Shown here: positions 1-53,351 of the stretch, one piece after another
Position numbering within the stretch: position 1 is the first letter of the stretch
How the letters are laid out: the number at the start of each line of letters is the position of its first letter
From: a virus
Virus genome (UHGV): UHGV-0304279
Reading direction: 5' to 3' (one strand)
DNA: 53,351 bases
Translations under genes and position numbers: made by a program
Notes under the pieces: model-generated
The model's database searches: none
Told to the model about the DNA's origin: nothing
What the model saw: only the letters and a program-made list of their open reading frames with translations

Positions 1-56
1 AATCCATTTTGGTATGATTTAGCGTGATGCAGATCACAAAATTACAAGGTGAGAAA

Positions 57-761
57 ATGCGCAATATACCTACAGAAATGATTATTGATTCCGTCGATGC
101 CGGAGTTGGCGCGGTCATTGACTTGTTCGAACTGGACCTATCGCCACTTGGTGGCGAGGTTATCCGCTTCCATTCCGGTGCAAACGGCTATTACGGCCCT
201 GTTATCTGGAAGGACGTGGCTTACAACAGCTACCCGATCGAGGCTACTGGCTTCGAAATGAAAAACGAAGGCGTTTATTCACGTCCTCAAATGGTTGTAG
301 CCAACATCGGCGGCCTCATTACAGGGATGAATAACGATTTCAACGACCTCAGAGGCATGAAGGTAACGCGCCGCCAGGTGGAGGTAAAATATCTTGACGC
401 CGTTAACTTCCCTAACGGAAACCCCGACGCAGATCCATCTATTGAGGCTGTGTCTTTTTACGTAGTGGAGTCCATGAGCGAAGAAACAGCGGATCAGGTT
501 CAGTATGAACTGTCAACGCCAATTGATGCTGATAAAGCCGTTATCCCTGGTCGCACCATCCTTGCTGACGTTTGCCAGTGGCAATACAGGGGCGATGGTT
601 GCATGTATTCTGGCGGCCCGGTAGCAACGGATAAAGATGTACCGACAAGCGATCCAACGTTAGACAAATGCAGCCACAGATTGAGTGGTTGCCGTTTACG
701 TTTCCCGCGCCCGGCAGCACTGCCTATCTCCTGTTTCCCTGGTTCCAGCAAGGTAGGTTAA
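57..761 (+). CDS. minor tail protein L (lambda gpL-like)
   Basis: Translation aligns by eye with lambda gpL over its length (FLDAVNF, PGR..LA..C.W.YRG..C.YSG, SGC motifs); RBS AAGGTGAG before ATG at 57; the track ORF begins at 24 with a GTG. Confidence 0.85.
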   Translation: MRNIPTEMIIDSVDAGVGAVIDLFELDLSPLGGEVIRFHSGANGYYGPVIWKDVAYNSYPIEATGFEMKNEGVYSRPQMVVANIGGLITGMNNDFNDLRGMKVTRRQVEVKYLDAVNFPNGNPDADPSIEAVSFYVVESMSEETADQVQYELSTPIDADKAVIPGRTILADVCQWQYRGDGCMYSGGPVATDKDVPTSDPTLDKCSHRLSGCRLRFPRPAALPISCFPGSSKVG

Positions 762-763
762 TC

Positions 764-1495
764 ATGGGGATGGAAGACAAAATGTCGCGTTATGCCGCCG
801 CGCATCCGTTTGAGGAAGTTTGCGGGCTTGTAATAGATAACGAGTATTTTTACCCGTGCGCTAACGTATCTGAAACGCCTCACAACAGCTTCAAAATTTC
901 GCAGGACGATTACATCAAAGCGGACGAATTAGGCGTTATAACCGCCGTTTTTCACTCTCACGTTGATGATATTCCGGTATTGTCGGCACGGGATCGACAA
1001 CAGCAGGTTATTTCAGGGCTACCCTGGCTTTTGTATTCAGGCGGCAGGATCAGGAAATTCCGTCCGGTGGCGCACCTGTTAGGCCGTAAATTTGTACACG
1101 GAACGACAGATTGTTATGCGCTTTTTCGCGACGCCTATCACCTTTGCGGCGTGGACCTGCCGGACTTCGAGCGCCTTGATGGCTGGTGGCTTCGCGGTGA
1201 AAACCTGTATCTAAAAAACCTTCCATTGAACGGGTTTTATCAGGTTGATGCGCAAAGAATACAGCCTGGTGATGTGATCATTCGCCAGCCGTTTAAAGGT
1301 GCTGATCCATGTCACGCGATGGTTTACCTGGGCGATAACACAGTTTTACATCATGACCATGCCGGACTATTAAGCCGCCGCGAGCAAATGCGGCCCGCGT
1401 ATGTTCGACAGACTCATTCAATATGGAGATCTGATAAATGCTCAAATTTAGATTTACGGGCAATCTTCGAAGATATTACAGCAAAGTGTGTTTAA
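764..1495 (+). CDS. tail tip assembly protein K (lambda gpK-like, JAB/MPN plus NlpC/P60-type)
   Basis: Position after L and the HSH-containing segment typical of gpK; internal ATG at 764 directly follows the L stop, within track ORF 668-1495. Confidence 0.8.
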   Translation: MGMEDKMSRYAAAHPFEEVCGLVIDNEYFYPCANVSETPHNSFKISQDDYIKADELGVITAVFHSHVDDIPVLSARDRQQQVISGLPWLLYSGGRIRKFRPVAHLLGRKFVHGTTDCYALFRDAYHLCGVDLPDFERLDGWWLRGENLYLKNLPLNGFYQVDAQRIQPGDVIIRQPFKGADPCHAMVYLGDNTVLHHDHAGLLSRREQMRPAYVRQTHSIWRSDKCSNLDLRAIFEDITAKCV

Positions 1496-1968
1496 ACGTT
1501 GAAACGCCAGCGCAAGGACTTCGCTTATTGACCGCGCAGAATCAGGAATTCAAGAAGGCGTTTTTAAATACTCCTTTGCGTTTACGAATTGCCGGGAAAG
1601 ATTACAACGAAAAGACAGCGCCAGCGGCGGTTAATAGCAAATATCCAGATGGAACTACGGTAATTATTGCGCCAATAGTGGAAGGTGGTATTGCAGGGAT
1701 CGGTGTGGTCGGCTGGATTATGATTGGACTATCAGTTGTTAGTGTCGCTTTTTCTATTTTTATGTCTCGCAACATGAAAGTAAAAACATCATCAGAAAGC
1801 GCACAGGACAATACAATCACAAATAACACCTATACCAGCGTAGAAAACAAGGTAGGCCAGGGTAGACCAGTGCCGATTCTGCTTGGCGAAATGAAAGTAG
1901 GTTCAAACGTCGGATCGTTAGGCATAGACACGACAAATAATAAAGACGCCTTAGACGTTGTAAGTTAA
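1438..1968 (+). CDS. tail assembly protein I (lambda gpI-like)
   Basis: Position between K and J, overlaps the K 3' end as in lambda; hydrophobic glycine-rich central segment; start uncertain. Confidence 0.65.
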   Translation: MLKFRFTGNLRRYYSKVCLNVETPAQGLRLLTAQNQEFKKAFLNTPLRLRIAGKDYNEKTAPAAVNSKYPDGTTVIIAPIVEGGIAGIGVVGWIMIGLSVVSVAFSIFMSRNMKVKTSSESAQDNTITNNTYTSVENKVGQGRPVPILLGEMKVGSNVGSLGIDTTNNKDALDVVS

Positions 1969-1982
1969 CAGGAGAATTAACC

Positions 1983-4900
1983 ATGAGTAGCGGCGGCGGC
2001 AAAGCAAAAACACCGACTTTAATTAACGATAATCTATATCACAAACAGTTTTATCGTGTACTCGACATTATTTCAGAAGGTCCGATTTATGGTCCTGTTA
2101 ATACCAATGCGCCATTAAACAGCGTAATGCTTAATGACACTCCTGTAACTGACGCGAACGGTAATACCAGCATTCCAGGTGTTAGCGTTGCGTGGCGCAA
2201 TGGTACTGCCGACCAGTCACCGATCAACGGCTTTAATGCCATTGAATCCACGGTGATGGTTAACGCGCAGGTGAAACACGACACGCCACTGGTAAGGACG
2301 GTATCAGATCCGAACGTGACGCGAGTCCGGTTAAATATTGGTGTGGATTCACTGGTGGAAAGCGATAGCCAATCAAACCAGAAAGAAACATCTGTCATTA
2401 TGGCGATCGACGTTAAACCGTCCTCATCTTCCACATGGTCGTCTATCAAGGCCGTGCAAATAGGTCCAGGTAAAATCAGCGGAGAATACCTTGAAGCGCA
2501 TATTATCAATGCGCCAGATGAAAAGCCGTTTGATATTCGCGTTCGCCGTGTAACCGCTGATAGCACAAGCGATCTATTGCAGAATGATACGCGGTGGAAT
2601 AGCTACAGCGAAATAATCGACGATAATTTATCTTATCCTCACACCGCTGTAGCAGGCGCGGTTATTGACCACGATCAGTACACTGACACGCCTACCCGCA
2701 CCTATCACCTGCGTGGGCTTATTGTTGACGTGCCTGATAACTACGACCCGGAAACGCGCACTTATTCCGGTTTATGGCTTGGCGGGATGAAACAGGCGTA
2801 CACAAATAACCCTGCATGGATATTCCGCTACCTGGTTAAAAACGAGCGTTTCGGCCTTGCCCGTCATGCTGGCTACATTGACGTTGACGACGGCGCACTA
2901 TATACGCTATCCCAATACTGCGACCAGTTGGTCGATGATGGTTACGGTGGTCTTGAGCCGCGCGTTACGCTTAATGCTTACATTACGGAGCAAATGAGCG
3001 CACGCGACTTACTGGATAACATCGCCGGGATGTTCCGGGGGATCGCGTTATGGGACGGGCAACGCCTTACCGTGATGATTGATGCACCACAAGATCCAAT
3101 CGCCACCATTACGAATGCAAACGTTGTTGATGGCGCGTTTACTCGTTCAAGTATTTCCCGTGCGGAATGCTACAACGCCGTGATCGTATCCTGGACTGAC
3201 CCGGAAAACGGCTGGGAACAATCAAAAGAGTATGTAGCAGATGATGAATTAATCGCCCGTGACGGTTACAACGAAACCACGATGGAGGCGTTTGGCTGTA
3301 CGTCACGCGGGCAAGCGTACCGCGCTGGCAAATGGCTGATAGAAACAGCAAAACGCGAGCCGTCAAAATTCACATTTAAAATGGCCCGTGACGCGATTCA
3401 CTTTACGCCAGGGGATATTATCGAGATCCTCGACAATAACCGCGCAGGTGCGCGTTTAGGTGGTCGTATCGTGGCGAATAATGGGAACGTGATAACAGTT
3501 GATAAGGTTGACAGCGAGTACATCACGGCAGGCGACACTATCAGCCTGCTTGATAGCGATGGCAAATTTAAAAAACATCAGATCACTGGTATCAGCGGGA
3601 ACAAAATCACACTGGCTGCGGCCCCTGCATGGATTAGAAACGGTACTGTTTTTGCTGTATCAACCGAAGCAGCAAAACCCGTTTTATGCAGAATCACCAG
3701 TGTAGCCGAAACCGAAAATAATAGCGTGTATACCATCGAAGCCGCGCAACATGACCCTAACAAACAAGCAGTAGTCGATGAAGGCGCGATATTTGAAATC
3801 AACAACGACACGCTTAATCACTTCCGTGTACCGAATATTGAAAATCTGAAAGTGGTAAACATCGGATCTGAAACGGTTCAATGCCGCGCAACATGGGAAA
3901 CACAGACAACTACGCATCGCATGACATTCGAGATCCGCATATACAATACCGATGGTGCGGTGGTTAAAAGCTACGAAACAACGAAATACAGTTATGATTT
4001 TTACGGCATTGACGCTGGCGCGTATTCGTTAGGCGTTCGTGGAAGAAACGATACTGGCATGAAAGGTGCTGAAAGTATTGTCGATCTTGTTATTGGTGCT
4101 CCAGCCGCGCCAGTTGGCGTAAATTGGGTTCCCGGCGTATTCCAGGCGACCGTGTACCCGATAAGCAAAACCACGCTTACTACCGATACGTCATATGAAT
4201 TCTACTATGCTGGGGAAAACCAGATCACAGATCCTGCAATAATAACCACATCGGCACAGTTTACCGGGCGCGGGTATCAATGGACGTTCGGCGGCATGAA
4301 TACGGGCCATACTTATTACGTTTATGTGCGCACTCGCAATGCTTTTGGTGTGTCTGATTTCGTCGAGGCATCAGGTAAGCCGACAGAGGATTTTGACGAA
4401 ATTACTGATTACGTTACAAAGGATGTAATGGAGTCAGAGCAATTTAAGGAGATGATTAGCGACATTAAAGATCTTGGCGATCGCACTGACATTGTAGAAG
4501 GAGCTACCGAAGACCTTAAAATAGCTACAGAGGATCTTAAAGCTGACACAGATACACTTAAAAAAGACACCGAAGACCTTTATAAGAAAGTCGAAGAAAA
4601 CGCCGATGAAATAGGCAAACATGAGGTAAGAATAGACTCATTAGAGGTATCAAGCGAAAACGTTAATAACGAACTGGCACAGACAAAAGCAAGTTTACAA
4701 AACGCTTCGCTTGCTCTGATCAACAACTCGCTTGCTCAAACTAACACGCGGGTTACTCTTACCGCTCAATATAAGAAAGGTCGCAACGAAACAAAGGCAC
4801 AGATTGACCGCATTGACAACGTTATCGCAGAGGAGAAAAAAGCGACAGCGGAATCACTGGAAACCATCACAGCCGAAATAAGCACGATGGACTCAAACAT

Positions 4901-6035
4901 CAAAGGAGAGATAGCACGCGTAGACAAAGCAATAGCAACAGAAACGCAGGCAAGAAGCGACGCAATAACAGAAGTTAAAGCTGATCTTACAACGCTTGAA
5001 AGTAATACAAATGCCAGTGTTAGCCGTCTCGATCAGGCCATCGCTGATGAGTCAAGCGCCCGCGCCCAGGCAATATCAGGAATCAGTGCGGAGCTTGGTC
5101 TTGTTGAAAATGAGGTTGATAAAAACAGCGACGAAATAGATCAGGCGAAAGCAAGTCTACAAAACGCTTCACTTGCTCTGATCAACAACTCAATAGCGCA
5201 AAGCAAAATGAGCACTGTTATTGAGGCAAAATACAGGAAAGGCCAGACAAAAACAAAAGCGGAAATAGCAAGGATCGACACCGCAATAGCAGACGAAACC
5301 CAGGCCCGCGCGGAGGCTATAGCATCGCTTGAGGCAAATATTAATGAAAACATTTCAGCAAAAATAACAGATATATCAACGGCGCTTGCAACTCACGAGG
5401 AATCAAGTGCTGAAAAATTTGTTCAAATATCGGCATCTTTCGACGATGTAAACTCAAGCATCACGGAATGGTCACAGGCTATGGCAACGGCAGACGAGGC
5501 ATTATCAACCAAAATTGATCAGCTAACAGTTACCGTTAACGGGAACACAACAGCTATCGAGACGACATCGAAAGCATTAACTGATTTCAAAGGTGACGTT
5601 AACGCATCATATTCAATCAAGATTGCCACTGATAACAACGGCATGAAATATGCCACTGGCATGTCGCTTGGCCTGACTGGTAGCGGGACTAACGTTCAAT
5701 CGCAGTGCATTTTCCTCGTTGACCGCTTCGTGTTAATGACCGCCGCAAACGGCACATATACAACGCCTTTCTATGTCACTGGCGGCGCAATGTATGTACG
5801 TGAAGCGTTTATTAAGGACGCATCAATCACTAACGCGAAAATAGGTTCTTACATCCAATCAAATAACTATGTTTCCGGCAGCACAGGCTGGAAACTTGAT
5901 AAATCCGGTACATTCGAAAACTACGGATCAGTAAGCGGTGAAGGGGCGATGAAGTGGACGAATACAACGATCTCTGTCAGAGATGGAAATAGCGTGTTAC
6001 GCGTCCAGATTGGGCGAATTACCGGATCATGGTAG
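1983..6035 (+). CDS. tail tip / host specificity protein J (central tail fibre), with long C-terminal coiled-coil extension
   Basis: N-terminal two thirds resemble lambda gpJ throughout (N-terminus, NPAW, YCDQ.V.DG.GG.EPR.T.NAY, FGCTSRGQA.RAG.WL motifs); 1350 aa; C-terminal part is heptad-rich with an internal duplication. Confidence 0.9.
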   Translation: MSSGGGKAKTPTLINDNLYHKQFYRVLDIISEGPIYGPVNTNAPLNSVMLNDTPVTDANGNTSIPGVSVAWRNGTADQSPINGFNAIESTVMVNAQVKHDTPLVRTVSDPNVTRVRLNIGVDSLVESDSQSNQKETSVIMAIDVKPSSSSTWSSIKAVQIGPGKISGEYLEAHIINAPDEKPFDIRVRRVTADSTSDLLQNDTRWNSYSEIIDDNLSYPHTAVAGAVIDHDQYTDTPTRTYHLRGLIVDVPDNYDPETRTYSGLWLGGMKQAYTNNPAWIFRYLVKNERFGLARHAGYIDVDDGALYTLSQYCDQLVDDGYGGLEPRVTLNAYITEQMSARDLLDNIAGMFRGIALWDGQRLTVMIDAPQDPIATITNANVVDGAFTRSSISRAECYNAVIVSWTDPENGWEQSKEYVADDELIARDGYNETTMEAFGCTSRGQAYRAGKWLIETAKREPSKFTFKMARDAIHFTPGDIIEILDNNRAGARLGGRIVANNGNVITVDKVDSEYITAGDTISLLDSDGKFKKHQITGISGNKITLAAAPAWIRNGTVFAVSTEAAKPVLCRITSVAETENNSVYTIEAAQHDPNKQAVVDEGAIFEINNDTLNHFRVPNIENLKVVNIGSETVQCRATWETQTTTHRMTFEIRIYNTDGAVVKSYETTKYSYDFYGIDAGAYSLGVRGRNDTGMKGAESIVDLVIGAPAAPVGVNWVPGVFQATVYPISKTTLTTDTSYEFYYAGENQITDPAIITTSAQFTGRGYQWTFGGMNTGHTYYVYVRTRNAFGVSDFVEASGKPTEDFDEITDYVTKDVMESEQFKEMISDIKDLGDRTDIVEGATEDLKIATEDLKADTDTLKKDTEDLYKKVEENADEIGKHEVRIDSLEVSSENVNNELAQTKASLQNASLALINNSLAQTNTRVTLTAQYKKGRNETKAQIDRIDNVIAEEKKATAESLETITAEISTMDSNIKGEIARVDKAIATETQARSDAITEVKADLTTLESNTNASVSRLDQAIADESSARAQAISGISAELGLVENEVDKNSDEIDQAKASLQNASLALINNSIAQSKMSTVIEAKYRKGQTKTKAEIARIDTAIADETQARAEAIASLEANINENISAKITDISTALATHEESSAEKFVQISASFDDVNSSITEWSQAMATADEALSTKIDQLTVTVNGNTTAIETTSKALTDFKGDVNASYSIKIATDNNGMKYATGMSLGLTGSGTNVQSQCIFLVDRFVLMTAANGTYTTPFYVTGGAMYVREAFIKDASITNAKIGSYIQSNNYVSGSTGWKLDKSGTFENYGSVSGEGAMKWTNTTISVRDGNSVLRVQIGRITGSW
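4686..5213 (+). repeat. internal direct duplication inside J coiled-coil region (copies about 4686-4729 and 5170-5213)
   Basis: Near-identical about 44 nt segments encoding KASLQNASLALINNS(L/I)AQ, each followed by a similar about 50 aa block. Confidence 0.7.
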
Positions 6036-6085
6036 AATTAAGGGGCCGACTTGTTCGGCCTCAGTTTTATTATGGAGGTGTAATA

Positions 6086-6397
6086 ATGGCTACTTTCGGC
6101 GTAGCGACCTGGGACGCCAATGGCAATCCTAATAACTACGGTATCAAACCTTCCGTCGTAGTTGGCTATATTTCCTTGTCTTCCGGGCAAGTATCCGGAA
6201 CATATTCTTTTACCGTTCCAACCGGGTGCAAATTATCTTATGGCGTGGCGCTTGATTATGGTACAACATCGTCAACGCGCAGAAAGATCAGCATTTCCGG
6301 CGGCACTGTTTCCATTTCCTCCGCAGGGGATACGGTAGGGGCTGATATATGGCCTGCGTCACAATGTGACCTGATTATTTTTACGGAGATTGCATAA
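6086..6397 (+). CDS. hypothetical protein, MATFG paralogue 1
   Basis: ATG at 6086 with RBS GGAGGT; shares the N-terminal MATFG..(L/W)..NGN motif with the next gene. Confidence 0.5.
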   Translation: MATFGVATWDANGNPNNYGIKPSVVVGYISLSSGQVSGTYSFTVPTGCKLSYGVALDYGTTSSTRRKISISGGTVSISSAGDTVGADIWPASQCDLIIFTEIA

Positions 6398-6996
6398 TGG
6401 CTACTTTTGGCGCTTATTTACGCCTAGATAATGGCAATATTTTTGTAACGCCGGATTCTACCCCGATGTGCTTATATTCGCGGGTGGCATTAAATTCCAG
6501 CCAACAACAAACGATCGCTGTACCCAACGGTAAGCCTGTAATGGTATTCATCAAAAACACCGACGACACCGCTACTGGGCTTGCCTATCGCGCATCATCA
6601 TCTACGGTAGTGATCCCGCCTGGCAACGGGTATGCGTATATATTCAGCATCTTCCCGCCATCGCTGCCGAAATGGGGGATGGCTATCTGGAACGCTTCCG
6701 GGGAACTGGTACTGACCAACGAATCAAAAATATTAACCGACCTTGTTACAGTAGGCACGGCGGGATCGAGCGGGGGGATTTATATCGATCAAACATTATC
6801 AGGATCTTATGCGGTAGTGCCTCAGATATTGGGGGCCGCTGTAGGTATGGGTTCCGCAACAATATATACAGAATCATACTACAACGGCAGCAATACACGA
6901 ATTCGCGGGAAGATGGTTGGTAGCTTGCAACAGATTTACGGTTACATTAATCACGGGAACGCTATCACCGCCATTAAAACCGACGCCTATGATTAA
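6397..6996 (+). CDS. hypothetical protein, MATFG paralogue 2
   Basis: Start overlaps the stop of the previous gene (TAATG); N-terminal paralogy; glycine/serine-rich. Confidence 0.5.
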   Translation: MATFGAYLRLDNGNIFVTPDSTPMCLYSRVALNSSQQQTIAVPNGKPVMVFIKNTDDTATGLAYRASSSTVVIPPGNGYAYIFSIFPPSLPKWGMAIWNASGELVLTNESKILTDLVTVGTAGSSGGIYIDQTLSGSYAVVPQILGAAVGMGSATIYTESYYNGSNTRIRGKMVGSLQQIYGYINHGNAITAIKTDAYD

Positions 6997-7232
6997 TTCA
7001 GTTCCGGGCAATCCGTTTTCTTGAAGTGGTCAACGCTTACCCATTGGAAGTTAAACGGATACCCGGCCTTAACCATTTTATGACCGCCAACATCCGCGAC
7101 ACCGAAGACTGCAACCGCATATTCATTACCTCCAGCCTGATAAGTTGCCGTGCATTCACGTTTCGGCATATCAGCGCAACCAACCATACCAGCGACCATT
7201 GCAGCTATAGCGATATTTTTAAAGCCTTTCAT
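6993..7232 (-). CDS. small lipoprotein (moron), candidate superinfection-exclusion factor
   Basis: Minus-strand ORF inside the tail operon; signal peptide with lipobox-like VGC (MKGFKNIAIAAMVAGMVGCAD); RBS GGAGG upstream. Confidence 0.5.
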   Translation of the reverse strand: MKGFKNIAIAAMVAGMVGCADMPKRECTATYQAGGNEYAVAVFGVADVGGHKMVKAGYPFNFQWVSVDHFKKTDCPELN

Positions 7233-7307
7233 TGTCTTATCCTCCATTGTTCCGTCGGTTGTAGTATCCATAAACATCGTTTTCTCAACATTGATATAAA
7301 TCAATAA

Positions 7308-7362
7308 ATACATTTTGTATAAGCCAGAAATGTAACGCAGATCACAAAATGGTAAAATTACC
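7308..7362 (+). promoter_or_regulatory. restart promoter-like region upstream of the tail fibre gene
   Basis: Contains ATACATTTTGTATA and GATCACAAAATGG motif copies plus extended -10-like TGgTAAAAT at 7350-7358. Confidence 0.4.
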
Positions 7363-7391
7363 AGGTTAATTAACATAATGGAGTCATTGCG

Positions 7392-9170
7392 ATGATTTAC
7401 ACAACAGGCACGATAGCCGTTAGCGGAAACACAGTTACCGGAAAGGGGACTGAATTCAACGCCGCATTATCTCTGATCAGAGTTGGTTGCACTCTTATTG
7501 CCATTAGCGATCCGGTGCAAATTTTTTCAATCACAGAGGTAAAAAGCGCAACAAGTTTGTCGGTAACTCCGGCGGCAAGCCCGTCTATTCCGGCTGGGAC
7601 TAAATTTAGCATCCTGCTTTCAGATTCGATCTCTGTGGATGGTCTTGCTCAGGATGTCGCCGAAACACTACGTTACTATCAGGGCAAGGAATCAGAAATA
7701 GCTGACGCCGTAGAATTTTTTAGCGACAACAAGGATGTAATTTCAGCCTCAAAATTAGCGTCAGAATCGGCTACCACTGCAACTAACGCAGCAACAACAG
7801 CGACAACCGCCGCCAATTCAGCAAAGACATACAGAGACGAGGCCCACGAATACGCCAATCAGACGGCGCAGCCTTACGCGTATGTTTTGCAGCCGCTGCC
7901 GGACGTATGGATACCGTTTAATGATTCACTTGATATGCTCACTGGCTACGGCCCTGGCACTAAAAAAGTAACCATTGATGGTGAAGAAAAAACAATATCA
8001 TCAGATAAGGTTGTTTCTTTCTCACGCGCAAGCACTGCGACCTATATCAATAAATCCGGTGTACTCACCACTGCTGATATTGACGAGCCACGTTTCGAAC
8101 GCGAAGGATTATTAATCGAAGGTACGCGCACGAATTACCTGCGCAATTCTAACAATCCAGCATCGTGGCCTATTCATAGCCAATTAACTAAAGAAACGGG
8201 CGCAGACGAAAACGGGTTTAACTATGCGACAGTAACAGTAAGCGACGATCTTGTAGGGACGACAGGCGGTTACACTGTGCATGGCGTAGTTACAGCTGAT
8301 AGATTTGCATTAGCCGCTGGCGAGAGCCTCACACTTTCCGCTCTTTGCCGTGGTACTAATGCACGCTGCCGGGCGCGTATATCAATTATTGTTGATGGAA
8401 CTGATACATTTTCTGCTGACTCTTATTTAAATTTAAATACAGGTGAAGCGTTAGTGTCTGGTGATACTACGCTAATCACTACGAAATCAGAGCAACGTGG
8501 CGATTGGTATTACTTTGAAACAACATACACAGCAAAGGTTGATATAGATGCTGTTAATTGTTCTTTTTATATATCTAACCTGGTAAATGATAGCTTTTAT
8601 TCCGATTCTTCTATGGCATTAGCAACTCCGCAAATCGAGTTAGGTTCTTGCGCATCATCGTTTATTGTATCAGGTGACACTCCAACCACACGAGCAAGCG
8701 ACATGGTAAGCATACCTACTAAGAATAACCTGTTTAAGCCACCATTCAGTTTTTTACTTGAATTACACAAGGAATGGACAACAGCACCAAACGCAGCGCC
8801 TAGAGTATTTGACATTGCAAACGCAAACACAGGGCAAAGTGTTATAGCTGCTATTAACAGAGGTAGCAGTAAATTTTACGTTTCCTTGTCTAACAGTTCT
8901 GGTACTTACATCAATTCTGCCGCTGATTCCGTATTGCCAAGTAAAGCCATTGTTGGTGCGGTAGTTAAAGGTGATGATACTTTTCACGCGATCATGGATG
9001 GTGTGGCGGTTGCAGATACAACATGTTCCTACGGTGGAGTAACTCAAGACAAAAACATCAGATTCGGCGGCCAGGTAGCAGACGGAGCGCGTCACTTGTT
9101 CGGACATATAAGAAATTTTCGTATCTGGCACAAAGCATTAACTGATTCTCAATTAAGCGAAATTGTTTAA
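7392..9170 (+). CDS. side tail fibre protein with C-terminal lectin-like (LamG/ConA-like) domain
   Basis: 592 aa; Ala/Thr-rich fibre-like segment (SESATTATNAATTATTAANSAKTY); C-terminal domain resembles a concanavalin-like lectin fold. Confidence 0.7.
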   Translation: MIYTTGTIAVSGNTVTGKGTEFNAALSLIRVGCTLIAISDPVQIFSITEVKSATSLSVTPAASPSIPAGTKFSILLSDSISVDGLAQDVAETLRYYQGKESEIADAVEFFSDNKDVISASKLASESATTATNAATTATTAANSAKTYRDEAHEYANQTAQPYAYVLQPLPDVWIPFNDSLDMLTGYGPGTKKVTIDGEEKTISSDKVVSFSRASTATYINKSGVLTTADIDEPRFEREGLLIEGTRTNYLRNSNNPASWPIHSQLTKETGADENGFNYATVTVSDDLVGTTGGYTVHGVVTADRFALAAGESLTLSALCRGTNARCRARISIIVDGTDTFSADSYLNLNTGEALVSGDTTLITTKSEQRGDWYYFETTYTAKVDIDAVNCSFYISNLVNDSFYSDSSMALATPQIELGSCASSFIVSGDTPTTRASDMVSIPTKNNLFKPPFSFLLELHKEWTTAPNAAPRVFDIANANTGQSVIAAINRGSSKFYVSLSNSSGTYINSAADSVLPSKAIVGAVVKGDDTFHAIMDGVAVADTTCSYGGVTQDKNIRFGGQVADGARHLFGHIRNFRIWHKALTDSQLSEIV

Positions 9171-9180
9171 GGTGGTTAGC

Positions 9181-9447
9181 ATGAAAGACGTTAGCTTGCA
9201 ATTTACTGATAAACAGCAATACAACGACATTGTGATTAACAGCGGCTGGCTGGACGAAAATCAGCAAACCGTGTTTATTGATGATATTGGTTTTGTTCTT
9301 GTATTCGATGATCCAGAAAGCGAGACGCCTGTACTGATTGAGAAAAAAGGCTATTACGTCAACATGCGCATTACTGGTGACGATATTGATTTGTCGCCGC
9401 TGGAAAAATTCACCATTCCAGATCCCGGCGTCCGCGCATGGGCTTGA
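9181..9447 (+). CDS. hypothetical protein (possible fibre-associated)
   Basis: ORF coupled to the tail fibre gene; start and function uncertain. Confidence 0.35.
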   Translation: MKDVSLQFTDKQQYNDIVINSGWLDENQQTVFIDDIGFVLVFDDPESETPVLIEKKGYYVNMRITGDDIDLSPLEKFTIPDPGVRAWA

Positions 9448-9490
9448 TGGTGCAATAGTAACAGCATGGTGATGTTAAAGACATCGCCGC

Positions 9491-9520
9491 GAAACGAGGC
9501 TAACGCCTCGTTTCTTTTTG
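9491..9520 (+). terminator. rho-independent terminator ending the tail operon
   Basis: Hairpin GAAACGAGGC-taac-GCCTCGTTTC followed by TTTTTG. Confidence 0.7.
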
Positions 9521-9781
9521 TGTACCAAATAGTGACCAAATATCAAAAACCAAAATCAAAAACAACATAACATTCTGTTTTATAAATGATTATTCGTTAC
9601 GCTAACCATTCCAGACAGGACCAGTGCGCTCTGTTTAAAGGTGTTTAACTCCGTTCAATCACGTCAATAAAATCACTTAAAAATCATACAGTTGCAACCA
9701 AAACCAGGCATCACGTTTCTAATTCAGTACAATACTGTTAATATCCGTACAACAAAAACTGTGTACCAAAACGTGACCAAA
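9519..9781 (+). other. putative attP region flanked by direct repeats (candidate integrase arm-type sites)
   Basis: TGTGTACCAAATAGTGACCAAA at 9519-9540 and TGTGTACCAAAACGTGACCAAA at 9760-9781 bracket an AT-rich stretch immediately upstream of int. Confidence 0.4.
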
Positions 9782-9797
9782 AATGGGGGGGTGCAAC

Positions 9798-10988
9798 ATG
9801 CTTACGGACACCAGGTTAAGGACCATCGCCAACAAGCCATACGACGGCCCAGGCGAGATAGCTGATCGTGATGGCCTGTCAGCCAGGATAAGCCCAAAAG
9901 GGAAAATTACTTTCCAGTACCGTTACAGATTCAACGGTAAGCCAGTGCGAATGAAGATCGGCGAGTACGGGAAAATGAGTCTGAAAGACGCCCGCTACGC
10001 GGTGGCTGAATACAGGGAGTTGCTTACGAAAGGGAAGAATCCGGCACTGTGCGTAAAGCAGGCCATAGCCTTTGAGCAGGGCAAGCGATCTATATCCGAC
10101 GTAGTGGAAGACTATCTATCCCTGCCGAACGTCATTAAGCTGGTGGCATATAAAGAAGTCAAAAGCGCATTGATGCGCCACGTAGTCAACAAGTACGGCG
10201 ACTACATAGCTGACGACGTAACGACAAAACAGTGGATGGATATATTTGGCGAGATCACGAAGGCGGGGCACGCCGTTACGGCAGGTTTGATATTGAAGCG
10301 AATGAAAATCATCGTTAACAGCGCAATCAGGCGCGGGATAATGACTAACACAGCGATAAACAATATCCGTGTAGCTGACGTTGGCGAGCATTATGCTGTG
10401 GGTGAACGTTACCTATCATGCGAGGAAATAGGCCACTTCTGGCGTACTGTAGACAGTTCGCAGATCTATCCGCAGAACAAAATAGCCTTAAAGCTATTGT
10501 TGCTCACCGGGTGCAGGGTGGGAGAATTACAGAAAATGAGAAGGGAACACCTGGACCTGGACAACGGTGTGTGGACCGTTCCGGCGGCGGTGGCGAAGAC
10601 AAGAAGTGAAATCAGGCGGGGATTATCTGACTTGTCGATAAAAATGCTCAGGGAGGTGTTAGCCTCCCATGAGTATGATTATGTGTTCCCGCCAGTGATT
10701 AACGGCGGCAACAGGCCAGTAAACGCATCGGTGATAAAGGTTGCTGCAATCTTCGTGCGTAAAAGGATGGGCGGTAAATCATGGTCCTGTCACGACCTCC
10801 GCAGGACGTGCCGGACACACCTTTCGGCTATAGGTGTCCCAGTACATATTGCAGAAAAGATCTTAGGCCATTCATTAAGGGGAATACTGGCGGTGTACGA
10901 CAAATACGATTATCTTGACGAACAAAAGGAGGCACTAAATAAGTTTGCTGATTATGTATTATCTTTAGCTGACGTTAAACCAATCTGA
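9798..10988 (+). CDS. int: tyrosine integrase (P4-like)
   Basis: Catalytic motifs TGCRVGEL (Arg), HDLRRT (His-x-x-Arg), LGHS (His), AVYDKY (Tyr); N-terminal arm-binding-like domain; RBS GGGGG before ATG 9798. Confidence 0.9.
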   Translation: MLTDTRLRTIANKPYDGPGEIADRDGLSARISPKGKITFQYRYRFNGKPVRMKIGEYGKMSLKDARYAVAEYRELLTKGKNPALCVKQAIAFEQGKRSISDVVEDYLSLPNVIKLVAYKEVKSALMRHVVNKYGDYIADDVTTKQWMDIFGEITKAGHAVTAGLILKRMKIIVNSAIRRGIMTNTAINNIRVADVGEHYAVGERYLSCEEIGHFWRTVDSSQIYPQNKIALKLLLLTGCRVGELQKMRREHLDLDNGVWTVPAAVAKTRSEIRRGLSDLSIKMLREVLASHEYDYVFPPVINGGNRPVNASVIKVAAIFVRKRMGGKSWSCHDLRRTCRTHLSAIGVPVHIAEKILGHSLRGILAVYDKYDYLDEQKEALNKFADYVLSLADVKPI

Positions 10989-11182
10989 TCAAAGAACTGC
11001 ATCACGTCCTGATAGCGGTACATAACGCCACGCCCGGTCCCAAGTGCATCAACAGGGGCCGGAAATGGAGTGCCGTTCCGTTCCCACTTTTTACGCCATA
11101 AGTAAAATGTCCCCCTGCTAATTCCACCAAGCATCCGGCAGATGGCAGGGCGACTAAGAAGTATTGTTCCGGTTTTATCCAT
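10952..11182 (-). CDS. xis: excisionase / AlpA-like DNA-binding protein
   Basis: 76 aa, convergent with and overlapping the int 3' end; HTH-like segment ICRMLGGISRGTFYLWRKK; RBS GGGAGGT. Confidence 0.65.
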   Translation of the reverse strand: MDKTGTILLSRPAICRMLGGISRGTFYLWRKKWERNGTPFPAPVDALGTGRGVMYRYQDVMQFFDQIGLTSAKDNT

Positions 11183-11838
11183 TATTTACCTCCCGTGTAT
11201 TCAACGTGTCCGATACATCCATCAATAATAGCTTGCGCCATATTGCGATAATCGCACGAAAACTCATTGTCGCGGTCAAAGCAAATCTCTTTCGCTGCGT
11301 CTTCACCGATAACCTTAGTAGCCAGTGCGAACGCAATTTCAGCCAGTGCTTTTTCTTTCGGATCAACGTATAAAAAATAATTATAAAAACCCCATTCAAT
11401 AGCATTTTCTTTCAGTATGCTGCCTTTTTCAGTGTATACCCCGTATTTATCACCGATAAATTTAAACATTACAATCCCAATGAGATAGCCATCAGGATAA
11501 TAACACTCCAACCACACGCCGCACGGCGGCTTTTCTCCTGGTTTCCATTCCGTTACTTCCGGTTTATCGCAATCATGCCGCTCATCTTCGATTAATTCAT
11601 CAATGATTTCACTTTCTTTATTCATGCCATCATCATCTTTATTAGATAAATTAGCATATTTATCAAACTTCCAGCTTGCCGCCATAACAGAATAAGTGCC
11701 GCCAGTATCAGCGCGAACGCCAAAAAGGAAAGATGATCCATATTGGTATTCGCTGCGGTATGTAGCAACCTCAAAAGAAGGGTAAATTTCTGGATTTGTA
11801 CGATGGCGAATTATGCCAATTGCTTTAAGTTTGTTCAT
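11182..11838 (-). CDS. hypothetical protein (accessory, unknown function)
   Basis: 218 aa, RBS GAGGT; coupled to xis. Confidence 0.5.
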   Translation of the reverse strand: MNKLKAIGIIRHRTNPEIYPSFEVATYRSEYQYGSSFLFGVRADTGGTYSVMAASWKFDKYANLSNKDDDGMNKESEIIDELIEDERHDCDKPEVTEWKPGEKPPCGVWLECYYPDGYLIGIVMFKFIGDKYGVYTEKGSILKENAIEWGFYNYFLYVDPKEKALAEIAFALATKVIGEDAAKEICFDRDNEFSCDYRNMAQAIIDGCIGHVEYTGGK

Positions 11839-12045
11839 TTATTTTACCTCAATAATATTTCCGTTTTTGGTTGGAATAACTTTCCATTCATTAACAGGAA
11901 TAAAATATTCAGGATTATTTTCAATCTCATGTTTTAAATGTGCGTAACATATTCGCCATTCCATAGCCTTGTCGTTCAGGTAATAAACATCGTCACCATC
12001 AATCTGATACAAAATACCAGTAGGTTTTGCTTTATAAAATTTCAT
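11839..12045 (-). CDS. hypothetical protein
   Basis: 68 aa; start overlaps the ninB stop (TAATG). Confidence 0.4.
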   Translation of the reverse strand: MKFYKAKPTGILYQIDGDDVYYLNDKAMEWRICYAHLKHEIENNPEYFIPVNEWKVIPTKNGNIIEVK

Positions 12046-12476
12046 TATTGACCCCAGCGTTTTATGAATTCATCGTTTAATTTCGTGTCACCAGACCACT
12101 GAACACCATGTTCAGCGCCGAACGAATATATCAATTCGATTAGTTCGCTGAATTCTGATTTACTCATTCGACTGGTGGATGTTCCCAATACAACGAAGCC
12201 TGATTTATCCAGGTTGGGGACGACGCCATATTTCTTAAGCCCGGCAGTAAATACCGCTTTCCAGTCTTCCGGCGACAGCTTCTTGCCGTACCAATTAACC
12301 TGATCGCTAACGTCTGTTAGCAGCGCCCAAAACAATGCATTTTGGCTTAGCGAGCGGGTTTTCTCCTGAATGGTAATTATCAGCGGGCTTTTGCTATCAG
12401 GCTGGATCTCCCTTATCTGCCTGATAGCGTTTTCTTTTACTGCGTCGTTTACTATTTCAAATCTTATTTGCCTCAT
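12045..12476 (-). CDS. ninB: recombination protein NinB
   Basis: Resembles lambda NinB throughout (ITIQE..RSL.QN...WA.L.DVS.QV.W.G..L..E.WK.VFTA.LK...VVPNL...GFVV.G.STSRM). Confidence 0.8.
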   Translation of the reverse strand: MRQIRFEIVNDAVKENAIRQIREIQPDSKSPLIITIQEKTRSLSQNALFWALLTDVSDQVNWYGKKLSPEDWKAVFTAGLKKYGVVPNLDKSGFVVLGTSTSRMSKSEFSELIELIYSFGAEHGVQWSGDTKLNDEFIKRWGQ

Positions 12477-12670
12477 GATACACCATTACTATTTTTCCAT
12501 TGCGCCCGCGCATACATGATCGCCCATAAAGAAATTAGTCTTGAACTAGACATAAAATCGTTTTTAAGTTTTTTCATATCAATGACGACAGGGCGATCAG
12601 GATCATCTCCGCGCATGTATTCCGCAATCGTGCTCAGGTCTTCAACAGTTAAATCAAGTTCTTTATCCAT
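12473..12670 (-). CDS. hypothetical protein
   Basis: 65 aa; RBS GAGGTGAG; stop overlaps the ninB start. Confidence 0.4.
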   Translation of the reverse strand: MDKELDLTVEDLSTIAEYMRGDDPDRPVVIDMKKLKNDFMSSSRLISLWAIMYARAQWKNSNGVS

Positions 12671-12678
12671 AACTCACC

Positions 12679-12885
12679 TCACACAATGCGCATTGTGTTT
12701 CGTAATTCACCGCGCAGCGCCTGTAACGCTTCACGAATTGGAACAAAAACCCGTTTAAATTTTACGTGTCTGTACTTGCGCATAAGTGGAGGTGTATAAA
12801 CCATCGCGCCGCGAGAATCGCACGGGAAACGGAAATGTGATTCATCAATGAATGTTTCAACTGAATAAAAGATTACCCGTCTCAT
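12679..12885 (-). CDS. hypothetical protein
   Basis: 68 aa; coupled to the upstream gene. Confidence 0.35.
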   Translation of the reverse strand: MRRVIFYSVETFIDESHFRFPCDSRGAMVYTPPLMRKYRHVKFKRVFVPIREALQALRGELRNTMRIV

Positions 12886-13439
12886 AATTCTAACCCCGTT
12901 TCGCTGTTAAGTTTTTCGATTTCAAATACTGGTTTATCCGGCAGCAGGCCGTTTTTTCTCCGGTATTCGTTAAGGCGGCTGTCAAAATCAAACGCAAGAT
13001 CATTAGCGTGACCGAAGCGCCCAGGCTTAAACAGTGAGTAAAAATTAAGTCCGTGTTTATTGGTATCAATGCAAAGCGTTTCATCAAGGACCATTAAACG
13101 CAGAGTGCGAGAAAGATAATTCCACGGGATACCAGTTTCAGCGCTAATGTCACGCATACGTTTTTTGACGCTGTAGTCACTAAATAACGCCGCCACACGA
13201 TCACGACGTTGTGCATACAAATATTTAATCCGATACCCAAGCAAGCGGCGGCGCGGTCCGAAATATGTATAGACGCGCTCTACAATACCGCTATCTATTA
13301 AGTGTTTAATTGTCTCAGGCAAGCATCCTGCTTCGTCATATTCCGCTGATAATCCTGTTTTCTGGCGTAACTGCTGCATTGTGTCGATGCCATCCAGTTC
13401 AAGGATGTTGATAATTTTTGTTTCAAGTTCAATGCTCAT
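12882..13439 (-). CDS. hypothetical protein
   Basis: 185 aa from ATG 13439 with RBS GAGG; the track ORF extends to a GTG at 13475. Confidence 0.45.
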   Translation of the reverse strand: MSIELETKIINILELDGIDTMQQLRQKTGLSAEYDEAGCLPETIKHLIDSGIVERVYTYFGPRRRLLGYRIKYLYAQRRDRVAALFSDYSVKKRMRDISAETGIPWNYLSRTLRLMVLDETLCIDTNKHGLNFYSLFKPGRFGHANDLAFDFDSRLNEYRRKNGLLPDKPVFEIEKLNSETGLEL

Positions 13440-13518
13440 TGTTTTTAGCCTCAATTTAAGCGCGAAAACAGCCACCAGAAAGCGGTAAACTTTCCGGTAA
13501 GCCGTTTGCTCAAGTTAA

Positions 13519-14940
13519 TTAAAAAGATGCTTTATTCTGGTTGTTTCGTGGCGAGAATCGGCTTACCGCCGGACGTTGTTGCATTGACTGGATGCAAGCT
13601 GACGCCGCGCGGGCCTGGTCACACGGTAATATGTTGCCGTTGTCGTCAAAACGCTGGTAAACAGTCCCGGTTTTTCCGTGACGGTTTTTTGAAACGATAA
13701 TCTCCATGTATTCGCGTGCAACAGATTGTTCGTTGTAGTAGCCGTCGCGGTATACCATGATGATCCGGTCTGCGTCCTGTTCAAGATTGCCGGAATCGCG
13801 CAGATCAGAATTGTTCGGTCGCTTGTTCGGTCGTTCCTCGACGCGGCGGGATAATTGCGCCAGCGCCGCCACTGGTACGCGCAATTCTTTCGCCATCATT
13901 TTCAACGACCATGATAATTGCCCTACAGCGAGATCATGACGTTCGGCCTTAGCCAGCTTCATTAACCCGATGTAGTCAATCATTACCATACCCAGGTTAG
14001 GGTGATCCTGTTTCATTCGTTCGGCGGTGGCGCGTATTTCCTCGACCGTTAACTGTGATGCGTCAACAATCCATACTTCAAGATCAGCAAGTGCGCTCAT
14101 ACCCTGGGCTACGTGCGCCCATCCTTCATCATCAAGTTTTACCGGGTTACGCAGGCAATCAGTTGATAAGTTCCCAGCGCCAGCTATAGCGCGTTCGGTC
14201 ATTTGATCAAGCGACATTTCAAGCGTAAAGAGCAAAACACCGACCCGCTGGCCTTCGCCGCCAGGGTAGGGGCGTTCAGCCGCCGAGCGGGCTATTGCTA
14301 ACGCTAACGCTGATTTGCCAGACCCAGGACGTCCGGCGATAAGCACAAGATCAGTGGCGTTAATGCCGCCTAACATTTCGTCGAGTGGTTCTATCCCTGT
14401 TTTTATGTTGTCAGAATTGACACCGCATTCCATGCGCTTACTTAAAACTTCCGTGTACTCCTGTACTGCGTCGCGCAACAGTACCGGAAGGATCTTGTCT
14501 TTCGTTACCTTTAATTTTGAATACCGGGAATCAAAATCCTTCATCGTCTCCTTGACAACCTCAAGCGTCCCCGTTTCCAGCTTGTAGCGAACGTCTTCCA
14601 TTAGCTCCAGCATTTGCCGCCGCTGGTGTTCTTCCTGTAGTAGCTGCGCGTACCCTTTCAGGTTGGCAGCAGAAGGACACGATCGCGCCGTTTGCATTAG
14701 CGGTATGAAATTTTCGTTACCGATTTCATCACCAACCAATAACGCGTCGATAAGATTTCTGTTTCTGGCTTGCGCCCTGATGATTTCGAACGCGCGCCTG
14801 TACAGAGGAATAGTGAATACATCAGGATCGAGTGTAGCAAGAACATCTTGCGCGTTAGGAGTAAGCCCGCCTAACAGGAGGCCACCTATAACAGCCGCTT
14901 CGCGCTCCTGCCGCAATGAGTTTACTTGCTCAGTTATCAT
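13519..14940 (-). CDS. replicative DNA helicase (DnaB family)
   Basis: Walker A GRPGSGKS, DnaB-like N-terminal domain, RecA-like core; RBS GAGGT. Confidence 0.9.
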   Translation of the reverse strand: MITEQVNSLRQEREAAVIGGLLLGGLTPNAQDVLATLDPDVFTIPLYRRAFEIIRAQARNRNLIDALLVGDEIGNENFIPLMQTARSCPSAANLKGYAQLLQEEHQRRQMLELMEDVRYKLETGTLEVVKETMKDFDSRYSKLKVTKDKILPVLLRDAVQEYTEVLSKRMECGVNSDNIKTGIEPLDEMLGGINATDLVLIAGRPGSGKSALALAIARSAAERPYPGGEGQRVGVLLFTLEMSLDQMTERAIAGAGNLSTDCLRNPVKLDDEGWAHVAQGMSALADLEVWIVDASQLTVEEIRATAERMKQDHPNLGMVMIDYIGLMKLAKAERHDLAVGQLSWSLKMMAKELRVPVAALAQLSRRVEERPNKRPNNSDLRDSGNLEQDADRIIMVYRDGYYNEQSVAREYMEIIVSKNRHGKTGTVYQRFDDNGNILPCDQARAASACIQSMQQRPAVSRFSPRNNQNKASF

Positions 14941-14958
14941 TATGGCATTACCTCATGT

Positions 14959-16077
14959 TTACAAAATGGAATATTCAGGGTAATAAACAAAGCGCCCAAT
15001 TTCTCCATGAGCCGGGCTGTAAATAATCACCGCCGCCAGCCGCCGTGAACGCCAGCCGCCATTCGTCGAGTAAGCATCTTTGCCAGCTAACGTTCCGTGA
15101 TACTCGACAACGCCTAACGATGATTCAATCAGCCGCTGGTGATGCCAGTGTCCGCAATGAGCGTAAACCGACGACGATTTACCGAAATCCTCCCGCCAGT
15201 CAGAAACACAGGCAGCAAGTAAGGTTTCTGGTTTTTTGATGGTGTGTCCGTGGTGGTAAGCAAGGAATGTTTTTCCGTATTGTGTGTGGTGGACGATAGC
15301 AGGGGACACATCAACCGTTACGCGCGGTTCATCTTCGTAAAAAGCCGCCAGCGCCGCACGTAGCCAAATCATCCCCGACTGATCGTGATTGCCGGATAAC
15401 ACCTGGATCTCGACGCCCTTATGGTTTAACAACATTTTCCCCACCGCACGCCGGACCGACCGGATCGCCACATAAACAAGTTTTGCGTAGCGTGAATCGC
15501 AATCTAAGACGTGATTACTTGATGGCGTCACTGGTAATAGCCCGTCCGTGTGAAGCACATCACCGCCGAGAAGCAATACAGCTTTTTCAGACGTTGGTGC
15601 AGCGCCTACAGCGTAGTCAAAGAAGTCATTTAACACGCGTTCAGCGATCCCGGTGTCGTAGCTTTCTCCGCATTCAGCTTTATGCGCAAGCGCCCCGATA
15701 TGCAGATCGAATACCGGATAAAGGGCCAGGCTTTTCTGAAAATCAATTTCCGGCACTGGCACGGCTTCCGCGCGCGGCATTTCTTCCGTAAATGCGTCAC
15801 AAGCTGCCTGCATTAGCCTTTCCATTTCCTCACGGTCACGGGCCGTTTTAATCCAGCGCATGATTACATTGCCATCTTTATCAACGAGCAATGATTCACC
15901 ATTGACACCAAAACCCGGCGCGCGGCGCGTGGATATTAAACCGCGTTTCGCCAGCCGTGCGCCCAGGCGCTCGACGTTGCGTTTTGCCATGCCGTACTTC
16001 TCAGCGATCTGTTTATACGTCAGGCCGCTGTTATGTTCAGCGATTAATTCCTCATCGCTGATCTTTCTTTGTGACAT
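14959..16077 (-). CDS. HTH domain fused to calcineurin-like metallophosphoesterase (SbcD/Mre11-type motifs)
   Basis: N-terminal LTYKQIAEKYGMAKRNVERL HTH; phosphoesterase motifs DLHIG, GGDVLH, GNHD, GHWHH; ATG at 16077 with RBS GAGGA. Confidence 0.6.
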   Translation of the reverse strand: MSQRKISDEELIAEHNSGLTYKQIAEKYGMAKRNVERLGARLAKRGLISTRRAPGFGVNGESLLVDKDGNVIMRWIKTARDREEMERLMQAACDAFTEEMPRAEAVPVPEIDFQKSLALYPVFDLHIGALAHKAECGESYDTGIAERVLNDFFDYAVGAAPTSEKAVLLLGGDVLHTDGLLPVTPSSNHVLDCDSRYAKLVYVAIRSVRRAVGKMLLNHKGVEIQVLSGNHDQSGMIWLRAALAAFYEDEPRVTVDVSPAIVHHTQYGKTFLAYHHGHTIKKPETLLAACVSDWREDFGKSSSVYAHCGHWHHQRLIESSLGVVEYHGTLAGKDAYSTNGGWRSRRLAAVIIYSPAHGEIGRFVYYPEYSIL

Positions 16078-16206
16078 AACGTTATTCCTCATGTTTACAG
16101 AATGTATATTTATTTTCCGTAAAACGCGCTACAACGCAAAATCCCACCGCGTAACCCACTTGTAAGAGTGCAGTGTCTTTCTTGCGTCAGAGGCGCTATC
16201 AGGTGG

Positions 16207-16440
16207 CTATTTTTTGATTTTTAAGATGACATAAACGTTAGCTTGTTGGCGTCCATGCAATTTACTCCTGCAAATGGCTATTACTCCGGCCTGTTCCAGA
16301 GATCGGATCGCTAGCTTAACACTTTGCCGACTCACTCCCAACCTGTCAGCAAGCATGATAAGTGATATTTGATAACCTCCCGTCCGGCAATGCACAGCCA
16401 GCAGATCGTAAACTTTACGCTCAGTTTTGGTTAATTTCAT
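16207..16440 (-). CDS. small winged-helix DNA-binding protein
   Basis: 77 aa with HTH-like segment LADRLGVSRQSVKLAIRSLEQAGVI. Confidence 0.45.
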   Translation of the reverse strand: MKLTKTERKVYDLLAVHCRTGGYQISLIMLADRLGVSRQSVKLAIRSLEQAGVIAICRSKLHGRQQANVYVILKIKK

Positions 16441-16567
16441 GAAAAGCCCTTAAACGCTCTATAACGAAGAAAACGCATTAAGCCAAGCAAGTCTAGCACT
16501 TGATATGTTTTATCGCGTTAGTGGCGCGTTTAAGTGGGTTATTTGGGGTTTTTGTGAAGCTTGGTAG

Positions 16568-17560
16568 TCAAAGAGCGCCAGCGCGGGTGTCGCGTAGCGT
16601 TTTTGGTTTTAGTAAGAAATCTAGTGTCGCAGTGAAGCCATTGCCGAAGTAAAAATCTGAGGCCGTATTTTTGAACGCTTCGAAGTAGCTGATAAAGCCT
16701 TTGATGCTTTTATCTTTCAGGTAGTCAGAGAACGCATAAATTTTACGTTCCAGATCCCGATCAAGTTCAGCAGGTGGTAACAGGCCATCAAACGTGCTGT
16801 TAAATGCTTCCACTACGTCGGCGGCGTTTACAGTAGCTGATAGCTTGCGCCATTGTTCAGCATCAGCCAGATACCCATCGAATTTAGTTACCCGGCAAAT
16901 GTTAATAGGCTTAGGCACTCCACCACGACTACGCCATTGAGTCAAAGCCCATTCAATTACTAATGTGATCTCATCCTCCGTATATGCCTTACGTGTTTTT
17001 GTTTCTGTCAGTAGTTCGATAAATGGTTTTGCGTCACGACATTTGCATCCTGCCTTGTCGTTGTAGAAGGCTAGGCAACGCAATGCTGCCAAATTAGCCG
17101 CCTGATCTTCTTCGCTAATAGGCCCGTCTTTTTCCAATACACGGAGTGTATTGTTTTTAATGTTCTCTTTACTGGTTATATATGACTGATTAGGGTGTCT
17201 CTCTGACACTACCCCCGGTGTCACAGTGACACTACCCTGGTGTCTCTCTGACACTACCCCCGGTGTCTCTCTGACACTACCCTGTAATGATGGTAAGACG
17301 ATTACATAGAAGTTACTTGTTTGCTCTTTTCCTCCTATTAGATATCGAGGTTGCTTAATCAATAACCCTTTCTCACAAAGAGCATCAATAGCCCGCATAG
17401 CTGTGCTTTTGCCTATTTCGCATTGCTTTGCTATGTGCTGGTAAGAAGGGTAACATTCGCCGTTATCGTTAGCGTTATCAGCCAACTTTAACAGCACAAG
17501 TTTGTGCATTGGGTTGCCGACTTCAGTATGAAAGACTTCAACCATTAGCCGCATACTCAT
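16568..17560 (-). CDS. replication initiator (lambda O-like) with internal origin
   Basis: N-terminal winged-helix segment (YPSYQHIAKQCEIGKSTAMRAIDALCEKGLL); iterons embedded in the coding sequence as in lambda ori; ATG 17560 with RBS GGAGG. Confidence 0.7.
   Translation of the reverse strand: MSMRLMVEVFHTEVGNPMHKLVLLKLADNANDNGECYPSYQHIAKQCEIGKSTAMRAIDALCEKGLLIKQPRYLIGGKEQTSNFYVIVLPSLQGSVRETPGVVSERHQGSVTVTPGVVSERHPNQSYITSKENIKNNTLRVLEKDGPISEEDQAANLAALRCLAFYNDKAGCKCRDAKPFIELLTETKTRKAYTEDEITLVIEWALTQWRSRGGVPKPINICRVTKFDGYLADAEQWRKLSATVNAADVVEAFNSTFDGLLPPAELDRDLERKIYAFSDYLKDKSIKGFISYFEAFKNTASDFYFGNGFTATLDFLLKPKTLRDTRAGAL
17194..17283 (+). repeat. origin of replication iterons (four copies of about 22 bp)
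   Basis: Four tandem copies of GGTGTC(TCTCT/ACAGT)GACACTACCC(C/T), each with inverted repeat GTGTC..GACAC, inside the initiator gene. Confidence 0.75.
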
Positions 17561-17782
17561 AAACATTGGCCTCCTATGGTTAAAATGAACGCGCGGGCGG
17601 GTATCCAATTAGCATTAGATAGCGGTGAGTGACCGCTTAACAGATCCCGCCGTTGCGTGATATTTGTCTTTCGCTTCGCAGCGACACCGGATTTTTAAAG
17701 AGCATGAGGTATGCGCCTTTTTGTGCTATTCCGTTATCTTTTTTCTTGCGTCTTTGCAACTATGGCCTTACCTTGTCTGCAA

Positions 17783-17840
17783 GTTTACAGAATGGAGTTT
17801 TTAGATCAAGACTTGAAAAATACATTTTGTGACTTGTATC
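17783..17840 (+). promoter_or_regulatory. candidate promoter/operator region upstream of the repressor gene
   Basis: Motif copies GTTTACAGAATGG (17783) and TACATTTTGTGAC (17821); -35-like TTGAAA (17811-17816) and -10-like TATCAA (17835-17840). Confidence 0.35.
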
Positions 17841-17868
17841 AAACTTTTTGAGGTTATAGGGTAGCGAC

Positions 17869-18516
17869 ATGAAAACAAAATGGTATGACTTAGCAAAGCA
17901 GCTCATGCGAGCGCAAGGCATGAGCCAGGATTCACTCGCGGATCTCATGGGGATAACTAAAGGCGGCCTGTCACACTGGCTTAACGGTCGCCGCGAGCCA
18001 AATCTTGAAGATATTGCGCGGATTATGCGGGCACTTGGTCGTCGGCAGTTCACTGTTACCCATGATGGAATGGTCATTGATGATTCTGTTTCTAACACGT
18101 TACCGGGAGCGCCGCAGCGTGATTTAGGCAGTTACCCGGTTGTTGACTGGAAGGACACAGTAAACAATATGGAAGATACAAGGCGATCAACATTACCACA
18201 CGTTACGACTAGCGTTATTTGTTCAGATGATAGTTACTGGCTGGTTGCTAAAGGTGAATCAATGAACGCGCCGCAGGGGTTGAGCATCCCTGCCGGGACG
18301 ATGATACTTGTTGACCCACACGCGCCAGCTATCGATGGAAAGCTGGTTATAGCACAGCTTGAGGAAGGGCAAATACCGACGTTTAAACAGTTGATTATTG
18401 ATGGAGGTCAAAGGCTTTTACGTTCGCTTAACCCGCTGTATCCACCAATCCCCATGAATCCTGAATCGAAAATCATAGGCGTGGTGGTGGACGCGAAGAT
18501 CGTAAACCTGCCATAA
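17869..18516 (+). CDS. CI-like repressor (HTH XRE plus S24 LexA-like peptidase domain)
   Basis: N-terminal HTH (SQDSLADLMGITKGGLSHWLNGRR); C-terminal S24-like segment with GESM and a later Lys; 215 aa. Confidence 0.8.
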   Translation: MKTKWYDLAKQLMRAQGMSQDSLADLMGITKGGLSHWLNGRREPNLEDIARIMRALGRRQFTVTHDGMVIDDSVSNTLPGAPQRDLGSYPVVDWKDTVNNMEDTRRSTLPHVTTSVICSDDSYWLVAKGESMNAPQGLSIPAGTMILVDPHAPAIDGKLVIAQLEEGQIPTFKQLIIDGGQRLLRSLNPLYPPIPMNPESKIIGVVVDAKIVNLP

Positions 18517-18522
18517 AAAATT

Positions 18523-18547
18523 AGCCGCCGAATGGCGGCTTTTCTTT
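18523..18547 (+). terminator. rho-independent terminator after the repressor gene
   Basis: AGCCGCC-gaat-GGCGGCT followed by TTTCTTT. Confidence 0.7.
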
Positions 18548-18626
18548 GCCCTGAAAACACCAAAACGTAAACATAAAACGTGTTTTATTATTTAAATATC
18601 AATGACATATAAAATATTTTAAAAAA

Positions 18627-18669
18627 GTATACAAAATGGATTGACTCGGTGTATCACGGGGCGTATATT
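18627..18669 (+). promoter_or_regulatory. candidate sigma70 promoter of the rightward operon with upstream motif copy
   Basis: -35 TTGACT (18641-18646), 17 bp spacer, -10 TATATT (18664-18669); motif GTATACAAAATGG immediately upstream. Confidence 0.5.
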
Positions 18670-18804
18670 TCGAGGCAAAGGAGGTAGCAAGGCAGGGGAA
18701 AGAAGGTTACTTGCTCTTTAACAATCTGGTCAGCCGCTGGAAGTGCGGCAATTAATGAAGATGATTTTTATTAAGTATCATCATGGATATAAGGAGATCA
18801 GATT

Positions 18805-19095
18805 ATGACCGTAACAATTATGTATGGCAAATGTGATAGCAAAATAAATGCCAGGGAACGCAGAAGAATAAAAAGAGAAAACGAAAGAAAATCATCACCT
18901 GCAATCAATAAAACTGACAATGTTGATAAAGCTATTCGTTTTGCAAACGTAGAAAGATGCAAACCGAATGGCATTAAAGAGCATCGCAAAGGTGCGGCAA
19001 AATGGTATGCGGAAAACGAAAGCGGCAATTACTACCACGCAACACAACCGCGTAGTCTAGGGGAAAAACCCCTGGATAAAGTACGCTACAGATAA
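18805..19095 (+). CDS. hypothetical basic protein
   Basis: RBS AAGGAG 8 nt before ATG; first gene of the rightward operon. Confidence 0.45.
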   Translation: MTVTIMYGKCDSKINARERRRIKRENERKSSPAINKTDNVDKAIRFANVERCKPNGIKEHRKGAAKWYAENESGNYYHATQPRSLGEKPLDKVRYR

Positions 19096-19244
19096 TACAA
19101 AATGTAAACTTTCAAAGGTGACATTATGGTTGTTCAGGCGCTTCAATTCAAACTGGCTGTAGCGGAAATGCTTCACGATGCCGAAATGTGGAGCACCGCG
19201 AATAAAGCTTTATATGTAGTGTTAACAGCGAGGGAGATTAAAGG

Positions 19245-19886
19245 GTGAAAACAGAATTACATAAAAAGCTGTGGACTATTCAGCAGACGCTGAATGCGCC
19301 GAAAAGTCAGCGCAATAATTTTGGCGGTTATAATTATCGTTCGGCCGAAGATATTTTAGAGGCAGTTAAACCACTGCTTCAAAATATCACTCTGACGGTA
19401 AGTGATGAAATCGTCTTAATTGGCGAACGCTATTACGTGAAAGCTACGGCGACACTAAGTGACGGTGAGGACGCGATAGCGGTAACTGCTTACGCAAGGG
19501 AGGAAGAGAATAAGAAGGGAATGGATGCAAGCCAGCTAACAGGAGCAACATCAAGTTACGCGCGGAAATATGCTTTGAACGGTTTATTCTGCATAGACGA
19601 TGCAAAAGACGCGGATACTGATGCTTACAGTAAGCAGACAGGCCAGCAGCCTAGACAGCAGAAAAACCAGCCAAAACAACAACAGCAGAAGCAGAAAGCG
19701 CCGCCAAATCCTGATGAAGTGTTAGCGCGTTTCTGTGATGCAGCAGCGAAAGCGCCGGACGCTAACAAGTTGCGTGAAATATTCGGTAAATGCTGGAAAT
19801 TACTGCCGGAAGGATCGGAGCATCGAGTTAAAGCAAAAGATGTTTATGACATCCGGATCGCAGAGCTTAATGGGGAGATGAGCTAA
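19245..19886 (+). CDS. erf: single-strand annealing recombinase Erf (P22 Erf-like)
   Basis: Strong resemblance to P22 Erf (NAPK, Y.YRS.EDILE.VKPLL, ISDEIVLIG.RYYVKATAT, AREEENKKGMDA.Q.TGATSSYARKY.LNGLF.IDDAKDAD); GTG start with RBS GAGGGAG. Confidence 0.85.
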   Translation: MKTELHKKLWTIQQTLNAPKSQRNNFGGYNYRSAEDILEAVKPLLQNITLTVSDEIVLIGERYYVKATATLSDGEDAIAVTAYAREEENKKGMDASQLTGATSSYARKYALNGLFCIDDAKDADTDAYSKQTGQQPRQQKNQPKQQQQKQKAPPNPDEVLARFCDAAAKAPDANKLREIFGKCWKLLPEGSEHRVKAKDVYDIRIAELNGEMS

Positions 19887-20290
19887 TGAGTTTAAATTCA
19901 ATCACGCTTGGCGGGAATATCGGAAACGACATGGAAGTACGCTATACGCAAAACGGGAAGTCGATTGGTAGTTTTCCGTTAGCTGTAACGAATGGCTACG
20001 GCGATAATAAGCGGACGATGTGGATCACTTGCCTGGTATTCGGTGAGCGAGCGGAAAAATTAGCGCCGCATATCCGCAAGGGTGGAAAGATAGTGGTAAG
20101 CGGTCGCCTGGATGTTCGGCAATATGACCGGAACGATGGCACGAAGGGTACGGCGGTAGAAGTGGCGGTTAACGAATTCGAATTCATGAACGTTAACCAG
20201 CAAGGCCAGCAGCAGAAAGCGCCACCGCCGCAGCAGAATAACAACGGGAATAATCCTCCGATGGACTTTGACGACGACATCCCGTTTTGA
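19886..20290 (+). CDS. ssb: single-stranded DNA-binding protein
   Basis: OB-fold-like N-terminus, Gln/Gly-rich linker, acidic C-terminal tail DFDDDIPF. Confidence 0.9.
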   Translation: MSLNSITLGGNIGNDMEVRYTQNGKSIGSFPLAVTNGYGDNKRTMWITCLVFGERAEKLAPHIRKGGKIVVSGRLDVRQYDRNDGTKGTAVEVAVNEFEFMNVNQQGQQQKAPPPQQNNNGNNPPMDFDDDIPF

Positions 20291-20305
20291 ATCAATAGGT
20301 TAGTA

Positions 20306-20584
20306 ATGGGCGATTATTTAAAAGCGCCGCCGCCACCACGAACAAAAGAGCAAGTATTAAAAGAAGCCCGCGATCAAATCGATCGGGGGCTTTTTTTATG
20401 CGGCACGGCAGCGGAACGAATGACGAAAAGATTTAGTGACCTGTACGCGAAGCAAATCTGGTTTGACAACTGGCGAGCGAGTTCTTACCCGCTACAGAAA
20501 ACTGATGATATGCAGTGGCCTGAATATGTTGATCCACGAATGCGCAAATATCGCGGGCGTATGGGCCAGGTTATTAACGATTAA
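20306..20584 (+). CDS. hypothetical protein
   Basis: ORF in operon context. Confidence 0.4.
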   Translation: MGDYLKAPPPPRTKEQVLKEARDQIDRGLFLCGTAAERMTKRFSDLYAKQIWFDNWRASSYPLQKTDDMQWPEYVDPRMRKYRGRMGQVIND

Positions 20585-20596
20585 TGAGGTATTACC

Positions 20597-20848
20597 ATGA
20601 CAGCTACAACATTAAGCGAAAATAACGGGCGCGGTTTTCAGGGGACTGCGGAAACCTCAGACGATGGTGATGTATTTGTCGAATTCGGTGGCGGTAACTA
20701 TGAATTCGAAACGTCGGCGGGCTGGCACGATAAATGGCCTTTCCCGACGCGCAAGGAATTAAGCGATCGAAAAACATTTGGCGAAGATGCCGAACGCCTG
20801 GCGAATAATAAATGGATGGATAAATTTATTGCGGAGGCTGAAAAATGA
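20597..20848 (+). CDS. hypothetical protein
   Basis: ORF in operon context. Confidence 0.4.
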   Translation: MTATTLSENNGRGFQGTAETSDDGDVFVEFGGGNYEFETSAGWHDKWPFPTRKELSDRKTFGEDAERLANNKWMDKFIAEAEK

Positions 20849-20958
20849 GTTTTGCAAAAATTGCAGCATTGGCTGCGGCGGTGGCGATCGCGGCGCTATA
20901 TCTTAGCTTATCGCTTTATATTACGGTGGCGATCATCAAGCTGATTACAACTATGTGA
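20845..20958 (+). CDS. small hydrophobic peptide (37 aa)
   Basis: ATGA overlap with the upstream stop; MSFAKIAALAAAVAIAALYLSLSLYITVAIIKLITTM; below the ORF track size cutoff. Confidence 0.35.
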   Translation: MSFAKIAALAAAVAIAALYLSLSLYITVAIIKLITTM

Positions 20959-20965
20959 GGCAATC

Positions 20966-21088
20966 ATGAGAGTCAGTAAGGATATTGTGACGGTCGCGTT
21001 TTGCGTTATTTGTTTCCTGTTTGCGGTTGTGTTTTGTGGCGCACTTGCGGCGGTGATTAGCTTTATTGGTAAGGGGGTGATGTTATGA
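20966..21088 (+). CDS. small hydrophobic peptide (40 aa)
   Basis: MRVSKDIVTVAFCVICFLFAVVFCGALAAVISFIGKGVML; stop overlaps the next start. Confidence 0.35.
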   Translation: MRVSKDIVTVAFCVICFLFAVVFCGALAAVISFIGKGVML

Positions 21089-21357
21089 CTCTGTGGGATG
21101 CAAAAGAAGGTGATCTCGTTGTCTTGCCAGCATATCGTAGTGATCTCGGGCTGGTCGTACTGAATAAAACATGTAGCGACATTCAACGCCCGATCCTGGT
21201 TAGATACTTAGACGGCACGATGATCGAACCGCGTTTCTTCGACAAAGTTGAACTGAAGGCCCGCAATGTTCGCGTTAAGCCTTTCCGGGCTTATGTTGAA
21301 AATCACTGGCGTAAATTGTTCGCCGGACTGAATGGGATGTTTGGCGTATGGCTATAA
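21085..21357 (+). CDS. hypothetical protein
   Basis: ORF in operon context. Confidence 0.4.
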   Translation: MTLWDAKEGDLVVLPAYRSDLGLVVLNKTCSDIQRPILVRYLDGTMIEPRFFDKVELKARNVRVKPFRAYVENHWRKLFAGLNGMFGVWL

Positions 21358-21539
21358 AATTAGTGAAGGTTAAACACCTGAAAGGCGGTGAAAAATTAAT
21401 GTCATGGTGGGGACATGAATTTATTGCTACTGCCTTTCATTTCGGCCCGGGTGGTCAAGTAACAATATTTGATGAAGATTACGACGAGGTGGGGCAATGG
21501 CATCTTGAGCAATATGTCGAGGTGTTAAATGAAAATTAA
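21348..21539 (+). CDS. hypothetical protein
   Basis: ORF in operon context. Confidence 0.35.
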   Translation: MAIKLVKVKHLKGGEKLMSWWGHEFIATAFHFGPGGQVTIFDEDYDEVGQWHLEQYVEVLNEN

Positions 21540-21861
21540 ATTCCACAAAGCGTATGACGCTAATACAAACAAGCTATCACTATTTATCGAATTCGAACGC
21601 CGGATCGTGGTAGCGCCCTGGTCGCGCCGCTTCAATGACGCTGGCGGGCGGCGAAAATTCGCAGTTGATATGCTGTTACGCGGCTGCGGCCTTATGCGCC
21701 CGCTATCTGACTTAAAACGAATGATGCCGGGGTCATTCGGTCAGATTGATGAAATAGAAATAAGCCCGGAAGAACTGAAACGGGAGCGTGATTTATTCCT
21801 TTCAAGCGAAGGAAACCCGTTTAATTCAGAAACTGAAATGAAATGGCATCATCCACTATAA
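21529..21861 (+). CDS. hypothetical protein
   Basis: ORF in operon context. Confidence 0.4.
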   Translation: MKIKFHKAYDANTNKLSLFIEFERRIVVAPWSRRFNDAGGRRKFAVDMLLRGCGLMRPLSDLKRMMPGSFGQIDEIEISPEELKRERDLFLSSEGNPFNSETEMKWHHPL

Positions 21862-21872
21862 GGGTAAATATT

Positions 21873-22493
21873 ATGAACAATATCAAAACGGCTTATTCAC
21901 TCGGCAGCGAAGGCATGTTAATTACTCGCTACACAGAAGACGCGAGCTTTCACGAAGTGGTAACTAAGGACTATCACGAAGTATTAAAAGATATGAACGC
22001 AGGCGCGTATGACGGTGATTTAAACCTGGCGCTACAGGTTGTTGACATTGTGATGGATGCGTCAATCCGCGATTACGTGTCTCTAAATATGGAAGAAAAA
22101 ACATCGGTAGCGCGTTATGTGTTCTGCCTCACTTTCGTAAGACGCATGGAGGAGGAATTCGGACGTGTACCAGTGCCGGAAGAACTGGACCCGCTTGCGT
22201 ATGGTAGTGCGGTAATGGTCCCGCTGGGCGACGGGGTGATGGGTAGTGCTTCATTGCATACAATCCGTGAACTGATGCGAGATAGCCTTGAAGCTGGAGT
22301 GCTTAAGAAAGCGGTAGAAGAAGGGCGCGACGCGGAAGAAGTGAAAAAATTCATGCCTGTTATTTATGGTGATATGGTCGGCGATAATATGCGGGCTAAT
22401 GATTTTGGCGTCCAGTGTTTTCTGGCGATGCTGAATGATGCCAGAAAACGTGCACAGCCAATGCCGAAACAGGAAAAACGTGTACTACATTAA
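21873..22493 (+). CDS. hypothetical protein
   Basis: ATG 21873 with RBS AAGGG; the track ORF starts at 21843. Confidence 0.45.
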   Translation: MNNIKTAYSLGSEGMLITRYTEDASFHEVVTKDYHEVLKDMNAGAYDGDLNLALQVVDIVMDASIRDYVSLNMEEKTSVARYVFCLTFVRRMEEEFGRVPVPEELDPLAYGSAVMVPLGDGVMGSASLHTIRELMRDSLEAGVLKKAVEEGRDAEEVKKFMPVIYGDMVGDNMRANDFGVQCFLAMLNDARKRAQPMPKQEKRVLH

Positions 22494-22515
22494 CAGGGTG
22501 ATCGCGAACACATAA

Positions 22516-22555
22516 ATATACATTTTGTATTGTGGTCGCATATCCGTTTTGTAAG
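22516..22555 (+). promoter_or_regulatory. intergenic motif pair
   Basis: ATATACATTTTGTAT (22516-22530) and CCGTTTTGTAAG (22544-22555). Confidence 0.35.
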
Positions 22556-22591
22556 AAGAAATCGAAAGGTTTACGGCGCGGAGAAAACAAG

Positions 22592-22810
22592 ATGGAGCGC
22601 GAATTGATGCTCTACTGTGTAGAAGGTGGTGTAGGTCACGATGCCTACGTCGCCGGGAAAAGCTATCCAGCCGATGAAGTGCTTTTTAATATGCACTTGA
22701 GAGAAAACGAATACCAGATATCCGTGTGGAAGCGATGCGTTGATGGTGTTGAAGTTGTTAGCCTTGAAAGATATTTAGGTAAATTCGACTACGGATTAAT
22801 TGAGGCTTAA
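22592..22810 (+). CDS. hypothetical protein
   Basis: ATG 22592 with RBS GGAG. Confidence 0.4.
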   Translation: MERELMLYCVEGGVGHDAYVAGKSYPADEVLFNMHLRENEYQISVWKRCVDGVEVVSLERYLGKFDYGLIEA

Positions 22811-22812
22811 CT

Positions 22813-22905
22813 ATGGACTACACATTGCTATTTATGTGTATTTGCTGGGGGGTTATTGCTTTATGTTTATTTGTCAGATGGTTTATTGAATACCATATGA
22901 GGTGA
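22813..22905 (+). CDS. small hydrophobic peptide (30 aa)
   Basis: MDYTLLFMCICWGVIALCLFVRWFIEYHMR. Confidence 0.3.
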   Translation: MDYTLLFMCICWGVIALCLFVRWFIEYHMR

Positions 22906-22908
22906 TAT

Positions 22909-23103
22909 ATGAAACAAGTTGGAGGGTACAAGTTACCGGATAACGCAAAACTTGCAGGTATAGGTTTTAGTGGTTGTTTTTATTATAACAACATTGGTGA
23001 TATTTATATCGTTAGATATATAGATGGCGAACAACATTTTCGCAAACTGCCAGATGTTGAATTAAACAAACTTATAAGAGAGGTATCATTACATGCGGTT
23101 TAA
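22909..23103 (+). CDS. hypothetical protein
   Basis: ORF in operon context. Confidence 0.4.
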   Translation: MKQVGGYKLPDNAKLAGIGFSGCFYYNNIGDIYIVRYIDGEQHFRKLPDVELNKLIREVSLHAV

Positions 23104-23296
23104 AAATTACAGAGAATGGAAAATTCCAGCAGAAGCAACAAAGGCGGCACCTGGTGATTTTTCTGGTGTTTACTTCTATATGGATGGCAAATGGTATTTC
23201 GGCAGCAGGCCTGAACACTATTACCAGGAAATATGCAAGCCTCACGTGTGGGATATTAAGGAGCGCGTGAGAGACGGAGTAATTGAGGACGTTTAA
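23093..23296 (+). CDS. hypothetical protein
   Basis: ORF in operon context. Confidence 0.4.
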   Translation: MRFKNYREWKIPAEATKAAPGDFSGVYFYMDGKWYFGSRPEHYYQEICKPHVWDIKERVRDGVIEDV

Positions 23297-23297
23297 A

Positions 23298-23534
23298 ATG
23301 TTCAAGAGCTTTTTAAACTGGTTGGGAGCGTGGCTTTTAGCCACGCTTTTTGTTTTCCTGGCGGCAGCGGCTGTTATCGTCGTTATTATGCTGGGGGCGA
23401 TTTTTATTACGTGGTCGCTGCCTGAATTTAACGACATTGGGAATATTCTTTTTGTCGCCCGCGCTTTATTGGCGGTTAGCGCATTTGTCGGGTTTTGCTG
23501 GACTGCCGCGCCAGATTGGGATGATCCGTTTTAG
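23298..23534 (+). CDS. small membrane protein (two predicted TM helices)
   Basis: Hydrophobic segments LGAWLLATLFVFLAAAAVIVVIMLGAIFI and ARALLAVSAFVGF. Confidence 0.4.
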   Translation: MFKSFLNWLGAWLLATLFVFLAAAAVIVVIMLGAIFITWSLPEFNDIGNILFVARALLAVSAFVGFCWTAAPDWDDPF

Positions 23535-23536
23535 TT

Positions 23537-23770
23537 ATGGCTTTATTCAACCTGTCAGAGCCGCAATTTAATGCCGTTAAAACTGCCGCGCGGGCGGCGC
23601 TTTCTGCCTGCAAGACAGAGGTGGAAAGAAACGGATATAGCGATAAAGCCACGCGGCTGATACTCGACAAGCATTATCGCAAGGTCGCCCCGCTAATCAG
23701 CATTGAGCGGTTTGTGTGGTTGGTGGGGTATCTGAATAACCGCTGGGGGACGGAGCAGGATTATTTCTAA
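23537..23770 (+). CDS. hypothetical protein
   Basis: ORF in operon context. Confidence 0.4.
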   Translation: MALFNLSEPQFNAVKTAARAALSACKTEVERNGYSDKATRLILDKHYRKVAPLISIERFVWLVGYLNNRWGTEQDYF

Positions 23771-23779
23771 GGGGGCGCA

Positions 23780-24313
23780 ATGAAAAATGATTACGGCGGC
23801 AGTCATACGCCGAAAGAAATAAAAGACCTATGGCAGACGCCGAAACCTGTTTTTAGAGGAATGGATCGGGAATTCGAATTCGTCGCGGACGTGGCGGCAA
23901 ACAAGGCAAATGCATTAGTTCCGCGATATATAACCGAAGAAATGAACACGCTCCATTATCCGTGGGGAGCGGTGGCGATGCCTGGTGATTATGTCTGGAT
24001 GAATCCACCATATTCTAATCCGGGGCCATTCGTTGATAAGGCGGCGCTTGAACACCACCGAAATCATATTGGCTGTGTAATGTTATTACCCGCCGACACT
24101 TCTGTTAGCTGGTTTATGAATGGCGTGGAAACGGCAAACGAATGTCGTTTAATCACGCGCGGGCGACTGGCGTTTATCAATGCTGCGACTGGTAAGCCAG
24201 TGAGCGGGAATAACAAGGGGAGCTTGTTTCTGATCTGGCATCCACGATGCAGACATGAATGTATTTTCACGCAAATAACACGTAAAGAGCTATATGCAAG
24301 AGGTGCGGAATAA
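23780..24313 (+). CDS. phage-type DNA N6-adenine methyltransferase (Dam-like)
   Basis: Catalytic NPPY motif (VWMNPPYSN) and overall resemblance to small phage N6A methyltransferases. Confidence 0.75.
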   Translation: MKNDYGGSHTPKEIKDLWQTPKPVFRGMDREFEFVADVAANKANALVPRYITEEMNTLHYPWGAVAMPGDYVWMNPPYSNPGPFVDKAALEHHRNHIGCVMLLPADTSVSWFMNGVETANECRLITRGRLAFINAATGKPVSGNNKGSLFLIWHPRCRHECIFTQITRKELYARGAE

Positions 24314-24804
24314 TGACTAAGGCAGCAGATTTATTAAGACTTGCAGCGGAAACCATAGAACAAAGAGGTAAGCAAAACGGCTACGATAAAAAAGAGGAAA
24401 AATCAGCGCCAAAAATAGCCACTATTTACAACGCTAAGAAGGGGGCCGATTTAACCCCGCTTGATGTATGGGATCTGCTAATTTGTCTCAAGGAGGCGCG
24501 TTTAGAGGCCATTTTGAGCAATGGGACAGATCCTACTGACACGCTAGTTGATTTGATTAGCTACAGCGCACTAAAAGCGGAGCAAATACTAACGGAGCGG
24601 GAGGGAGAACAAAGAAAGAAAAAGGCTGTTTTTGATATGCCGTTAAATTGCGGCTGTAAGAATGCCTCAATACCAGGCGACTTGATCGCCAGCAGCAAGG
24701 TGACGCTAAATGGTGTCCTTTCAAAAAGGCTTGATGTGAAGTGCGATAACGAATCACTACTACGCGCGGCGGGGTATCATAAAAATGAAAAGGGTGACGA
24801 TTGA
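24313..24804 (+). CDS. hypothetical protein
   Basis: Translationally coupled (ATG overlaps the upstream stop). Confidence 0.45.
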   Translation: MTKAADLLRLAAETIEQRGKQNGYDKKEEKSAPKIATIYNAKKGADLTPLDVWDLLICLKEARLEAILSNGTDPTDTLVDLISYSALKAEQILTEREGEQRKKKAVFDMPLNCGCKNASIPGDLIASSKVTLNGVLSKRLDVKCDNESLLRAAGYHKNEKGDD

Positions 24805-25288
24805 CAGGTTATTGGCCTGCGTTTATGTCGCCGTTTTCGTGATCATTAATCTTATTGTTAGCCACTGCGGCCCGTGGGTAATTCCAGTCACCACGGTAGC
24901 CGCCGTGTGCGTCAATATGATGATCCGTGACTTCCTGTTATATGACGGCGGCCTGAAATGGTCTGCTACAACATGCGCCGCCGCTGGCGCAATCACGGTG
25001 CTGATAAACTACGATGCCGGGATGGTAGCAATCGCGTCATTCGTCGCGGTTGTTTCCGGTGCGCTTATTTCTGGCGGTGTTTACCGGATTTTACCGGGTG
25101 ATTTCGATTCAAAACGCTGGCCTGCAAATATAGCATCCGCTATTGGCGATGCGTTAATTTTCCCAACGCTATCGTTTATGGCATTCATGCCGGAAATATC
25201 AGCTATGCAATTCATCTCAAAAATGGCGGCGGTAACGGTGATCACTATCATCATGCGCCGCTACTTTACGTTCGAGGGTAGGAAATGA
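24785..25288 (+). CDS. integral membrane protein (multi-pass)
   Basis: Several hydrophobic helices; overlaps neighbours on both sides. Confidence 0.5.
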   Translation: MKRVTIDRLLACVYVAVFVIINLIVSHCGPWVIPVTTVAAVCVNMMIRDFLLYDGGLKWSATTCAAAGAITVLINYDAGMVAIASFVAVVSGALISGGVYRILPGDFDSKRWPANIASAIGDALIFPTLSFMAFMPEISAMQFISKMAAVTVITIIMRRYFTFEGRK

Positions 25289-26049
25289 GTGGGCTTAGAA
25301 ATTGGGTGGTGTGGTCGCTGTACGACGGCAGCGGATACGCCGTTAAAGATTGGGCCGACGCTGGTTATAAATGCTATTGCTTCAACTATGATGGCGCTAA
25401 TCACGGCGATTATGAAGGCGTCAAAATCATTCATCCGAACATTGAGTATGTCAACGTATGGATTGACAGCCATTTCCTGGCAATGTTCTCCCCTGAATTG
25501 TCTGTTTATCCAGATCCTGACATTATCCTGGGCTTTCCTCCGTGCGACGATCTTGCGGTGTCCGGCGCTCGCTGGTTTGCTGATAAGCGGAAAAAAGATC
25601 CTTACTTCCAGCAGAAGGCGGCATACAACGCAAAACTGGTAGAAACGCTTGCTGATATGTACCACGTCCCGTGGATGGTGGAAAATCCGGTGGGCGCACT
25701 GTCAACGTTATGGCGTAAACCGGATTTTATCTTTAATCCGTGCGCTTACGGTGGCTACCTGCCGGAAGATGATAAGCATCCAGCTTTCCCGGAATACATC
25801 GCCGACCGCGACGCCTACACGAAGAAAACTTGTATCTGGTGCGGGAATGGATTTAAGCAGCCGCTATTCCGGCCTGTACCTATGCCGGATGAATGGGAAG
25901 ACAGTAAACAGCACGCGAAGTTAGGCGGAAAGTCGAAGCGCACTAAGATGATCCGCTCACTAACGCCGCGTGGCTTCGCGCGTGCTGTATTCCTGGCTAA
26001 CGACCGGGCAATCACACGAACTACGCTTAACCGCGTTTTGCCGGACTGA
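25285..26049 (+). CDS. C5-methyltransferase-like protein (short, non-canonical PCD motif)
   Basis: Motif I-like LYDGSG, motif IV-like GFPPCDD (PCD in place of PCQ), motif VI ENV (MVENPVG). Confidence 0.5.
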   Translation: MSGLRNWVVWSLYDGSGYAVKDWADAGYKCYCFNYDGANHGDYEGVKIIHPNIEYVNVWIDSHFLAMFSPELSVYPDPDIILGFPPCDDLAVSGARWFADKRKKDPYFQQKAAYNAKLVETLADMYHVPWMVENPVGALSTLWRKPDFIFNPCAYGGYLPEDDKHPAFPEYIADRDAYTKKTCIWCGNGFKQPLFRPVPMPDEWEDSKQHAKLGGKSKRTKMIRSLTPRGFARAVFLANDRAITRTTLNRVLPD

Positions 26050-26050
26050 A

Positions 26051-26131
26051 GTTTACAAAATGGCGTCATTGTGTGATGAGGATCACATAATGGCGCTTTG
26101 CACCTTGTTTGCGTGTATCCGTTTTGTATAC
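26051..26131 (+). promoter_or_regulatory. intergenic regulatory region with motif copies and a CRP-like palindrome
   Basis: GTTTACAAAATGGC (26051-26064); TGTGA-N6-TCACA (26072-26087); CCGTTTTGTATAC (26119-26131) with -35-like TTGTTT and -10-like TATACT. Confidence 0.4.
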
Positions 26132-26208
26132 TTCAAACAAACAAAATGCTCTTTAAAAATCCGGTAACGCTGAAATGCGTAGAAATCACCTGAAAAGGAG
26201 AGAGCATT

Positions 26209-26385
26209 ATGTCTTTTGATAATTACCAATGGCATGACGACTACGAACGGGAAAGCGTCATGCGCGCAATGTGCAATGTATGCAGCACGAAGAAAGGAGA
26301 ATGTAACGAGTGCAACGAATGCGTAGATCGCTTGCTAAGGGCCGGACACGCCGAAAGGCTGAACGAAACAGAGAATCAAAAATAA
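26209..26385 (+). CDS. ninF: NinF-like small cysteine-rich protein
   Basis: 58 aa with CxxC pairs; position just upstream of ninG as in lambda; RBS AAAGGAGAG. Confidence 0.5.
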   Translation: MSFDNYQWHDDYERESVMRAMCNVCSTKKGECNECNECVDRLLRAGHAERLNETENQK

Positions 26386-26399
26386 TCGGGGTGGTTTTT

Positions 26400-27005
26400 A
26401 TGCAAAACCCTAAGAAACCAATAAGACGCCGTTGCAAATGCTGCGGCGTTTTTTTTGAGCCTAAATATCACAATCAGACGTGGTGCAGCGACGAATGTCT
26501 GGAAGAACTGAAATTTGACCAGCTATGCCGCGACCGTGAAAAGGCTATGAAGGCGATGGAACGGAAGAAACGCCGTGACAGCCAGCGTGAGGAACGCAAC
26601 CGGAAACGGAAGCAGTTAAATCCGCGTAGCTACTGGCTGAAACAGGCGCAAGCGGTATTCAATGCCTATATCCGCGAACGTGACGCGCGGTTGCCGTGTA
26701 TATCCTGCGGTACTTACTACGGTGAGCAATGCGGGTGGGATGCGGGCCACTATAGAACGGTTGCCGCCGCCGGACACCTTCGCTTCAACGAGGATAATTG
26801 TCACAAACAATGCAGGCACTGCAACCAGACACTAGACGGCAACATCGGAGGGTACCGCCCGGCGCTGATTCGAAAAATTGGCCTCGCCAGGGTGGTAGCG
26901 CTGGAGAACAACAACGATACACATAAATGGACGATTGCAGAATGTAAGGAGCTAATAGACATCTATCAGGCGAAATTGGACGCCTTAAGGAGAAAGGCAG
27001 CATGA
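26400..27005 (+). CDS. ninG: NinG (Rap) recombination endonuclease
   Basis: Strong resemblance to lambda NinG (RRRCK, W.SDEC, PRSYW.KQAQ.A.NA.IRERD..LPCISCGT, WDAGHYRT.AAA..LRFNE.N.HKQC..CNQ, RWTI.ECK). Confidence 0.8.
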   Translation: MQNPKKPIRRRCKCCGVFFEPKYHNQTWCSDECLEELKFDQLCRDREKAMKAMERKKRRDSQREERNRKRKQLNPRSYWLKQAQAVFNAYIRERDARLPCISCGTYYGEQCGWDAGHYRTVAAAGHLRFNEDNCHKQCRHCNQTLDGNIGGYRPALIRKIGLARVVALENNNDTHKWTIAECKELIDIYQAKLDALRRKAA

Positions 27006-27421
27006 ATGAATATACTTTTAGCCTGCCTTACCCGCCATCGAATAATAGATATTACCGACATTCTCGCGGTTTTCACTATATCAGCAAGGTTGGGAAAGAA
27101 TACCGGGAACAGGTAAGAGACATCATCGAGCTATTAAATTTAAACATCAATCTATCTTGCCGACTGGCAATCATCATTTGTGCTGCGCCGCCTGATAACC
27201 GAACCAGAGATCTTGATAATATCCCGAAATGCCTTTTTGACAGCCTTACTTATGCCGAATTCTGGAATGACGACGGGCAAATCGACTCAATAAAAATTGT
27301 TCGCTGCCGGAAGGTAAAAGGCGGGAGACTATTTATCAAGGTACGCGAACGCGGCGACCTGTTACCAGATATTGATGAATACTCGACTAATATGTGGGGT
27401 GACAATGAAAAACGAAATTAA
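27002..27421 (+). CDS. rusA: Holliday junction resolvase RusA
   Basis: N-terminal LPYPPSNNRYYR motif and size typical of RusA. Confidence 0.8.
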   Translation: MNEYTFSLPYPPSNNRYYRHSRGFHYISKVGKEYREQVRDIIELLNLNINLSCRLAIIICAAPPDNRTRDLDNIPKCLFDSLTYAEFWNDDGQIDSIKIVRCRKVKGGRLFIKVRERGDLLPDIDEYSTNMWGDNEKRN

Positions 27422-27587
27422 AGATCTGCAAATAGATATTCAGCGCGCCGAGCGTGATTTAGAGACAGTCAGACAAATCCAGGCTTTTCACATGCGAGAA
27501 TTACTTGCGCTGAAAGAGCTTGAAAGAAAACTGGTGCAATCAATTTCTGATCGTAAACGACTGGCGGCGCGTTACTGGAGCAAATAA
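27405..27587 (+). CDS. hypothetical coiled-coil protein
   Basis: ATG 27405 with RBS GGGGTGA. Confidence 0.4.
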   Translation: MKNEIKDLQIDIQRAERDLETVRQIQAFHMRELLALKELERKLVQSISDRKRLAARYWSK

Positions 27588-28309
27588 TGAATTTAGAATC
27601 AATTCTAAAATTCCACTTTCCCAAATCACCGCGATTATCAGACGAAAGCCGGGGAACATCACCTGACGCACTTAATACTACGGATGCGCTTACCGCCGCT
27701 GGTATGGCGCAATCGCGCGTAGCGCTTGGTTACAGCGCTTTTTTGGGGAAGATGGAGCTATCGCAAGCAGAAAAACACAGGGCCGTAGTTTTGCTTACAG
27801 AGCGTTTAAGAGCTATGGCAAAAGATTACGAATACGTCATGGAACTGGAGGAGAGCCAGCGCAATGATTTTATTATTCTTGTTGCCGTTTTCGCGTTTCG
27901 GGATTATTGCCAAAGCGCCGCGACGGAAAAAACTTGTATGGAGTGCGGCGGATATAAATTTACGTTTGACGAATACGGAGAAAAACACCTTTGCAAAAAA
28001 TGCAAGGGGCACGGGAAAGTTCGCAATCATTGTAAACAATGCAAGGGGCGCGGCGAGATACCGGATAAAACAGCCAGCAATGCGGCAGAAATGCCAGTCT
28101 TCAAAACGTGCCGGCACTGTGGCGGGCGCGGGTACTCGCGTTTCCCGGTAGATCTCGTCCGGCAGGCTGTTAACCAGCTTGTTTTCCCGGTAAGCCGATC
28201 AACATGGTGGAAGAAATACAGGGTTTTCTATGAGGACGCCATAGCGGAGCTATTCAAAGAAGAAGCCCGCGCAGAAAGCGAAATCAAGCGAGTGACACGG
28301 GGTGAATAA
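27587..28309 (+). CDS. putative antitermination protein Q-like / DnaJ-type zinc-finger protein
   Basis: Four CxxCxGxG repeats (CMECGGYK, CKKCKGHG, CKQCKGRG, CRHCGGRG); follows the nin/rusA genes where lambdoid Q lies. Confidence 0.45.
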   Translation: MNLESILKFHFPKSPRLSDESRGTSPDALNTTDALTAAGMAQSRVALGYSAFLGKMELSQAEKHRAVVLLTERLRAMAKDYEYVMELEESQRNDFIILVAVFAFRDYCQSAATEKTCMECGGYKFTFDEYGEKHLCKKCKGHGKVRNHCKQCKGRGEIPDKTASNAAEMPVFKTCRHCGGRGYSRFPVDLVRQAVNQLVFPVSRSTWWKKYRVFYEDAIAELFKEEARAESEIKRVTRGE

Positions 28310-28509
28310 TGGATAAGCTGGAAATAAACGATCAGTTCGCTGTTATCTTATTTGAAGACAAAACAGGCGGCGCATGGTGTAAGAAAGTTACTGGTGCGGA
28401 AGCGCGTTTAATATTAGGTATGGCAAGCGCGTTAAATGAAGGCGAATTGCCTGCCATTCCTGTTAAGCCAGTGCATATCTATAAGCGGGGCGATGATGAA
28501 AATAATTAA
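28309..28509 (+). CDS. hypothetical protein
   Basis: Coupled ORF. Confidence 0.4.
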   Translation: MDKLEINDQFAVILFEDKTGGAWCKKVTGAEARLILGMASALNEGELPAIPVKPVHIYKRGDDENN

Positions 28510-28843
28510 TATCGGGTGGTTATATTGCGAAAACTGCTACGAAGACGGCATGGTCGTTAAGACTGAAAAAGGTTGTGGCCTCTTTCTGTATCAAGGCGAT
28601 AAGTTTGTTTGTCCGCGATGCGGTGGTAGTGGTGAGATAGAAATTATTGAAGATAACGCCGCCGCGCCAGAACCAGAGCGCATTGTCCTTGACGAAAAAA
28701 TAAAAATTCATCCTGATTTATTACAGCAAATTATCGATCACGTATCGGCAGCAGCAATCTACAGCAATAACAATTATCAGCGTGAAATTAACGTCAAACG
28801 TGCGATTGAGCAGTATTTCGAGGGTGATGATAATGAAGCCTAA
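28493..28843 (+). CDS. hypothetical protein with zinc-ribbon-like CxxC pairs
   Basis: CENC...CPRC. Confidence 0.4.
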   Translation: MMKIINIGWLYCENCYEDGMVVKTEKGCGLFLYQGDKFVCPRCGGSGEIEIIEDNAAAPEPERIVLDEKIKIHPDLLQQIIDHVSAAAIYSNNNYQREINVKRAIEQYFEGDDNEA

Positions 28844-29105
28844 ATTAAAAGAACATATTTACCGCCAGTTGGTTAACGAGCTTGCGGATATAGCACGATA
28901 TTACGCCGGGACACAACAGCTACGCGGGCGGCTATCTTCGGTTGTTAACCGCTATATTGATGCCGGATGCCATCGCAAAGGTGAAATTACGATGGATGAA
29001 GCCATCAAGCGCCGGACGGCTGAATGGTCAGTTAGTAACACCGGATTGACCGGATACATTGAAGGCTATAACGACTGTTTACAGGATCATAGCGATGGCA
29101 AGTAA
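28833..29105 (+). CDS. hypothetical protein
   Basis: RBS GAGGGTG. Confidence 0.4.
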   Translation: MKPKLKEHIYRQLVNELADIARYYAGTQQLRGRLSSVVNRYIDAGCHRKGEITMDEAIKRRTAEWSVSNTGLTGYIEGYNDCLQDHSDGK

Positions 29106-29403
29106 AGATCTACATTTAAACCTGAAAGGAGAATACTTTTACGCTATCCGGGCGGGAAAGAAGGTGGAGGAATACCGACTTTATAATGACTACTGGCGTA
29201 AACGCCTGGAAGGGCGGGAATATGAACGCCTGATCATTAAGCTGGGCTATCCAGCCAGCCACGAAACACACCGGATCATAAACCTGCCTTATTTCGGGTA
29301 TGAAGTGAAAACTATCACACATCCATTGTTCGGCCCTGATCCTGTAAAGGTATTCGCAATTAAGTGTGATGTGAATTGGATGTTAAGGTGGGGTGAGCAA
29401 TGA
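29095..29403 (+). CDS. hypothetical protein (possible ASCH/PUA-like)
   Basis: ORF; weak resemblance only. Confidence 0.35.
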   Translation: MASKDLHLNLKGEYFYAIRAGKKVEEYRLYNDYWRKRLEGREYERLIIKLGYPASHETHRIINLPYFGYEVKTITHPLFGPDPVKVFAIKCDVNWMLRWGEQ

Positions 29404-29615
29404 AAAAAGCTGGCCTGTCAATTAACCGCGTATTGTGCGGCGACGAAAACGAGATCCGCATAGAAATTAAATTTAGCACAGGTAAAGAGATAATCCTTTA
29501 CACGACACCTGAAAACCTGACGCTGGCACTTACTGGTAAATCTGAAACGCCGTGCGACGTCAGGTTACGCAATATTGAAATCAAGGAATTAAGGAAGGGT
29601 AAAAATGAAAAGTAA
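29400..29615 (+). CDS. hypothetical protein
   Basis: RBS GGTGAG. Confidence 0.4.
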   Translation: MKKAGLSINRVLCGDENEIRIEIKFSTGKEIILYTTPENLTLALTGKSETPCDVRLRNIEIKELRKGKNEK

Positions 29616-29823
29616 CCGTAAACGCCTGGTAAGGGCGTACGATAAAGCATTAAAGGCTTTTGACGACCTGCGACACAATAAGCGACAGCGCCGTAAATGG
29701 GCGCGAATGCTTGTTCATGAATGGCATTATCCTGATGCTGCCTTGATAGAAGGCGCACCGCCATTTACACAGGAACAAGCCGACGAAGTAGCTAACGATA
29801 ACGTTTATTACATGATGTGGTGA
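29605..29823 (+). CDS. hypothetical protein
   Basis: RBS AAGGAAGGG. Confidence 0.4.
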   Translation: MKSNRKRLVRAYDKALKAFDDLRHNKRQRRKWARMLVHEWHYPDAALIEGAPPFTQEQADEVANDNVYYMMW

Positions 29824-29827
29824 CAAT

Positions 29828-30193
29828 ATGCAAATTATCATTGATTACCTTTGCCATATATTCAATACGATTTTCGGCTTTTATCAACAACCATTCCTTA
29901 AAGAGTGGGATGATATGCTAAACGACATCCTCGACAGAGGATTAATAATGGAGGTTGACGATCTTACAATCAAATTTAATTACGAAGGTGAAATTTATCT
30001 AATTTGGGTAGGTAATAGATGGTATTCATACGCGAATCTTTATTCGCTAAATGGAAAACTTATCCCTAGCAGACAAGAATTCCGACCGCGCTTCCGCACA
30101 ATGCGCCGACTACATGACCTGCATATGAATCTATTTGAAGACCAGGAAGCACGGGAACTATTCAAGATCTACGGAGATAAATCATGGAGCTAA
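29828..30193 (+). CDS. hypothetical protein
   Basis: ORF in operon context. Confidence 0.4.
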   Translation: MQIIIDYLCHIFNTIFGFYQQPFLKEWDDMLNDILDRGLIMEVDDLTIKFNYEGEIYLIWVGNRWYSYANLYSLNGKLIPSRQEFRPRFRTMRRLHDLHMNLFEDQEARELFKIYGDKSWS

Positions 30194-30414
30194 AGATCTG
30201 GCAGGCTATCGACGTAGTTGATAATGAATTAACAATGTTTGCCACTGATGGAAAGCGCGTGGTGATCGCTACATGGACGCATAACCATGATGATATTGTT
30301 TTTCGTCGTGAAGCTGCGGAGTGGCTTTTCTCTGATGAAGGCTACACGATGAACATCGCCCAGCTTGCCAGAATGAAGGATGAAAAGCTGGTAGATAGTT
30401 ACACGACTGCATAG
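30184..30414 (+). CDS. hypothetical protein
   Basis: RBS GGAG. Confidence 0.4.
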   Translation: MELKIWQAIDVVDNELTMFATDGKRVVIATWTHNHDDIVFRREAAEWLFSDEGYTMNIAQLARMKDEKLVDSYTTA

Positions 30415-30424
30415 CGGGGTAAAT

Positions 30425-30655
30425 ATGCGTATCTATGAACACAAGCGGGATAAAACCCGCTTTTTTGTTCGTGCTGGCGTAGCGTACCAGTATCACGAAT
30501 GCGGATATATTGAGGCGCTTGCTTACGACCTGGATTTCGAACAAGAAAAGGAATGGTTTGACTTTAAGATTTACCGTAAGCGCAAACCGACGCGCGACGA
30601 GCGCCACGCTATACGTGACTTTCTAATCAGCATTGACCGCTGGGAGGCAGAATAA
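30425..30655 (+). CDS. hypothetical protein
   Basis: ORF in operon context. Confidence 0.4.
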   Translation: MRIYEHKRDKTRFFVRAGVAYQYHECGYIEALAYDLDFEQEKEWFDFKIYRKRKPTRDERHAIRDFLISIDRWEAE

Positions 30656-30948
30656 TGAAAGCGAAGAAAAAGGCAGATCAGAAAGCGTTAGTTATCGCCA
30701 CAACGGACGTATCGTTATTCACGAAGGGCGAAGAAATAGATCTTAAATTGCTTTTCGGTATGTTTGAGCCACACGAAAAGCCGTGGTTTGTTCATGAAGA
30801 CAAACAAGGCAATATGCGCGTTGTAGTGCCGGACAAAAACAGCGACATATTTTTTGCTATTCCAGACCCGTTACATGACGGGGAAATGCTGGCGGTATTG
30901 TTGATTGCTGACGCTGTTACTTACAAGGGAAAGAAATATGAAAGTTAA
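30655..30948 (+). CDS. hypothetical protein
   Basis: RBS GGGAGG. Confidence 0.4.
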   Translation: MKAKKKADQKALVIATTDVSLFTKGEEIDLKLLFGMFEPHEKPWFVHEDKQGNMRVVVPDKNSDIFFAIPDPLHDGEMLAVLLIADAVTYKGKKYES

Positions 30949-31165
30949 ATTCTTGCACGATCACGGCTACCCGTCATTAAAACGCGTAGTAGGGGAAGTG
31001 GTAGACGTTGTTCACTCTGATGATGTGACCTGCGTCATTATGGGTAAAGACCTCATTACTCACGGTGCTGACGATCACTACATTAACCCTGCCTGGTCGT
31101 ATACGTTTAGCCTGGGCGATTTTGTAGGGGATAAGGGGCGCGGACTGCAAGTAGTCGAGGGTTAA
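30938..31165 (+). CDS. hypothetical protein
   Basis: RBS AAGGGAAAG. Confidence 0.4.
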   Translation: MKVKFLHDHGYPSLKRVVGEVVDVVHSDDVTCVIMGKDLITHGADDHYINPAWSYTFSLGDFVGDKGRGLQVVEG

Positions 31166-31169
31166 TATC

Positions 31170-31385
31170 ATGGACGTTTACGAGGATTTATACCTCCAGA
31201 CAAATAGCCGCACTTTTTATTTTCTGAAAAACGGCGTCGTATATCGCAGCGACGACGGGGTGATAATGAAGGAGTGGCTATTTAAGCGTAAAGACCTGCT
31301 TGATGATCTGGTTTTCGCCGGGATATTCCGTAAACATCCGGCTAACCTGGAAGAAGAAATGCTGATCGACGAGGTATTGAAATGA
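31170..31385 (+). CDS. hypothetical protein
   Basis: RBS GAGGG. Confidence 0.4.
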   Translation: MDVYEDLYLQTNSRTFYFLKNGVVYRSDDGVIMKEWLFKRKDLLDDLVFAGIFRKHPANLEEEMLIDEVLK

Positions 31386-31633
31386 AAATGAAAGTTAATT
31401 ATTTCAGGGCGAAAGATAAGGTGACAGGAAAGCGTGTGGCTATCCTGGTTAACGATGCGCAATATATGTTTGTCCTCCAGCCGTGGTGCATGGCTGACTA
31501 TAACGATGATTATCGCCGTCACGCTGCGCGGCGGGCGGTTGGGATGAAAGGTTGGCAACCGCGCGACATGCTTAATTATTGCGACTGGAATCTGATAGCA
31601 AAATACACGGTCGATTATAAAGGGGTTTTCTGA
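31382..31633 (+). CDS. hypothetical protein
   Basis: RBS GAGGT. Confidence 0.4.
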   Translation: MKMKVNYFRAKDKVTGKRVAILVNDAQYMFVLQPWCMADYNDDYRRHAARRAVGMKGWQPRDMLNYCDWNLIAKYTVDYKGVF

Positions 31634-31845
31634 TGCAAGTTAAATGTTCATACTCAAGCAACGACAGCGTTTTCACGATTGGACGTATTTATGACATTCA
31701 CATCGTTTATGGCAACGAAAATCACACAATGAATAACTGCCTTGCCTTGATTGACAATCAAGATGAGATCTGGATATTCAGGCCGAGCTACAGTGGCGGT
31801 GAAATATCCGGCGTGGGTTTTGCTGCCAGCTTTGAACGTTATTAA
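31633..31845 (+). CDS. hypothetical protein
   Basis: RBS AAAGGGG. Confidence 0.4.
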   Translation: MQVKCSYSSNDSVFTIGRIYDIHIVYGNENHTMNNCLALIDNQDEIWIFRPSYSGGEISGVGFAASFERY

Positions 31846-31855
31846 AGGGGTAAGC

Positions 31856-32107
31856 ATGAAACATTTATATTTTGAGGTAGTGCAGACGCGTGACCGCGAT
31901 ATATTCGATGAGGGGAAAGTTTATTGCGGCGTTCAACTCCACGGCGCACCGGGCGGTGAGGCGATGGCGATAACTGGTGATGATGATAAGGTTTATTTTG
32001 CTTATGTCACACGCTTTCCACACACTGACGAGGTTTATTATCGCATCGTGTATGACTTCCAGGGCGTAGCTGTATTTTGTGAACGTGAAGGCAGTAAACC
32101 GGAATAG
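31856..32107 (+). CDS. hypothetical protein
   Basis: RBS AAAGGGG. Confidence 0.4.
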   Translation: MKHLYFEVVQTRDRDIFDEGKVYCGVQLHGAPGGEAMAITGDDDKVYFAYVTRFPHTDEVYYRIVYDFQGVAVFCEREGSKPE

Positions 32108-32116
32108 GTGATGGTT

Positions 32117-32356
32117 ATGAGTCGGAAACATAGATACCAGTGCACATACTCACGATGCAGCGCGTTTTTTAAGAATGGCAAGATCTACGAGGTTGGCGCG
32201 GCACTGGTTGACGCAAAGGATCAGGAATATATTCACGCCATTACTGACGACCAGGGCCAGCTATGGCGATTTTATAAGATGGGGTGTGGCACGGCGCTTG
32301 TTTATGCGCGTGCTGGTGGTGGTGCTTTTGCTGCATTTTCGTATGTGGGGGCGTAA
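32117..32356 (+). CDS. hypothetical protein
   Basis: Start uncertain (GTG 32108, ATG 32111 or ATG 32117). Confidence 0.35.
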   Translation: MSRKHRYQCTYSRCSAFFKNGKIYEVGAALVDAKDQEYIHAITDDQGQLWRFYKMGCGTALVYARAGGGAFAAFSYVGA

Positions 32357-32358
32357 AA

Positions 32359-32577
32359 ATGATTTTAACGTGTAACGAGTCGGAATTAGGTTGTTTTGAG
32401 GAAGGCGCACAGTATACGGCTGAAAAACCGATGGGATTGTCGCCTAAGTTTCCGTTTATCGTCGTGACTGACACTTACGGTCACTTATGGTATGCAGAGC
32501 CGCTATGCGGTATTGGTCGTTATGTTATCCGTAGTTCTGACGGGGCGAAGAAGGTAACTCTTACGGAAGAAACATAA
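32359..32577 (+). CDS. hypothetical protein
   Basis: RBS GGGGG. Confidence 0.4.
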   Translation: MILTCNESELGCFEEGAQYTAEKPMGLSPKFPFIVVTDTYGHLWYAEPLCGIGRYVIRSSDGAKKVTLTEET

Positions 32578-32596
32578 ATGTGATCTACTTCTCAAA

Positions 32597-32640
32597 GTAT
32601 ACAAAATGGCATTGTTCCTGCAGTGCCGTTTTGTTATATA
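32597..32640 (+). promoter_or_regulatory. intergenic motif pair with promoter-like hexamers
   Basis: GTATACAAAATGGC (32597-32610), -35-like TTGTTC, CCGTTTTGTTATATA (32626-32640). Confidence 0.4.
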
Positions 32641-32674
32641 TAAGTCGAGGAAAGACGGAAGGGGAGACAAGAAA

Positions 32675-32950
32675 ATGAAACGCTGGATTAAAAAAGAAGT
32701 TGAATCTCGCTTAAACGCATTTTGGGATATGGTGGAAAAAGAAGACCCCGCGCACGCAGCAAGCCCTTATCTGAACAACATTGAATATCACTACATTGCA
32801 GCAAACAACGCGGAGTTCGAGGAAGAAGGTGGAGCAGACAAGTTCGCCCAAAGCAACGCATTCGATAACGCAAACGAAATGATGATGGCAGTAATCGCAC
32901 AGGCAGAGGAAGACTGGAGCGAAAAAACATTGGAATGGGCGCGCAAATAA
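32675..32950 (+). CDS. hypothetical protein
   Basis: RBS AAGGGGAG; an in-frame upstream ATG at 32606 lies in the motif region. Confidence 0.4.
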   Translation: MKRWIKKEVESRLNAFWDMVEKEDPAHAASPYLNNIEYHYIAANNAEFEEEGGADKFAQSNAFDNANEMMMAVIAQAEEDWSEKTLEWARK

Positions 32951-32961
32951 GAGGTGGATTT

Positions 32962-33102
32962 ATGAACGCTAACGCCAAATATCCTGCATGGGTTTTCGAA
33001 CTGTATGCACGCTACTTCGAATTACTGGCACCAGGTGAAGAAGCATTGAGCATTGACGAATACGCGGAGTGTTTAGGATTTAAAGGAGACGAAGAAGAAT
33101 AA
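32962..33102 (+). CDS. hypothetical small protein (46 aa)
   Basis: RBS GAGGTGG; below the ORF track cutoff. Confidence 0.35.
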   Translation: MNANAKYPAWVFELYARYFELLAPGEEALSIDEYAECLGFKGDEEE

Positions 33103-33145
33103 AACATGGGGCCGGATGGCCCCATTAAATCAGAAGGGTTTAATT

Positions 33146-33430
33146 ATGAAAAGTGCTAAATTTATTGCTTGCTGTTTTGTTGAAGTACCTAACGATGATG
33201 TTTTCTGTAACTACGAATTTAAAGACAGTGCCGGAACTGTTCATACCATAGTAGGCAAGCGTGGTGACTGGTTATATATCACTGATAGAGACAGAATATT
33301 GACGGTTAACCAACTTATTTACATTAAACGTGGTTACGATGATTATGATCTTTTAAACAAAATAGCAAATGATGTTTTTAATAGCAGTTGCGTAGAAACG
33401 GCAAGATCTCTACCTGGTGCGGAGTTTTAA
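33146..33430 (+). CDS. hypothetical protein
   Basis: RBS GAAGGG. Confidence 0.4.
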   Translation: MKSAKFIACCFVEVPNDDVFCNYEFKDSAGTVHTIVGKRGDWLYITDRDRILTVNQLIYIKRGYDDYDLLNKIANDVFNSSCVETARSLPGAEF

Positions 33431-33432
33431 TT

Positions 33433-33687
33433 ATGGAAATAATCAAAATATGGCGCGGCAATAGTAAGGCTGATGGTGAGTTTTGCCGCGTCGTTCAATT
33501 CGTCAATTATGGTAGGTTTTATGAGCTACCTTATGACAAAAGGAAGGATGATTTTTATTTAAGCGAATCAATCCCGGTGCACAGAAAAATGAAGGCGCTT
33601 AGAGGATTATTGCGAAGTGGTTTTTATTCTTGCCCTAACCCATTAAACAATCCTGAACTGGTAGCTGTTTTTTACGAAGGAAAATAA
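33433..33687 (+). CDS. hypothetical protein
   Basis: RBS GGAG. Confidence 0.4.
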   Translation: MEIIKIWRGNSKADGEFCRVVQFVNYGRFYELPYDKRKDDFYLSESIPVHRKMKALRGLLRSGFYSCPNPLNNPELVAVFYEGK

Positions 33688-33690
33688 ACA

Positions 33691-34014
33691 ATGTCTAAAT
33701 TTATCAGCGTTAAAGTTTTCCGTGGCACTATTCCAGAAGGTGAGAAATACGGCCAATTCGGTGGAATGCCAGGTGCATGTTTCCGTGTAGCCACGGAAGA
33801 CGACGACCATGTTAAATGCTTCCATGTATCGGAGCCGCCTTTTAATCCAGAGCATCTTGAAAACCCGAATAAAATTAAAATGTTCGTTTTCGCTTTACTG
33901 ATGCTTAATCCTTTCCCTGATGTTGAAATGGAATTAGTTGGCGCGGAAGTGGTCGCGGAATACAAAATAACCCCGGCAGAAAACGGAGATTCTAAAATTG
34001 AGCGCATCAAATAA
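33691..34014 (+). CDS. hypothetical protein
   Basis: ORF in operon context. Confidence 0.4.
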   Translation: MSKFISVKVFRGTIPEGEKYGQFGGMPGACFRVATEDDDHVKCFHVSEPPFNPEHLENPNKIKMFVFALLMLNPFPDVEMELVGAEVVAEYKITPAENGDSKIERIK

Positions 34015-34252
34015 ACCTTACAAGATCCGGTGCAAAGGTGAATACCCTGGATTCACTACTGGACTCGAATACCTGGGCCATATGGGGTATGGCCCGTTCG
34101 GCGAGTTAGGAATGAATACGATTGACGACGACGGCGACAACAGGACGCTTGATCTTGATAGCGATGATTTCGAATACATCCCGCCAGTCACTTACCGCGC
34201 CGTCGATGAATTCCTGGCAGAACAAGAAGACGAGGAAGATGAAGATGATTGA
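33998..34252 (+). CDS. hypothetical acidic protein
   Basis: Probable TTG start with RBS GGAG; acidic C-terminus. Confidence 0.3.
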   Translation: MSASNKPYKIRCKGEYPGFTTGLEYLGHMGYGPFGELGMNTIDDDGDNRTLDLDSDDFEYIPPVTYRAVDEFLAEQEDEEDEDD

Positions 34253-34448
34253 ATTACTTATCCTTGCGGTAGTTCTCCTTTATCTGGCTGGCGTCATTTT
34301 AATGGGCGCTTTCCAACAAGCGGTAGATAGTGACGGCATTGTTTGGTTTGAGCTAGTTTTCTGGCCTTTCATTACAATATACGCTTTCGCTGATGCTATG
34401 CGTATTAACATCATGCGAGCTATCAAGGAGCACAAAAATGGGAAATAG
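34239..34448 (+). CDS. small membrane protein
   Basis: Two hydrophobic helices; RBS GAGGAAG. Confidence 0.4.
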   Translation: MKMIELLILAVVLLYLAGVILMGAFQQAVDSDGIVWFELVFWPFITIYAFADAMRINIMRAIKEHKNGK

Positions 34449-34602
34449 CGACCATGAATATGACGGCGTTTATCAGTCACTGGCTACACGCGCTTATTAC
34501 CGCCTTGAGGGTGAAAACGTTTTGATGCGCCTGGGTAGTCTTGATAAATGGCATGAGCCGTTTTTTACCCATGACAGCAAAAGAGATTATTACGATGGTT
34601 AA
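34438..34602 (+). CDS. hypothetical protein
   Basis: RBS AAGGAG. Confidence 0.4.
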   Translation: MGNSDHEYDGVYQSLATRAYYRLEGENVLMRLGSLDKWHEPFFTHDSKRDYYDG

Positions 34603-34699
34603 CCACGGATACTGGCGCAAGGTTGGTGATTTGTAACCATAATCGCACATAAAAAACAAATAGATTAAAATATTTCCTAACAATGCGAAATTGTAATTA

Positions 34700-34721
34700 C
34701 CCGGCCACGTGCCGGGTTTTT
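34700..34721 (+). terminator. terminator-like hairpin immediately upstream of the lysis cassette (candidate tR'-like element)
   Basis: CCCGGC-cacgt-GCCGGG followed by TTTTT. Confidence 0.55.
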
Positions 34722-34740
34722 GCTTGTTGGAGGTAAATCT

Positions 34741-34941
34741 ATGTTCGACAAAATACGGGAGGCGTGCGCGTATGCAGTAGGGGCCGTAACGGCCTTTTTC
34801 GGTGCGATAACCATCAATGATGTTGCTGTCTTTGTGGGTATCTTATCAACCGCAGGTACATTTGCCGTTAACTATTACTTCAAATCACAGGAGAACAAGC
34901 GAGCGCAAGAGGAACACGACGCGCGAATGGGGAATAAGTAA
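34741..34941 (+). CDS. holin (small, two TM helices; likely pinholin partner of the SAR endolysin)
   Basis: 66 aa with two hydrophobic helices and a charged C-terminus; RBS GGAGGT; directly upstream of the endolysin. Confidence 0.65.
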   Translation: MFDKIREACAYAVGAVTAFFGAITINDVAVFVGILSTAGTFAVNYYFKSQENKRAQEEHDARMGNK

Positions 34942-35433
34942 ATGATTAGCCAATCGCTGAAGAACAAGATTATTGCTGCGGCGGCTGGTGGGGCGATCGC
35001 TATTGCGGCTGTGATGGTTAAACCATTAGAAGGCGTGGAGTACGATCCGTATCGTGATGTTATCGGTGTATGGACTGTATGTTATGGTCATACCGGAAAA
35101 GACATCATGCTTGGTAAGACTTACACGCAATCAGAATGCGATGCTTTGTTAAATAAAGATCTCCACAAAACCGCAAAAGCGATCGACCCCTATATTAAAG
35201 TCGAAATATCAGATTTTACCCGCGCGGCGCTTTATTCATTCGCCTATAACGTAGGCGCTACCAACTTTAAAACATCAACATTATTGAAGCTACTCAATGA
35301 CGGCAAGAAATCGGAAGCGTGCGCACAGCTTAAACGCTGGATCTATGCTGGTGGTAAGCAGTGGCAAGGGTTAATTAACCGTCGTGATATTGAATATGCC
35401 GTTTGCGAATGGGGTGAAACATGGACAAGGTAA
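34942..35433 (+). CDS. SAR endolysin (T4-lysozyme-like, GH24) with N-terminal signal-anchor-release domain
   Basis: Catalytic-region motifs (EG..YDPY.D..G.WT.CYGHTG) preceded by a Gly/Ala-rich weakly hydrophobic N-terminal helix ([18 protein letters not shown]). Confidence 0.8.
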
Positions 35434-36005
35434 AGGCGTTAGTTATTGCCGTTGTTGTTTGCATTATTGCCGGACTAACTGCCGTTACATGTTATTACCA
35501 GGGTGAGGCGGCAAGGTTACAGGAAGAAGTCACGGTGACGCAAGGCGCACTAAAAACAGCAAGTAACACCATTCAGCAGATGAAGGAGCGAAACGCCGAA
35601 CTGTCAAAACTTGATAAGAGGTATCACGATGAGATTAAAGCTATCAGATCTGACATTGCCGATCTGCGCACTGGCATTGATAGCGGCGCTATCAGGTTGC
35701 ACGTCAACGCCGAGCCAGTGCGATTGCTCGACAATACCGGAGCCGCCAGCCGCATTGATGGAGCCACCTGTAGACTCACTCCCGACGCTGAATCGGCTTA
35801 TCTATCCCTCAGAGAACAACTAAAAGAGAAAGACGCGAAGATCACCGGATTGCAGGACTACATCAAAACGCAGTGCTTACGCAAAGAACAACAGCGCGTG
35901 GACGTGTCGCCGTTTCCGCCAGCCAGCCATAACCGGGCCAATCCTTCCCGCGAGCGACGGCGGAATAGTCAAAAACACGTAATGCCGGAACATCCATCCC
36001 ATTAA
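35421..36005 (+). CDS. i-spanin Rz (with unusually long C-terminal extension)
   Basis: N-terminal TM helix followed by coiled coil; contains the embedded Rz1 frame. Confidence 0.65.
35629..35823 (+). CDS. o-spanin Rz1 (lipoprotein, embedded in Rz in the +1 frame)
   Basis: Lipobox LSGC within a signal peptide, Pro-rich mature part; RBS AAGAGG. Confidence 0.65.
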   Translation: MRLKLSDLTLPICALALIAALSGCTSTPSQCDCSTIPEPPAALMEPPVDSLPTLNRLIYPSENN

Positions 36006-36169
36006 CAGGTCCGGCGCTACCTGGGCAGAAGAAAGCGCCATTCTCAAGTTTATAAAATTCTGGAAACGGTACTGATGAAGCGCCGTTCTCAGTGTTTTAT
36101 AGCTGTTTTCACTCCCTGCGGTGTCGAGTTTTGCGGGGGTTATATTTTTCAGGATAGAGGAATATTCTG

Positions 36170-36712
36170 ATGGCTAAGGCTAAAGGCATTAAGTTGCCTC
36201 ACTTCAAGATCCCGCTCTTTGAGCATACCACTGTTTTCTTTTGCCCGACCCGCGAGATGTTCTATGAATTTTGCGAAAAGGCAGGAATTCCAATTGAACC
36301 TGATTTCGAACTGGCAGGCGGCCTGACACTCACTTGCACTGGTGAGAAAGGCGGTAACTTCTACGTGATCGCAGTGTTCGACAATGAGTTAGGAACGCTG
36401 GTGCATGAAGCGGCGCACACTACGTTTCACGTATTAAGTGATGTAGGTGTCGTGGCTACCACGGATCCTACCCATCCGGCGAATGAGACTTACGCTTACA
36501 TGGTAGGCCGTATCTTCGATGTATTTTTCCCTATCCTGACAGAATCAAACGAAGCACAGGTTGCAGAAATGCAGGCAGCAGAAGTCGTCGATCAGGCACT
36601 GGAGCAAACAGAACAGCCGAAGGAAGAAGAAAAACCCGCGAAGAAAGGCAAACGTAAGCCGAAGTCAAAAGAGGCATATGTACCGCGTGTAATGAGCTTT
36701 AAGCGAGGCTGA
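36170..36712 (+). CDS. hypothetical protein with HExxH zinc-metallopeptidase-like motif
   Basis: LVHEAAHTTFH with a downstream Glu (NETYAYM); Lys-rich C-terminal tail. Confidence 0.45.
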   Translation: MAKAKGIKLPHFKIPLFEHTTVFFCPTREMFYEFCEKAGIPIEPDFELAGGLTLTCTGEKGGNFYVIAVFDNELGTLVHEAAHTTFHVLSDVGVVATTDPTHPANETYAYMVGRIFDVFFPILTESNEAQVAEMQAAEVVDQALEQTEQPKEEEKPAKKGKRKPKSKEAYVPRVMSFKRG

Positions 36713-36714
36713 TT

Positions 36715-36810
36715 ATGGATGAATGCATCATCGCCGGATTAATTGGTATTTCTGTATTTCTGGTGAGTTTTATTATTGCCGTGCTGATAACCGTAAAGAG
36801 TAAATTATGA
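36715..36810 (+). CDS. mini-gene 1 of tandem array: hydrophobic peptide (31 aa)
   Basis: MDECIIAGLIGISVFLVSFIIAVLITVKSKL; RBS GAGG. Confidence 0.45.
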   Translation: MDECIIAGLIGISVFLVSFIIAVLITVKSKL

Positions 36811-36881
36811 ACACATACGATCTCATCTGGTTATTGGTGCTCATCGTAGGTATTTGTGTGAACATTTACAGGCTATGGTGA
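36807..36881 (+). CDS. mini-gene 2: hydrophobic peptide (24 aa)
   Basis: MNTYDLIWLLVLIVGICVNIYRLW; ATGA overlap with the upstream stop. Confidence 0.45.
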   Translation: MNTYDLIWLLVLIVGICVNIYRLW

Positions 36882-36885
36882 AAAT

Positions 36886-36960
36886 ATGATTGACCCGCTT
36901 ATTATCCTTTCTGCCTGCGTCGCTGTATGGCTGGCGATCATGATATTCATTGAAAGCTAA
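36886..36960 (+). CDS. mini-gene 3: hydrophobic peptide (24 aa)
   Basis: MIDPLIILSACVAVWLAIMIFIES; RBS GGTGA. Confidence 0.45.
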   Translation: MIDPLIILSACVAVWLAIMIFIES

Positions 36961-36970
36961 AGGCATCAAC

Positions 36971-37045
36971 ATGAATATTTACGATCTCATCTGGTGGTCA
37001 TTGGTCGCCGTCATTATCTATTTCTGGTGGAAGAATGTTGTATAG
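36971..37045 (+). CDS. mini-gene 4: hydrophobic peptide (24 aa)
   Basis: MNIYDLIWWSLVAVIIYFWWKNVV; RBS AAGG. Confidence 0.45.
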   Translation: MNIYDLIWWSLVAVIIYFWWKNVV

Positions 37046-37053
37046 GTGAAAGC

Positions 37054-37134
37054 ATGAACGCATACGAAATGCTATTGCTGGTGGCTGTAGTTGTAGTTAT
37101 TGCCGTGGATGTATACCGGGAGATTAAAAAATGA
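37054..37134 (+). CDS. mini-gene 5: hydrophobic peptide (26 aa)
   Basis: MNAYEMLLLVAVVVVIAVDVYREIKK; RBS GGTGA. Confidence 0.45.
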   Translation: MNAYEMLLLVAVVVVIAVDVYREIKK

Positions 37135-37199
37135 AATGGCTTGATTTCTTTTTCCTGATCGTTGCGATTGTTATTACCATGACTGCGCTAACTCAATAG
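37131..37199 (+). CDS. mini-gene 6: hydrophobic peptide (22 aa)
   Basis: MKWLDFFFLIVAIVITMTALTQ; ATGA overlap. Confidence 0.45.
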   Translation: MKWLDFFFLIVAIVITMTALTQ

Positions 37200-37207
37200 G
37201 TGAGCGA

Positions 37208-37282
37208 ATGAACGCTATTGATATTATGTTGATCGTGTGTACCGTTGCGTTATTTATTGTCGGAGTGATTATCAATGTCTGA
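37208..37282 (+). CDS. mini-gene 7: hydrophobic peptide (24 aa)
   Basis: MNAIDIMLIVCTVALFIVGVIINV; RBS GGTGAG. Confidence 0.45.
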   Translation: MNAIDIMLIVCTVALFIVGVIINV

Positions 37283-37343
37283 CAGCGATTTTTTAATCAT
37301 GGCTACATGCACGTTGTTAGTAGTTATCGTTTTCTTCGCATAA
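37275..37343 (+). CDS. mini-gene 8: hydrophobic peptide (22 aa)
   Basis: MSDSDFLIMATCTLLVVIVFFA; RBS GGAG. Confidence 0.45.
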   Translation: MSDSDFLIMATCTLLVVIVFFA

Positions 37344-37353
37344 AGGTTAAGCA

Positions 37354-37437
37354 ATGAAAGAGCTATTTGACTGGTTGGAAGTATTAACATACTGCGCAAG
37401 TTTTGTTGCTTGCGTATATATCATCAATAAATATTGA
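37354..37437 (+). CDS. mini-gene 9: hydrophobic peptide (27 aa)
   Basis: MKELFDWLEVLTYCASFVACVYIINKY; RBS AAGG. Confidence 0.45.
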   Translation: MKELFDWLEVLTYCASFVACVYIINKY

Positions 37438-37447
37438 GAGGTGAATT

Positions 37448-37933
37448 ATGGCCCGCACTAAAAATGCAAAAGCTGACGACAAAAAGCCAGCCGCTAAAAA
37501 GGTGGGCCGTCCGCATGGTTATACCGAAGAAAAAGCGTTAGAGATCTGCGAACTGGTAGCGGACGGTCAGAGCGTTAATAAAATATCGAAAATGCCCGGT
37601 ATGCCTACCCGCACCACGATCTTAAAATGGTTTCGTGATGTGCCTGAATTTTCTGTCATGTACGCGCGCGCGAAAGAAATCGGCTTTGAGGTATTGGCTG
37701 ATGAAATCATCGACATAGCTGATGATGCTAAAAACGCTGATAAAGACCAATTGCGCCGACACCAACTGATGATTGAAACCCGCAAGTGGCTACTGGCAAA
37801 ACTCCAGCCGCGCAAATACGGCGAACGCGTTACACAGGAGATTGTAGGTAACAAGGAAGAAGCACCAGTACAGGTTGCAGTCACAAAAGAGGAGATTGCT
37901 CGCATCGTCCAGGAAGTAGAAGACGAGGTGTGA
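37448..37933 (+). CDS. terminase small subunit
   Basis: HTH-containing N-terminus (GRPHGYTEEKALEICELVADGQSVNKI), position directly upstream of the large terminase; RBS GAGAGGTG. Confidence 0.75.
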   Translation: MARTKNAKADDKKPAAKKVGRPHGYTEEKALEICELVADGQSVNKISKMPGMPTRTTILKWFRDVPEFSVMYARAKEIGFEVLADEIIDIADDAKNADKDQLRRHQLMIETRKWLLAKLQPRKYGERVTQEIVGNKEEAPVQVAVTKEEIARIVQEVEDEV

Positions 37934-37935
37934 TT

Positions 37936-39414
37936 ATGTTGTCAATCAAAGAAAGGGTTATTCAATCCAAATGCGAAAACGATGGCCTGTTCTTCAACCG
38001 TTATTTCTATAAGCAGGCAAACGGCACGAAGATGCTGATATCGGGCCATCACATAGCCATACGCGATGCGCTACAACGCGTTATCAATGGTGAGATTACC
38101 CGCCTCATCATTAACATTCCCCCAGGGTACGGTAAAACCATGATCGCAACCATCAACATGATGGCCCGGTCCCTCGCAATAAATCCCCGCACACGCTTCC
38201 TTCATGTTTCCTATTCCGACAATCTTGCGTTACTCAATTCCTCGACAGTCAGAAGCATGGTTTGTTCGCAGGAATACCAGAAGCTATGGCCCATGAAGAT
38301 CCGCAACGATGCCAACTCTAAATCAATGTGGTGGACGGAACAGGGCGGCGGGATATATGCCGCGTCGTCACACGGTCAGATTACGGGTTTTCGTGCTGGT
38401 TACATGGAGCCGGGCTTCAACGGCGCGATGATTATCGACGACCCATTAAAGCCCGCTGACGCTTACTCTGATGTGATGCGGGATAAGGTAAAGAACAACT
38501 ACAACGACACGCTTGCTTCACGTCTGGCAGTGCAAACAACGCCAGTGATCGTCATTATGCAGCGTATCCACTACGATGATTTGTCCGGCTATCTGCTACG
38601 CGGTGGCAGTGGTGAGAAATGGTATCACCTTAACCTGCCAGTGAAGATTGATAACAGCATCGACTATTGGGATCTGTACCCGGAAAACGAATTCGCTATC
38701 CCTATTGCTCACAACCTGCCGGACGGCTGGCTATGGCCTAAGAAGCACAATGACAGCCATGAAGCTGGACTAAAGGCACACCGCAGGTCATTTGAAGCCC
38801 AATATATGCAGCGCCCGCGTAAATTCGACGAAGAAGGCGCATTGTGGACGGAAGCGATGATTACCGCCGCGCACCGGATGCAGATAACTCAGGATAAGGT
38901 CCGCACGGTAATAGCCATCGACCCGGCGACAACATCATCTGATGAATCTGACGAAACCGGGATCATGGCATGTTCCGCTTATGGTGGCGGCAAGTACGCA
39001 CAGTATTCAGTAGATGGTGACTACTCAGGCCGAATGTCTCCTAACGATTGGGCGCAAGCCTCAATTAACGCTTACAACATCCATGAAGCTGACGCGATAG
39101 TTATCGAAACCAACCAGGGCGGCGAAATGGCAGAGGCCACGTTGCGTAATGCCGGATTCAAAGGCCGCATTGTTAAGGTGCACGCAAGCAAAGGTAAATT
39201 CGCCCGCGCCGAGCCAATATCGGCACTGTATGCACAGGGAAGAGTAGCCCACACTGGCAGCCTGTACACGCTGGAAAATCAAATGATGGAATACGTGCCA
39301 GCTACCGCTAAAAAATCACCTGACCGCCTCGACGCGATGGTATGGGGTATCACTGAATTAAGCCAGCCACAGGCTGTGGGCCTCATGTTACCTAAGCGCC
39401 TGCGCGGATTTTAA
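37936..39414 (+). CDS. terminase large subunit
   Basis: Walker A-like PPGYGKT, ATPase plus RNaseH-like nuclease architecture; size and position. Confidence 0.85.
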   Translation: MLSIKERVIQSKCENDGLFFNRYFYKQANGTKMLISGHHIAIRDALQRVINGEITRLIINIPPGYGKTMIATINMMARSLAINPRTRFLHVSYSDNLALLNSSTVRSMVCSQEYQKLWPMKIRNDANSKSMWWTEQGGGIYAASSHGQITGFRAGYMEPGFNGAMIIDDPLKPADAYSDVMRDKVKNNYNDTLASRLAVQTTPVIVIMQRIHYDDLSGYLLRGGSGEKWYHLNLPVKIDNSIDYWDLYPENEFAIPIAHNLPDGWLWPKKHNDSHEAGLKAHRRSFEAQYMQRPRKFDEEGALWTEAMITAAHRMQITQDKVRTVIAIDPATTSSDESDETGIMACSAYGGGKYAQYSVDGDYSGRMSPNDWAQASINAYNIHEADAIVIETNQGGEMAEATLRNAGFKGRIVKVHASKGKFARAEPISALYAQGRVAHTGSLYTLENQMMEYVPATAKKSPDRLDAMVWGITELSQPQAVGLMLPKRLRGF

Positions 39415-39492
39415 AAACCATCTCACAATCCCCCATAAGTTTTTCCATTTTTCGCGTAGCAACGCGTAAACATGTATTCAGGAGTAAACATT

Positions 39493-40866
39493 ATGCCATC
39501 CAATTTAGAATTGGCGGTTAATGCTGCCTTGTCACAACGCCAGGCGGCCTTTGCCCGCTATGCAGCCGCTAACCCATTCTCAATGGGTATTGATGCAAAA
39601 CGTGATGCTGCGTGGAGTGAATACGGATTCAAAGAAGAAATCACCTATGACGATTTATACAAACTGTATCGTCGCGGTGGTATCGCTCACGGTGCTATTG
39701 AGAAGATCATCACTACGTGCTGGCGCACCAGGCCAACGCTGATCGAAGGTACGGAAGACGAGAAAGCAGAAAAGGAAACGCCGTGGGAAAGAGAAATCAA
39801 AAAACGATTTGATAATCGTTTCTGGCGCGTCATAGCTGAATGCGATCGCCGCCGCCTCATTGGTCGTTATGCTGGCCTGTTAATTCACGTCAGGGATAAC
39901 CAGTCGTGGGATCAGCCAGTGACGAAAGGTGTAGGCATTGCCAAATTTACCCCTGTATGGGCTGGTGCTCTTACACCGAAGGACTTCGAAGAAAACCCGG
40001 ATAATGAAAACTATGGCCTGCCGACATGGTGGGAATACAAGGAGCGCATTAACAGTAAGACCATAGCAAGAAAGATACATCCCGATCGCATATTTATCTT
40101 CGGTGATTATTCTGATGATGCCATCGCTTTCCTTGAGCCGTCCTATAACGCATTCGTTTCGCTGGAGAAAGTGGAAGGCGGTAGCGGTGAGTCATTCCTG
40201 AAAAACGCCGCGCGTCAACTGGCTATCTCGTTCGATAAAGAAATTGATTTCCGTTCCCTGGCTGCAACATACGGTTGCGACGTTACAGAGCTACGCGAAA
40301 AATTCAATGAGGCGGCAGAGGATATAAACAAGGGCAATGATGTGATGATGGCATTGCAGGGAGCTACCGTTAGCCCGCTGGTCACTGCCGTAGCCGATCC
40401 GTCCGCTACCTATGACGTCAACCTGCAAACCGCCGCCGCTGGCATCGACATTCCAACGCGTATCCTAGTTGGGAATCAGCAGGGTGAGCGTGCATCAACC
40501 GAAGACCTCCGCTACTTCAACAACCGCTGTATGACCCGCCGGGAGGAAATCGGAGGCGAGCTTGAGGAGTTATTCCGCAAGATGGCAGACCTTCGCCTTA
40601 TCAGTATGCCAGTCGATGTGTCGGTACTGTGGGACGACCTTAACGCCATGACGAAAGCCGAGCTACTCGACGCGGCATACAAAATGGCACAAATCAATCA
40701 GGCATGTCTCGCTACTGGTGAACAGGTATTTGACGGTGACGAGATCCGCGAAGCTGCCGGATATGAAGGGCCAACGCAGGAAGTAGAACTGGACGACGAG
40801 GAAAACGATAATGAAGGTGAAGAAAATAATCAGGCGAATACCTCCAGCCGCGATAATGCCATCTAA
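39493..40866 (+). CDS. portal protein
   Basis: About 458 aa directly after the large terminase, acidic C-terminus; RBS AGGAG. Confidence 0.75.
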   Translation: MPSNLELAVNAALSQRQAAFARYAAANPFSMGIDAKRDAAWSEYGFKEEITYDDLYKLYRRGGIAHGAIEKIITTCWRTRPTLIEGTEDEKAEKETPWEREIKKRFDNRFWRVIAECDRRRLIGRYAGLLIHVRDNQSWDQPVTKGVGIAKFTPVWAGALTPKDFEENPDNENYGLPTWWEYKERINSKTIARKIHPDRIFIFGDYSDDAIAFLEPSYNAFVSLEKVEGGSGESFLKNAARQLAISFDKEIDFRSLAATYGCDVTELREKFNEAAEDINKGNDVMMALQGATVSPLVTAVADPSATYDVNLQTAAAGIDIPTRILVGNQQGERASTEDLRYFNNRCMTRREEIGGELEELFRKMADLRLISMPVDVSVLWDDLNAMTKAELLDAAYKMAQINQACLATGEQVFDGDEIREAAGYEGPTQEVELDDEENDNEGEENNQANTSSRDNAI

Positions 40867-41752
40867 CACCGAAGATCCGACCATGACAGGGAAGTTACGA
40901 TCGGGGGCTATTAAGCGTTTCAAATCCTGCCTGAATAAAATAGCCGATCCATATCTCGCCATACTTGACAGAATACAATATAGCCTGGCTGTTAATAAGA
41001 AATACACCTTTCAGATTTACATGGATGAACTGCATGACATGCTGGAGGACGCCAGCGACATGATTGATGAGATATTCGAACTGACAGACCCGGAAAACTT
41101 CTGGTTTTGGCAGAATTACGTGAAGGTGGCTTATCAGCGCGGCACGGCACAGGAATATGCCAACCTCGCTAACCAGTCTGTCACGTACTCAAGCGCCTAT
41201 CCTGATGTGTCTGCCGTGCTATCCAGCACAACTTACCGCACACGCCTTGCCCTTGTCCGTACCCGTGTATTTGAGGAAATGCGCGGGCTGACCGCACAGA
41301 TCAAAAAGGATATGGCCCGGCGATTAACCGAAGGTATGGCCCGTGGTTTAAATCCACTGGAAATAGCGCGCACATTGAATCAGGAAACGCAATTACCTCT
41401 ATACAGATGCAAACGTATTGCCCGAACTGAAATATGCACAGCGTTACGCACAGCGCGTATGGATGAGGCAGAAGCGGCGACAGAGGAATTTAATCTCCGC
41501 ACTATGCAAATGCACATTTCGGCATTATCACCGACTACCAGGCTGTCACACGCTCAGAGGCACGGGAAAACATACACCATAGATGAGCAGCGAGAATGGT
41601 GGAGTAGATCCCCTAATTCTATTAACTGCAAATGCACCACGATTACCGTATTAGTTGACGAAGACGGTAATATATTAAACGAACGAATATTAGATCGGGC
41701 GCAAGAAAACTATAAGGTTGCGCACTCTAAATATGGCGAAGATTGGGAGTAA
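40811..41752 (+). CDS. head morphogenesis protein (Mu F / SPP1 gp7-like minor head protein)
   Basis: Conserved central region typical of the family; start uncertain (40811 with RBS GAGGAA, overlapping the portal 3' end). Confidence 0.65.
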   Translation: MKVKKIIRRIPPAAIMPSNTEDPTMTGKLRSGAIKRFKSCLNKIADPYLAILDRIQYSLAVNKKYTFQIYMDELHDMLEDASDMIDEIFELTDPENFWFWQNYVKVAYQRGTAQEYANLANQSVTYSSAYPDVSAVLSSTTYRTRLALVRTRVFEEMRGLTAQIKKDMARRLTEGMARGLNPLEIARTLNQETQLPLYRCKRIARTEICTALRTARMDEAEAATEEFNLRTMQMHISALSPTTRLSHAQRHGKTYTIDEQREWWSRSPNSINCKCTTITVLVDEDGNILNERILDRAQENYKVAHSKYGEDWE

Positions 41753-41757
41753 AAACC

Positions 41758-43026
41758 GTGAGTAAAGAATTAATTCAGGTTAATACCAAATTAACCGCTA
41801 ATACCATACGCCGGGAAACTTATAACGGACGCGAGCACATTGTTGTGCCATCATATACGCTGCCATTCAATATCGTTATGAATCGTGAGTATTACCCGGA
41901 AGCTGAAATTATTGCTAATTATCAGTCGCTGGAGGGTACACTTGCCCCGCTGGGCCATCCAACCGTAGACGGTAAGTTTGTTTCCGCATTTAGCCCGGAA
42001 GGATTGAACACCGGGTTTTGTGGAGCGTGGAACAGAAACGTTGAATTACGCGGCAATCGTGTTTATGTGGAAAAATGGGTGGATATTGAAACAGCCAGCC
42101 ATTCAGAACAGGGGCGCGAATTATTAACCCGACTGGAAGCACTGGAGAAAGGAGAAAGCAAAGATCCTATCTGGTCGTCCGTCGCTGTATATCGCCAGCG
42201 TATGCCAGCCACCGAAGAAATGAAAGCCCAGGGCGCTGACCATGTAGTGAAAATCATGTCGATCGACCATGATGCTATTTTGCTGCATGAGCCACCAGCC
42301 GCATCACCGGAACAAGGTGTAGGCCTGATGGTTAATACTGATCAGGCCAAGCCGTTAATGGCGGTGGCAATGAAAGAAAACAGCTACCGCACGCTTGAGA
42401 AACAATTAACCGACGCGGCGCGGGAATTATTCCCTGACGCTGATTATGTGTATGTGGTGGACTTCACTGATAAAGAAGTGACGATCGCCACTAATACCGA
42501 AAGTGCTCAAGTTTGCGCATATGAAAAACAGGCTGATAAAATTATTCTCAATAATGGCGAGCTTACAACCAACGAGGAAAGTAAATCCTGGTTTACTCAG
42601 TTCGCTGAACACCTTTCTAATCTTTTCTCACTGAATGAAAAAATTAAGGCCAATAAATCGGAGGACGATCCCATGCCTTTGACCAAAGAAGAACGCGCCG
42701 AACTGGTAAAAGAAATTAACGAAGGCTTATCCGCCAATATCGCTAATGCAGTAGCAGAGGCATTAAAACCAGTGCAGGCAAGCGTGGAAGAATTACAGAC
42801 CAACCAGAAAGCAATTAAAGAAGAAATTGCAGCAAACGCAAATAAAGAAGAAGCAGAAAAACGCGCCGCAGTTGCGAAAGTACACGGCGAAATTGTTGCT
42901 AACGCATTAAGCGGTGATGCGCTCGATGCAATGTTTAAATCCCTGGGCAAAGCAGCGCCGATGGCTACCAACGCAGCAAACGAAGGTAAAAAAGGCGAAG
43001 TCCCGGACTTTAACACCTATTTCTAA
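41758..43026 (+). CDS. putative capsid scaffolding/maturation protein
   Basis: Between morphogenesis and capsid genes; Ala/Glu/Lys-rich helical C-terminal half; GTG start with RBS GGGAG. Confidence 0.5.
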   Translation: MSKELIQVNTKLTANTIRRETYNGREHIVVPSYTLPFNIVMNREYYPEAEIIANYQSLEGTLAPLGHPTVDGKFVSAFSPEGLNTGFCGAWNRNVELRGNRVYVEKWVDIETASHSEQGRELLTRLEALEKGESKDPIWSSVAVYRQRMPATEEMKAQGADHVVKIMSIDHDAILLHEPPAASPEQGVGLMVNTDQAKPLMAVAMKENSYRTLEKQLTDAARELFPDADYVYVVDFTDKEVTIATNTESAQVCAYEKQADKIILNNGELTTNEESKSWFTQFAEHLSNLFSLNEKIKANKSEDDPMPLTKEERAELVKEINEGLSANIANAVAEALKPVQASVEELQTNQKAIKEEIAANANKEEAEKRAAVAKVHGEIVANALSGDALDAMFKSLGKAAPMATNAANEGKKGEVPDFNTYF

Positions 43027-43042
43027 TTAAAAGGGGATCACA

Positions 43043-43423
43043 ATGTTTCGTTTTCGTCGTGTAAATATTGATGGTAAATCCATTACCGAAACCCGCCTCG
43101 CTGGTGCTGAATTAAAACCCGGCGAACTGGTGAAACTGGAAGGTGGCAAGTTTGTGAAGGCGGTGGATGGTGATGCTGGGGTTGCTCGCTTGTATATCGT
43201 TAACCCTGCATTCCATGAAGGCAAAACCATTGCCGATGCAATCGCGCAAGGTGAAACCGTTGTTGCTGACTACGTGGAAGAAGGTCGCGAGTTTGCTTAT
43301 CGCGCGGCGGCGGCTACCTACACCAAAGACCAGGCCATCAAGCTGGGTGAAGTAACCGTTGCATACTGCCAGGAAGATGTAACCCTGGACGCAGAAGACT
43401 TTATTCGCGTTCGCGTCGCTTAA
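43043..43423 (+). CDS. putative head decoration / structural protein
   Basis: 126 aa directly upstream of the major capsid gene; RBS AAAGGGG. Confidence 0.5.
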   Translation: MFRFRRVNIDGKSITETRLAGAELKPGELVKLEGGKFVKAVDGDAGVARLYIVNPAFHEGKTIADAIAQGETVVADYVEEGREFAYRAAAATYTKDQAIKLGEVTVAYCQEDVTLDAEDFIRVRVA

Positions 43424-43440
43424 TTTAAAAGGGGAATAAC

Positions 43441-44493
43441 ATGTACTTTACAAAACAAAATTTAGCCACAAACAGCCGGATGCAGGCGCACTGGAACGAA
43501 CTGTGGGCGCAACGCAACATCTTCAACGATCAGCATGACGCTATGATTGCAGCAAACAAGGCAAACATGACCGCTGAAATGTTGGCCTGTAACGCCGTTG
43601 GCGGCTTCGCAAAAGAATTCTGGAAAGAAATTGATAACCAGATCATCGAACTGAACACCGAAGAAATCGGTATCGAGATCGTAAACGACCTGATGGGTGT
43701 GCAGACCGTATTACCAATCGGTAAAACGCTGAAAATGTACAACGTATCTGGCGACATCAACGATGAGGTCGTAATGTCTATGGATGGTCAAGCGCCACAC
43801 GGCTTTGATCACACCGAATACGGCAGCGATGGCGACCCGATCCCGATGTTCGCGGCTGGTTATGGTGTGAACTGGCGTTTAGCTCAAGGCCTGAACACTG
43901 TAGGCATCGACCTTGCCCTGGATAGCCAGCGCCTGAAACTGAAACAATTCAACAAGGCGCGCGTTAAATTCTATCTGAACGGTAATGAAAACATCGTGGT
44001 AGATGGTCACAAAGCTATGGGTATTAAAAACCATAAAAACACTCAGCAGCTTACCCTCACCACCGACCTGACTACCGCAAAATTTGATGCGCTTATCGAC
44101 TTCTTTACCATTGGTGAGTTCGGCGTACTGGCCCGCAATAACTTCGTTGCAAAATATGATGTTATGTGGGTGTCTCCTGAAATTATGGCTAACCTGGCAC
44201 GTCCGCACATCGTTAACGGTGCTGTGGTTGGTAGCGTACTGCAAACTGTTATGCCGTTCGCCCCGGTTGGTGAAATTCGTCAGACCTTCGCACTGAAAGG
44301 TAATGAAATTATTGCTTATCAGCGCCGCCGTGACGTAATTTCCCCTCTGGTTGGTATGACTACTGGTGTAGTACCTCTGCCGCGCTTCATGCCGACTGAC
44401 AACTACAACTTCCGTATCATGTCCGCAGAAGGTTTACAGATCACCTGCGACATGTTAGGCCGTTCCGGTGTCGTTTACGGTAAAAAATCTTAA
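43441..44493 (+). CDS. major capsid protein
   Basis: 350 aa, position and composition; strong terminator downstream; RBS AAAGGGG. Confidence 0.75.
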   Translation: MYFTKQNLATNSRMQAHWNELWAQRNIFNDQHDAMIAANKANMTAEMLACNAVGGFAKEFWKEIDNQIIELNTEEIGIEIVNDLMGVQTVLPIGKTLKMYNVSGDINDEVVMSMDGQAPHGFDHTEYGSDGDPIPMFAAGYGVNWRLAQGLNTVGIDLALDSQRLKLKQFNKARVKFYLNGNENIVVDGHKAMGIKNHKNTQQLTLTTDLTTAKFDALIDFFTIGEFGVLARNNFVAKYDVMWVSPEIMANLARPHIVNGAVVGSVLQTVMPFAPVGEIRQTFALKGNEIIAYQRRRDVISPLVGMTTGVVPLPRFMPTDNYNFRIMSAEGLQITCDMLGRSGVVYGKKS

Positions 44494-44513
44494 TTAGAAA
44501 ATTTCCTGTAACT

Positions 44514-44541
44514 CCCCGGCGCAATGCCGGGGATTTTTTTT
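44514..44541 (+). terminator. rho-independent terminator after the capsid gene
   Basis: CCCCGGC-gcaat-GCCGGGG followed by a T-run. Confidence 0.8.
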
Positions 44542-44559
44542 GTATGTGGAGCAAACAAA

Positions 44560-44946
44560 ATGGTCACTACAGAACAGGCGCGGGAATATCTTGAAAGCCA
44601 GGGTATTGACCTGCCAGACATTATCTTATCTTTGCTGGTGGAGCAGGCAAACAGCGTTAATGAATGCCTTGATGCCAATTATCCGGCCTCCACTGCAACA
44701 TTAATTCAGCTTTATCTCATTGGCCTGTTAGGGCTAACCCAGGCTGATAAATACATTTCCTCACAGACAGGGCCGAACGGCGCAAGCCAGTCTTACCGCT
44801 ATGTCGATTTTAATAAAAGATGGAAGGCAGCTTGTTCTCTGCTTCGCTCAATTGATAAACATAATTGCACAGCCGAACTAATCCCGGCGGATCCCGAAGC
44901 CACCGCGCACGTCGGGCTGTGGATTGGTAAGAGCAGGAGGATGTAA
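44560..44946 (+). CDS. putative head-tail connector/adaptor protein
   Basis: Position only; RBS GTGGAG. Confidence 0.45.
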   Translation: MVTTEQAREYLESQGIDLPDIILSLLVEQANSVNECLDANYPASTATLIQLYLIGLLGLTQADKYISSQTGPNGASQSYRYVDFNKRWKAACSLLRSIDKHNCTAELIPADPEATAHVGLWIGKSRRM

Positions 44947-44948
44947 CA

Positions 44949-45134
44949 ATGTGGAACGACCTGACACTACCAAATCCAGTATTGCCGAAACTGTTTACCC
45001 GTGTGTGGGTAAAAACGGATACCGGACGCCAGGTGGCGGCCTACCTCAATGATGCTGGTGAATGGGTAATTCTTTGCCCGCGCGTGGCGAAAACACATCC
45101 CAAAATCATTAGCTGGAGTTACGGCTATGAGTAA
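44949..45134 (+). CDS. hypothetical structural protein
   Basis: RBS AGGAGG. Confidence 0.4.
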   Translation: MWNDLTLPNPVLPKLFTRVWVKTDTGRQVAAYLNDAGEWVILCPRVAKTHPKIISWSYGYE

Positions 45135-45495
45135 GATTACGCGATTCAGTTACAAGGCATTAGCCACCATCTACCCCGTAACGCATGACGACTGGACAAA
45201 CGCCGACGTATACGGTGCGCCATACCTGATTAATTGTGCGTGGGAGCGCACCGACGGCACGGCAACAGACACAAACGGCAATGAGGTTAGCAATACAATA
45301 ACCGTATTTACCGAACTGCTTCATAATATGCAGCCAGTGCAGCGCCCGGAAAAAGGTTGGATGATTGCCACTGGCGACACTACTGATATTTCCGACCCGC
45401 TGGCGGCTGGGGCCAACGTTATTATCGGGATCGTTGAATGGGATATGAGCATGTTTAACGACACGCCGGATTATAAGATCGTGACAGGGGGTTAA
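45127..45495 (+). CDS. putative head-tail joining protein
   Basis: Position only. Confidence 0.4.
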   Translation: MSKITRFSYKALATIYPVTHDDWTNADVYGAPYLINCAWERTDGTATDTNGNEVSNTITVFTELLHNMQPVQRPEKGWMIATGDTTDISDPLAAGANVIIGIVEWDMSMFNDTPDYKIVTGG

Positions 45496-45497
45496 TC

Positions 45498-45962
45498 ATG
45501 CCTATCAGGGGAGTTAAACGCGTCCGTGAGAGATTAAAGCAGGAGCTAAAGGAAATCACCGATAAAAAGACGCACGAAGTTTTATGGCGCGTCGGTATGC
45601 TGGCTGGTGGCTTTGCGGCGAACATGACCCCGGTCGATACGGGTTTTTTAATTAACAGTCAATTCCAGTACATAGGAAAGACGGCAGATGGCTTACAATT
45701 ACGCCTGGGATATACGGCCCGCTATGCTGAATGGGTGCACAATATGCCAGGTACATTAAAGGGCCAGCCTCGCGAACATTTCGGCAAAACTAATAACCTG
45801 TCTGAATTCGGCCCTAAACAGGTAATTGAATTCGGCGGCGGTACTGGTAAGGGTAAATATTGGGACCCAAACGCGGAGCCGGAATTCTTGCGCAAGGCAT
45901 TCGAAGACCCTAACCACGCAGATGATATTTACAAAGAAATTGTAGAAGGTTACAAGGTATGA
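45498..45962 (+). CDS. HK97 gp10-like head-tail joining protein
   Basis: Position and weak family resemblance. Confidence 0.5.
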   Translation: MPIRGVKRVRERLKQELKEITDKKTHEVLWRVGMLAGGFAANMTPVDTGFLINSQFQYIGKTADGLQLRLGYTARYAEWVHNMPGTLKGQPREHFGKTNNLSEFGPKQVIEFGGGTGKGKYWDPNAEPEFLRKAFEDPNHADDIYKEIVEGYKV

Positions 45963-46345
45963 AACGCAGCGAAGTTTACGACGAAATAAGGGATTGGATT
46001 CAATCCCACGGATACGATGAAGGCTATATTTTGCAGGCCCGTTTCTGGAATGAGCGAAGCAATTCGAATAATGACAGATACATCGTGATCCAGCAAAACG
46101 GCGGCGCGGCTGGTGAGGAAGCAATAACCCGTGATTATTTCCGCATCCTGGTTATTTCAGCGCGTAATGATGCAAATATCAGTGAGGTGGAAGACCTTGC
46201 CGACGCCATCCGCCAAAGTATGTTAACAGAATATAAAACTGATAAAATTACACACATGAAGCCAGTTGGCGCTATTCCTGCAATGCAAACAAGAGAAGGG
46301 CGCTTTATTTTTACCGTAGCCTTTCAAACCATCATATCAAGATAA
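45959..46345 (+). CDS. tail terminator/completion protein
   Basis: Position immediately upstream of the major tail protein. Confidence 0.5.
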   Translation: MKRSEVYDEIRDWIQSHGYDEGYILQARFWNERSNSNNDRYIVIQQNGGAAGEEAITRDYFRILVISARNDANISEVEDLADAIRQSMLTEYKTDKITHMKPVGAIPAMQTREGRFIFTVAFQTIISR

Positions 46346-46358
46346 GAGGTAAATTAAC

Positions 46359-46835
46359 ATGTCTCAGACTTGCGAAAAGGGCACGTTTACAGGCCGTGAC
46401 GTTGCTGTATTCTTCGCTATCGCTTGTCCAAATGCGAAGCCGGAAGCTGAAGTGTACAAAGCGTTAGGCATGATGCGTGGTAAAACACTTTCCGTTGAAT
46501 GGGAAACCGCTGACGCCACCGCCGATAAATCAGCCGATTACACGAAAGAATCAATGGTTACTTACAAATCCGTTTCTTTCTCCGGCGACGGTGTGTCCCG
46601 CACTGAAGAAATCCATAATCAGAAAGCGCTGAAACGCCACGTAATTACACCAGGTGAAACCACTGGATCACAACCTTATGTATGGCTAAAGATCGTTTCT
46701 CCTGTAGACGTAACCGAAGGCCCATTCCTTTGCACTTCCTTTAAAGAAGAAGATCCGCACGATGATGTTTCTACCTGGTCTATTGAGTGCGAAAGCGCTG
46801 GACAGGTAACGGTAGGCGATATCCCATCGGAATAA
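46359..46835 (+). CDS. major tail protein
   Basis: 158 aa, position upstream of chaperone and tape measure; terminator downstream; RBS AAGAGG. Confidence 0.7.
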   Translation: MSQTCEKGTFTGRDVAVFFAIACPNAKPEAEVYKALGMMRGKTLSVEWETADATADKSADYTKESMVTYKSVSFSGDGVSRTEEIHNQKALKRHVITPGETTGSQPYVWLKIVSPVDVTEGPFLCTSFKEEDPHDDVSTWSIECESAGQVTVGDIPSE

Positions 46836-46853
46836 CAACTCAGATTAACAATC

Positions 46854-46877
46854 GGGGCCATTTGGCCCCTTTCTTTT
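46854..46877 (+). terminator. rho-independent terminator after the major tail gene
   Basis: GGGGCC-attt-GGCCCC followed by TTTCTTTT. Confidence 0.75.
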
Positions 46878-46889
46878 AGGGTGATAACT

Positions 46890-47567
46890 ATGATTCATGT
46901 TCGGACCGGGCAATTTGCGGCGGTGGTAGACGGTAGGCGGTATGTGTTTAATCCCTGCTTCGCCGCGATGGCAAAAATAGGCAGTGACAGAGAACTGGTC
47001 GAATATTTCGCAACAATCCACGGCGGCAAATATCCATCACGCTTGCCAGCAGACCCAGACTTACGCAATCGCATTCTGGCGCGGTGTTATGGTGAAATAG
47101 TGCAGACATCAATGCACATCCTGAAATGTTGCTCAGACGATGAAATAGGCCCGTTATTGGGCGAGTGTAGGTTTACTCCTTCGGGCAAGTTGCGACTAAA
47201 ACCAGGCTTGATGCCTACTGACGACGTTATCACGCTGGCGCAGCATTGCGTGTACCACGGCTTAATCGGTGATGGGCCGGAAGAAGATGCCGGAGAAATC
47301 CCGGAAGGGGAATATAAACCGACTTTTAACGTCCTTGAATTCGTCTATTCTGCCGTTGCTCACCTGGGCTTGTCAGAATCGGAAGCATGGAATATGACAA
47401 TGACCGGATATAGGGCCACTGTACGCGCTAAAACGCCGCCAGACGAAAGAAGCGAAAGAAGTAAGCCAAACGTTCACATAAATAAACGTGCTTATGACGA
47501 GCAAATGGAGGCCGCTAAAAAGGCGCTAAAAAGAATGGAAAATCGCAAGCAAGAAAAAGCCCGGTAG
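46890..47567 (+). CDS. tail assembly chaperone (gpG-like)
   Basis: Position immediately upstream of the tape measure region; acidic segment; Lys-rich C-terminus; no frameshift partner found. Confidence 0.55.
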   Translation: MIHVRTGQFAAVVDGRRYVFNPCFAAMAKIGSDRELVEYFATIHGGKYPSRLPADPDLRNRILARCYGEIVQTSMHILKCCSDDEIGPLLGECRFTPSGKLRLKPGLMPTDDVITLAQHCVYHGLIGDGPEEDAGEIPEGEYKPTFNVLEFVYSAVAHLGLSESEAWNMTMTGYRATVRAKTPPDERSERSKPNVHINKRAYDEQMEAAKKALKRMENRKQEKAR

Positions 47568-47582
47568 ATCCGGGCGTTTGTC

Positions 47583-47996
47583 TTATTTGATTCTAACAAT
47601 ATCAATAAAACCGTTACCTAAATCGACAATTGCGTGATTTTTTGCGCCAGCGCCGCCTTCATTAAAAATTCTTTCAGCGAAAGCAACTTTATTTGCTTTA
47701 CACTCGTTAGCTATCCTGTTTTTTATTTCGCTATTGTTTTCAAAGACTACGCTTACAGCAGCCTCGTTTACAAGGCCATAATTAAACCAACGAGCATAAA
47801 CTGGTTTACCTTCAAAATTTTTATCAATTGCCTTAAAAAGAATTGTGGGTGCGACTGGTTCTTTTTTGATCATGTCGTGATATGCGGCTACATGGTTTGC
47901 CACTTCTTCACAGTTAATGTTTATGGCCTCGTTAGCGTTCGCGTTAAATGCCAGTGCAGCAATCACAGCAAGTACCATTTTTGCTAACCGTTTCAT
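47583..47996 (-). CDS. secreted protein (moron) with N-terminal signal peptide
   Basis: MKRLAKMVLAVIAALAFNANA signal peptide; antisense to the tail operon; bidirectional hairpin at 47555-47582. Confidence 0.55.
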   Translation of the reverse strand: MKRLAKMVLAVIAALAFNANANEAININCEEVANHVAAYHDMIKKEPVAPTILFKAIDKNFEGKPVYARWFNYGLVNEAAVSVVFENNSEIKNRIANECKANKVAFAERIFNEGGAGAKNHAIVDLGNGFIDIVRIK

Positions 47997-48247
47997 AATT
48001 AACCCCTGTAATTATTCTGATTTGCTAAATGCTTCCTTTAACTTAGTTATACACGCATATTGTTTATTTTTTAAGTGCTTTTAACATTTCTTCGATAAGG
48101 TCCGCATAGCGTTCATATTCGTTGGGACGGTAGTTTACGTTTCTCATTTTCTTATCCTCTTTCACTTCCTCCGGGACATCCGGCCTTCCTGCATCTCTTC
48201 TATCTTTCTCTACATCATCTATACAAAACGGTATCGTTAAAATAAAG

Positions 48248-48288
48248 ACATTTTGTATAAAATAGATACATAGATCACATTTTGCATG
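48248..48288 (+). promoter_or_regulatory. restart promoter-like region upstream of the tape measure gene
   Basis: ACATTTTGTATAA with -10-like TATAAA, then GATCACATTTTGCATG; RBS GAGG before ATG 48299. Confidence 0.4.
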
Positions 48289-48298
48289 AGGTTAAATC

Positions 48299-50638
48299 AT
48301 GGCTACCAGTGTAGGTACAATTTATTACGAAGTTGACGCAAAAACAGGACAACTTCTTGTAGCACAACGACAGGCAGACCAAGCCTTTGACCGTATAGAG
48401 CGCGGTGCTAAACAGGCCGATCGCCAGGTAAACACACTGAAAACATCAATCAAAGCACTGACCAGGGTTATCCATCTGCTAATTGCTGCCGAGGCCGTTA
48501 GACAGTTTATGGAAATGGCAGAGCAGGCCAAAATGCTACGCGTCAAAATCAAAATGCTGACAGGCAACGCGGAATCTGCCGGGCGGGTTTTTGATGGTCT
48601 GAAAGAAATATCCAGGGAGACGGGGCAGAGCCTGAAAGATACTGGCGAATTATGGCAAGGCCTGGCTATCTCACTAAAAAACACCTCCGCTACGGAAGGG
48701 CAATTGCTTAACCTGGTTGGCACCATTCAGAAGATGGGCGCGTTAGGGGGCGCGTCAGCAGAGCAAATGTCAAACTCTATGCGCCAGTTCCGACAGTCTA
48801 TTGACGGCGGCGTACTTCGCGCAGAAGAATTCAACAGCTTGCTTGAAAATACGCCGACCATCGTACAAACAATGGCCCGCAAGATGGGATTATCAATGGG
48901 CCAGTTCCGCGCCGAAATGCTGGACGGCAAGATCACGGCAGAGAGGATGGTTAACGCAATCCAGGCGGCTACGCAGGAAACAAACGAGCAGTTCGCACAG
49001 TTGCCGCGCACATCCGGCATGGCTATCAATGAACTAAAAGTCGAGGTAATGGGTCTGGTGGAACAACTGGACGATCTTTTCGGTGTATCAGATGGCGTAG
49101 TCTCAGCTATCGACTTGATCACAAAAGGAGTTAATGGGCTAGGTGAGGGCGCTAAATTCGCTAAAACCTGCTTTGATACGCTCAAAACGGCTGGTAGCGA
49201 ATTCATCGACATGTTTGATGATGTGGCTGTGAAGGCTGGCGAGGTGGCAGAGAAGATCATCGCAATGGTGACGCCAATCAAGGCGCTAATGGATGGCTAT
49301 AAATGGATGAAAGAGATTGTCGATGAACGCAAGGAAGAACTAAACAGCAACAACGAGAAAAAATTTGGCCCTACCATCGGTAAATTCATGACGTTTAAAA
49401 ACGACATTGAAAAGGCGACCGCCGCTTATGACGAGCTTATGCAGAAACAGGCAGAAGCCAACGACGGAGCTATTACCGGATTCGATAAGCCAGTTGATAA
49501 GCCGAAAAAACAGAAAAAAGAGAAGAAATCGGAAGCTGATCGGCTTGGAGACAAGGGCATAAGCGTTTCTGATCAGTACAACAAAGACGCCGCCGCCATG
49601 CGCAAAGCGTTAGAGAACGGCAAGGCCATTGATGCTGCGTTCGCCCAGGGTAAAATCACACTCCTTGAGTACCGCGCCGCGCAAAAAGGGATCGGCAAGG
49701 AACTGAAAGAAGAATTAGCGCAGATCCCGGTAGATGAATTGCGTGATAAATGGTCGCAAATAGTTAGCCCAATGGACCAGCTAAAAGGCGAAGTTGACCC
49801 TATCCAGCAGGCGCAAAATGAATGGGCCGTCCGTAAGCAAATGCTTATCGACCTGGGCGCTACAGAAGCACAACAGAAACAGGAATTATTAGCCTATGAG
49901 CAGCAGATCCGCGATCTGAAGTGGGAACAGTGGCAGGCGCAAAGCCAGACAAACGGCCTGATCGGTGATTGCGTTAATGGCCTTAAAGGTGGCATGAGCA
50001 ATGCGCTTGTTGGCCTGCTTAACGGTACTCAATCATTGAGCGATGTTTTTGCTAACTTAGGCAGCAATATACTTGGGAATATCGGTAACAGACTTTCGGA
50101 CATAGCTGCCAACTGGATAGCAGATCAAATCATGATGGAGACACAAAGCAAAGCCACGCAGGCCAGCACAACGGCAAGCGCGGTTGCCGCTCAGGGAAGC
50201 ATTGCGGCGGCGGCGGCCCCGGCGGCGGCAGCGACAGCGGCATCAACTGGCGGTAGCTGGGCGGCGGCTGGCTCGGCGGCGCTTACTGCGATCATGTCGC
50301 TGGCAACATCCATTTTCGGCGGCGGGCGCTTTAATGGTGGTAGCGTAATTGGTGGCAATATGTACCGCGTCGGGGAACATAACAGGCCGGAGCTATTCCA
50401 GACGTCTAACGGCAACCAATACATGATCCCCGGCGAGAATGGCAGGGTTATCCCGGGGCGTGATATTGGCGGCGGCGGCGGTATCAGTATGCCTGTTTAC
50501 ATCGACATTCAAACCACAAACGGATTTAGTGACGAAGACAGCCGCAGACTTGAACAGACAATGGAACGTGTAGCCATGAAAATGATAACAAGGGAATCGC
50601 AAAGACCTGGCGGGATGTTGCAACCGCGCCGCAAATAA
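48299..50638 (+). CDS. tail tape measure protein
   Basis: 779 aa, helical N-terminal two thirds, Gly/Ala-rich C-terminal region; position. Confidence 0.85.
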   Translation: MATSVGTIYYEVDAKTGQLLVAQRQADQAFDRIERGAKQADRQVNTLKTSIKALTRVIHLLIAAEAVRQFMEMAEQAKMLRVKIKMLTGNAESAGRVFDGLKEISRETGQSLKDTGELWQGLAISLKNTSATEGQLLNLVGTIQKMGALGGASAEQMSNSMRQFRQSIDGGVLRAEEFNSLLENTPTIVQTMARKMGLSMGQFRAEMLDGKITAERMVNAIQAATQETNEQFAQLPRTSGMAINELKVEVMGLVEQLDDLFGVSDGVVSAIDLITKGVNGLGEGAKFAKTCFDTLKTAGSEFIDMFDDVAVKAGEVAEKIIAMVTPIKALMDGYKWMKEIVDERKEELNSNNEKKFGPTIGKFMTFKNDIEKATAAYDELMQKQAEANDGAITGFDKPVDKPKKQKKEKKSEADRLGDKGISVSDQYNKDAAAMRKALENGKAIDAAFAQGKITLLEYRAAQKGIGKELKEELAQIPVDELRDKWSQIVSPMDQLKGEVDPIQQAQNEWAVRKQMLIDLGATEAQQKQELLAYEQQIRDLKWEQWQAQSQTNGLIGDCVNGLKGGMSNALVGLLNGTQSLSDVFANLGSNILGNIGNRLSDIAANWIADQIMMETQSKATQASTTASAVAAQGSIAAAAAPAAAATAASTGGSWAAAGSAALTAIMSLATSIFGGGRFNGGSVIGGNMYRVGEHNRPELFQTSNGNQYMIPGENGRVIPGRDIGGGGGISMPVYIDIQTTNGFSDEDSRRLEQTMERVAMKMITRESQRPGGMLQPRRK

Positions 50639-50644
50639 CACTAA

Positions 50645-50670
50645 GGCCGCTATAAGCGGCCTTTATTTTA
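50645..50670 (+). terminator. bidirectional terminator between the tape measure gene and the antisense cassette
   Basis: GGCCGC-tataa-GCGGCC followed by TTTATTTT. Confidence 0.65.
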
Positions 50671-50955
50671 CATGGTAAGGATATAAATTAAACAGCACAG
50701 GAATGCGGGCGCGGCGAAGTCGCAAACGCTAGCCATATTCCATGCTTTTGGTAAAAAACCACCATACCACGGCATTCTTTCTCGTTTCCCTCCGCAAAAT
50801 TCCGCTATGTAACGATATTCAGCCTGTGTGTGTTCCCGTGCAAAAAAGAATGTACATCCAATCAGGCCGCCAGTGAGATAATCACCAGTAAGCAGGCCGA
50901 TAACAACCTGTATAGTCGCCGCAGCCAGTGCGTGACCAATAACGGTTAAATCCAT
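50668..50955 (-). CDS. small membrane protein (moron)
   Basis: Two or three hydrophobic segments; RBS GGGAGG. Confidence 0.5.
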   Translation of the reverse strand: MDLTVIGHALAAATIQVVIGLLTGDYLTGGLIGCTFFFAREHTQAEYRYIAEFCGGKRERMPWYGGFLPKAWNMASVCDFAAPAFLCCLIYILTM

Positions 50956-50957
50956 CG

Positions 50958-51143
50958 TTAATCCTCCCGATCGTTCTCAAATGTGCCATCTACAAATTTT
51001 TGCAGCCCGGCGATAAGTTGTGTTGCCTGCGATTTTTCAATTACTATGGTTTCAGTCCCCATAAGTTCGGTTATCCACAGCCGACCATCCTCATCAAGAT
51101 CTAACCTAACTCCGTAACATAACTCTGTTTCGTCAATAATCAT
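50958..51143 (-). CDS. hypothetical acidic protein (moron)
   Basis: 61 aa ORF coupled to the downstream membrane protein gene. Confidence 0.4.
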   Translation of the reverse strand: MIIDETELCYGVRLDLDEDGRLWITELMGTETIVIEKSQATQLIAGLQKFVDGTFENDRED

Positions 51144-51253
51144 TTTTCATCCTATAATCTTCCGTTACGTGCGACGTAACCCCCTGCCGAACATCACTAA
51201 CCAGATGTTCCAGATCTCCCGCTAGGTATATTTCTCCTCCTCCATATTCCACC

Positions 51254-51508
51254 TCACTTATGAGCGCCTTTCACTCCGCAATGACGGTTGTATTCCAGGT
51301 GATCGATAATTAACCAAATATTCAAATCTTCACTGAACAGCCGCCAGTCAGGATTGATATCGAATTTAAAGCCATAACCATCACGTAATTTTTTGGGGCG
51401 GGCTTCTTTTTTCAGGAAGGCGTTAAGCAACTTCTTGCCTTTCTTGATTACCCGTTCCTGTGCATTCTTTTGTGCTTTCAGGTTTTTTTCGATAGTTACC
51501 AGTTTCAT
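51254..51508 (-). CDS. hypothetical basic protein (moron), possible toxin-like partner
   Basis: 84 aa, Lys-rich N-terminus; RBS GGGGTGAG; lies 17 nt downstream of a 51 aa ORF. Confidence 0.45.
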   Translation of the reverse strand: MKLVTIEKNLKAQKNAQERVIKKGKKLLNAFLKKEARPKKLRDGYGFKFDINPDWRLFSEDLNIWLIIDHLEYNRHCGVKGAHK

Positions 51509-51525
51509 AACTCACCCCATCGTCC

Positions 51526-51681
51526 TTAGTTAAGCGCCCTCAGGAAGAAATCCCGGTATTCATCATCCTTCGCGTTCATCATGAATTGACCGTATTTGAA
51601 TGCGTCGTCGAAACCCTTAACAATTGCTACTTCCACTTGCTCGAATGCGTTGTTTAGCATCACTACTACATAGCTACTCAT
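51526..51681 (-). CDS. hypothetical small protein (51 aa), first gene of the antisense cassette
   Basis: MSSYVVVMLNNAFEQVEVAIVKGFDDAFKYGQFMMNAKDDEYRDFFLRALN; RBS GTGAGG. Confidence 0.4.
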   Translation of the reverse strand: MSSYVVVMLNNAFEQVEVAIVKGFDDAFKYGQFMMNAKDDEYRDFFLRALN

Positions 51682-51754
51682 TTTTGGGCCTCACTTGCTG
51701 GTACCGCTTTTCTTCTTGCTTCCTGTATACGGCTTGTTGCTTCATGTGTGAATA

Positions 51755-51837
51755 CATATTGTAAACTAGCTATAATTCTTGTGACGAATATCTCATTTTT
51801 CGCGTAGAAGCGCGTAAAGATATATACAAAATGTAAC
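51755..51837 (+). promoter_or_regulatory. restart promoter-like region upstream of the gpM-like gene
   Basis: ATACATATTGTAAAC (51755-51769), perfect -10 TATAAT (51771-51776), ATATACAAAATGTAAC (51822-51837). Confidence 0.45.
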
Positions 51838-51851
51838 TTACAGGAGGGGGT

Positions 51852-52205
51852 ATGCCGGAAGTGTTCAGATGGACACCACAGAGAAGCTACAGCGTAAACA
51901 GTGAGCCTAACGTGTCCGTTATCAAGCTGGGCGATGGCTATGAACAGCGCCAGACAAAAGGGATTAATCCACTACTTGACAGCTATACGCTGGTCTTTAA
52001 AGGTACGAGCGCCGGATGCGGTGACGCCGGAAACGTGGCGCTCCAGGTTGACGCATTTTTAAGAGCACGTTGCGCGGTCGAGGCGTTTTACTGGACGCCA
52101 TCTACAGACGGAGTGAAAAGGCTTTTTGTATGCCGAAAGTGGAGCATGGCGAAAGACGGCCCGGTATGCACTCTGAATGCAACGTTTGAACAAGTTATCA
52201 ATTAA
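51852..52205 (+). CDS. minor tail protein M (lambda gpM-like)
   Basis: Resembles lambda gpM end to end (FRW.P, GDGY.QR, FLWTP, C.KWS, F.AEFEQV.N); RBS AGGAGGGGG. Confidence 0.8.
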   Translation: MPEVFRWTPQRSYSVNSEPNVSVIKLGDGYEQRQTKGINPLLDSYTLVFKGTSAGCGDAGNVALQVDAFLRARCAVEAFYWTPSTDGVKRLFVCRKWSMAKDGPVCTLNATFEQVIN

Positions 52206-52218
52206 TGGAGAAGTCAAT

Positions 52219-52404
52219 ATGTATGCTATTTGTGTAGTTGACCGCACGGGCGCTTTTACATTATTTGACGACTATGAAATCAAAGATCTTACCGTAAAGG
52301 CTGACAATGGCGAGATCTGGTATCTTCATGACGTTGGTGACGGGTATGTTGGGTGCAGGTCGAGAGAGGGAAGGGAAGTTTTATTTTTGGTTGATAGCGT
52401 ATAA
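52219..52404 (+). CDS. hypothetical protein
   Basis: RBS GGAGAAG. Confidence 0.4.
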   Translation: MYAICVVDRTGAFTLFDDYEIKDLTVKADNGEIWYLHDVGDGYVGCRSREGREVLFLVDSV

Positions 52405-52504
52405 ACACGACCCCGCGCGAAGCGGGGTTTATAGTGTCGATAGCAGAATGCATAACAATCCAATAATGATAATAATCATCTCCAGAACGTAATGTTCGCA
52501 CATC

Positions 52505-52753
52505 TCATAACGCCCCCTTCAAATATGTCAATCCCTTATCAGTGACGAATGAATGGTTTACCTGGTTTTCATCCGTCATGATGATGAATAACTTTTCCTG
52601 TAGGTATTTCGCTTTTGGGTACAGCGTTAAACAGACCTGGTACAAAACCCCGCGCTCAATCAGCAAATCAATAAATTCGTGCTCATGATAACCGATAAGG
52701 CGGGCGGCCTGTTTCAACGTGTACACATAGCCACCGTGATTGCGCCGCGTCAT
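52505..52753 (-). CDS. hypothetical protein (moron; possible HTH)
   Basis: RBS AAGGTGG. Confidence 0.45.
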   Translation of the reverse strand: MTRRNHGGYVYTLKQAARLIGYHEHEFIDLLIERGVLYQVCLTLYPKAKYLQEKLFIIMTDENQVNHSFVTDKGLTYLKGAL

Positions 52754-52762
52754 ATTGCCACC

Positions 52763-53113
52763 TTATTTGCCGAACGCTCCCAGGTTGTCGATACAGAAAT
52801 CTTTTGCCGCTTTTTCGTATTCACGTTTTGCTTGCGGATCATCTGCCGGGAAACCTTTTGCGTGTATTTCACCAGGACAAGCCTGATCCATAGAGTTGGC
52901 AAAATTAACATTGAAGTTAACATTAATATCTTTCGGGTTCATATCTTCCACCTCATCTGGTATTTGCACCGGAACAACCACAAAATCACGCGCACTAGAC
53001 CAACAACGCAGCAATTCACGACCATCATCACGCGCGGCGTTGTATGTATCGAATAACCCTATGCGCTCCCATTCGCATTTATCAGTGAACACCTCTAATC
53101 TGTATTTTTGCAT
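52763..53113 (-). CDS. hypothetical protein (moron)
   Basis: ATG 53113 with RBS AAGGGTAG. Confidence 0.4.
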   Translation of the reverse strand: MQKYRLEVFTDKCEWERIGLFDTYNAARDDGRELLRCWSSARDFVVVPVQIPDEVEDMNPKDINVNFNVNFANSMDQACPGEIHAKGFPADDPQAKREYEKAAKDFCIDNLGAFGK

Positions 53114-53117
53114 AATG

Positions 53118-53297
53118 CTACCCTTCATTTATTGGCCTGATCCGGTAGCCGATAATGCGGCTATCTTTCTCCATAAGTTCAAAAGCCGTATCTATAGCAT
53201 CATCAGGATTATCGAAATCAGACGTTATGTTTTCATTTCCAGTCATGAAAACCGTAAGCCTCCATAACTTACCGCCGCCATTGCTGCATCGCGCCAT
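53118..53297 (-). CDS. hypothetical protein (moron)
   Basis: ATG 53297 with RBS GGAGGT. Confidence 0.4.
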   Translation of the reverse strand: MARCSNGGGKLWRLTVFMTGNENITSDFDNPDDAIDTAFELMEKDSRIIGYRIRPINEG

Positions 53298-53351
53298 TTT
53301 GTTTACCTCCATTCGTTTGAGTAAAATATACATATTGTAAAAACCGCGATC
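53293..53351 (+). promoter_or_regulatory. motif-containing region at the window end, continuous with positions 1-56 upstream of the gpL-like gene
   Basis: GCCATTTTGTTTAC and ATATACATATTGTAAAA here; CCATTTTGGTATG and GATCACAAAATT at 4-43. Confidence 0.35.

What the first reader, a model, noticed from the sequence alone, without database searches (positions are those of the whole stretch)
23780..26049. Translationally coupled four-gene module: Dam-like N6A methyltransferase, unknown protein, multi-pass membrane protein, C5-methyltransferase-like protein with PCD motif
Genes 23780-24313, 24313-24804, 24785-25288 and 25285-26049 overlap at every junction. The first has the NPPY N6-adenine methyltransferase motif. 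The last has C5-methyltransferase-like motifs I (LYDGSG), IV (GFPPCDD) and VI (ENV) but is only 254 aa and has Asp where canonical enzymes have Gln after the catalytic Cys, suggesting altered chemistry or specificity, possibly without a target-recognition domain. A membrane protein embedded between two DNA-modifying enzymes is unusual and could indicate precursor uptake or an unrelated function. This may be an anti-restriction or DNA-modification module of unrecognised type.
Basis: partly seen in the sequence, partly recalled or inferred. Interest (0 to 1): 0.55.

Follow-up and report, generated by a model that had tools for sequence, protein, structure and literature searches.

The report
Phage methylase genes plus orphan transporter
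Four tightly packed early genes of a temperate E. coli phage are two ordinary DNA methylases, one protein of unknown role, and a queuosine-precursor-type transporter that has lost the DNA-modifying enzyme it normally accompanies in other phages.

Summary
The four overlapping ORFs are real and are conserved in about 40 related phages and prophages of the mEp021 (mEpimmI) group. Gene overlap is normal throughout this operon, so it is not special to these genes.

- **Gene 1** is a phage Dam-type N6-adenine methyltransferase (PF05869, TIGR01712).
- **Gene 2** is a DUF6378 protein with a hypervariable tail. Its function is unknown.
- **Gene 3** is a short, divergent member of the VUT/YhhQ family of 7-deazaguanine (preQ0/preQ1) transporters.
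- **Gene 4** belongs to a large family of compact Dcm-like C5-cytosine methyltransferases, found in 1485 phage records. It is 61% identical to the KarlJaspers enzyme. The equivalent enzyme of the sibling phage K42 was shown to make 5-methylcytosine and to trigger retron Ec86.

The "PCD" motif is a clade-specific variant of the family's PCT. DNMT3 has PCN (my recollection), so Gln is not universal at that position.

In other viruses the same small transporter almost always sits beside the DNA transglycosylase DpdA (73 of 80 loci). This phage has no DpdA; the methylase occupies that position instead. The transporter is nonetheless under strong purifying selection (dN/dS 0.04).

Variants lacking gene 4, or genes 1 to 3, exist, so this is not an obligate unit. 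Overall it is an ordinary self-methylation gene set plus one unexplained orphan transporter.

The parts
23780..24313 (+). Gene 1: phage Dam-type N6-adenine DNA methyltransferase (177 aa). The NPPY catalytic motif is at residues 75-78 (nt 24002-24013).
   Evidence: Pfam PF05869 E 1.9e-52, covering 166 of 169 model positions. NCBIfam TIGR01712 equivalog, 142.6 bits against a cut-off of 97.05. phrog_111 E 3.4e-65. PADLOC orphan MTase E 9e-26. dN/dS 0.046.
24313..24804 (+). Gene 2: DUF6378 protein (163 aa). It has a conserved helical N-terminal domain (about residues 1-98, nt 24313-24606) and a hypervariable, probably disordered C-terminal tail (nt about 24613-24801). Function unknown.
   Evidence: Pfam PF19905 32.6 bits against a cut-off of 27.1. 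phrog_9871 and phrog_474. The alignment shows an invariant N-terminal domain and a mosaic tail with indels. dN/dS is 0.10 for the domain and 0.37 for the tail. The AF2 model is unusable, pLDDT 47. No PDB sequence relative.
24785..25288 (+). Gene 3: short, divergent VUT/YhhQ-family (COG1738) multi-pass membrane protein (167 aa). It is a putative 7-deazaguanine-precursor (preQ0/preQ1) transporter and is 'orphan', with no DpdA partner in this phage.
   Evidence: - Own Pfam Vut_1 hit is only E 0.28 but nearly full length.
- A profile search finds 262 relatives; 41 of 44 sampled relatives hit PF02592, best E 2.5e-15, and one is fused to QueF.
- hhalign against E. coli YhhQ: probability 86.9%, E 4.2e-6, 144 columns.
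- tblastn to annotated phage VUT proteins: 1e-28 and 7e-16.
- The mEp021 orthologue is annotated with 6 TM segments.
- dN/dS 0.041.
25285..26049 (+). Gene 4: compact Dcm-like C5-cytosine DNA methyltransferase (254 aa). Motif I is LYDGSG (11-16), motif IV is PPC with catalytic Cys87, motif VI is E133-N134-P135, R144 is invariant, and a motif IX-like RSLTPRGFARAV lies at 224-235.
   Evidence: - phrog_757 E 7.7e-88.
- More than 2395 homologues; 1485 phage records.
- AF2 pLDDT 87, pTM 0.87.
- Foldseek top 50 hits are all DNMT3A/3B/3C methyltransferase domains.
- 61% identity, E 1e-101, to KarlJaspers bas06_0055. The near-identical K42 enzyme makes 5mC; its catalytic C82/E128/K175/K176 correspond to C87/E133/K180/K181 here.
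- dN/dS 0.067.
26147..26180 (+). Context: a nutR2-like antitermination site just downstream of gene 4. boxA-like TGCTCTTTAAAAA lies at 26147-26159 and a boxB-like hairpin ACGCTGAAATGCGT at 26167-26180. It marks the end of this transcription segment.
   Evidence: The intergenic region 26050-26208 is 96% identical among the window, mEp021 and MagusPhagus, which is higher than the flanking genes. PMC11893012 places nutR2 downstream of the cytosine methyltransferase gene. The assignment of the boxA and boxB bases is my own reading of the sequence.
23537..23770 (+). Context: homologue of mEp021 ipe (inducer of pleiotropic effects). It ends 9 nt before gene 1, showing that the dense packing continues upstream of the 'module'.
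   Evidence: ORF list. mEp021 annotation of the orthologous position.

Best explanation
**What it is.** This is a conserved stretch of the N-antiterminated rightward early operon of an mEpimmI-group (mEp021-like) temperate coliphage. It strings together four accessory genes that are distributed independently elsewhere.

**Genes 1 and 4.** These are orphan DNA methyltransferases: a phage Dam-type N6-adenine enzyme and a compact Dcm-like C5-cytosine enzyme.
- Inferred role: they methylate replicating phage DNA with SAM early in lytic growth. This would make progeny DNA resistant to restriction enzymes sensitive to 6mA or 5mC, whatever the host's own dam/dcm status.
- The recognised sequences, presumably GATC and CCWGG, are inferred from family names and from the K42 work. 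They were not shown here.
- Possible side effect: gene 4 may make the phage visible to retron Ec86 (Eco1), as its K42 homologue does.

**Gene 3.** This is a small VUT/YhhQ-type inner-membrane transporter.
- By homology it would import a 7-deazaguanine base (preQ0/preQ1).
- In nearly all other viruses this protein is encoded next to, and often overlapping, the DNA-guanine transglycosylase DpdA, which inserts that base into phage DNA.
- In the mEp lineage DpdA is absent and the Dcm-like gene occupies its position, with the same 4-nt ATGA overlap.
- The transporter is still strongly conserved, so it probably retains a DpdA-independent role. The most plausible one is feeding the host QueF/Tgt queuosine-tRNA pathway during infection. 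This last step is inference only.

**Gene 2.** The DUF6378 protein has no assignable mechanism.

**Overall.** The four genes are co-transcribed and translationally coupled because the whole operon is packed that way, not because they form one machine.
For: **Identity of the phage**
- Closest relatives are MagusPhagus (91.5%), six mEp phages, and an E. coli KKa019 prophage (96%).
- Early-operon context and nutR2 placement.

**Gene 1:**

**Gene 4**
- DNMT3-like fold.
- All 46 columns that are invariant across the 37 aligned sequences are, by construction, shared by the window protein; they include C87, E133, N134 and R144.
- 61% identity to the KarlJaspers Dcm.
- K42 Dcm produces 5mC on msDNA. 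The C82A/E128A/K175A/K176A mutant is inactive, and changing the CCTGG site abolishes retron triggering.

**Gene 3**
- VUT homology.
- DpdA is directly adjacent on the same strand in 73 of 80 IMG/VR VUT loci.
- DpdA is also adjacent in Opt-719, PEAT2, LHE71, Phc, ECO111 5-P and RCIP0319.
- The same holds for the next-closest relatives P0136 and P0137, including a VUT/DpdA 4-nt overlap in L227.

**No DpdA in the window**
- Pfam scan of the non-structural ORFs of at least 197 aa, PHROG scan, tblastn, and a 64-sequence DpdA HMM against all 297 ORFs of 60 aa or more, best E 1.5.
- None is annotated in MagusPhagus.

**Selection:** dN/dS is 0.04-0.10 for genes 1, 3, 4 and the gene 2 domain.

**Not obligately linked**
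- Gene 4 homologues outside the mEp group have no Dam, DUF6378, VUT or DpdA within 6 kb in 40 of 40 loci.
- L205, L209 and L214 keep an intact VUT without gene 4. In L205 an HNH endonuclease sits in its place.
- L097 keeps gene 4 after a deletion that fuses Dam to VUT.

**Overlaps** are general in the operon.

**Literature:** phage-encoded YhhQ homologues are known. The CAjan yhhQ gene is dispensable for preQ0 modification.
Against: - No biochemical data exist for any of these four proteins.
- Gene 3 itself does not reach the Pfam Vut_1 threshold (12 bits against 27.2). Its substrate is inferred only from distant homology to YhhQ.
- E. coli already has YhhQ, so a redundant importer is not an obvious benefit.
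- The Q-tRNA role has no direct support.
- The invariant Asp after the catalytic Cys in all 40 mEp-like genes is unexplained.
- The VUT-Dcm pairing persists in the very divergent L004 (53% and 64% protein identity). That could mean more than accidental adjacency.
- K42 Dcm specificity for CCWGG was inferred from a motif mutation rather than mapped genome-wide.
- GATC and CCWGG frequencies in the window are near expectation and uninformative.
Confidence: 0.7

Rival explanations
1. Integrated novel modification module. The transporter imports a precursor, and the PCD-type C5-methyltransferase-like enzyme, perhaps with genes 1 and 2, installs a non-methyl or otherwise unusual modification on phage DNA.
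For: - VUT sits directly upstream of gene 4 with an ATGA overlap, in exactly the position where DpdA sits in relatives.
- The pairing is retained in the divergent L004.
- Asp88 is fixed in the mEp clade, against Thr elsewhere.
Against: - Gene 4 is 61% identical over its full length to an enzyme family member shown to make plain 5mC.
- It keeps every residue that is invariant in the family alignment.
- The family occurs in 1485 phage records, essentially always without a VUT.
- VUT persists intact where gene 4 is deleted or replaced.
- By established enzymology, a C5-methyltransferase fold has no known way of using a 7-deazaguanine base.
Confidence: 0.05
2. The transporter still serves 7-deazaguanine DNA modification, but the transglycosylase is supplied in trans. 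The source would be a host Dpd island, a co-resident prophage, or a phage protein too divergent to recognise.
For: - The small viral VUT and DpdA are almost universally coupled.
- Phage DpdA of the phrog_887 type is invisible to Pfam, so divergent forms can be missed.
Against: - A DpdA-specific HMM, PHROGs and tblastn find nothing in the 53-kb window. By its gene content the window appears to span essentially the whole phage genome (my inference).
- Nothing is found in 40 related loci either.
- These phages were isolated and propagated on E. coli K-12 strains. From my own knowledge, K-12 has no Dpd system.
Confidence: 0.08
3. The orphan VUT clade (the window's gene 3, P0130 and P0133) has changed substrate. 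It would import something other than preQ0/preQ1, for example another purine analogue or a metabolite relevant to methylation. This would explain its recurrent position next to DNA methyltransferases.
For: - The clade is divergent: 31-35% identity to the two DpdA-linked VUTs compared directly (Opt-719, PEAT2) and below Pfam threshold.
- Its other member, P0133, also lacks DpdA nearby and sits two genes from an N6_N4 methyltransferase.
- Strong purifying selection without a DpdA.
Against: - All positions that are invariant in the VUT alignment are, by construction, present in gene 3 (N22, G29, R48, D49, D122, F131, K146).
- From my own knowledge (Zallot 2017, cited; Yuan 2019), every characterised VUT/COG1738 member transports a 7-deazaguanine base.
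- No alternative substrate is suggested by any data here.
Confidence: 0.12
4. Gene 3 is a functionless relic of a lost VUT-DpdA cassette.
For: - DpdA is absent.
- The CAjan yhhQ deletion has no effect on modification.
- One variant, L097, has lost most of the gene.
Against: - dN/dS is 0.041 at dS about 0.34 over 42 comparisons, as low as NinG.
- The gene is intact in 45 of 47 DUF6378-selected loci (the other two are not mEp-type modules) and in the divergent L004.
Confidence: 0.03

Closest known systems
Phage K42 / KarlJaspers (Bas06) Dcm-like C5-cytosine methyltransferase, the trigger of retron Ec86 (bioRxiv 10.1101/2023.08.16.553469)
   Same: - 61% identity over 232 residues, E 1e-101.
- Same compact size class: 236 aa against 254 aa.
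- Same DNMT3-like predicted fold.
- Catalytic Cys, Glu and the KK pair align exactly (C87, E133, K180/K181).
   Different: - Asp replaces Thr immediately after the catalytic Cys.
- There is a short N-terminal extension and a C-terminal extension of roughly 15 residues.
- It is encoded in a temperate mEp-type phage rather than a virulent Drexlerviridae phage.
- Activity, target sequence and retron triggering are untested for this protein.
Phage N6-adenine methyltransferase family PF05869 / TIGR01712 ('Dam')
   Same: Full-length match well above the curated thresholds; NPPY motif; small single-domain size.
   Different: Nothing notable. The target sequence was not determined here.
YhhQ (E. coli preQ0/preQ1 transporter, COG1738/VUT) and the phage VUT-DpdA cassettes (CAjan, PEAT2, Rogunavirinae such as Opt-719)
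   Same: - Homologous membrane domain: hhalign probability 86.9% to YhhQ, and 32-35% identity to phage VUT proteins.
- Same size as the viral short form (155-170 aa).
- Same position at the 5' side of an overlapping downstream gene.
   Different: - No DpdA and no preQ0 synthesis genes were found in this phage.
- The downstream partner is a C5-methyltransferase instead.
- The sequence falls below the Pfam Vut_1 threshold.
mEp021 gp30-gp33, as annotated in MH706966 and PMC11893012
   Same: Orthologous genes in the same order. They are annotated as putative Dam, hypothetical protein, putative membrane protein (6 TM) and putative cytosine methyltransferase.
   Different: The published annotation does not recognise gene 3 as a VUT/YhhQ homologue. 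It also does not link gene 4 to the retron-triggering Dcm family.

Membership tests
C5-cytosine DNA methyltransferase (compact phage Dcm-like family, phrog_757) | Motif I (FxGxG SAM-binding loop) | tested here: met
   LYDGSG at residues 11-16. The family consensus is FDGSG, with G15 and S16 invariant in 37 sequences.
C5-cytosine DNA methyltransferase (compact phage Dcm-like family, phrog_757) | Motif IV Pro-Cys with the catalytic cysteine | tested here: met
   P86 and C87 are invariant. C87 aligns with the experimentally mutated C82 of K42 Dcm. The following residue is Asp here, Thr in the family, and Asn in DNMT3 (from my own knowledge).
C5-cytosine DNA methyltransferase (compact phage Dcm-like family, phrog_757) | Motif VI (ENV) glutamate | tested here: met
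   E133, N134 and P135 are invariant, giving ENP rather than ENV. E133 aligns with K42 E128.
C5-cytosine DNA methyltransferase (compact phage Dcm-like family, phrog_757) | Class I methyltransferase fold with C5-MTase topology | tested here: met
   AF2 pLDDT 87, pTM 0.87. The Foldseek PDB top 50 hits are all DNMT3A/3B/3C catalytic domains, E down to 5e-7, probability 1.0, TM about 0.5.
C5-cytosine DNA methyltransferase (compact phage Dcm-like family, phrog_757) | Match to the curated Pfam model PF00145 (DNA_methylase) | tested here: not met
   No Pfam or NCBIfam hit for the window protein at E of 1 or less. Only 3 of the 120 listed homologues carry a precomputed PF00145 hit. The family is too compact and divergent for the model; this does not contradict the fold and motif evidence.
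C5-cytosine DNA methyltransferase (compact phage Dcm-like family, phrog_757) | Target-recognition region between motifs VIII and IX, and motifs IX/X | tested here: inconclusive
   About 80 well-conserved residues (145-223) lie between R144 and RSLTPRGFARAV, which resembles motif IX. A canonical motif X (GNxV) is not evident; only an invariant N239 is present. Whether this region gives sequence specificity cannot be judged from sequence.
C5-cytosine DNA methyltransferase (compact phage Dcm-like family, phrog_757) | Formation of 5-methylcytosine in DNA | not testable with these tools
   Shown only for the K42 homologue, by LC-MS on msDNA.
Phage Dam N6-adenine methyltransferase (PF05869 / TIGR01712) | Score above curated family thresholds over the full length | tested here: met
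   PF05869: 177.8 bits against 28.1. TIGR01712: 142.6 bits against 97.05.
Phage Dam N6-adenine methyltransferase (PF05869 / TIGR01712) | (D/N)PPY catalytic motif | tested here: met
   NPPY at residues 75-78, read from the translation.
Phage Dam N6-adenine methyltransferase (PF05869 / TIGR01712) | 6mA formation at GATC | not testable with these tools
   Only the family name suggests GATC. The GATC count in the window is at expectation (245 observed, 246 expected), which is uninformative.
VUT / YhhQ (COG1738, PF02592) 7-deazaguanine precursor transporter | Match to the curated Pfam model above the gathering score | tested here: not met
   12 bits against 27.2, E 0.28, although the alignment covers 144 of 152 model positions.
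VUT / YhhQ (COG1738, PF02592) 7-deazaguanine precursor transporter | Homology to bona fide family members by transitive and profile methods | tested here: met
   41 of 44 profile-detected relatives hit PF02592, best E 2.5e-15. hhalign against E. coli YhhQ gives probability 86.9%, E 4.2e-6. There are hits to phage proteins annotated as VUT family.
VUT / YhhQ (COG1738, PF02592) 7-deazaguanine precursor transporter | Multi-pass inner-membrane protein | tested here: inconclusive
   The sequence is overwhelmingly hydrophobic. The 97%-identical mEp021 orthologue is annotated with 6 TM segments by TMHMM and Phobius. I ran no topology predictor.
VUT / YhhQ (COG1738, PF02592) 7-deazaguanine precursor transporter | Transport of preQ0/preQ1/queuine | not testable with these tools
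   Known for E. coli YhhQ (Zallot 2017, as cited).
Phage 7-deazaguanine DNA modification system (DpdA-based) | DpdA (DNA-guanine transglycosylase) encoded by the element | tested here: not met
   No hit in the window by Pfam, PHROGs, tblastn with two phage DpdAs, or a 64-sequence DpdA HMM against 297 ORFs, best E 1.5. None in 40 related loci.
Phage 7-deazaguanine DNA modification system (DpdA-based) | [quoted passage not shown] | tested here: not met
   None among the 20 window ORFs scanned, and none annotated in MagusPhagus or in the mEp021 region retrieved. Small ORFs under 150 aa were not scanned individually.
DUF6378 (PF19905) | Score above the Pfam gathering threshold | tested here: met
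   32.6 bits against 27.1, residues 7-90. All 120 listed homologues carry PF19905.

The most novel reading that the evidence does not exclude
The orphan VUT transporter and the Asp-variant Dcm-like enzyme form a real functional pair that replaced the ancestral VUT-DpdA pair. One possibility is that imported 7-deazaguanine or queuosine status controls, or is required for, the C5-methyltransferase. This would echo the known stimulation of the DNMT-fold tRNA methyltransferase Dnmt2 by queuosine in eukaryotes (from my own knowledge). Another possibility is that the transporter has a DpdA-independent role in phage competition or host tRNA reprogramming that has not been described for any phage.
Probability: 0.07. 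Interest if true: 0.7.

Novelty: new member of a known kind. Interest (0 to 1): 0.3.

Why it matters
**Practical value: re-annotation**
- In the mEpimmI group, which PMC11893012 describes as prevalent in the gut, the 'putative membrane protein' is a VUT/YhhQ-type transporter.
- The 'putative cytosine methyltransferase' belongs to the family whose K42 member triggers retron Ec86. These temperate phages may therefore be sensed by that retron.

**The one open biological question**
- A small viral transporter is almost always chained to DpdA. Why is it kept under strong selection in a phage lineage that has no DpdA and uses plain methylation instead?
- Answering that would show whether phage-encoded queuosine-precursor importers have a role beyond DNA hypermodification, for example manipulating host tRNA queuosine.

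**A cautionary point**
- Phage DpdA of the phrog_887 type is invisible to Pfam. Pfam-only surveys of 7-deazaguanine systems will therefore under-count them.

Tried and rejected
- **PDB sequence searches.** Direct searches for gene 4, gene 1 and a gene 2 profile found nothing meaningful.
- **Gene 2 structure.** The prediction gave pLDDT 47, so I ran no fold search on it. Its PHROG label 'phosphofructokinase' has no supporting evidence and I disregard it.
- **DpdA negative.** The Pfam search for a DpdA in the window proved an unreliable negative. The annotated PEAT2 DpdA itself has no Pfam hit. I replaced it with PHROG, tblastn and custom-HMM tests.
- **Opt-719 neighbour.** I considered that the gene next to VUT in Opt-719 might be a gene 4 relative. 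BLASTP shows no similarity, and it is a DpdA.
- **Site frequencies.** GATC and CCWGG over- or under-representation as an indirect sign of self-methylation was uninformative.
- **Wider DUF6378 search.** A search for DUF6378 relatives in viral contigs returned almost only mEp-like loci. A general Dam-DUF6378 association could not be tested. One unrelated Faecalibacterium phage shows the same neighbourhood.
- **Literature.** A search on PF05869 gave nothing on specificity.
- **Overlaps.** I rejected 'translational coupling marks a module' because overlaps are ubiquitous in this operon.


Full report
**1. Observation**

The four ORFs are present exactly as described: 23780-24313, 24313-24804, 24785-25288 and 25285-26049, all on the + strand.
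- The junctions are TAATG (1 nt shared), a 20-nt overlap, and ATGA (4 nt shared). Purine-rich ribosome-binding sequences lie upstream of genes 1, 2 and 4.
- Overlapping or abutting junctions occur all along this rightward operon, both upstream and downstream of the four genes. The ipe homologue at 23537-23770 ends only 9 nt before gene 1.
- The overlaps are therefore real but do not delimit a module.

**2. Origin of the window**

The region matches the mEp021/mEpimmI group of Nus-dependent temperate coliphages.
- Matches: MagusPhagus 91.5%; mEp010, 013, 021, 044, 515 and 554 at 84-88%; 35 E. coli chromosomes, best 96%.
- The orthologous mEp021 genes gp30-gp33 are annotated as putative Dam, hypothetical protein, putative membrane protein with 6 TM segments, and putative cytosine methyltransferase.
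- The published description places the third N-type antitermination site, nutR2, just downstream of the cytosine methyltransferase gene.
- In the window, the 160-nt spacer after gene 4 is 96% identical among three phages, more conserved than the genes. It contains a boxA-like TGCTCTTTAAAAA (26147-26159) and a boxB-like hairpin (26167-26180). The boxA/boxB assignment is my own reading.

**3. Gene 1**

Gene 1 matches the phage Dam family over its full length.
- PF05869, E 1.9e-52.
- TIGR01712, 142.6 bits against a cut-off of 97.
- phrog_111 and PADLOC orphan methyltransferase.
- NPPY at residues 75-78.

The target sequence is not established here.

**4. Gene 4**

*Family and fold*
- It has no Pfam, NCBIfam or PDB sequence hit.
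- It matches phrog_757 'DNA methyltransferase' at 7.7e-88 and has more than 2395 homologues of about 230 aa.
- An alignment of 37 members shows invariant G15/S16 (motif I), P86/C87 (motif IV), E133/N134/P135 (motif VI), R144, and a motif IX-like RSLTPRGFA.
- The AlphaFold model is confident (pLDDT 87, pTM 0.87). Its 50 best Foldseek matches in the PDB are all DNMT3A/3B/3C catalytic domains (E from 5e-7, probability 1.0).

*Experimentally studied relative*
- A bioRxiv study identified a 711-bp dcm gene of Drexlerviridae phage K42, which is 95.4% identical to KarlJaspers/Bas06, as the trigger of retron Ec86.
- The protein raises 5mC on msDNA by LC-MS. A C82A/E128A/K175A/K176A mutant is inactive. 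Changing the CCTGG site in the msDNA abolishes defence.
- I retrieved KarlJaspers bas06_0055 (711 bp). It is 61% identical to gene 4 over 232 residues (E 1e-101), with C82/E128/K175/K176 aligning to C87/E133/K180/K181.
- The family occurs in 1485 of 50,697 phage records, mostly in Escherichia, Klebsiella and Salmonella phages; sampled records include Drexlerviridae and Vequintavirinae.

*The residue after the catalytic Cys*
It is Thr in 113 of 118 homologues with a readable motif, and Asp in all 40 mEp-like genes.
- DNMT3 enzymes have Asn there (my recollection), so Gln is not universal.
- Gene 4 is under purifying selection (dN/dS 0.067).
- I conclude it is an ordinary member of a known, active, compact Dcm-like family. 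The Asp is an unexplained clade-specific detail, not evidence for new chemistry.

**5. Gene 3**

*Family assignment*
- Its own Pfam hit to Vut_1 is weak (E 0.28) but nearly full length.
- A profile of six orthologues found 262 relatives in the representative library. Of 44 sampled relatives, 41 hit PF02592 (best 2.5e-15), and one is fused to a QueF-like domain.
- The profile aligns with E. coli YhhQ, annotated 'queuosine precursor transporter', at 86.9% probability and E 4.2e-6 over 144 columns.
- Gene 3 is thus a short, divergent VUT/YhhQ homologue.

*Its usual partner is DpdA*
- tblastn found about 35%-identical relatives in virulent phages, several annotated as 'VUT family protein'.
- In Opt-719 and PEAT2 the adjacent gene is a phrog_887 'queuine tRNA-ribosyltransferase', that is, a phage DpdA.
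- Among the 80 best IMG/VR loci encoding such a VUT, 73 have a DpdA directly adjacent on the same strand. Most of the six loci with no DpdA hit have the VUT at a contig end.
- LHE71, Phc, ECO111 5-P and RCIP0319 show the same arrangement.
- So do the two next-closest relatives of gene 3, including a 4-nt VUT/DpdA overlap in L227.
- The literature describes phage yhhQ genes within 7-deazaguanine clusters. The CAjan yhhQ gene is dispensable for preQ0 modification.

*DpdA is absent here*
- The window appears, from its gene content, to span essentially a whole mEp-type genome (my inference). It contains no DpdA by Pfam, PHROGs, tblastn, or a 64-sequence DpdA HMM searched against all 297 ORFs of 60 aa or more (best E 1.5).
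- None of 40 related loci has one either.
- Pfam alone would have been a false negative test, because the PEAT2 DpdA has no Pfam hit.

*The orphan is conserved*
- It has the lowest dN/dS of the four genes (0.041 at dS about 0.34).
- It is retained in the highly divergent L004, where it is 53% identical.
- Its nearest outgroup, P0133, also lacks a nearby DpdA and lies two genes from an N6_N4 methyltransferase in another temperate phage.

**6. Gene 2**
- The N-terminal 95 residues match DUF6378 and are conserved, with dN/dS 0.10.
- The C-terminal 60 residues are a mosaic of indels and substitutions (56% median identity, dN/dS 0.37). This part is split by frameshifts in several relatives.
- The structure prediction failed (pLDDT 47), and no PDB relative exists.
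- One unrelated Faecalibacterium phage also has DUF6378 within five genes of a 225-aa cytosine methyltransferase, a PF05869 Dam and ThyX. This hints at a nucleotide or methylation neighbourhood, but it is a single anecdote.

**7. Is it a module?**
- Within mEp-like phages the order Dam-DUF6378-VUT-Dcm is nearly constant: 42 of 47 loci selected through DUF6378 and 39 of 40 selected through gene 4.
- The parts do separate, however.
  - Gene 4 homologues outside the group never have the other three genes within 6 kb (40 of 40 loci).
  - L209 and L214 have lost gene 4. L205 carries an HNH endonuclease in its place. All three keep an intact VUT.
  - L097 keeps gene 4 after a deletion that fuses the start of Dam to the end of VUT.
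- The simplest reading is a lineage-specific string of accessory genes, in which a Drexlerviridae-type Dcm gene occupies the slot that DpdA occupies next to VUT elsewhere.

**8. Mechanism**

*Shown by computation or by the cited experiments on a homologue*
- The family identities.
- The C5-methyltransferase fold.
- 5mC formation by the K42 homologue.
- The absence of DpdA.
- Purifying selection.

*Inferred*
- Both methyltransferases methylate phage DNA during early lytic growth and protect it from restriction.
- Gene 4 may expose the phage to retron Ec86.
- Gene 3 imports preQ0/preQ1.
- Weakest step: with no DpdA, the imported base feeds the host queuosine-tRNA pathway. Hutinet et al. proposed a comparable Q-boosting role for phages that carry preQ0-pathway genes without DpdA.

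**9. Verdict**

This is not a new type of modification module. It consists of two known kinds of orphan methyltransferase, a DUF protein, and a known kind of transporter in an unusual DpdA-less context. The orphan transporter is a modest but real puzzle.

Noticed in passing
window 26050-26208 (boxA-like 26147-26159; boxB-like 26167-26180): The spacer after gene 4 is 96% identical among the window, mEp021 and MagusPhagus, which is more conserved than the flanking genes. It contains a boxA-like TGCTCTTTAAAAA and a small GAAA-loop hairpin. This fits the nutR2 site that PMC11893012 places downstream of the cytosine methyltransferase gene.
   Followed up: partly
window about 24613-24801 (C-terminal tail of gene 2): The tail of the DUF6378 protein is hypervariable among otherwise close relatives. 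Median identity is 56%, dN/dS is 0.37, and there are several indel variants and frameshift splits. The N-terminal domain is conserved. This could reflect diversifying selection or relaxed constraint.
   Followed up: partly
L205 4910-5437; L209 about 4970-5050; L214; L097 5648-6001: Natural variants of the gene string exist. An HNH-type endonuclease replaces gene 4 in L205, with remnants of the gene 4 3' end. L209 and L214 show clean loss of gene 4. In L097 a deletion fuses the Dam N-terminus to the VUT C-terminus while gene 4 stays intact.
   Followed up: partly
L007 (PEAT2) 5441-6229; L006 (Opt-719) 5561-6304: Phage DpdA proteins of the phrog_887 type, about 250-275 aa, get no Pfam hit at E of 0.1 or less. 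Pfam-based screens will therefore miss this DpdA class.
   Followed up: yes
L176 (LHE71) 1187-1920 minus strand; PEAT2 record 33102-33758; L042 6045-6683; L016 4229-4831: Some phages carry both a VUT-DpdA pair and a gene 4-family methyltransferase a few kb apart. In LHE71 the methyltransferase reading frame appears split into two ORFs. The two protection strategies therefore co-occur in some genomes.
   Followed up: no
L171 6001-8258 (metagenomic temperate phage carrying P0133): The closest outgroup of gene 3 is also an orphan VUT with no DpdA within 6 kb. It is followed by two unknown 136-144 aa proteins and an N6_N4 methyltransferase. This is a second case of VUT next to DNA methylase genes in a temperate phage.
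   Followed up: partly
window 23324-23350: A strong terminator-like hairpin (12-bp stem followed by a T run) lies inside the ORF 23283-23534, upstream of the four genes. It is in roughly the position of the predicted terminator TERM_3 annotated in mEp021, but I did not align the two.
   Followed up: no
whole window: CTAG is strongly depleted (20 observed against 71 expected by the Markov model). GGWCC and GTAC are moderately depleted. GATC and CCWGG are near expectation.
   Followed up: no
PMC13432834 (Faecalibacterium phage FP01, genes 57-61): An unrelated Firmicutes phage has a 225-aa cytosine methyltransferase, a PF05869 Dam, ThyX and a DUF6378 protein within five consecutive genes. This suggests a recurrent DUF6378 and methylase or nucleotide-metabolism neighbourhood.
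   Followed up: no

Follow-up and report, generated by a model that had tools for sequence, protein, structure and literature searches.

The window analysed here, a 53,351-nt stretch of the viral genome UHGV-0304279, carries on its plus strand an open reading frame of 240 amino acids (27587-28309) that encodes a member of the Qλ family of late-gene antiterminators. A GGAG sequence lies 6 nt 5' of its ATG. The gene is packed against its neighbors on both sides; its start overlaps the stop of a preceding small open reading frame (TAATG), and its own stop overlaps the start of the following reading frame in the same arrangement (TAATG), leaving no intergenic DNA after the gene. Upstream of it are genes for a DNA methyltransferase (phrog_757), NinG (PF05766), and RusA (PF05866, 27002-27421), and then a single small open reading frame of 60-71 amino acids (phrog_18514) that begins at 27372 or 27405 and ends at 27587. 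A preliminary description of this DNA had the Q-like gene following rusA, and RusA is indeed encoded upstream, but this small reading frame lies between the two.

Downstream of the Q gene, approximately 25 small open reading frames occupy positions 28309-34602, all on the plus strand and nearly without gaps. They are followed by 138 nt of non-coding DNA and then by the holin gene (34741-34941, plus strand, PF16080), a lysozyme gene (34942-35433, plus strand), and an Rz gene with an embedded Rz1 (35421-36005, plus strand), the latter two assigned from the open reading frame list and the annotation of relatives. The stop codon of Q and the ATG of the holin (34741) are 6,431 nt apart, which bears out the earlier statements that the Q-like gene lies about 6 kb upstream of the lysis genes and that about 25 small genes separate it from them. 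None of the nine small products searched against Pfam matched a family. One of these genes (31170-31385) has a product that shares 90% identity with a phage mEp021 protein annotated as a virion structural protein. Across 24 related genomes the block is mosaic and ranges from 2.0 to 6.4 kb in length, and it is a hypervariable accessory block, presumably of delayed-early genes. An Rfam search of the window returned no matches.

The nearest relatives of this region are the phages mEp021, mEp010, mEp013, mEp044, mEp515, mEp554, and MagusPhagus, with DNA identities to the Q region of 86-88%. These relatives form the “mEpimmI” group of temperate, Nus-dependent, non-lambdoid coliphages from human feces, where they are reported to be as frequent as lambdoid phages (PMC11893012). 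According to the same work, mEp021 has three nut sites, of which nutR2 lies only about 1.4 kb upstream of Q, and a Qλ-like protein is listed among the needs for mEpimmI development. That paper also speaks of an “experimentally demonstrated t5”, and it mentions the Qλ-like protein, though the terms “late promoter” and “late gene” do not occur in it. In the window, a boxA-like sequence with an A-rich hairpin is found at 26147-26196, where nutR2 would be placed by that work, and a promoter-like site at 18641-18669 is the likely promoter of the early rightward operon. Orthologues of the protein are encoded at the same genome position in mEp021 (mEp021_37, 723 bp, annotated as “putative late gene regulator Q”), mEp010, mEp013, mEp044, and MagusPhagus, with protein identities of 86-94%. 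These genomes also share the same block and terminator ahead of the holin with the window, the only difference being the number of intervening small genes (8 in mEp021, about 25 in the window).

The preliminary description had left room for the protein not being Q at all and had proposed a profile search against antiterminator Q families as the check. That search was strongly positive, with the protein scoring 99.8 bits against the Pfam family PF03589 (Antiterm; gathering score 26.7), which is the Qλ family (PMC9388147). In addition, phrog_127, “anti-termination protein Q-like”, covers residues 1-238 of the 240 (E=1.5e-77), and λ Q is the top match in the PDB both by sequence (7ubm_Q, E=6.8e-37) and by predicted fold. 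Matches to the Q21 (PF06530) and Q82 (PF06323) families were absent among the Pfam matches at E<=1. As these profile matches are accompanied by full-length homology to λ Q in sequence and in predicted fold, the idea that the protein is not Q was rejected. In mEp021 and in E. coli prophages, almost identical proteins already bear the annotation Q, and a cluster of proteins 95% identical, with 981 member sequences, carries the NCBI name “antitermination protein”. From its sequence, then, the product is an ordinary member of the Qλ family, of a type that has already been annotated.

Identity to λ Q (PDB 4MO1, 7UBJ-7UBN) is 38% over the full length and is unevenly distributed. The N-terminal segment (codons 1-60, 27587-27766, plus strand) shares 34 of 60 residues with λ Q (57%), compared with approximately 30% for the remainder of the protein. 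In λ Q, this segment refolds together with NusA into a torus that narrows the RNA-exit channel and touches the β flap tip (PMC9388147). Among the λ residues V6, G39, L58, L202, and T206, whose roles were described in that work (PMC9388147), G39, L58, and T206 are retained, and V6 and L202 are each replaced by isoleucine. The predicted fold agrees with that of Qλ, with a four-helix body containing a helix-turn-helix and a zinc-ribbon arm. Alignment to 7ubm_Q falls into two blocks, with residues 1-123 of the query matching Qλ 1-124 and residues 148-238 matching Qλ 117-207.

Between these blocks lies an insert relative to λ Q of 32 residues (codons 117-148, 27935-28030, plus strand), which contains two cysteine knuckles, C117xxC120 and C136xxC139. 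Two more, C149xxC152 and C175xxC178, are in the arm segment with homology to λ (codons 149-182, 28031-28132, plus strand), and these align with λ C118/C121 and C144/C147 with a spacing of 22 residues in both proteins. The four CxxCxGxG repeats of the preliminary description are thus present as four cysteine pairs, but only knuckles 2-4 are strict (C136, CKKCKGHG; C149, CKQCKGRG; C175, CRHCGGRG). Knuckle 1 (C117-x2-C120) reads CMECGGYK, or CxxCxGxK, with the final glycine absent. Since all eight cysteines are invariant among 33 homologues, the four pairs are not a product of chance. Across these homologues, the loop joining knuckle 1 to knuckle 2 has 15 to about 60 residues, and the insert at the base of the arm spans 32-75 amino acids, with both of its knuckles invariant. 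The label “DnaJ-type” holds at the level of the motif, as the cysteine-rich domain of DnaJ (PF00684) has four repeats of the CxxCxGxG type in a row. It goes no further than the motif; the protein scores 28.4 bits against PF00684, under the gathering score of 32.7, the NCBIfam DnaJ models score well under their cutoffs, and the Pfam search found neither a J domain nor any other DnaJ domain.

Four cysteine pairs are also present in the Q proteins of φ80 (269 aa), SEN22 (254 aa), and a Stx2c phage (250 aa), as well as in 80 of the 80 viral-contig relatives that were fetched, among which the 254-aa type has CxC as knuckle 3. In a length survey of 60 records, spaced evenly through the 250 phage records in which a homologue is present, roughly half of the Qλ homologues were of λ length (621 bp) and roughly as many were longer. 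The four-motif arm is therefore no reason to doubt an assignment to Q, because it is common in the Qλ family and the motifs are not unusual. The long-form Q of φ80 (gp17; JX871397), which is 32% identical to the protein of the window, has its four cysteine pairs in the same order, but about 50 residues, compared with 15 here, form the loop between its first two knuckles, and its knuckle 3 is CxC. In Qλ the arm is a zinc ribbon formed by residues 114-152, in which the residues by the zinc touch positions 11-13 of the Q-binding element (QBE), the base touches the β' zinc-binding domain, and the tip touches the repositioned sigma region 4 (PMC9388147). λ Q has one pair of cysteine knuckles and the protein of the window has two. 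We infer that knuckles 3 and 4 are the equivalent of the λ zinc site, with knuckles 1 and 2 making up a second site at the base of the arm. The additional cysteine pair most likely holds a second zinc and gives the arm a larger base, although a nested, DnaJ-like pairing (knuckle 1 with 4 and knuckle 2 with 3) may be adopted instead.

A regulatory site for such a protein has recognizable parts, as Qλ-type antitermination needs a promoter with a Q site in its spacer, a sigma-dependent pause element at approximately +1 to +6, and a terminator (PMC9388147). The textbook layout places this “Q-dependent regulatory cassette” directly 3' of the Q gene (PMC9388147), an adjacency that does not hold in the window. 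The only λ-like cassette in the window lies at 34643-34721, in the non-coding DNA ahead of the holin, and the lysis genes (34741-36005, plus strand) are the first genes 3' of it. All of its elements are on the plus strand. It consists of a proposed -35 hexamer TCGCAC (34643-34648), inferred from its position 17 nt upstream of the -10; the -10 hexamer TAAAAT (34666-34671) of a proposed PR' equivalent; a 7-nt discriminator, ATTTCCT; a -10-like sigma-dependent pause element AACAAT (34679-34684), assigned by comparison with λ, φ80, and others and placed at about +1 to +6; and an intrinsic terminator equivalent to tR' (34699-34721). Transcription is predicted to start at approximately 34679, so that in the leader the terminator would span approximately +21 to +43. 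Within the spacer, the conserved sequence AAACAAATAGAT (34654-34665) was picked out by its conservation as a candidate Q-binding element, an assignment that is a guess.

The terminator-like hairpin that had been noticed before the holin is confirmed as a stem-loop at 34699-34717, with a stem of 7 bp (6 of them GC), a loop of 5 nt, and a run of five T residues reaching 34721 (ΔG -20.5, z -2.56). It begins 14 nt after AACAAT and is followed by GGAGG and the ATG of the holin. Terminators at this place are annotated in mEp021 (TERM_5) and mEp010 (T9). The hairpin starts only about 4-5 nt past the expected pause at +16/+17 (approximately +35 to +60 in the compared phages), so the timing of Q loading would have to be tight. 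The -35 is the poor element of the cassette, matching at 2 of 6 positions here (TCGCAC) and at 3 of 6 for TTGTAG (most relatives have TTGTAG or TTGTGG). Because of this poor -35, a simple sigma-70 consensus scan of 34603-34740 flagged no promoter, and the cassette was recognized only through comparison with λ, φ80, and other loci. Two other candidate sequences were discarded. The sequence TTACGATGGTTAACC (34592-34606) resembles λ AACGATGGGTTAA, but overlaps the last small open reading frame, has no -10 at the correct distance, and falls within an 11-nt insertion unique to the window and missing from relatives. A promoter-like sequence at 31751-31778 (TTGACA-16-GATATT) has neither a pause element nor a terminator, and such sites occur in total at chance level.

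The same arrangement recurs at known Q loci. The λ cassette reads TTGACT-N17-TAAATT-TGACTC-AACGAT, the annotated pR' of φ80 is TTGCAT-N17-TAGATT-CATCTCT-AACGCT, followed approximately 46 nt later by a terminator, and the cassettes of the Stx2c phage and SEN22 read TTGCAT-N17-TAAGAT-TTTCCC-AACGAT and TTTACA-N17-TAATAT-CATTTCT-AACAGT, respectively. The position of the -10 relative to the pause element in the window is the same as in λ, φ80, SEN22, and Stx2c phages, and the pause elements (AACGAT in λ, AACGCT in φ80, and AACGAT, AACAGT, or AATGAT in others) each lie 6-7 nt past the -10. Of 17 additional distinct long-form Q loci, 16 carry the pattern, as does an Enterobacter prophage, with the cassette beginning 20-65 nt past the Q stop; the seventeenth has the same elements but only 5 nt between the -10 and the pause element. 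The window shares with λ the logic of a -10, a discriminator of 6-7 nt, a pause element of the form AACNAT, and a terminator. It differs in that λ PR' lies approximately 50 nt past Q, with a good -35 (TTGACT) and a leader of 194 nt, whereas the cassette of the window is 6.3 kb from Q, with a poor -35 and a predicted leader of about 43 nt. The pR' of φ80 is the nearest match in layout, with a 7-nt discriminator and a terminator close by, but it lies 43 nt past the Q stop with a -35 of TTGCAT, while the cassette of the window is remote, and the annotated φ80 Q site, TCGCGGA, is absent from the latter.

On its own, the bare motif of a -10, 6-7 nt, and AAYNNT is not enriched in the window, with 22 sites observed against 23.8 expected by chance. 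When combined with a perfect-stem terminator within 70 nt, it occurs once in the window and in none of 100 shuffles, and a second copy of the conserved spacer with its -10 was not found in the window. As the bare motif occurs at chance frequency, weight was placed only on the combination with the terminator and on conservation across genomes. In 24 genomes of the mEp021 group, the region before the holin forms a near-invariant block, AAACAAAYRGAT-TAAAAT-N7-AACAAT-GCGAAANTGTAAYTA-stem-loop-stem-T5, in which both AAACAAAYRGAT and TAAAAT are invariant and the stem of the terminator is retained while its loop varies. This conservation is maintained although Q and the holin are as little as 2,003 nt apart in mEp021 and as much as 6,431 nt apart in the window; measured from the stop of Q to the place of the -35, the interval is about 1.9-6.3 kb in relatives and 6,333 nt here. 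Homology to mEp021 and mEp010 stops at 28313, just after Q, and restarts at 34653 or 34654, which is -26 of the proposed promoter. The Q proteins themselves occur as 240-aa and 242-aa variants, which showed no correlation with the two sequence types found upstream of the cassette.

A comparable layout is present outside the group. In a lineage whose Q is 50% identical (contigs of approximately 52 kb), the gene order is NinG, RusA, a small open reading frame, Q, 11-13 packed small genes, a gap, and the holin. The gap contains TATAAT-TCCCTC-AATAAT followed after 17 nt by a terminator, with AAACAATAT at the place of AAACAAAYRGAT. In a third lineage, whose Q is 47% identical, at least 11 packed genes follow Q. 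Comparative evidence of this kind is the strongest support for the proposed cassette before the holin, and it indicates that in the mEp021 group the Q-dependent cassette has most likely been separated from Q and that the hairpin ahead of the holin is its terminator. The preliminary description had suggested that a Q-like protein here might act at a distant site, and a cassette of the λ/φ80 type, complete with hairpin and moved away from Q, speaks in favor of that suggestion. Adjacency of Q and its cassette is a trait of genome layout that the function of the protein does not need.

We consider it probable that the reading frame encodes a working late-gene antiterminator of the Qλ family in a temperate coliphage of the mEp021 (mEpimmI) group and that it uses the remote cassette before the holin, most likely acting at a distance on a site directly ahead of the lysis genes. 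Q would be made from the early rightward operon, likely from the promoter at about 18.65 kb and with antitermination by an N-like Gp17, and the approximately 25 small genes after Q would belong to the same operon. By diffusion the protein would then reach a compact late transcription unit that stands apart, 6.3 kb further downstream, where RNA polymerase is predicted to start at approximately 34679 from the -10 TAAAAT and to pause through the binding of sigma-70 to AACAAT. Q would bind the spacer of the promoter, for which AAACAAATAGAT is the candidate site, and load onto the paused polymerase, and with NusA its N-terminus would form a nozzle on the RNA-exit channel. Polymerase modified in this way would run through the hairpin (+21 to +43) as well as later terminators and transcribe the lysis genes (holin, lysozyme, Rz) and the virion genes, whereas in the absence of Q transcription would yield just a leader of approximately 43 nt. 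As NusA aids Q only when the nascent RNA is shorter than approximately 30 nt (PMC4914094), a local promoter fits this scheme.

A bolder elaboration goes beyond this scheme. In it, separation of the Q gene from its loading site would create a pocket of 2-6.4 kb holding 8-25 tiny, rapidly changing genes, early-only and N-dependent, that is walled off from late transcription by PR'-tR', and in members whose late promoter has no usable -35, the window among them, an enlarged two-zinc arm might in addition aid recruitment or stabilization of the polymerase, with Q serving as both activator and antiterminator or loading onto polymerase arriving from upstream. We think this elaboration unlikely.

The loading of Q onto upstream polymerase can also be proposed by itself, with no dedicated late promoter at all. 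Polymerase from the early promoter, having transcribed the 25 small genes, would pause at AACAAT via retained or re-bound sigma-70, and Q would engage it there and take it through the hairpin. The -35 is poor or absent, everything from the early region to the holin is on one strand and tightly packed, and in vitro the Q protein of phage 82 is able to engage a sigma-dependent complex paused at a distance from the promoter (PMC4914094), all of which are in keeping with such loading. An invariant -10 (TAAAAT, or TATAAT in the lineage with 50% identity) positioned 6-7 nt before the pause element, as in each classical PR' examined, would, however, be needless in that case, and the nascent RNA would be long, a situation in which NusA antagonizes Q engagement (PMC4914094). 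This makes loading without a local promoter quite improbable in our judgment.

The preferred reading of a dedicated promoter before the holin also has to be set against one in which the true late promoter lies where Q ends or just past that point, making the 25 small genes late genes and the hairpin ahead of the holin an internal attenuator. The cassette does begin 20-65 nt past the Q stop in the φ80, SEN22-like, Stx2c, and Enterobacter prophage loci, making this the canonical PR' position in the other Qλ-family phages examined, and the similarity of the 31170-31385 product to an annotated virion structural protein would suit a late gene. Yet in the window the overlap of the Q stop with the next start leaves no space there for a promoter, and no λ-like -10/pause motif is present on the plus strand from 22385 to 34666. 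Moreover, with homology to mEp021 ending at 28313, nothing downstream is conserved along with Q, and it is before the holin that the conserved cassette sits. There is only a slim chance that the late promoter is at the end of Q.

An equally slim chance is given to a third alternative, in which read-through from the early operon by the N-like Gp17 drives the late and lysis genes and leaves Q redundant or vestigial. The nut sites of mEp021, including nutR2 close upstream of Q (PMC11893012), and the boxA-like sequence with its A-rich hairpin in the window are compatible with this, and polymerase modified by Gp17 upstream might indeed read through the terminator before the holin without Q. Against it, Q is intact, lineages whose Q is as little as 30-50% identical still keep all its cysteines and torus residues, the matching cassette is conserved as well, and the Qλ-like protein is counted as a developmental requirement (PMC11893012). 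The last alternative, that the protein is a DnaJ-like zinc-finger chaperone or another zinc protein and no antiterminator, has the PF00684 score and the weak DnaJ model matches on its side, but deserves practically no credence given that the score is under the gathering threshold, that there is no J domain, and that homology to λ Q is full length in both sequence and predicted fold.

What is of use here is less the protein, which is ordinary, than the location assigned to the mEpimmI late switch. The predicted start at approximately 34679, the pause element, the candidate Q site, and the leader of about 43 nt are all directly testable. To our knowledge, the only Q of this family with a solved structure is the two-knuckle λ protein, though long forms account for about half of the sampled phage homologues. 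If the arm of the long form does hold two zincs, its contacts with DNA and with the β' zinc-binding domain would be altered. Neither the uncoupling of Q from its cassette nor the compact late cassette with a poor -35 in mEpimmI phages appears to have been described before; together they represent a variant of a textbook system that will be no surprise to specialists. A variable stretch of small accessory genes appears to lie between Q and PR' in two or more related lineages, which suggests that the adjacency of Q and PR' is not obligatory.

Within the early region, the top rightward sigma-70 promoter match is TTGACT-17-TATATT at 18641-18669, which on its sequence makes this site a candidate for the early promoter of the operon containing Q, the 240-aa Qλ-family antiterminator gene. 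Further along, at 26147-26196, the 160-nt gap 3' of a cytosine-methyltransferase-like gene contains a boxA-like sequence, GCTCTTTAA, and after it a small hairpin whose loop is A-rich (CACCTGAAAAGG). In the related coliphage mEp021, a third nut site (nutR2) has been placed approximately 1.4 kb upstream of Q (PMC11893012), and the boxA-like sequence and hairpin of the window are in the same position as this site.

Close beside Q, the second gene after it (28493-28843, within ORF 28436-28843) encodes a small protein with the pattern CxxC...CPRCGGSG, which gave a weak match to the DnaJ motif (PF00684, E=0.012). Judged from these motifs, the predicted product is a second zinc-knuckle protein. Among the Q proteins themselves, the φ80 Q and the SEN22-type 254-aa Qs differ in the third cysteine knuckle, which is CxC (CRCHGKG, CQCNGKG) and not CxxC, as observed in L005, L006 and the loci encoding 254-aa Qs (L033-L089).

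A window-only stretch at 34592-34606, inside an 11-nt insertion (TTACGATGGTTAACC), resembles the λ pause region AACGATGGGTTAA and is missing in three relatives. Directly 3' of the lysis cassette, a second -10/N6/AAC motif is present at 36053-36070 (TAAAAT-TCTGGA-AACGGT); no terminator was found downstream of it, and the motif may be a chance occurrence. Inside the lysis cassette, the Rz-like ORF (35421-36005) encodes 194 aa versus about 156-160 aa in mEp021 and the related MagusPhagus, and therefore carries a C-terminal extension of ~35 aa. A candidate Rz1, with the lipobox LSGC, is embedded in this ORF at 35611-35823.

Comparison of 24 genomes (L001, L003, L004, L011-L031) showed that the block separating Q from the holin gene, 28309-34602 in the window, is a hypervariable mosaic of 8 to ~25 tiny genes spanning 2.0-6.4 kb, with the window having the longest block. 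None of the nine tiny genes tested matched a Pfam family. One 71-aa ORF in this block (31170-31385) is 90% identical to mEp021_41, annotated as a 'virion structural protein'; as it lies after Q but before the proposed late promoter cassette (34643-34721), it would be expected to be expressed from the early operon.

Follow-up and report, generated by a model that had tools for sequence, protein, structure and literature searches.

A densely packed array of small genes between Q and the lysis cassette of an mEp021-like coliphage

Gene content of the interval between Q and the holin

We analysed the interval between the Q antiterminator gene and the lysis genes in a window of 53,351 nucleotides (UHGV virus genome UHGV-0304279). 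Between positions 28309 and 34602, 25 ORFs coding for 46 to 121 residues, all on the + strand, cover 97% of the stretch, with Q as the upstream neighbour and genes for an HP1-type holin, a lysozyme and Rz downstream (Table 1). This arrangement confirms the dense run of about 25 small coupled genes described in an earlier note made from the sequence alone. ORFs of at least 46 residues cover 99% of the + strand of the stretch and 57% of the - strand, compared with a mean of 26% and a maximum of 47% in 200 shuffles. Shine-Dalgarno-like cores of at least 4 nt precede all 25 starts (28% of random positions), as announced for nearly all of them. Many overlaps of 1-30 nt had also been claimed; 14 of the 25 genes do overlap the preceding one, in a narrower range of 1-17 nt. 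Nine others lie 0-11 nt from the preceding gene, and the only two larger gaps, of 97 and 43 nt, each contain a conserved hairpin. The start of g01 overlaps the stop of Q (ATGA).

Table 1. Features of the Q-holin interval (window coordinates; genome counts out of 54).
Feature	Coordinates	Strand	Family or basis	dN/dS	Genomes
Q antiterminator gene	27587..28309	+	PF03589, E 1e-28
g01, 66 aa	28309..28509	+	phrog_35000, end-to-end match	0.07	50
g02, 115 aa, acidic	28496..28843	+		0.20	25
g03, 90 aa	28833..29105	+	phrog_29262	0.23	46
g04, 102 aa	29095..29403	+	phrog_625	0.08
g05, 71 aa	29400..29615	+	phrog_1222		22
g06, 72 aa, basic	29605..29823	+	phrog_8758	0.22	50
g07, 121 aa	29828..30193	+	phrog_16975	0.14	53
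g08, 76 aa, core	30184..30414	+	phrog_38280; mEp021 gp38	0.10	54
g09, 76 aa, core	30425..30655	+	phrog_30442; mEp021 gp39	0.03	54
Terminator-like hairpin and T6 tract, g09 codons 7-16	30443..30468	+	scan; MFE -16.5 kcal/mol, z -4.9
g10, 97 aa, dispensable cassette	30655..30948	+	phrog_33175		33
g11, 75 aa, core	30938..31165	+	phrog_5009; mEp021 gp40	0.08	54
g12, 71 aa, core	31170..31385	+	mEp021 gp41		54
g13, 83 aa, basic, core	31382..31633	+	phrog_38609	0.15	54
g14, 70 aa, predicted DUF6501-like beta-barrel paralog 1	31633..31845	+	phrog_31142		21
g15, 83 aa, probable paralog 2	31856..32107	+			21
g16, 82 aa, paralog 3	32108..32356	+	chosen for structure model
g17, 72 aa, possible paralog 4	32359..32577	+			28
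Intergenic terminator-like hairpin, A-tract/T-tract flanks	32597..32639	+	MFE -22.3 kcal/mol, z -7.0
g18, 91 aa, acidic	32675..32950	+	phrog_7287		20
g19, 46 aa, acidic	32962..33102	+	phrog_22232	0.03	36
g20, 94 aa	33146..33430	+	no PHROG match	0.19	36
g21, 84 aa	33433..33687	+	phrog_32200		33
g22, 107 aa	33691..34014	+	phrog_23107	0.30	50
g23, 84 aa, poly-D/E tail	33998..34252	+	phrog_25234; net charge -17		47
g24, 69 aa	34239..34448	+	phrog_10061		48
g25	34438..34636 if intact; 34438-34602 as read	+	alignment with L005 and L009; orthologue sequences
Candidate late promoter PR', qut-like layout	34643..34684	+	conservation in 54 genomes and lambda spacing
Intrinsic terminator, tR'-like	34699..34725	+	scan; MFE -19.3 kcal/mol, z -3.2
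HP1-family holin, first lysis-cassette gene	34741..34941	+	PF16080, E 1e-15

In the called frame, dN/dS is between 0.03 and 0.30 for every ORF, and in the two shifted frames approximately 0.8-8.7, all values being pooled over non-independent pairs. The reading frames are unbroken in nearly all orthologues among 54 related genomes; loss of frame in close relatives, which the earlier note held would speak against genes, was thus not observed. Because dN/dS is low in the called frame only, the 25 ORFs are real protein genes, forming a tightly packed array. The idea that many of them are chance open frames, which their very short length, the lack of a convincing PHROG match for g12, g15, g17, g20 and, marginally, g25, and - strand ORFs of up to 113 residues might evoke, was rejected as next to impossible in view of the selection confined to the called frame, the intact frames, the ubiquitous Shine-Dalgarno-like cores and the calling of the same genes in relatives by independent annotation pipelines. 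Two gene models call for comment. The TTG start of g23 and its N-terminal region are kept in frame in relatives, and g25 is frameshifted, its T-run at 34561-34566 being one T too long, so that it reads 54 residues and ends at 34602; its intact orthologue has 65 residues, equivalent to an end at 34636 in the window.

With 83-88% DNA identity to mEpimmI phages and E. coli prophages, and at most 88% to any record searched, the window is by these matches an mEp021-like (mEpimmI) temperate coliphage. It shares with these relatives, which are common as prophages in E. coli, the frame NinG-RusA-Q ... holin-lysozyme-Rz, the NinG and RusA homologues being encoded just upstream of Q and the array. The array genes are already annotated as hypothetical proteins in these phages and prophages, and in published work on mEpimmI phages the genes of this slot are given merely as hypothetical or flexible, the region being left unanalysed (PMC11893012).

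Across the 54 related genomes, the slot between Q and the holin ranges from 2.0 to 7.1 kb. The 238 coding sequences of 11 genomes group into 28 families whose order is conserved, indicating that the repertoire is closed (~28 families) rather than open-ended cargo. Only g08, g09, g11, g12 and g13 are universal, g09 being the most conserved gene of the array. The remaining ~20 genes are dispensable cassettes with two or more allelic classes, gained or lost as whole genes with homology breakpoints at gene boundaries; the presence/absence variation that the earlier note proposed to look for is thus extensive. For g10, the breakpoints fall 6 nt past the end of g09 (+6) and exactly at the start of g11 (+0), and the g18 indel comprises the whole gene, with breakpoints at most 9 nt from its ends. 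Two allelic classes were found for both g03 (~63% and ~90% identity) and g21 (~48% and ~95%), most g20 orthologues are alleles at ~60% identity, and relatives harbour one to three tandem copies of the g25 family.

Array products and a predicted beta-barrel family

All 25 proteins stay below the curated cut-offs of Pfam and NCBIfam, and comparison with PADLOC and with PDB sequences gave no match. The earlier statement that no recognised family is represented holds for these resources but not for PHROG, in which 20 of the 25 have a family, each labelled 'unknown function'. The products are small, mostly soluble and in many cases acidic. CxxC pairs and hydrophobic helices, reported for some of them, were found in g02 and g24 only, respectively. 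The N-terminus of g02 harbours a CxxC...CxxCxGxG arrangement of the zinc-ribbon/DnaJ type, with a DnaJ_CXXCXGXG match below threshold (E 0.0075), and weakly resembles the Q zinc finger. The sole predicted membrane protein is g24 (maximum hydropathy 2.81 over 19 residues). The g04 product is probably an ASCH/PUA-like domain protein: NCBI calls its relatives 'ASCH domain-containing' or 'RNA-binding protein', 8 of 16 homologues have ASCH hits below threshold, and weak PDB matches to PH0355 and PF0469 were obtained. Homologues of g05 are found in 230 phage records, among them Dhillonvirus, Stx phages and Salmonella and Erwinia phages; in both records whose context was inspected, a Stx-type phage and a Dhillonvirus, they lie in early or replication modules. 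As judged from these homologues, g05 is a cassette common to many phages.

The four adjacent genes g14-g17 are predicted to share a rare six-stranded beta-barrel resembling the Gp54 fold. In hhalign comparisons with g16, the probability is 76% for g14 and 44% for g15, for which the family motif is present in alignment A2; g17 carries the shared motif C.ES...CFEEG.QY...VVTDTYGHLWY, with weak pairwise support. The model of g16, built from a seven-sequence alignment and of moderate confidence (pLDDT 73.8), matches Gp54 of phage Bas11 (PDB 9AXB) in its predicted fold. This match has no sequence counterpart, with an hhalign probability of 0.3% and no PF25180 hit for g14-g17. Gp54 of Bas11 is a small, non-essential protein that directly triggers the CapRelSJ46 defence, and its describers speculate that it may inhibit another defence system (PMC11578894). 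Its family is Pfam PF25180 ('Phage antiviral trigger protein Gp54'), whereas g14-g17 belong to different PHROGs, and, unlike Gp54 of Bas11, the array would present the fold as 4-5 tandem paralogs. The g14-g17 profile also aligns to the four repeats of a 270-residue protein of DUF6501 (PF20111; hhalign 93%, E 3e-7), a Pfam family without known function and without mention in the literature searched. Both groups display the motif C...G..Y...[IV].DD.G....F and have weak PHROG neighbours in common (phrog_4927 and phrog_6261), whereas g14-g17 have an additional C-terminal strand region and none of them matches the Pfam DUF6501 model at E<=1.

Conserved signals and proposed expression of the array

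With 33% identity to lambda Q and P22 gp23 across 99% of its length, Q is identified as lambda-type. The 104-nt block directly before the holin is near-invariant in the group and has a lambda PR'/qut layout with a terminator at its end. The candidate PR' comprises a -35 element, TCGCAC at 34643-34648 (TTGTAG in the other allele), a -10 element, TAAAAT at 34666-34671, and a -10-like pause element, AACAAT at 34679-34684. The last two are near-invariant in the 54 genomes whatever gene precedes, one divergent contig pair excepted, and the layout TCGCAC/TTGTAG-17-TAAAAT-7-AACAAT compares with TTGACT-17-TAAATT-6-AACGAT for lambda PR'. The -35 element of the window's allele is a weak match and, since promoter-like matches are no commoner in the region than in shuffles, the assignment is founded on conservation and the lambda analogy. 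In the terminator, the CCCGGC/GCCGGG stem is invariant and the loop variable across the 54 genomes. It is annotated TERM_5 in mEp021 and is probably the equivalent of t5, presumed to be the GenBank TERM_5, which is counted as experimentally demonstrated (PMC11893012). Early transcripts, made by Gp17-modified or unmodified polymerase, could equally stop at or pass t5.

Two other conserved hairpins with T-tracts lie inside the array. That of g09 has a third-codon-position minor-allele frequency of 0.014, as against 0.166 in the rest of the gene, and a compensatory CG->GC double change and a G.U change both leave its stem intact. The hairpin in the 97-nt gap 3' of g17 is kept in 44 of 57 genomes, with a variable loop and stem changes that preserve the structure. 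A scan of the Q 3' end, g07, g08, g11, g12 and g13 detected no similar constraint at the nucleotide level.

Because the lambda-like PR' block lies before the holin and not next to Q, we consider it fairly probable that the array, a universal core with cassettes, is the distal end of a delayed-early rightward operon governed by antitermination. Accessory genes occupy this slot in all mEp021-like coliphages; they would be translationally coupled, without individual promoters and transcribed at the promoter-distal end of that operon, on past Q, with the 104-nt block as the Q-responsive late promoter. Rendered termination-resistant by the N-like protein (mEp021 Gp17), the polymerase would pass the g09 and post-g17 elements; unmodified polymerase would be attenuated there, so that expression would be graded along the array. 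The analysis establishes that the genes are real and conserved, with a cassette structure, that the hairpins are constrained at the nucleotide level, and that there are paralogs and a fold match for the g16 model; we infer the expression timing and antitermination logic from sequence and analogy.

The five universal genes probably serve the phage's own development; mEp021 virions contain the orthologue of one of them, g12. The products, which would include the g14-g17 barrels, the ASCH-like and zinc-ribbon proteins, one membrane and one highly acidic protein, most likely bind macromolecules of the host or the phage at an early stage of the lytic cycle. A related reading, compatible and overlapping with the delayed-early operon and in line with what the earlier note suggested for such clusters, is that of a counter-defence or host-takeover island in which most dispensable cassettes (among them the Gp54-fold paralogs, g23, g18 and g19) would encode early inhibitors or decoys of host immunity or host machinery. 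It would agree with the early expression suggested by the late-promoter position, with small, non-essential-looking products that vary in presence and allele, with the likeness of the g16 model to a CapRelSJ46 trigger and with the charge of g23, which would fit a DNA-mimic-like protein. We nevertheless regard it as a minority possibility, given that no product has a sequence match to a solved anti-defence protein or a PADLOC, Pfam or NCBIfam hit, that every gene is under purifying selection and that the repertoire of 28 families is closed, where arms-race loci typically show open turnover.

Alternatively, the array might belong to the late operon and be expressed together with lysis and morphogenesis, Q acting at a promoter located at its own gene or immediately downstream and the g09 hairpin being a Q-overridden terminator. 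In lambdoid phages PR' directly follows Q, and only ~260 nt separate Q from the downstream g09 hairpin in mEp021, a minimal phage. The g12 orthologue, gp41, annotated 'virion structural protein', is moreover present in mEp021 virions (PMC11893012), which suits late expression. This possibility appears improbable. There is no intergenic space, as the Q stop is overlapped by g01 (by g08 in mEp021); the Q 3' end, g07 and g08 lack synonymous-site constraint that could conceal a promoter or qut; Q and the g09 hairpin are 2 kb apart in most genomes, with variable cassettes between them; and only one conserved non-coding block, that just before the holin, has a PR'/pause layout like that of lambda.

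More doubtful still is a role in lysogenic conversion, in which the genes would be morons that benefit the host and have promoters of their own active in the prophage. E. coli commonly carries related prophages, and a promoter-like TTGTTC-17-TATATA with an upstream TG is present in the gap after g17, but it coincides with the terminator-like hairpin, and such hits are within shuffle expectation. Morons are typically bracketed by their own promoter and terminator, flanks not seen at the array, where 23 of the 25 genes lack an upstream gap able to hold a promoter; no signal peptides, virulence or defence families were found among the products.

Comparison with known phage regions

The delayed-early operon that we favour has its closest counterparts in the mEpimmI group itself. 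The Q-to-holin region of mEp021 (gp38-gp45) and those of mEp010, mEp013, mEp044, mEp554 and MagusPhagus have the same flanks, gene order and families as the window, whose core genes g08, g09, g11, g12 and g13 correspond to mEp021 gp38-gp42, and mEp021 has the same terminator ahead of the holin. The window has a near-maximal version, with 25 genes in 6.4 kb; the mEp021 region is 2.0 kb long and has 8 genes.

In lambda, the nin region (ninA-ninI) occupies the interval from P to Q and includes the terminators tR2-tR4. Like the array, it consists of dense, small, overlapping ORFs that are largely dispensable and mosaic among relatives. It is delayed-early, N-modified polymerase reading through its internal terminators, and the array would be expressed early as well. 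No sequence relationship was detected between the 25 array proteins and the Nin proteins. The nin region lies upstream of Q, whereas the array lies downstream, and therefore terminators in the array cannot gate Q expression. Stx-converting lambdoid phages, like the window, have accessory genes inserted between Q and the lysis genes. Their stx genes and neighbours are downstream of PR' and tR' and are Q-dependent, hence late. In the window, by contrast, the lambda-like PR'/terminator block follows the cargo, directly before the holin.

Gene content of the interval between Q and holin

The interval between the genes for the Q antiterminator and the holin contains 25 consecutive ORFs of 46-121 aa on the + strand (hereafter g01 to g25, in order), which fill 97% of nucleotides 28309-34602. 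On the + strand, 99% of the nucleotides fall within ORFs of at least 46 aa; the figure is 57% for the - strand and averages 26% in shuffled sequence. A Shine-Dalgarno-like core is present 5' of the start of all 25 ORFs, compared with 28% of random positions. Packing is dense, with 14 genes overlapping their predecessors by 1-17 nt, nine gaps of 0-11 nt and two larger gaps of 97 and 43 nt. We collected 10 annotated relatives (4 phages and 6 Escherichia coli prophages), to which 46 IMG/VR contigs were later added. Pooled Nei-Gojobori dN/dS values range from 0.03 to 0.30 per ORF for all 25 ORFs in the called frame, and from ~0.8 to 8.7 in the two shifted frames of the same alignments. All 25 ORFs are genes, in agreement with the earlier note, which had proposed this from their density and ribosome-binding sites. 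It had also named loss of frame in close relatives as the observation that would speak against coding. Across 54 genomes, nearly every orthologue keeps its reading frame unbroken, and the frames are under purifying selection; therefore the loss of frame that it had envisaged is not what we find.

Coordinates of the main features in and around the array
Feature	Coordinates	Strand	Evidence	Remarks
Tail genes	1-9170
Integrase-sized ORF	9783-10988
Leftward early genes	11182-17608
Rightward early genes	from ~17869			lysis genes follow
Q antiterminator gene	27587-28309	+	PF03589, E 1e-28	upstream neighbour of the array
Hairpin and T6 tract, terminator-like	30443-30468		-16.5 kcal/mol, z -4.9	inside core gene g09, codons 7-16
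Hairpin and T-tract	32597-32639		-22.3 kcal/mol, z -7.0	fills the 97-nt gap after g17
GC-rich hairpin and T-run, candidate tR'-like terminator	34699-34725		-19.3 kcal/mol, z -3.2	stem invariant, loop variable
HP1-type holin, lysozyme and Rz genes	downstream of the array		Pfam matches
Terminase, portal and head genes	from 37448

Two gene models call for comment. The start codon of g23 is a conserved TTG. Compared with its orthologues at two relatives' loci (L005 and L009), which are intact and 65 aa long, g25 has an additional T in the T-run at 34561-34566 that shifts its frame; the unshifted form, also of 65 aa, would end at 34636, and its C-terminal ...LPMTAKEIITMVNHGYWRKVGDL can be read in the other frame up to that position. 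This represents either recent pseudogenization or a homopolymer sequencing error. In many relatives, the g25 family (motif DG[VI]Y...Y.[LV].G) is represented by two or three tandem paralogs just before the candidate late-promoter block, as in two other relatives' loci (L002, 9456-10033; L001, 8645-9000) and in phage mEp021 (gp44/gp45); the window keeps a single copy, the frameshifted one.

The earlier note recognized no protein family in the cluster. This holds for Pfam and NCBIfam, in which none of the 25 proteins reaches a curated threshold, for the PADLOC models (0/25) and for PDB sequences, against which the 25 concatenated proteins gave no match at E<=10. It does not hold for PHROGs, since 20 of the 25 match families of that collection, all labelled 'unknown function'. 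g04 is probably an ASCH/PUA-like protein, because its homologues carry ASCH or PUA-like NCBI names, 8 out of 16 of them match ASCH (PF04266), below threshold only (best E 0.006), and g04 has weak PDB matches to PH0355 and PF0469 (E ~0.7). g04 itself has no Pfam match and lies below the ASCH gathering threshold. g02 harbours a DnaJ-like CxxCxGxG zinc motif weakly similar to that of Q, g23 has a net charge of -17, and g24 is the sole predicted membrane protein of the array. g05 occurs in 230 phage records as a promiscuous cassette; the two of these that were examined, from an Stx-type phage and a Dhillonvirus, have it in early modules.

Shared order and variable content among mEpimmI phages

The region is 83-86% identical at the nucleotide level to those of the mEp phages and MagusPhagus, and 83-88% identical to those of 35 E. 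coli prophages. Its flanks (NinG, RusA and Q upstream, HP1 holin, lysozyme and Rz downstream) follow the order shared by the 10 annotated relatives. Five core genes, g08, g09, g11, g12 and g13, orthologues of mEp021 gp38-gp42, are present in all 54 genomes and in the window. Synteny, nucleotide similarity and core genes thus concur in placing the window, as judged from sequence, within the mEpimmI (mEp021-like) group of temperate coliphages described in 2025 (PMC11893012). In that work, the genes of this slot are treated as hypothetical or flexible, the single specific remark being that mEp021 gp41 was found in virions by mass spectrometry (PMC11893012). The orthologue of gp41 in the window is g12 (90% identity), which is confined to E. 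coli and whose model is poor (pLDDT 63), without a meaningful fold match. Two g12 alleles, of 71 aa (in the window) and 82 aa, are both common in E. coli prophages, and the longer tail overlaps g13 by 38 nt. No relative of g09 was found in the GTDB species-representative genomes, which we searched for its distribution beyond E. coli.

The distance between Q and holin varies from 2.0 kb (mEp021, 8 genes) to 7.1 kb across the 54 genomes, the window being near the maximum at 6.4 kb. Beyond the core genes, g07 (53/54 genomes) and g01, g06 and g22 (50/54) are nearly universal. The most dispensable genes are g02, g05, g10, g14-g18 and g25, found in 19-33 of the 54 genomes, and g19-g21 are found in 33-36. 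In 11 genomes, 28 families in fixed order account for 238 annotated CDS, and 25 of these families are represented in the window. Where homology between the window and a relative breaks off, it does so within a few nt of a gene start or stop, for example at g05 and g18; the breakpoints of g10 are located at the end of g09 +6 and at the start of g11 +0. Many genes have two or more allelic classes, with g21 for instance showing ~48% or ~95% identity. From the ordered families, the presence/absence patterns, the position of the breakpoints and the allelic classes, we conclude that the slot holds a closed set of genes in syntenic order, in which whole genes have been lost and alleles exchanged, and that it is no open site for cargo.

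Other observations concern single loci and the genome as a whole. In the E. coli 2017C-4173W12 prophage (L008, 3162-3623), a single 153-aa ORF joins g01-like and g03-like sequences and g02 is absent, an in-frame fusion through whole-gene deletion. Nucleotides 1-53351 look like a complete, circularly permuted phage genome of ~53 kb. An ORF for an Rz1-like lipoprotein with an LSGCTS motif (35611-35823) lies out of frame inside Rz (35421-36005), an arrangement known from lambdoid spanins. The window contains neither a tRNA nor a match to any Rfam family.

Candidate late promoter and embedded terminator-like elements

g01 overlaps the stop codon of Q, and a promoter would not fit upstream of 23 of the 25 genes. 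The 104 nt that directly precede the holin gene are near-invariant in the 54 genomes, regardless of the preceding gene. Q is lambda-type: it matches PF03589, and 99% of its length aligns with lambda Q and P22 gp23 at 33% identity. In lambda, the late promoter PR' consists of TTGACT, 17 nt, TAAATT, 6 nt and AACGAT. The pre-holin block of the window appears similar in the spacing and order of its elements to PR' and the Q-utilization site (qut), with TCGCAC (TTGTAG in the other allele), 17 nt, TAAAAT (34666-34671), 7 nt and AACAAT (34679-34684). It is followed by a candidate tR'-like terminator with a stable fold, annotated as TERM_5 in mEp021; a terminator called 't5', which may not be the same site as TERM_5, is listed as experimentally demonstrated (PMC11893012). 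Q is either 723 or 729 nt long, and a by-eye comparison of the annotated relatives and the window shows no correspondence between its length and which of the two -35 alleles is present. A generic promoter scan was uninformative, with 19 matches for 20.8 expected.

For a late promoter hidden near Q, a scan of third-codon-position diversity was negative; it revealed no constrained block in the 3' end of Q or in g07, g08, g11, g12 and g13, arguging against a promoter next to Q. A terminator-like hairpin with a T-run is present within the first third of the Q gene (27721-27739), at a site distinct from the windows of synonymous constraint in this gene (codons ~65 and ~96-106). We infer that the late promoter sits after the array. 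The 25 genes would then lie at the far end of the early rightward operon and would be read by polymerase modified by Gp17, the N-like protein of the mEp021 antitermination system (PMC11893012).

The array contains terminator-like elements of its own. In the g09 hairpin, the frequency of minor alleles at third positions is 0.014, versus 0.166 in the rest of the gene, and 1 of 10 third positions is variable, versus 42 of 66 elsewhere in g09. Across 57 genomes, the stem differs only by a single compensatory double change (CG->GC) and a single G.U change. Such patterns point to clear nucleotide-level selection on this g09-embedded element, and selection on a terminator inside a universal coding sequence suggests graded expression along the array. 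The hairpin that follows g17 occurs in 44 of the 57 genomes, and its loop varies. In the gap between g19 and g20 lies a conserved GC-rich hairpin of 8 bp, ATGGGGCC-GGAT-GGCCCCAT (33106-33125), which has a T-run on the - strand only, where there are no genes. It may act in the processing or stability of RNA, or be a remnant.

The probable g14-g17 paralogs and the place of the array among known systems

Profile and pairwise comparisons indicate that g14, g15 and g16 are adjacent paralogs (g14-g16: phmmer E 3e-5, hhalign 76%; g15-g16: hhalign 44%) and that g17 is probably, or possibly, another. The four proteins have the motif C.[YS]....F..G..Y ... [IV]TDD.G.[WY].F in common, and relatives harbour one or two extra members just upstream, yielding up to five in tandem. 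All-against-all hhalign analyses and the combined DUF6501 profile make g14 and g16 firm members, g15 a probable one and g17 a possible one. Extending this relationship to most small beta-rich proteins of the array as one superfamily ('F..G..Y ... DD.G') was unsupported for g10, g11, g12, g20, g22 and g23.

The family is tiny. A word-indexed search yielded 12 clusters. When 1.84 billion representatives were searched exhaustively with the profile, 19 hits resulted, several of which proved to be repeats in unrelated beta-propeller, PAS or Ig-like proteins and were discarded. Another of the 19 is a 270-aa protein made of four Pfam DUF6501 repeats. The g14-g17 profile aligns with these repeats over 48 columns (hhalign 93.1%, E 3e-7); singly, g16 reaches 46% and g14 26%. 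With the Pfam DUF6501 entry itself (PF20111), g14-g17 gave no match at E<=0.1 or E<=1 and did not reach the gathering threshold. Literature searches on DUF6501 returned nothing relevant, and the g14-g17 profile gave only chance hits against PDB sequences.

The AlphaFold2 model of g16 (pLDDT 73.8, pTM 0.65) is all-beta with six strands and a long beta1-beta2 loop, and as modelled it displays the six-stranded beta-barrel with such a loop that characterizes the Gp54 family. Gp54 of phage Bas11 has a six-stranded barrel whose topology is 'very rare in nature' according to those who solved it (PMC11578894). It is non-essential, its function is unknown, and it directly activates the CapRelSJ46 defence protein (PMC11578894). 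A Foldseek search of viral models with the g16 model retrieved many small uncharacterized proteins, mostly from enterobacterial phages (TM ~0.6-0.7). g14-g17 have no sequence similarity to Gp54 (hhalign 0.3%, no PF25180 match, PHROGs distinct from phrog_7421 of Gp54), and we therefore propose that they are predicted to share its fold, not that they belong to its family. This prediction may tie an array of temperate phages to the only characterized protein of that fold, a CapRelSJ46 trigger; it makes genes that are otherwise anonymous open to a specific experiment and places DUF6501 in a structural context for the first time.

We favour a view of the array as the putative early accessory operon tail of the mEpimmI group, with a few genes that are universal and probably linked to development of the phage itself, and ~20 others that would be optional small binders. 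Host take-over or anti-defence functions, as the earlier note suggested for such clusters, would agree with the proposed early timing, the dispensability of the genes and the predicted Gp54 fold, but the repertoire is closed, purifying selection is uniform and no protein matches known anti-defence proteins in PADLOC or among PDB sequences. Literature searches for anti-defence work on this region returned nothing relevant. We consider it unlikely that the g14-g17 barrels are diversified early inhibitors or decoys of CapRel-type or other immune sensors and the whole array an early counter-defence island with dosage set by the embedded terminators. The array is a block of hypothetical small genes already carried and annotated in relatives, an ordinary feature with one testable lead.

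The layout differs from that of lambda and the Stx phages in that the accessory cargo of the mEpimmI group is located between Q and the candidate late promoter. Its apparent relocation there would predict early expression dependent on N-type antitermination. By analogy, the array may be likened functionally to the nin region of lambda in its internal terminators, although those of the array lie downstream of Q.

Follow-up and report, generated by a model that had tools for sequence, protein, structure and literature searches.

A hairpin before the holin gene of an mEpimmI-group coliphage as the probable terminator of a compact lambda-type late switch

In the window, i.e. the whole 53,351-nt stretch of virus genome UHGV-0304279 that was analysed, the gap in front of the holin gene carries a hairpin that is, with high confidence, a functional intrinsic terminator. 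Judged from the sequence, this hairpin is probably the tR'-equivalent terminator of a compact lambda-type PR'/pause/Q late switch of ~80 bp. By megablast the region belonged to the mEpimmI group of temperate coliphages (MagusPhagus, mEp554, mEp010 and mEp021), which are termed "Nus-dependent non-lambdoid" in PMC11893012; the passages of that paper considered here also state that the group needs N-like and Q-like proteins, and that mEpimmI phages are reportedly as common in human faecal E. coli as lambdoid phages. The same passages give no description of mEpimmI late-gene control, for which the probable Q target would be a precise and testable late-switch site. The features are collected in Table 1.

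Table 1. Coordinates in the window of the pre-holin block, its terminator and the genes and sites connected with them
Feature	Coordinates	Strand	Description
N-like antiterminator Gp17 homologue	18805–19089	+	94% identical to mEp021 gp17
nutR2 region homologue	26036–26216	+	92% identical to mEp021 20060–20240 (region as given in the Fig. 7 legend of PMC11893012); 8.5 kb upstream of the hairpin
Q-lambda-family antiterminator gene	27587–28309	+	240 aa; PF03589, 99.8 bits
Small-gene array	28309–34602	+	~25 packed, translationally coupled genes of 54–121 aa, between Q and the block
Putative −35	34643–34648	+	TCGCAC in the window, 2/6 consensus match; 17-bp spacer
Conserved spacer	34654–34665	+	AAACAAATAGAT; candidate Q-binding element
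Putative −10 of a PR'-like promoter	34666–34671	+	TAAAAT, 5/6 consensus match; invariant in all relatives
Putative sigma70-dependent pause element	34679–34687	+	AACAATGCG, i.e. −10-like AACAAT plus GCG, 7 nt after the −10
Hairpin of the very probable terminator	34699–34717	+	Stem 34699–34705/34711–34717 (ACCCGGC/GCCGGGT), loop 34706–34710 (CACGT)
U-tract of the terminator	34717–34728	+	TTTTTGCTTGTT, 9/12 T; starts at the last stem position
SD and holin gene	34729–34941	+	SD GGAGG 34729–34733, ATG 34741; 66 aa, HP1 holin family
Rest of the lysis cassette	34942–36005	+	Endolysin 34942–35433 (PF00959), Rz 35421–36005 (PF03245), embedded Rz1 35629–35823 (PF06085)

On the + strand, positions 34699–34728 read A-CCCGGC-CACGT-GCCGGG-T-TTTTGCTTGTT. 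The stem has six G/C pairs, or 7 bp if A34699–T34717 is counted, the loop is 5 nt long and the predicted energy of the RNA hairpin is −13 kcal/mol. The T-run (34717–34721) is 19 nt, and the stem end 24 nt, from the holin ATG, and the structure sits in 34603–34740, the biggest non-coding gap of a tightly tiled rightward gene array. An earlier note on this DNA had claimed a hairpin CCCGGC-cacgt-GCCGGG followed by TTTTT at 34700–34721, 20 nt before the holin start; the hairpin is present, and the distance is close enough to the 19 nt measured from T-run to ATG.

A lenient terminator scan of the window showed no enrichment (11 sites vs 10.2 expected in shuffles), a count that speaks for a chance hairpin without function. 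A stringent scan (perfect stem of at least six pairs, at least five of them G/C; loop of 3–8 nt; tail starting with TT and with at least five T in 7) gave 14 register hits at eight sites vs 0.31 ± 0.65 in 200 dinucleotide shuffles of the window, indicating that hairpins of this strength were ~45-fold commoner in the window than in shuffles. Seven of the eight sites, including the pre-holin hairpin, were on the + strand, in the same orientation as the genes. This excess, the intergenic position of the hairpin, its invariance in at least 41 relatives and an analogous structure in a more distant lineage (see below) effectively refuted the chance explanation, to which we give a negligible probability. 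The hairpin of the earlier note is real.

Further strong intrinsic-terminator candidates were found at 9491, 18523, 23327, 44513 and 46854 (+) and at 47575 (−). The candidate at 18523 (+) comes after the repressor gene and is the counterpart of mEp021 TERM_1, and those at 44513 and 46854 (+) lie between structural genes. Another strong terminator-like hairpin (30443–30462, +; AAGCGGG-ATAAAA-CCCGCTT plus TTTTGTT) sits mid-array among the small genes between Q and the block, within the 5′-terminal part of a genuine one (30425–30655; full-length match, phrog_30442). A minus-strand terminator role was rejected for the pre-holin hairpin, which has a weak tail on that strand (TAATTACAATTT) and no credible minus-strand genes nearby. 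An Rfam search of the window gave no family match, its sole sub-threshold hit (PrrF, E = 0.48) being taken as noise.

Relatives were gathered via an 18-mer (26 viral contigs), via Q homology (46 loci) and from E. coli genomes (35 genomes), and conservation was counted over 41 distinct relative sequences; one contig (L100, with P0011) stops before the lysis genes. The stem (CCCGG/GCCGGG) and TTTTG (34718–34722) were invariant in the 41 relatives, the exceptions in the stem columns being one gap at 34705 and A/G at 34699, where G still pairs with U; all stem cells (100%) were paired in the 30 sequences checked. The loop had the forms CACGT, ACCGC, CACGC, CCAGC, CACGA, ATCGC, CCCGC, CCGC and CCCCGC, four of its five columns being variable and its length ranging from 4 to 6 nt in these relatives. 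The probability that all four variable hairpin positions fall in the five loop columns is C(5,4)/C(17,4) = 0.002. With its unvarying stem, the group offered no compensatory changes.

An invariant stem with a loop variable in sequence and length fits an RNA hairpin, not a DNA site of fixed spacing. We consider it highly improbable that CCCGGC..GCCGGG is a DNA operator or an mRNA-stabilising stem-loop and no terminator. The inverted repeat is perfect and highly conserved, and a 5′-proximal or 3′-terminal hairpin could protect RNA, but an arm spacing of 4, 5 or 6 nt and a hypervariable centre misfit a dimeric DNA site, and the invariant T-run right after the stem is a terminator signature. A stabilising role would be compatible with termination and secondary to it. 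Evidence against both roles also came from four loci (L091–L094) that share the genome plan but have a Q just 50% identical to that of the window and an unalignable intergenic region. In L091 this region ends with a different 10-bp hairpin, AAGGCTGGAA-TTG-TTCCGGCCTT, then TATTTTTTT, an SD and, 21 nt later, the holin start. An unrelated hairpin with a T-run at the same place indicated that the structure was conserved independently of sequence, and the lack of an Rfam match for the window likewise counted against an operator or stabiliser.

Loci L091–L094 (Logan assemblies, e.g. SRR23253395) represent a second, more distant phage lineage of ~53 kb. Their gene order is that of the window: ERF, SSB, Dam, NinG, RusA, Q, small-gene array, HP1 holin, lysozyme, Rz and Sf6-type TerS.

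The earlier note had also named an unrecognised late promoter within 34603–34699 as one of two possible needs, the other being antitermination, and a conserved promoter-like −10 with a lambda-like pause element, consistent with such a promoter, is present there. The sequences GATTAAAATA (34663–72) and AACAATGC (34679–86) were invariant, including in 20 loci retrieved only via Q plus lysozyme homology. About two thirds of the relatives have TTGTAG (3/6), TTGTGG or TTGTAT as the −35; across all forms of the hexamer, that of the window included, position 1 (T) and position 3 (G) are invariant. Within the spacer, AAACAA (34654–34659) and GAT were invariant in relatives, and by its position the conserved AAACAA..GAT may be the Q-binding element. 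The distance from AAACAA to the pause element was not strictly fixed, being 25 nt in the window and in L091 and 24 nt in L095. Relatives carry either of two Q alleles (240 or 242 aa) and either of two −35/spacer alleles, and the two did not covary.

Positions 34654–34699 were more conserved than the coding sequence on either flank, and homology between relatives started repeatedly at ~34654, or at ~34636 in two allelic forms, whatever the upstream gene. The conserved module start at ~34636 was seen in at least five different upstream gene contexts, and the block persisted where the upstream gene or the holin allele was swapped. Two alternative −10 hexamers, TGTAAT (34692–97; TGTAAC or TATAAC in relatives) and CATAAT (34638–43; CGTATT in relatives), were rejected as not conserved.

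A promoter scan of the window did not list the site 34643–34671, and a promoter-plus-pause regular expression alone showed no enrichment (three sites in the window vs 4.2 expected). A composite motif, which was defined after the site was seen (−10, 5–7 nt, AAYNAT-G and a terminator within 60 nt), occurred once on both strands of the 53-kb window, at the pre-holin block, as compared with 0.049 per window in shuffles. Its recovery at the corresponding position in L091 and, in L102 and L103, right behind Q was independent. A scan of one genome per species with ATTAAAATN7AACAATGCGAA gave 13 scattered hits in unrelated taxa, which were taken as chance; in that scan the block was confined to this E. 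coli phage group.

In lambda, Q loading at +16 requires a sigma70-dependent pause element, AACGAT at +1 to +6 with GGG (PMC4005639), and Q binds between −35 and −10 (PMC9388147). Lambda PR' reads TTGACT-17-TAAATT-6 nt-AACGATGGG (AACGAT-GGG). The window is alike in having a Q of the same family (PF03589), a −10 hexamer (putative in the window) followed after 6–7 nt by −10-like AAC(G/A)AT plus a G-rich triplet, and an intrinsic terminator followed by holin, endolysin, Rz/Rz1 and morphogenesis genes. In contrast to lambda, and to the described Q cassettes, in which Q is immediately upstream of PR' (PMC9388147), in the window 6.35 kb separates Q from the block downstream of it. The hairpin starts at ~+21 in the window vs ~+170–190 in lambda, so the predicted terminated RNA would be ~43 nt long, as against the 194 nt of lambda 6S RNA. 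The window also differs in its weak −35, in a terminator only 19 nt from the holin start codon, abutting the holin ribosome-binding site, and in a 31-aa zinc-finger-like insertion in its Q.

Related Q genes (34–37% identity) were followed directly by the same layout in prophages of three genera: TAATTT-gttct-AACGATGGG in Citrobacter (L097), TAATTT-tgctct-AACGATGGG in Enterobacter (L098) and TAATTT-ctttct-AACGATGGG in Serratia (L099). Viral contigs had TAATTT-ctcta-AATCATGGG directly after a related Q, and the pause elements directly downstream of Q in the related-Q loci were CTAACGATGGG or AATCATGGG. In these prophages the terminators start only ~25, 31 and 43 nt past the pause element, which provides natural precedents for very short leaders in this Q family. 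Unlike the window, these three prophages have Q directly upstream, a better −35 (TTTACT) and lysis genes further downstream of the terminator. In L095, whose Q is 76% identical to that of the window, the layout was TAAAAT-atcctc-AACAATGCA, and in L091 it was TATAAT-tccctc-AATAATGGC, with the L091 hairpin 17 nt further on.

The weak −35, the two tandem −10-like hexamers and the position of the block amid a long co-directional transcription unit would also suit a promoter-independent Q-loading site, where an arriving polymerase re-binds sigma70 at TAAAAT/AACAAT, pauses and is modified by Q at AAACAA..GAT. Such a site seems very unlikely to us, being less parsimonious than an ordinary weak promoter, and the relatives with an adjacent Q have a recognisable −35 (TTTACT) at the right spacing.

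Full-length comparison by BLASTP showed 33% identity between window Q and lambda Q (E = 3e-45), apart from the 31-aa insertion. From the Q stop (28307–09) to the block there are 6,354 nt with ~25 genes, most of them with full-length PHROG matches of unknown function. This distance is 1.9–6.7 kb in relatives, which marks the array as hypervariable accessory DNA on the upstream side of the presumed late promoter. Immediately behind Q a promoter was ruled out: the stop codon of Q overlaps the following ATG, leaving no room for one. No other promoter-plus-pause-element candidates were found near Q. With neither non-coding space nor another candidate near Q, the pre-holin gap is the only plausible Q site. 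Downstream of the hairpin are the genes for holin (PF16080, 57.7 bits; 94% identical to mEp021 gp46), endolysin, Rz/Rz1, TerS and TerL. The window also carries a repressor homologue, NinG and RusA.

If the block is a late switch of the lambda type, a weak constitutive sigma70 promoter would start transcription at ~34678–34679, AACAAT-GCG at +1 to +9 would hold sigma70, and polymerase would pause at ~+16/+17 (~34694–34695). Without Q, escape from the pause would lead to termination at the hairpin and U-tract (+21 to ~+43; ~34720–25). With Q on the conserved spacer DNA, a terminator-resistant polymerase would proceed through the holin, endolysin, spanin, terminase and structural genes. The hairpin would also close the upstream delayed-early unit (Q plus ~25 small genes). 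N-modified polymerase passes lambda tR', and polymerase modified by Gp17 at nutR1 or nutR2 would likewise read through the hairpin. We infer promoter activity, pausing, Q loading at the block and termination efficiency from the sequence.

The earlier note had reasoned that lysis and structural gene expression would need antitermination or a late promoter, as in the PR'-tR' arrangement of lambda, and the sequence evidence supports this interpretation as far as it goes. Two predicted lambda-type antiterminators are encoded in the window, the Q-lambda-family protein and the N-like Gp17 with nutR1 and nutR2, which agrees with a need for antitermination. Gp17 is described as an N-like antiterminator acting at nutL, nutR1 and nutR2 (PMC11893012, citing Valencia-Toxqui 2023, in the passages considered), and the nutR1 and nutR2 regions of the window, on the same strand as the hairpin and upstream of it, are 92–95% identical to those of mEp021.

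These elements allow a reading in which the hairpin only ends the delayed-early right operon and is passed by Gp17 with nutR1 or nutR2 alone, the block is no promoter, and Q acts elsewhere or not at all. Gp17 and the nutR regions are suitably placed for this, and Gp17-dependent read-through of mEp021 terminators is documented in PMC11893012, where the Fig. 7 legend, within the passages considered, calls terminators t1, t2 and t5 experimentally demonstrated. The weakness of the −35 and the distance of Q from the block point the same way. But this reading would leave an intact lambda-family Q without a target, there being no other candidate or non-coding space near Q, and would leave unexplained why TAAAAT-N7-AACAATGC is invariant and why the layout recurs in L091 and after related Q genes. 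We regard it as unlikely, and favour the late switch with the hairpin as its tR' equivalent.

In the GenBank record of mEp021 (MH706966.1), the homologous hairpin is annotated, as a prediction, "terminator TERM_5; score=100" (24296–24312), directly before holin gp46, and a "putative late gene regulator Q" is annotated 1.9 kb upstream of it. We assume that t5 is TERM_5. The mEp021 site has the same position before the holin gene, an identical stem and T-tract, and 94.5% identity over 34654–34743; it differs from the window in the loop (CCCGC vs CACGT) and in the −35/spacer allele (TTGTAG vs TCGCAC). The record and the passages of PMC11893012 considered here treat the hairpin as a terminator for N-like (Gp17) antitermination, whereas a late promoter or pause element is neither annotated in the former nor described in the latter. 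The supplements of PMC11893012 hold nothing on terminators. The terminator was thus already annotated in a close relative, and the probable late promoter, the pause element and the displaced Q would be modest additions.

If these additions hold, the Q-lambda mechanism would tolerate kilobases of accessory genes between the Q gene and its presumed target, as well as a leader as short as ~43 nt. Two predictions follow, namely a constitutive RNA of ~43 nt in lysogens and the usability of a small DNA element (34636–34728) as a Q-dependent switch. The general picture of lambda-type regulation would be unchanged, this being expected biology and no surprise.

The read-through RNA was predicted to fold into a long interrupted helix nested around the terminator hairpin, in which 34660–34678 (the −10 and a CU-rich discriminator) pairs with the holin SD and AUG (34729–34742); ATAGATT/AATCTAT is a perfect 7-mer complement between the two segments. 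An RNA started at the proposed +1 would be without the SD-pairing arm. In each of the five lineages compared, L091 included, the native 60 nt upstream gave a lower predicted SD-to-AUG accessibility than shuffled versions did (fraction of shuffles at or below native, 0–0.04). Within the mEpimmI group, covariation of the SD-sequestering structure was no better than in column shuffles, and three of its pairs were broken in 11–20 of the 30 sequences.

Work by McPheeters and colleagues in 1986 is said to have found the start of T4 gene e (lysozyme) occluded in early read-through transcripts. In the folds predicted here, SD and AUG are likewise paired with sequence upstream of the late start; unlike T4 gene e, this pairing, which is predicted only and lacks within-group covariation, would act alongside a terminator and Q antitermination. 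We raise only tentatively, as a doubtful model, a dual gate on lysis in which a Q-dependent promoter/pause/terminator switch of ~80 bp, far from the Q gene, is joined by an anti-SD arm that is specified by the DNA of the late −10 and discriminator, and that occludes the holin SD and AUG in early, Gp17-antiterminated RNA. If true, the holin would be translated only from late-promoter transcripts, and the logic of T4 gene e would be fused to lambda-type antitermination in a temperate phage.

Two gene products of the region showed further features. The insertion in Q (residues ~117–147) has extra CxxC motifs, with a sub-threshold match to Pfam DnaJ_CXXCXGXG, and is common to homologues of 240–281 aa in Escherichia, Citrobacter, Enterobacter, Serratia and Xenorhabdus. 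The Rz spanin ORF encodes 194 aa; the mEp021 stop codon is absent from it, and its C-terminus is 38 aa longer than that of mEp021 Rz (156 aa, 87% identical).

Follow-up and report, generated by a model that had tools for sequence, protein, structure and literature searches.

A polycistronic array of predicted single-helix membrane micro-peptide genes between the lysis and packaging modules of mEpimmI phages

Bacterial small membrane proteins (50 aa or less, such as YohP, AcrZ, MgtS, KdpF and CydX) are encoded by single chromosomal genes or by one gene in the operon of a partner. The staphylococcal psm-alpha locus is polycistronic and codes for four amphipathic, secreted helices of about 21 aa, and the plastid and cyanobacterial psbE-F-L-J genes code for single-helix subunits of a defined large complex. 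In phages, the known holins and antiholins have at least about 60 aa and usually carry charged cytoplasmic tails; several genes for holin-like transmembrane (TM) proteins per phage are known. Morons and anti-CRISPR (acr) loci usually have their own promoter together with a terminator or regulator, and code for unrelated soluble proteins. In tandem type I toxin loci (ibs-sib, ldr-rdl, zor-orz, shoB-ohsC), every gene has a promoter and a structured 5' UTR of its own as well as an antisense RNA, and the repeats reach past the coding region.

We analysed a window of 53,351 nucleotides, the virus genome UHGV-0304279. On its plus strand, a 720-base stretch left empty by gene finders (36715–37437) holds an array of nine micro-genes. 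The original prediction had listed nine ORFs here, each with its own ATG, and all are present exactly as listed; it had also held that annotation misses them, and PGAP calls none of the nine. Together, these ATG-started, SD-preceded ORFs tile about 93 per cent of positions 36713–37447. In 2000 dinucleotide-preserving shuffles of the array, hydrophobic ATG ORFs numbered 0.99 on average (maximum 5) and covered 16 per cent of the sequence, and the minus strand of the array contains none. Counted per 735 bp, such ORFs typically number 7–10 in the arrays; they never exceed 2 in lambda, or 3 in either the remainder of the window or 368 kb of flanking sequence from related phages. Seven of the nine peptides have no exact match among about 15 billion proteins.

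The constraint on the array is specific to the coding frame. Among 64 related genomes, in-frame pN/pS is 0.26–0.29, compared with 0.95 and 1.38 in the off-frames and 0.20 in the neighbouring terS, and substitutions are concentrated at the third codon positions of a single frame. Start and frame are kept in 556 of 567 DNA-homologous cassette copies (98%). In a diverged lineage (L067–L069), the peptides are only about 45 per cent identical and the layout, frames and starts are the same. Divergence of relatives without conserved frames or starts had been foreseen as the outcome that would speak against coding; purifying selection and frame conservation are found instead. Within families, about half of the positions are invariant and only 10 per cent of the replacements change charge. 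Decayed copies were seen for cassettes K and E and for an F-type cassette. The density of ORFs, far above chance, and the frame-specific constraint indicate that the nine ORFs are genuine genes, maintained by natural selection in a genuine polycistronic array.

The first micro-gene, B (36715–36810; 31 aa, MDECIIAGLIGISVFLVSFIIAVLITVKSKL), starts 2 nt past the stop of an upstream 180-aa gene and is preceded by the SD GAGG (−8.3 kcal/mol). Its family is present in most related genomes (pN/pS 0.25). The peptide has an N-flank charge of −2, a C-flank charge of +2 and an uncharged core of 24 residues, and its sole match in the protein collection is an unnamed cluster of three members. Micro-gene C (36807–36881; 24 aa, MNTYDLIWLLVLIVGICVNIYRLW), a paralogue of E and G, overlaps B by ATGA, a junction found in nine of 10 genomes; it occurs in 12 genomes with a pN/pS of 0.16. 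Micro-gene D (36886–36960; 24 aa, MIDPLIILSACVAVWLAIMIFIES) is a near-universal core cassette, with a DNA-homologous copy in 62 of 67 genomes, every copy intact (pN/pS 0.14–0.30). Micro-gene E (36971–37045; 24 aa, MNIYDLIWWSLVAVIIYFWWKNVV) is found in 44 genomes, with 44 of 46 copies intact; its diverged orthologue in L068 is MELYEVIAIVAFAVVLYSWWKNVL. For micro-gene G (37054–37134; 26 aa, MNAYEMLLLVAVVVVIAVDVYREIKK), the SD (TAGGTGA) contains the preceding stop TAG, and all 63 copies are intact (pN/pS 0.24).

Micro-gene I (37131–37199; 22 aa, MKWLDFFFLIVAIVITMTALTQ) overlaps G by ATGA, which is kept in 37 of 39 genomes, and all 61 copies are intact (pN/pS 0.14). The exact sequence of this peptide has been deposited once (UWI12085.1, ‘MAG: hypothetical protein [Bacteriophage sp.]’). 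Micro-gene J (37208–37282; 24 aa, MNAIDIMLIVCTVALFIVGVIINV) has a pN/pS of 0.38 and follows an 8-nt spacer with TAGGTGA that is kept in 46 of 46 genomes. It shares 8 nt, ATGTCTGA, with micro-gene K (37275–37343; 22 aa, MSDSDFLIMATCTLLVVIVFFA), and this overlap is kept in all 42 genomes compared. Four near-identical genomes have ACG in place of the K start ATG; K is therefore dispensable. Micro-gene N (37354–37437; 27 aa, MKELFDWLEVLTYCASFVACVYIINKY) is always the last cassette and is present in 64 of 64 genomes as well as in L067–L069 (pN/pS 0.25). The SD of terS, GAGGTG, lies directly 3' of the N stop, and N ends 10 nt before the terS ATG.

Four ATGA overlaps had been claimed for the array; only two are present, B/C (36807–36810) and G/I (37131–37134). 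The J/K overlap (37275–37282) is the third in the window, and the remaining junctions are spacers of 4–10 nt. Across genomes, the micro-genes overlap or lie 2–18 nt apart, and the junction types (ATGA, ATGTCTGA and SD spacers) are kept, at best in 46 of 46 genomes. The claim that each ORF has a ribosome-binding site is borne out by the SD pairing energy, which averages −4.7 kcal/mol; random ATGs average −2.3 (p = 0.002) and long genes −5.9. Internal promoters or terminators were not found in the array beyond chance: on both strands, there are four promoter-like sites against 6.6 expected from shuffles, which is no excess. Judging by their junctions, the micro-genes are translationally coupled, and cassette N probably also couples translation into terS.

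The description of the locus as polycistronic mini-genes, each for one hydrophobic helix, is supported by the features of the peptides. The nine peptides in the window have 22–31 aa and uncharged cores of 13–24 residues (mean about 19). Among 202 unique peptides, the N-flank is negative in 79 per cent and the C-flank is neutral or positive in 86 per cent, with mean charges of −1.1 and +0.45. The cores are uniformly hydrophobic, with a mean hydropathy of 0.8–2.4 and a low hydrophobic moment (0.04–0.82). From its charge bias, this layout of acidic N-flank, uncharged core and neutral or basic C-flank predicts a single-pass inner-membrane peptide with the N-terminus out and the C-terminus in. The genes also show the general hallmarks of small membrane proteins: at most 50 codons, a start with SD, purifying selection and a single hydrophobic segment of TM length between charge-biased flanks. 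Amphipathic peptides of the PSM type were rejected on the low moment and uniformly hydrophobic cores, and stand-alone Sec or lipoprotein signal peptides on the n-region, which is acidic in the proportion given above rather than positive. Entry into the membrane would be post-translational, with SRP delivering the peptides to YidC or SecYEG in the manner of the 27-aa YohP; an insertion route for peptides of such size has been described (PMC7549839, PMC12648545).

In Pfam, NCBIfam and PADLOC (E ≤ 1), the peptides gave nothing but chance-level TM matches; PHROG had no match either, and in a search of 1.84 billion representatives each family matched only itself. The shared N-terminal motif reported earlier is confirmed for peptides C, E, G and J, which are significantly similar (z 3.9–10.7), and genes C, E and G have a 25-nt 5' end in common. 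The wider view of the ORFs as diverged paralogues stands in part. There are three robust groups: C, E and G of the window with a 47-aa family; I of the window with two families absent from the window; and two families at the head of the array. Overall, too, families resemble each other more often than chance allows (21 pairs with p ≤ 0.01, where 1.9 would be expected), but for several of them no relationship can be demonstrated.

The array is confined to mEpimmI (mEp021-like) phages of E. coli, whose prevalence in human gut samples is reported to equal that of lambdoid phages (PMC11893012). Its repertoire comprises some 18–20 orphan families in a fixed order, with 3–13 genes per genome; mEp021 has five cassettes and mEp010 has ten. 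The 64 genomes present 41 architectures, and array length varies from 318 to 1154 bp with the presence or absence of cassettes; once the flanks differ by more than 0.5 per cent, only 0–2 per cent of genome pairs have identical architecture. Cassettes D, G, I and N are near-universal (60–64 of the 64 genomes). One genome, L019, carries three cassettes only and is missing D, G and I; no cassette except N is indispensable. Cassette deletions are located at the paralogous 5' ends, and cassettes are probably gained and lost via recombination at these similar ends, so that nearly every non-clonal phage has a different set.

The array had been placed between the lysis cassette and the terminase, which is correct; a terminator-like hairpin and the 180-aa gene separate it from the lysis genes, and it starts about 710 bp past the spanin gene. 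The hairpin with its U-run (36113–36149, plus strand; fold z = −3.5) lies between the spanin gene and the 180-aa gene, and a terminator is annotated at the equivalent place in mEp021 and mEp013. Terminators lie both ahead of the holin gene and ahead of the 180-aa gene. The latter, an HExxH gene in the same operon as the array (36170–36712, plus strand), belongs to phrog_1365, which has no assigned function. Residues H79, E80, H83 and E106 are invariant, P22-like homologues included, and one homologue is labelled PolyVal metallopeptidase; no fold match was obtained. The protein is possibly a solo zincin-like metallopeptidase. Directly 3' of the array lies terS, the Sf6-type small terminase gene (37448–37933, plus strand; PF20901 on orthologues), annotated as terminase small subunit in MagusPhagus and mEp021. 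The slot between lysis and packaging modules holds bor in lambda (between Rz and cos) and unrelated genes in P22-like phages. By its position, the array sits in the late operon. Given that no gap separates it from the HExxH gene or from terS, it would share a transcript with the late genes; the terminators upstream would be overridden by late antitermination, and the peptides would be made late in infection.

We consider it probable that this array of nine coupled genes for single-pass inner-membrane micro-peptides is an accessory module of mEpimmI phages, and propose that its peptides act late in infection as sequence-specific membrane effectors, either in a conflict arsenal or in lysis tuning; the decay of K, E and F-type cassettes and the genome that keeps three count against this explanation. 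Each family conserves its sequence and not merely its hydrophobicity, which suggests that each peptide binds a particular membrane-protein target, presumably via its helix. The role that we prefer, tentatively, is a modular arsenal for membrane conflicts, whose peptides would block abortive-infection effectors embedded in the membrane or keep rival phages from entering. Exclusion and anti-defence genes typically show early or prophage expression, and it is unusual for them to lie, as the array does, in a late operon and lack a promoter of their own. Selection on each cassette is purifying (pN/pS about 0.26) rather than diversifying, and the nearness of the lysis cassette favours a role in lysis timing.

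It seems rather unlikely that the array is a recombining ‘library’ of single-helix membrane micropeptides and, as such, a kind of phage counter-defence or weapon between phages that has not been recognised before. One cassette would then neutralise one membrane target, for example a TM abortive-infection effector triggered by late proteins, or a channel needed by rival phages for DNA entry, and through shuffling of cassettes the arsenal would be fitted to whichever defences the local E. coli population carries.

Second after the conflict arsenal, we rank tuning of the lysis clock, a possible but somewhat doubtful role. Peptides accumulating late in the inner membrane would advance or delay holin triggering, either through a leak of proton-motive force or as mini antiholins or co-holins that pair with the 2-TM holin, and the number and identity of cassettes would set lysis time. 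The array lies in the late operon just past the holin–endolysin–spanin cassette; small TM proteins beside lysis cassettes are commonly holin-like regulators (e.g. PMC13056207, PMC9671378), and membrane peptides of similar size can depolarise membranes (YohP preprint; type I toxins, PMC12648545). However, the lysis cassette is complete without the array, and the hairpin and an unrelated gene lie in between. Holin sequences vary little (17 alleles with a median identity of 92%), whereas the array differs between almost all genomes, and the family-specific conservation exceeds what a bulk hydrophobic load would need. Membership of the holin family itself is rejected, since no Pfam or PHROG holin model matches the peptides and the array is outside the lysis cassette; the holin of the phage itself belongs to PF16080.

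The peptides might alternatively be subunits of a hetero-oligomeric complex of single helices, with D, G, I and N as core and the others as optional peripheral subunits. Fixed order and translational coupling would favour stoichiometric co-synthesis, four cassettes are near-universal, and the families are partly paralogous. This is nevertheless improbable: L019 does without D, G and I, most members are extensively present or absent, and the locus encodes no larger partner protein.

Kinship with Ibs, Ldr and ShoB, suggested in the original prediction, would make the peptides type I membrane toxins repressed by antisense RNA and serving prophage addiction or a stress response. Size, hydrophobicity and tandem layout do come close to what Fozo et al. 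2010 searched for (PMC2887945), and such systems occur in prophages (PMC12648545). No homology to Ibs, Ldr, ShoB, Hok, TisB or Zor was found in NCBIfam, Pfam or PADLOC, and Rfam gave no match to Sib, Rdl, OhsC or IstR; on the sequence, minus-strand promoter-like sites are not above chance, like those of both strands together. As the genes abut or overlap, there is no space between them for promoters of their own, long 5' UTRs or antisense genes; there is no repeated non-coding DNA, nor any sign of separate transcription units, and the array is embedded in a late operon. Type I membership appears largely refuted, and we hold this explanation to be very improbable.

Just as improbable is a non-coding function, whether as pac-proximal or regulatory DNA or RNA or as ‘leader’ ORFs delivering ribosomes to terS: the array lies directly upstream of an Sf6-type (headful) terS, with the close spacing of N described above, but the pac/cos repeat once proposed fails because the stretch has no tandem or inverted DNA repeats and its constraint is frame-specific, as strong as in terS; moreover, acidic N-flank and hydrophobic core are kept at about 45 per cent identity, the length variation would not be tolerable for a packaging site, and coupling could explain N and not the eight or more others.

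‘Empty’ gaps are abundant in phages, and micro-proteins below the thresholds of gene callers are their least explored coding capacity. This array is unusually clean and dense, with nine to thirteen selected genes within less than 1.1 kb, and cultured members (mEp021, mEp010 and others) with the E. coli K-12 host are ready for genetics. Should the peptides be sequence-specific binders of membrane proteins, they would form a toolbox of minimal transmembrane inhibitors supplied by nature, and phage accessory functions would gain a new class; should they tune lysis, they would be a modular way to set its clock. Either way, the array makes a case for lower ORF cut-offs and comparative pN/pS in phage annotation.

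The peptides resemble bacterial small membrane proteins, including the 27-aa YohP, in size, in their one hydrophobic helix without enzymatic domain, in being routinely missed by annotation and in their probable post-translational insertion by SRP–YidC/SecYEG (PMC7549839, PMC12648545); by analogy, they would be expected to act through helix–helix contacts or effects on the membrane. They differ in that 3–13 of them are strung together in the late operon of a phage; the locus contains no partner gene, the peptides are not similar in sequence to any of those proteins, and cassettes turn over very fast. With tandem type I toxin loci they share hydrophobic products (18–35 aa in those loci), copies side by side and lack of annotation, and, with one predicted TM region, they are below the 70 aa used as a limit for type I toxins (PMC2887945). 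Unlike type I genes, those of the array overlap or nearly abut, and their only DNA repeat is the 25-nt coding 5' end. Like holin and antiholin-type proteins (lambda S105/S107, T4 T/RI, the P1 Lyd proteins, actinophage LysF1a/b), they are small phage membrane proteins encoded near lysis genes and presumably made late, but they have only 22–31 aa, number nine, are separated from the cassette and vary while the holin is conserved. The arrangement of several 20–40 aa peptides with their own starts, back to back on one mRNA, may be compared with psm-alpha and psbE-F-L-J; unlike PSMs, the peptides are uniformly hydrophobic with a low moment, and unlike Psb subunits they have no such complex in evidence. 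As in moron and counter-defence slots (lambda bor, anti-CRISPR arrays), small orphan genes with high turnover occupy a fixed slot between conserved flanks; unlike those, the array has no promoter of its own, and its cassettes share a single-TM-helix design, a fixed order and partial paralogy.

The nine mini-ORFs of the original prediction are all present at exactly the positions assigned to them (array 36715-37437, + strand), each with an ATG start. These cassettes, designated B, C, D, E, G, I, J, K and N, lie between a 180-aa HExxH gene (36170-36712, + strand) and the small terminase gene terS (37448-37933, + strand). The window spans the whole genome of a temperate mEpimmI-group (mEp021-like) phage of E. 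coli, about 53 kb in length. It is most closely related to Escherichia phages MagusPhagus, mEp010, mEp554, mEp044, mEp013, mEp021 and mEp515 and to prophages carried by 35 complete E. coli genomes out of 5,426. Upstream of the array lies a full lysis cassette, made up of a 2-TM holin, an endolysin, an i-spanin and an embedded o-spanin lipoprotein; the terminase was assigned to the Sf6 type via PF20901 and Terminase_6C. A terminator-like hairpin with a U-run (36113-36149, fold z = -3.5) separates the spanin gene from the 180-aa gene, and terminators are annotated at the same position in the mEp021 and mEp013 records, implying that late antitermination would read through into the packaging and head genes.

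Several other features of this phage group were recorded. The i-spanin ORF (35421-36005) encodes 194 aa versus 156-163 aa in relatives, and its C-terminal extension may have arisen through loss of a stop codon or at a recombination junction. The lysis-to-terS interval looks like a hotspot for homing-type nucleases, which are inserted at different places in different phages: an HNH gene at the array head in mEp013 (interval L006, 2091-2576), an HNH_3 gene between endolysin and spanin in the divergent relative L067 (2752-3273) and a GIY-YIG gene in epsilon34 (L066, 1522-2007). The Mu-F-like head-morphogenesis gene of L067 (8491-8534 onward) carries an intein (PF14890 together with PF04233). The portal protein of the group is labelled 'anti-CBASS protein Acb1 family protein' by PGAP (L007, E. 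coli KKa019 prophage, 5201-5208 onward). Other records call this protein, whose counterpart in the window lies at 39472-40866, a portal (PF06381 Phage_portal_3), and the PGAP name is probably an annotation artefact, or possibly reflects a fused or related domain. Outside the array, a 24-aa hydrophobic ORF, MCEHYVLEMIIIIIGLLCILLSTL (52429-52503, minus strand), abuts the stop of an 82-aa ORF (52505-52753, minus strand) and may be a further unannotated membrane micro-gene.

The + strand of the 735-bp spacer is 93 per cent covered by nine hydrophobic ATG ORFs, and no such ORF lies on the minus strand. Shuffling the sequence 2,000 times with dinucleotides preserved gave an average of 0.99 such ORFs, never more than 5, and a coverage of 16 per cent. 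The same density measure peaks at 2 in phage lambda, at 3 in the rest of the window and at 3 across 368 kb of flanking DNA from relatives, whereas the arrays themselves typically reach 7-10. Predicted pairing between Shine–Dalgarno (SD) and anti-SD sequences averages -4.7 kcal/mol for the array genes, compared with -2.3 for random ATGs (p = 0.002), and is somewhat weaker than that of long genes (-5.9). Instead of the four ATGA overlaps originally counted there are two (B/C and G/I), plus an 8-nt overlap, ATGTCTGA, at J/K; the remaining junctions are 4-10-nt spacers bearing an SD.

The homologous interval was sampled from 16 annotated phages or prophages, 47 contigs in IMG/VR and a further three contigs of greater divergence. 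In every sampled genome the spacer (318-1154 bp) is packed with mini-ORFs of the same type, of which 592 were counted in 64 genomes. Substitutions within families cluster at third codon positions: in the proposed frame pN/pS comes to 0.29 across 17 genomes and to 0.26 across 64, against 0.95-1.38 in the other two, the value for the essential neighbour terS being 0.20. A search for cassette copies that relied on nothing but DNA similarity, and therefore counted broken ones too, gave 567, of which 556 (98%) retained the start codon and an intact frame; the disruptions represent only about four independent events. Junctions are stereotyped (G/I overlap in 37 of 39 genomes, J/K overlap in 42 of 42, and the stop-plus-SD motif TAGGTGA ahead of J in 46 of 46). 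Even in the most divergent lineage (L068/L069), despite peptides only about 45 per cent identical to those of the window (e.g. MELYEVIAIVAFAVVLYSWWKNVL versus MNIYDLIWWSLVAVIIYFWWKNVV), the genes still start with ATG and stand tightly packed, and the peptides keep the same layout. The array thus withstands the comparison of frames and starts among relatives that had been suggested as a possible refutation, and these patterns of substitution and conservation strongly support the view that the stretches are protein-coding genes.

The peptides cluster into about 18-20 families, whose relative order is always the same. Genomes carry 3-13 genes each, in 41 architectures among the 64 genomes; four cassettes are nearly universal: D, G and I each occur in 60-63 of the 64, and N, which closes the array, is found in all of them. 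Architecture is common to 92 per cent of genome pairs with flanking genes at least 99.5 per cent identical and to 0-2 per cent of pairs below this value. Losses often fall exactly at paralogous 5' ends, as where D is joined to G with retention of the spacer normally ahead of E, a pattern suggestive of unequal recombination at gene starts that resemble each other. The description of the cassettes as diverged paralogues was partly right: significant paralogy is found in three groups (C/E/G with a 47-aa family of relatives; I with two families that the window lacks; two array-head families), and families overall resemble one another more than chance predicts (21 pairs at p <= 0.01, 1.9 expected).

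The 202 unique peptides have a common layout. Their N-flank is short and acidic, being negative in 79%, and 8 of 18 families have an acidic residue at position 5; the core, on average about 19 residues long, is uncharged, and the C-flank is neutral or basic (charge >=0 in 86%). This charge polarity is the reverse of that of a signal peptide, and the positive-inside rule predicts an N-out/C-in topology. Their low hydrophobic moment indicates transmembrane rather than amphipathic helices. About half of the positions within a family are invariant; 53 per cent of replacements are hydrophobic-for-hydrophobic and only 10 per cent change charge. One cassette G variant in the D-to-I spacer of L044, MNTYEMLLIADAVLAISAKSNSEAKK, is not hydrophobic: its ORF is intact, but the transmembrane character is lost.

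The nine window peptides matched no model of Pfam, PHROG, NCBIfam or PADLOC. Among about 15 billion proteins, seven had no exact counterpart; B falls in a cluster of three members that has no name, and I has a single entry, the 'hypothetical protein' of a phage from a metagenome. A profile of the 47-aa family, the only one long enough for a sensitive search, recovered nothing but that family from 1.84 billion representatives. The array is restricted to the mEpimmI group: neither a degenerate cassette N pattern nor a terS profile found a match in about 100,000 species-representative genomes, and all source-named homologues of the upstream protein are from E. coli or uncultured Caudoviricetes. 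PGAP records annotate no cassette and Phanotate-based records a few, partly with over-long starts; neither the paper describing the phage group nor a survey of intergenic small ORFs in Enterobacteriaceae mentions them.

The micro-genes of the array are thus under selection and translationally coupled, and the hydrophobic single-helix peptides that they encode have one charge layout in common; the array occupies a late-operon position and its modules turn over fast. The peptides would insert post-translationally into the inner membrane, N-out/C-in, via SRP and YidC or SecYEG, the route described for the 27-aa YohP (PMC7549839; review PMC12648545). Conservation within each family extends to the sequence and is not limited to hydrophobicity, so each family probably recognises a specific membrane protein by helix–helix packing. 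Cassette N probably also couples translation into terS. We tentatively prefer a role in conflict, as a modular arsenal of orphan cassettes; cassette content differs between almost all phages, and in other phages accessory genes occupy this slot (lambda bor). Only slightly less likely is that the peptides tune the lysis clock, as suggested by late timing and the placement after the lysis cassette; against this reading, the holin is conserved whereas the array is hypervariable. A hetero-oligomeric complex of the peptides is improbable, and other roles take what likelihood is left.

The alternative of a pac/cos-proximal repeat that only looks coding does not hold. Array DNA has no tandem or inverted repeats, its only repeated stretch being 25 nt at the 5' ends of C, E and G; constraint is frame-specific, and a packaging site would not tolerate threefold length variation and the presence or absence of cassettes. 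The pac site of the Sf6-type terminase cannot account for the array. Promoter- and terminator-like sites do not exceed the shuffle expectation. The only Rfam match, to the S15 leader (37395-37476; 24.2 bits, gathering score 39.5, E = 0.006), is sub-threshold and probably due to chance; it spans the end of N and the start of terS, where translational coupling would act.

Among the systems compared, no known locus resembles the array. The proposed likeness to type I toxins (Ibs, Ldr, ShoB) was rejected, since the homology, separate transcription units and repeated non-coding DNA of such loci are all missing, as are the defining features of packaging-site repeats. The peptides also lack the defining features of holin families, and their low hydrophobic moment sets them apart from amphipathic PSM-like peptides. 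They fit the generic class of small membrane proteins (<=50 aa, one TM helix), here encoded by a phage in an undescribed arrangement, a dense, modular and fast-evolving polycistronic array.
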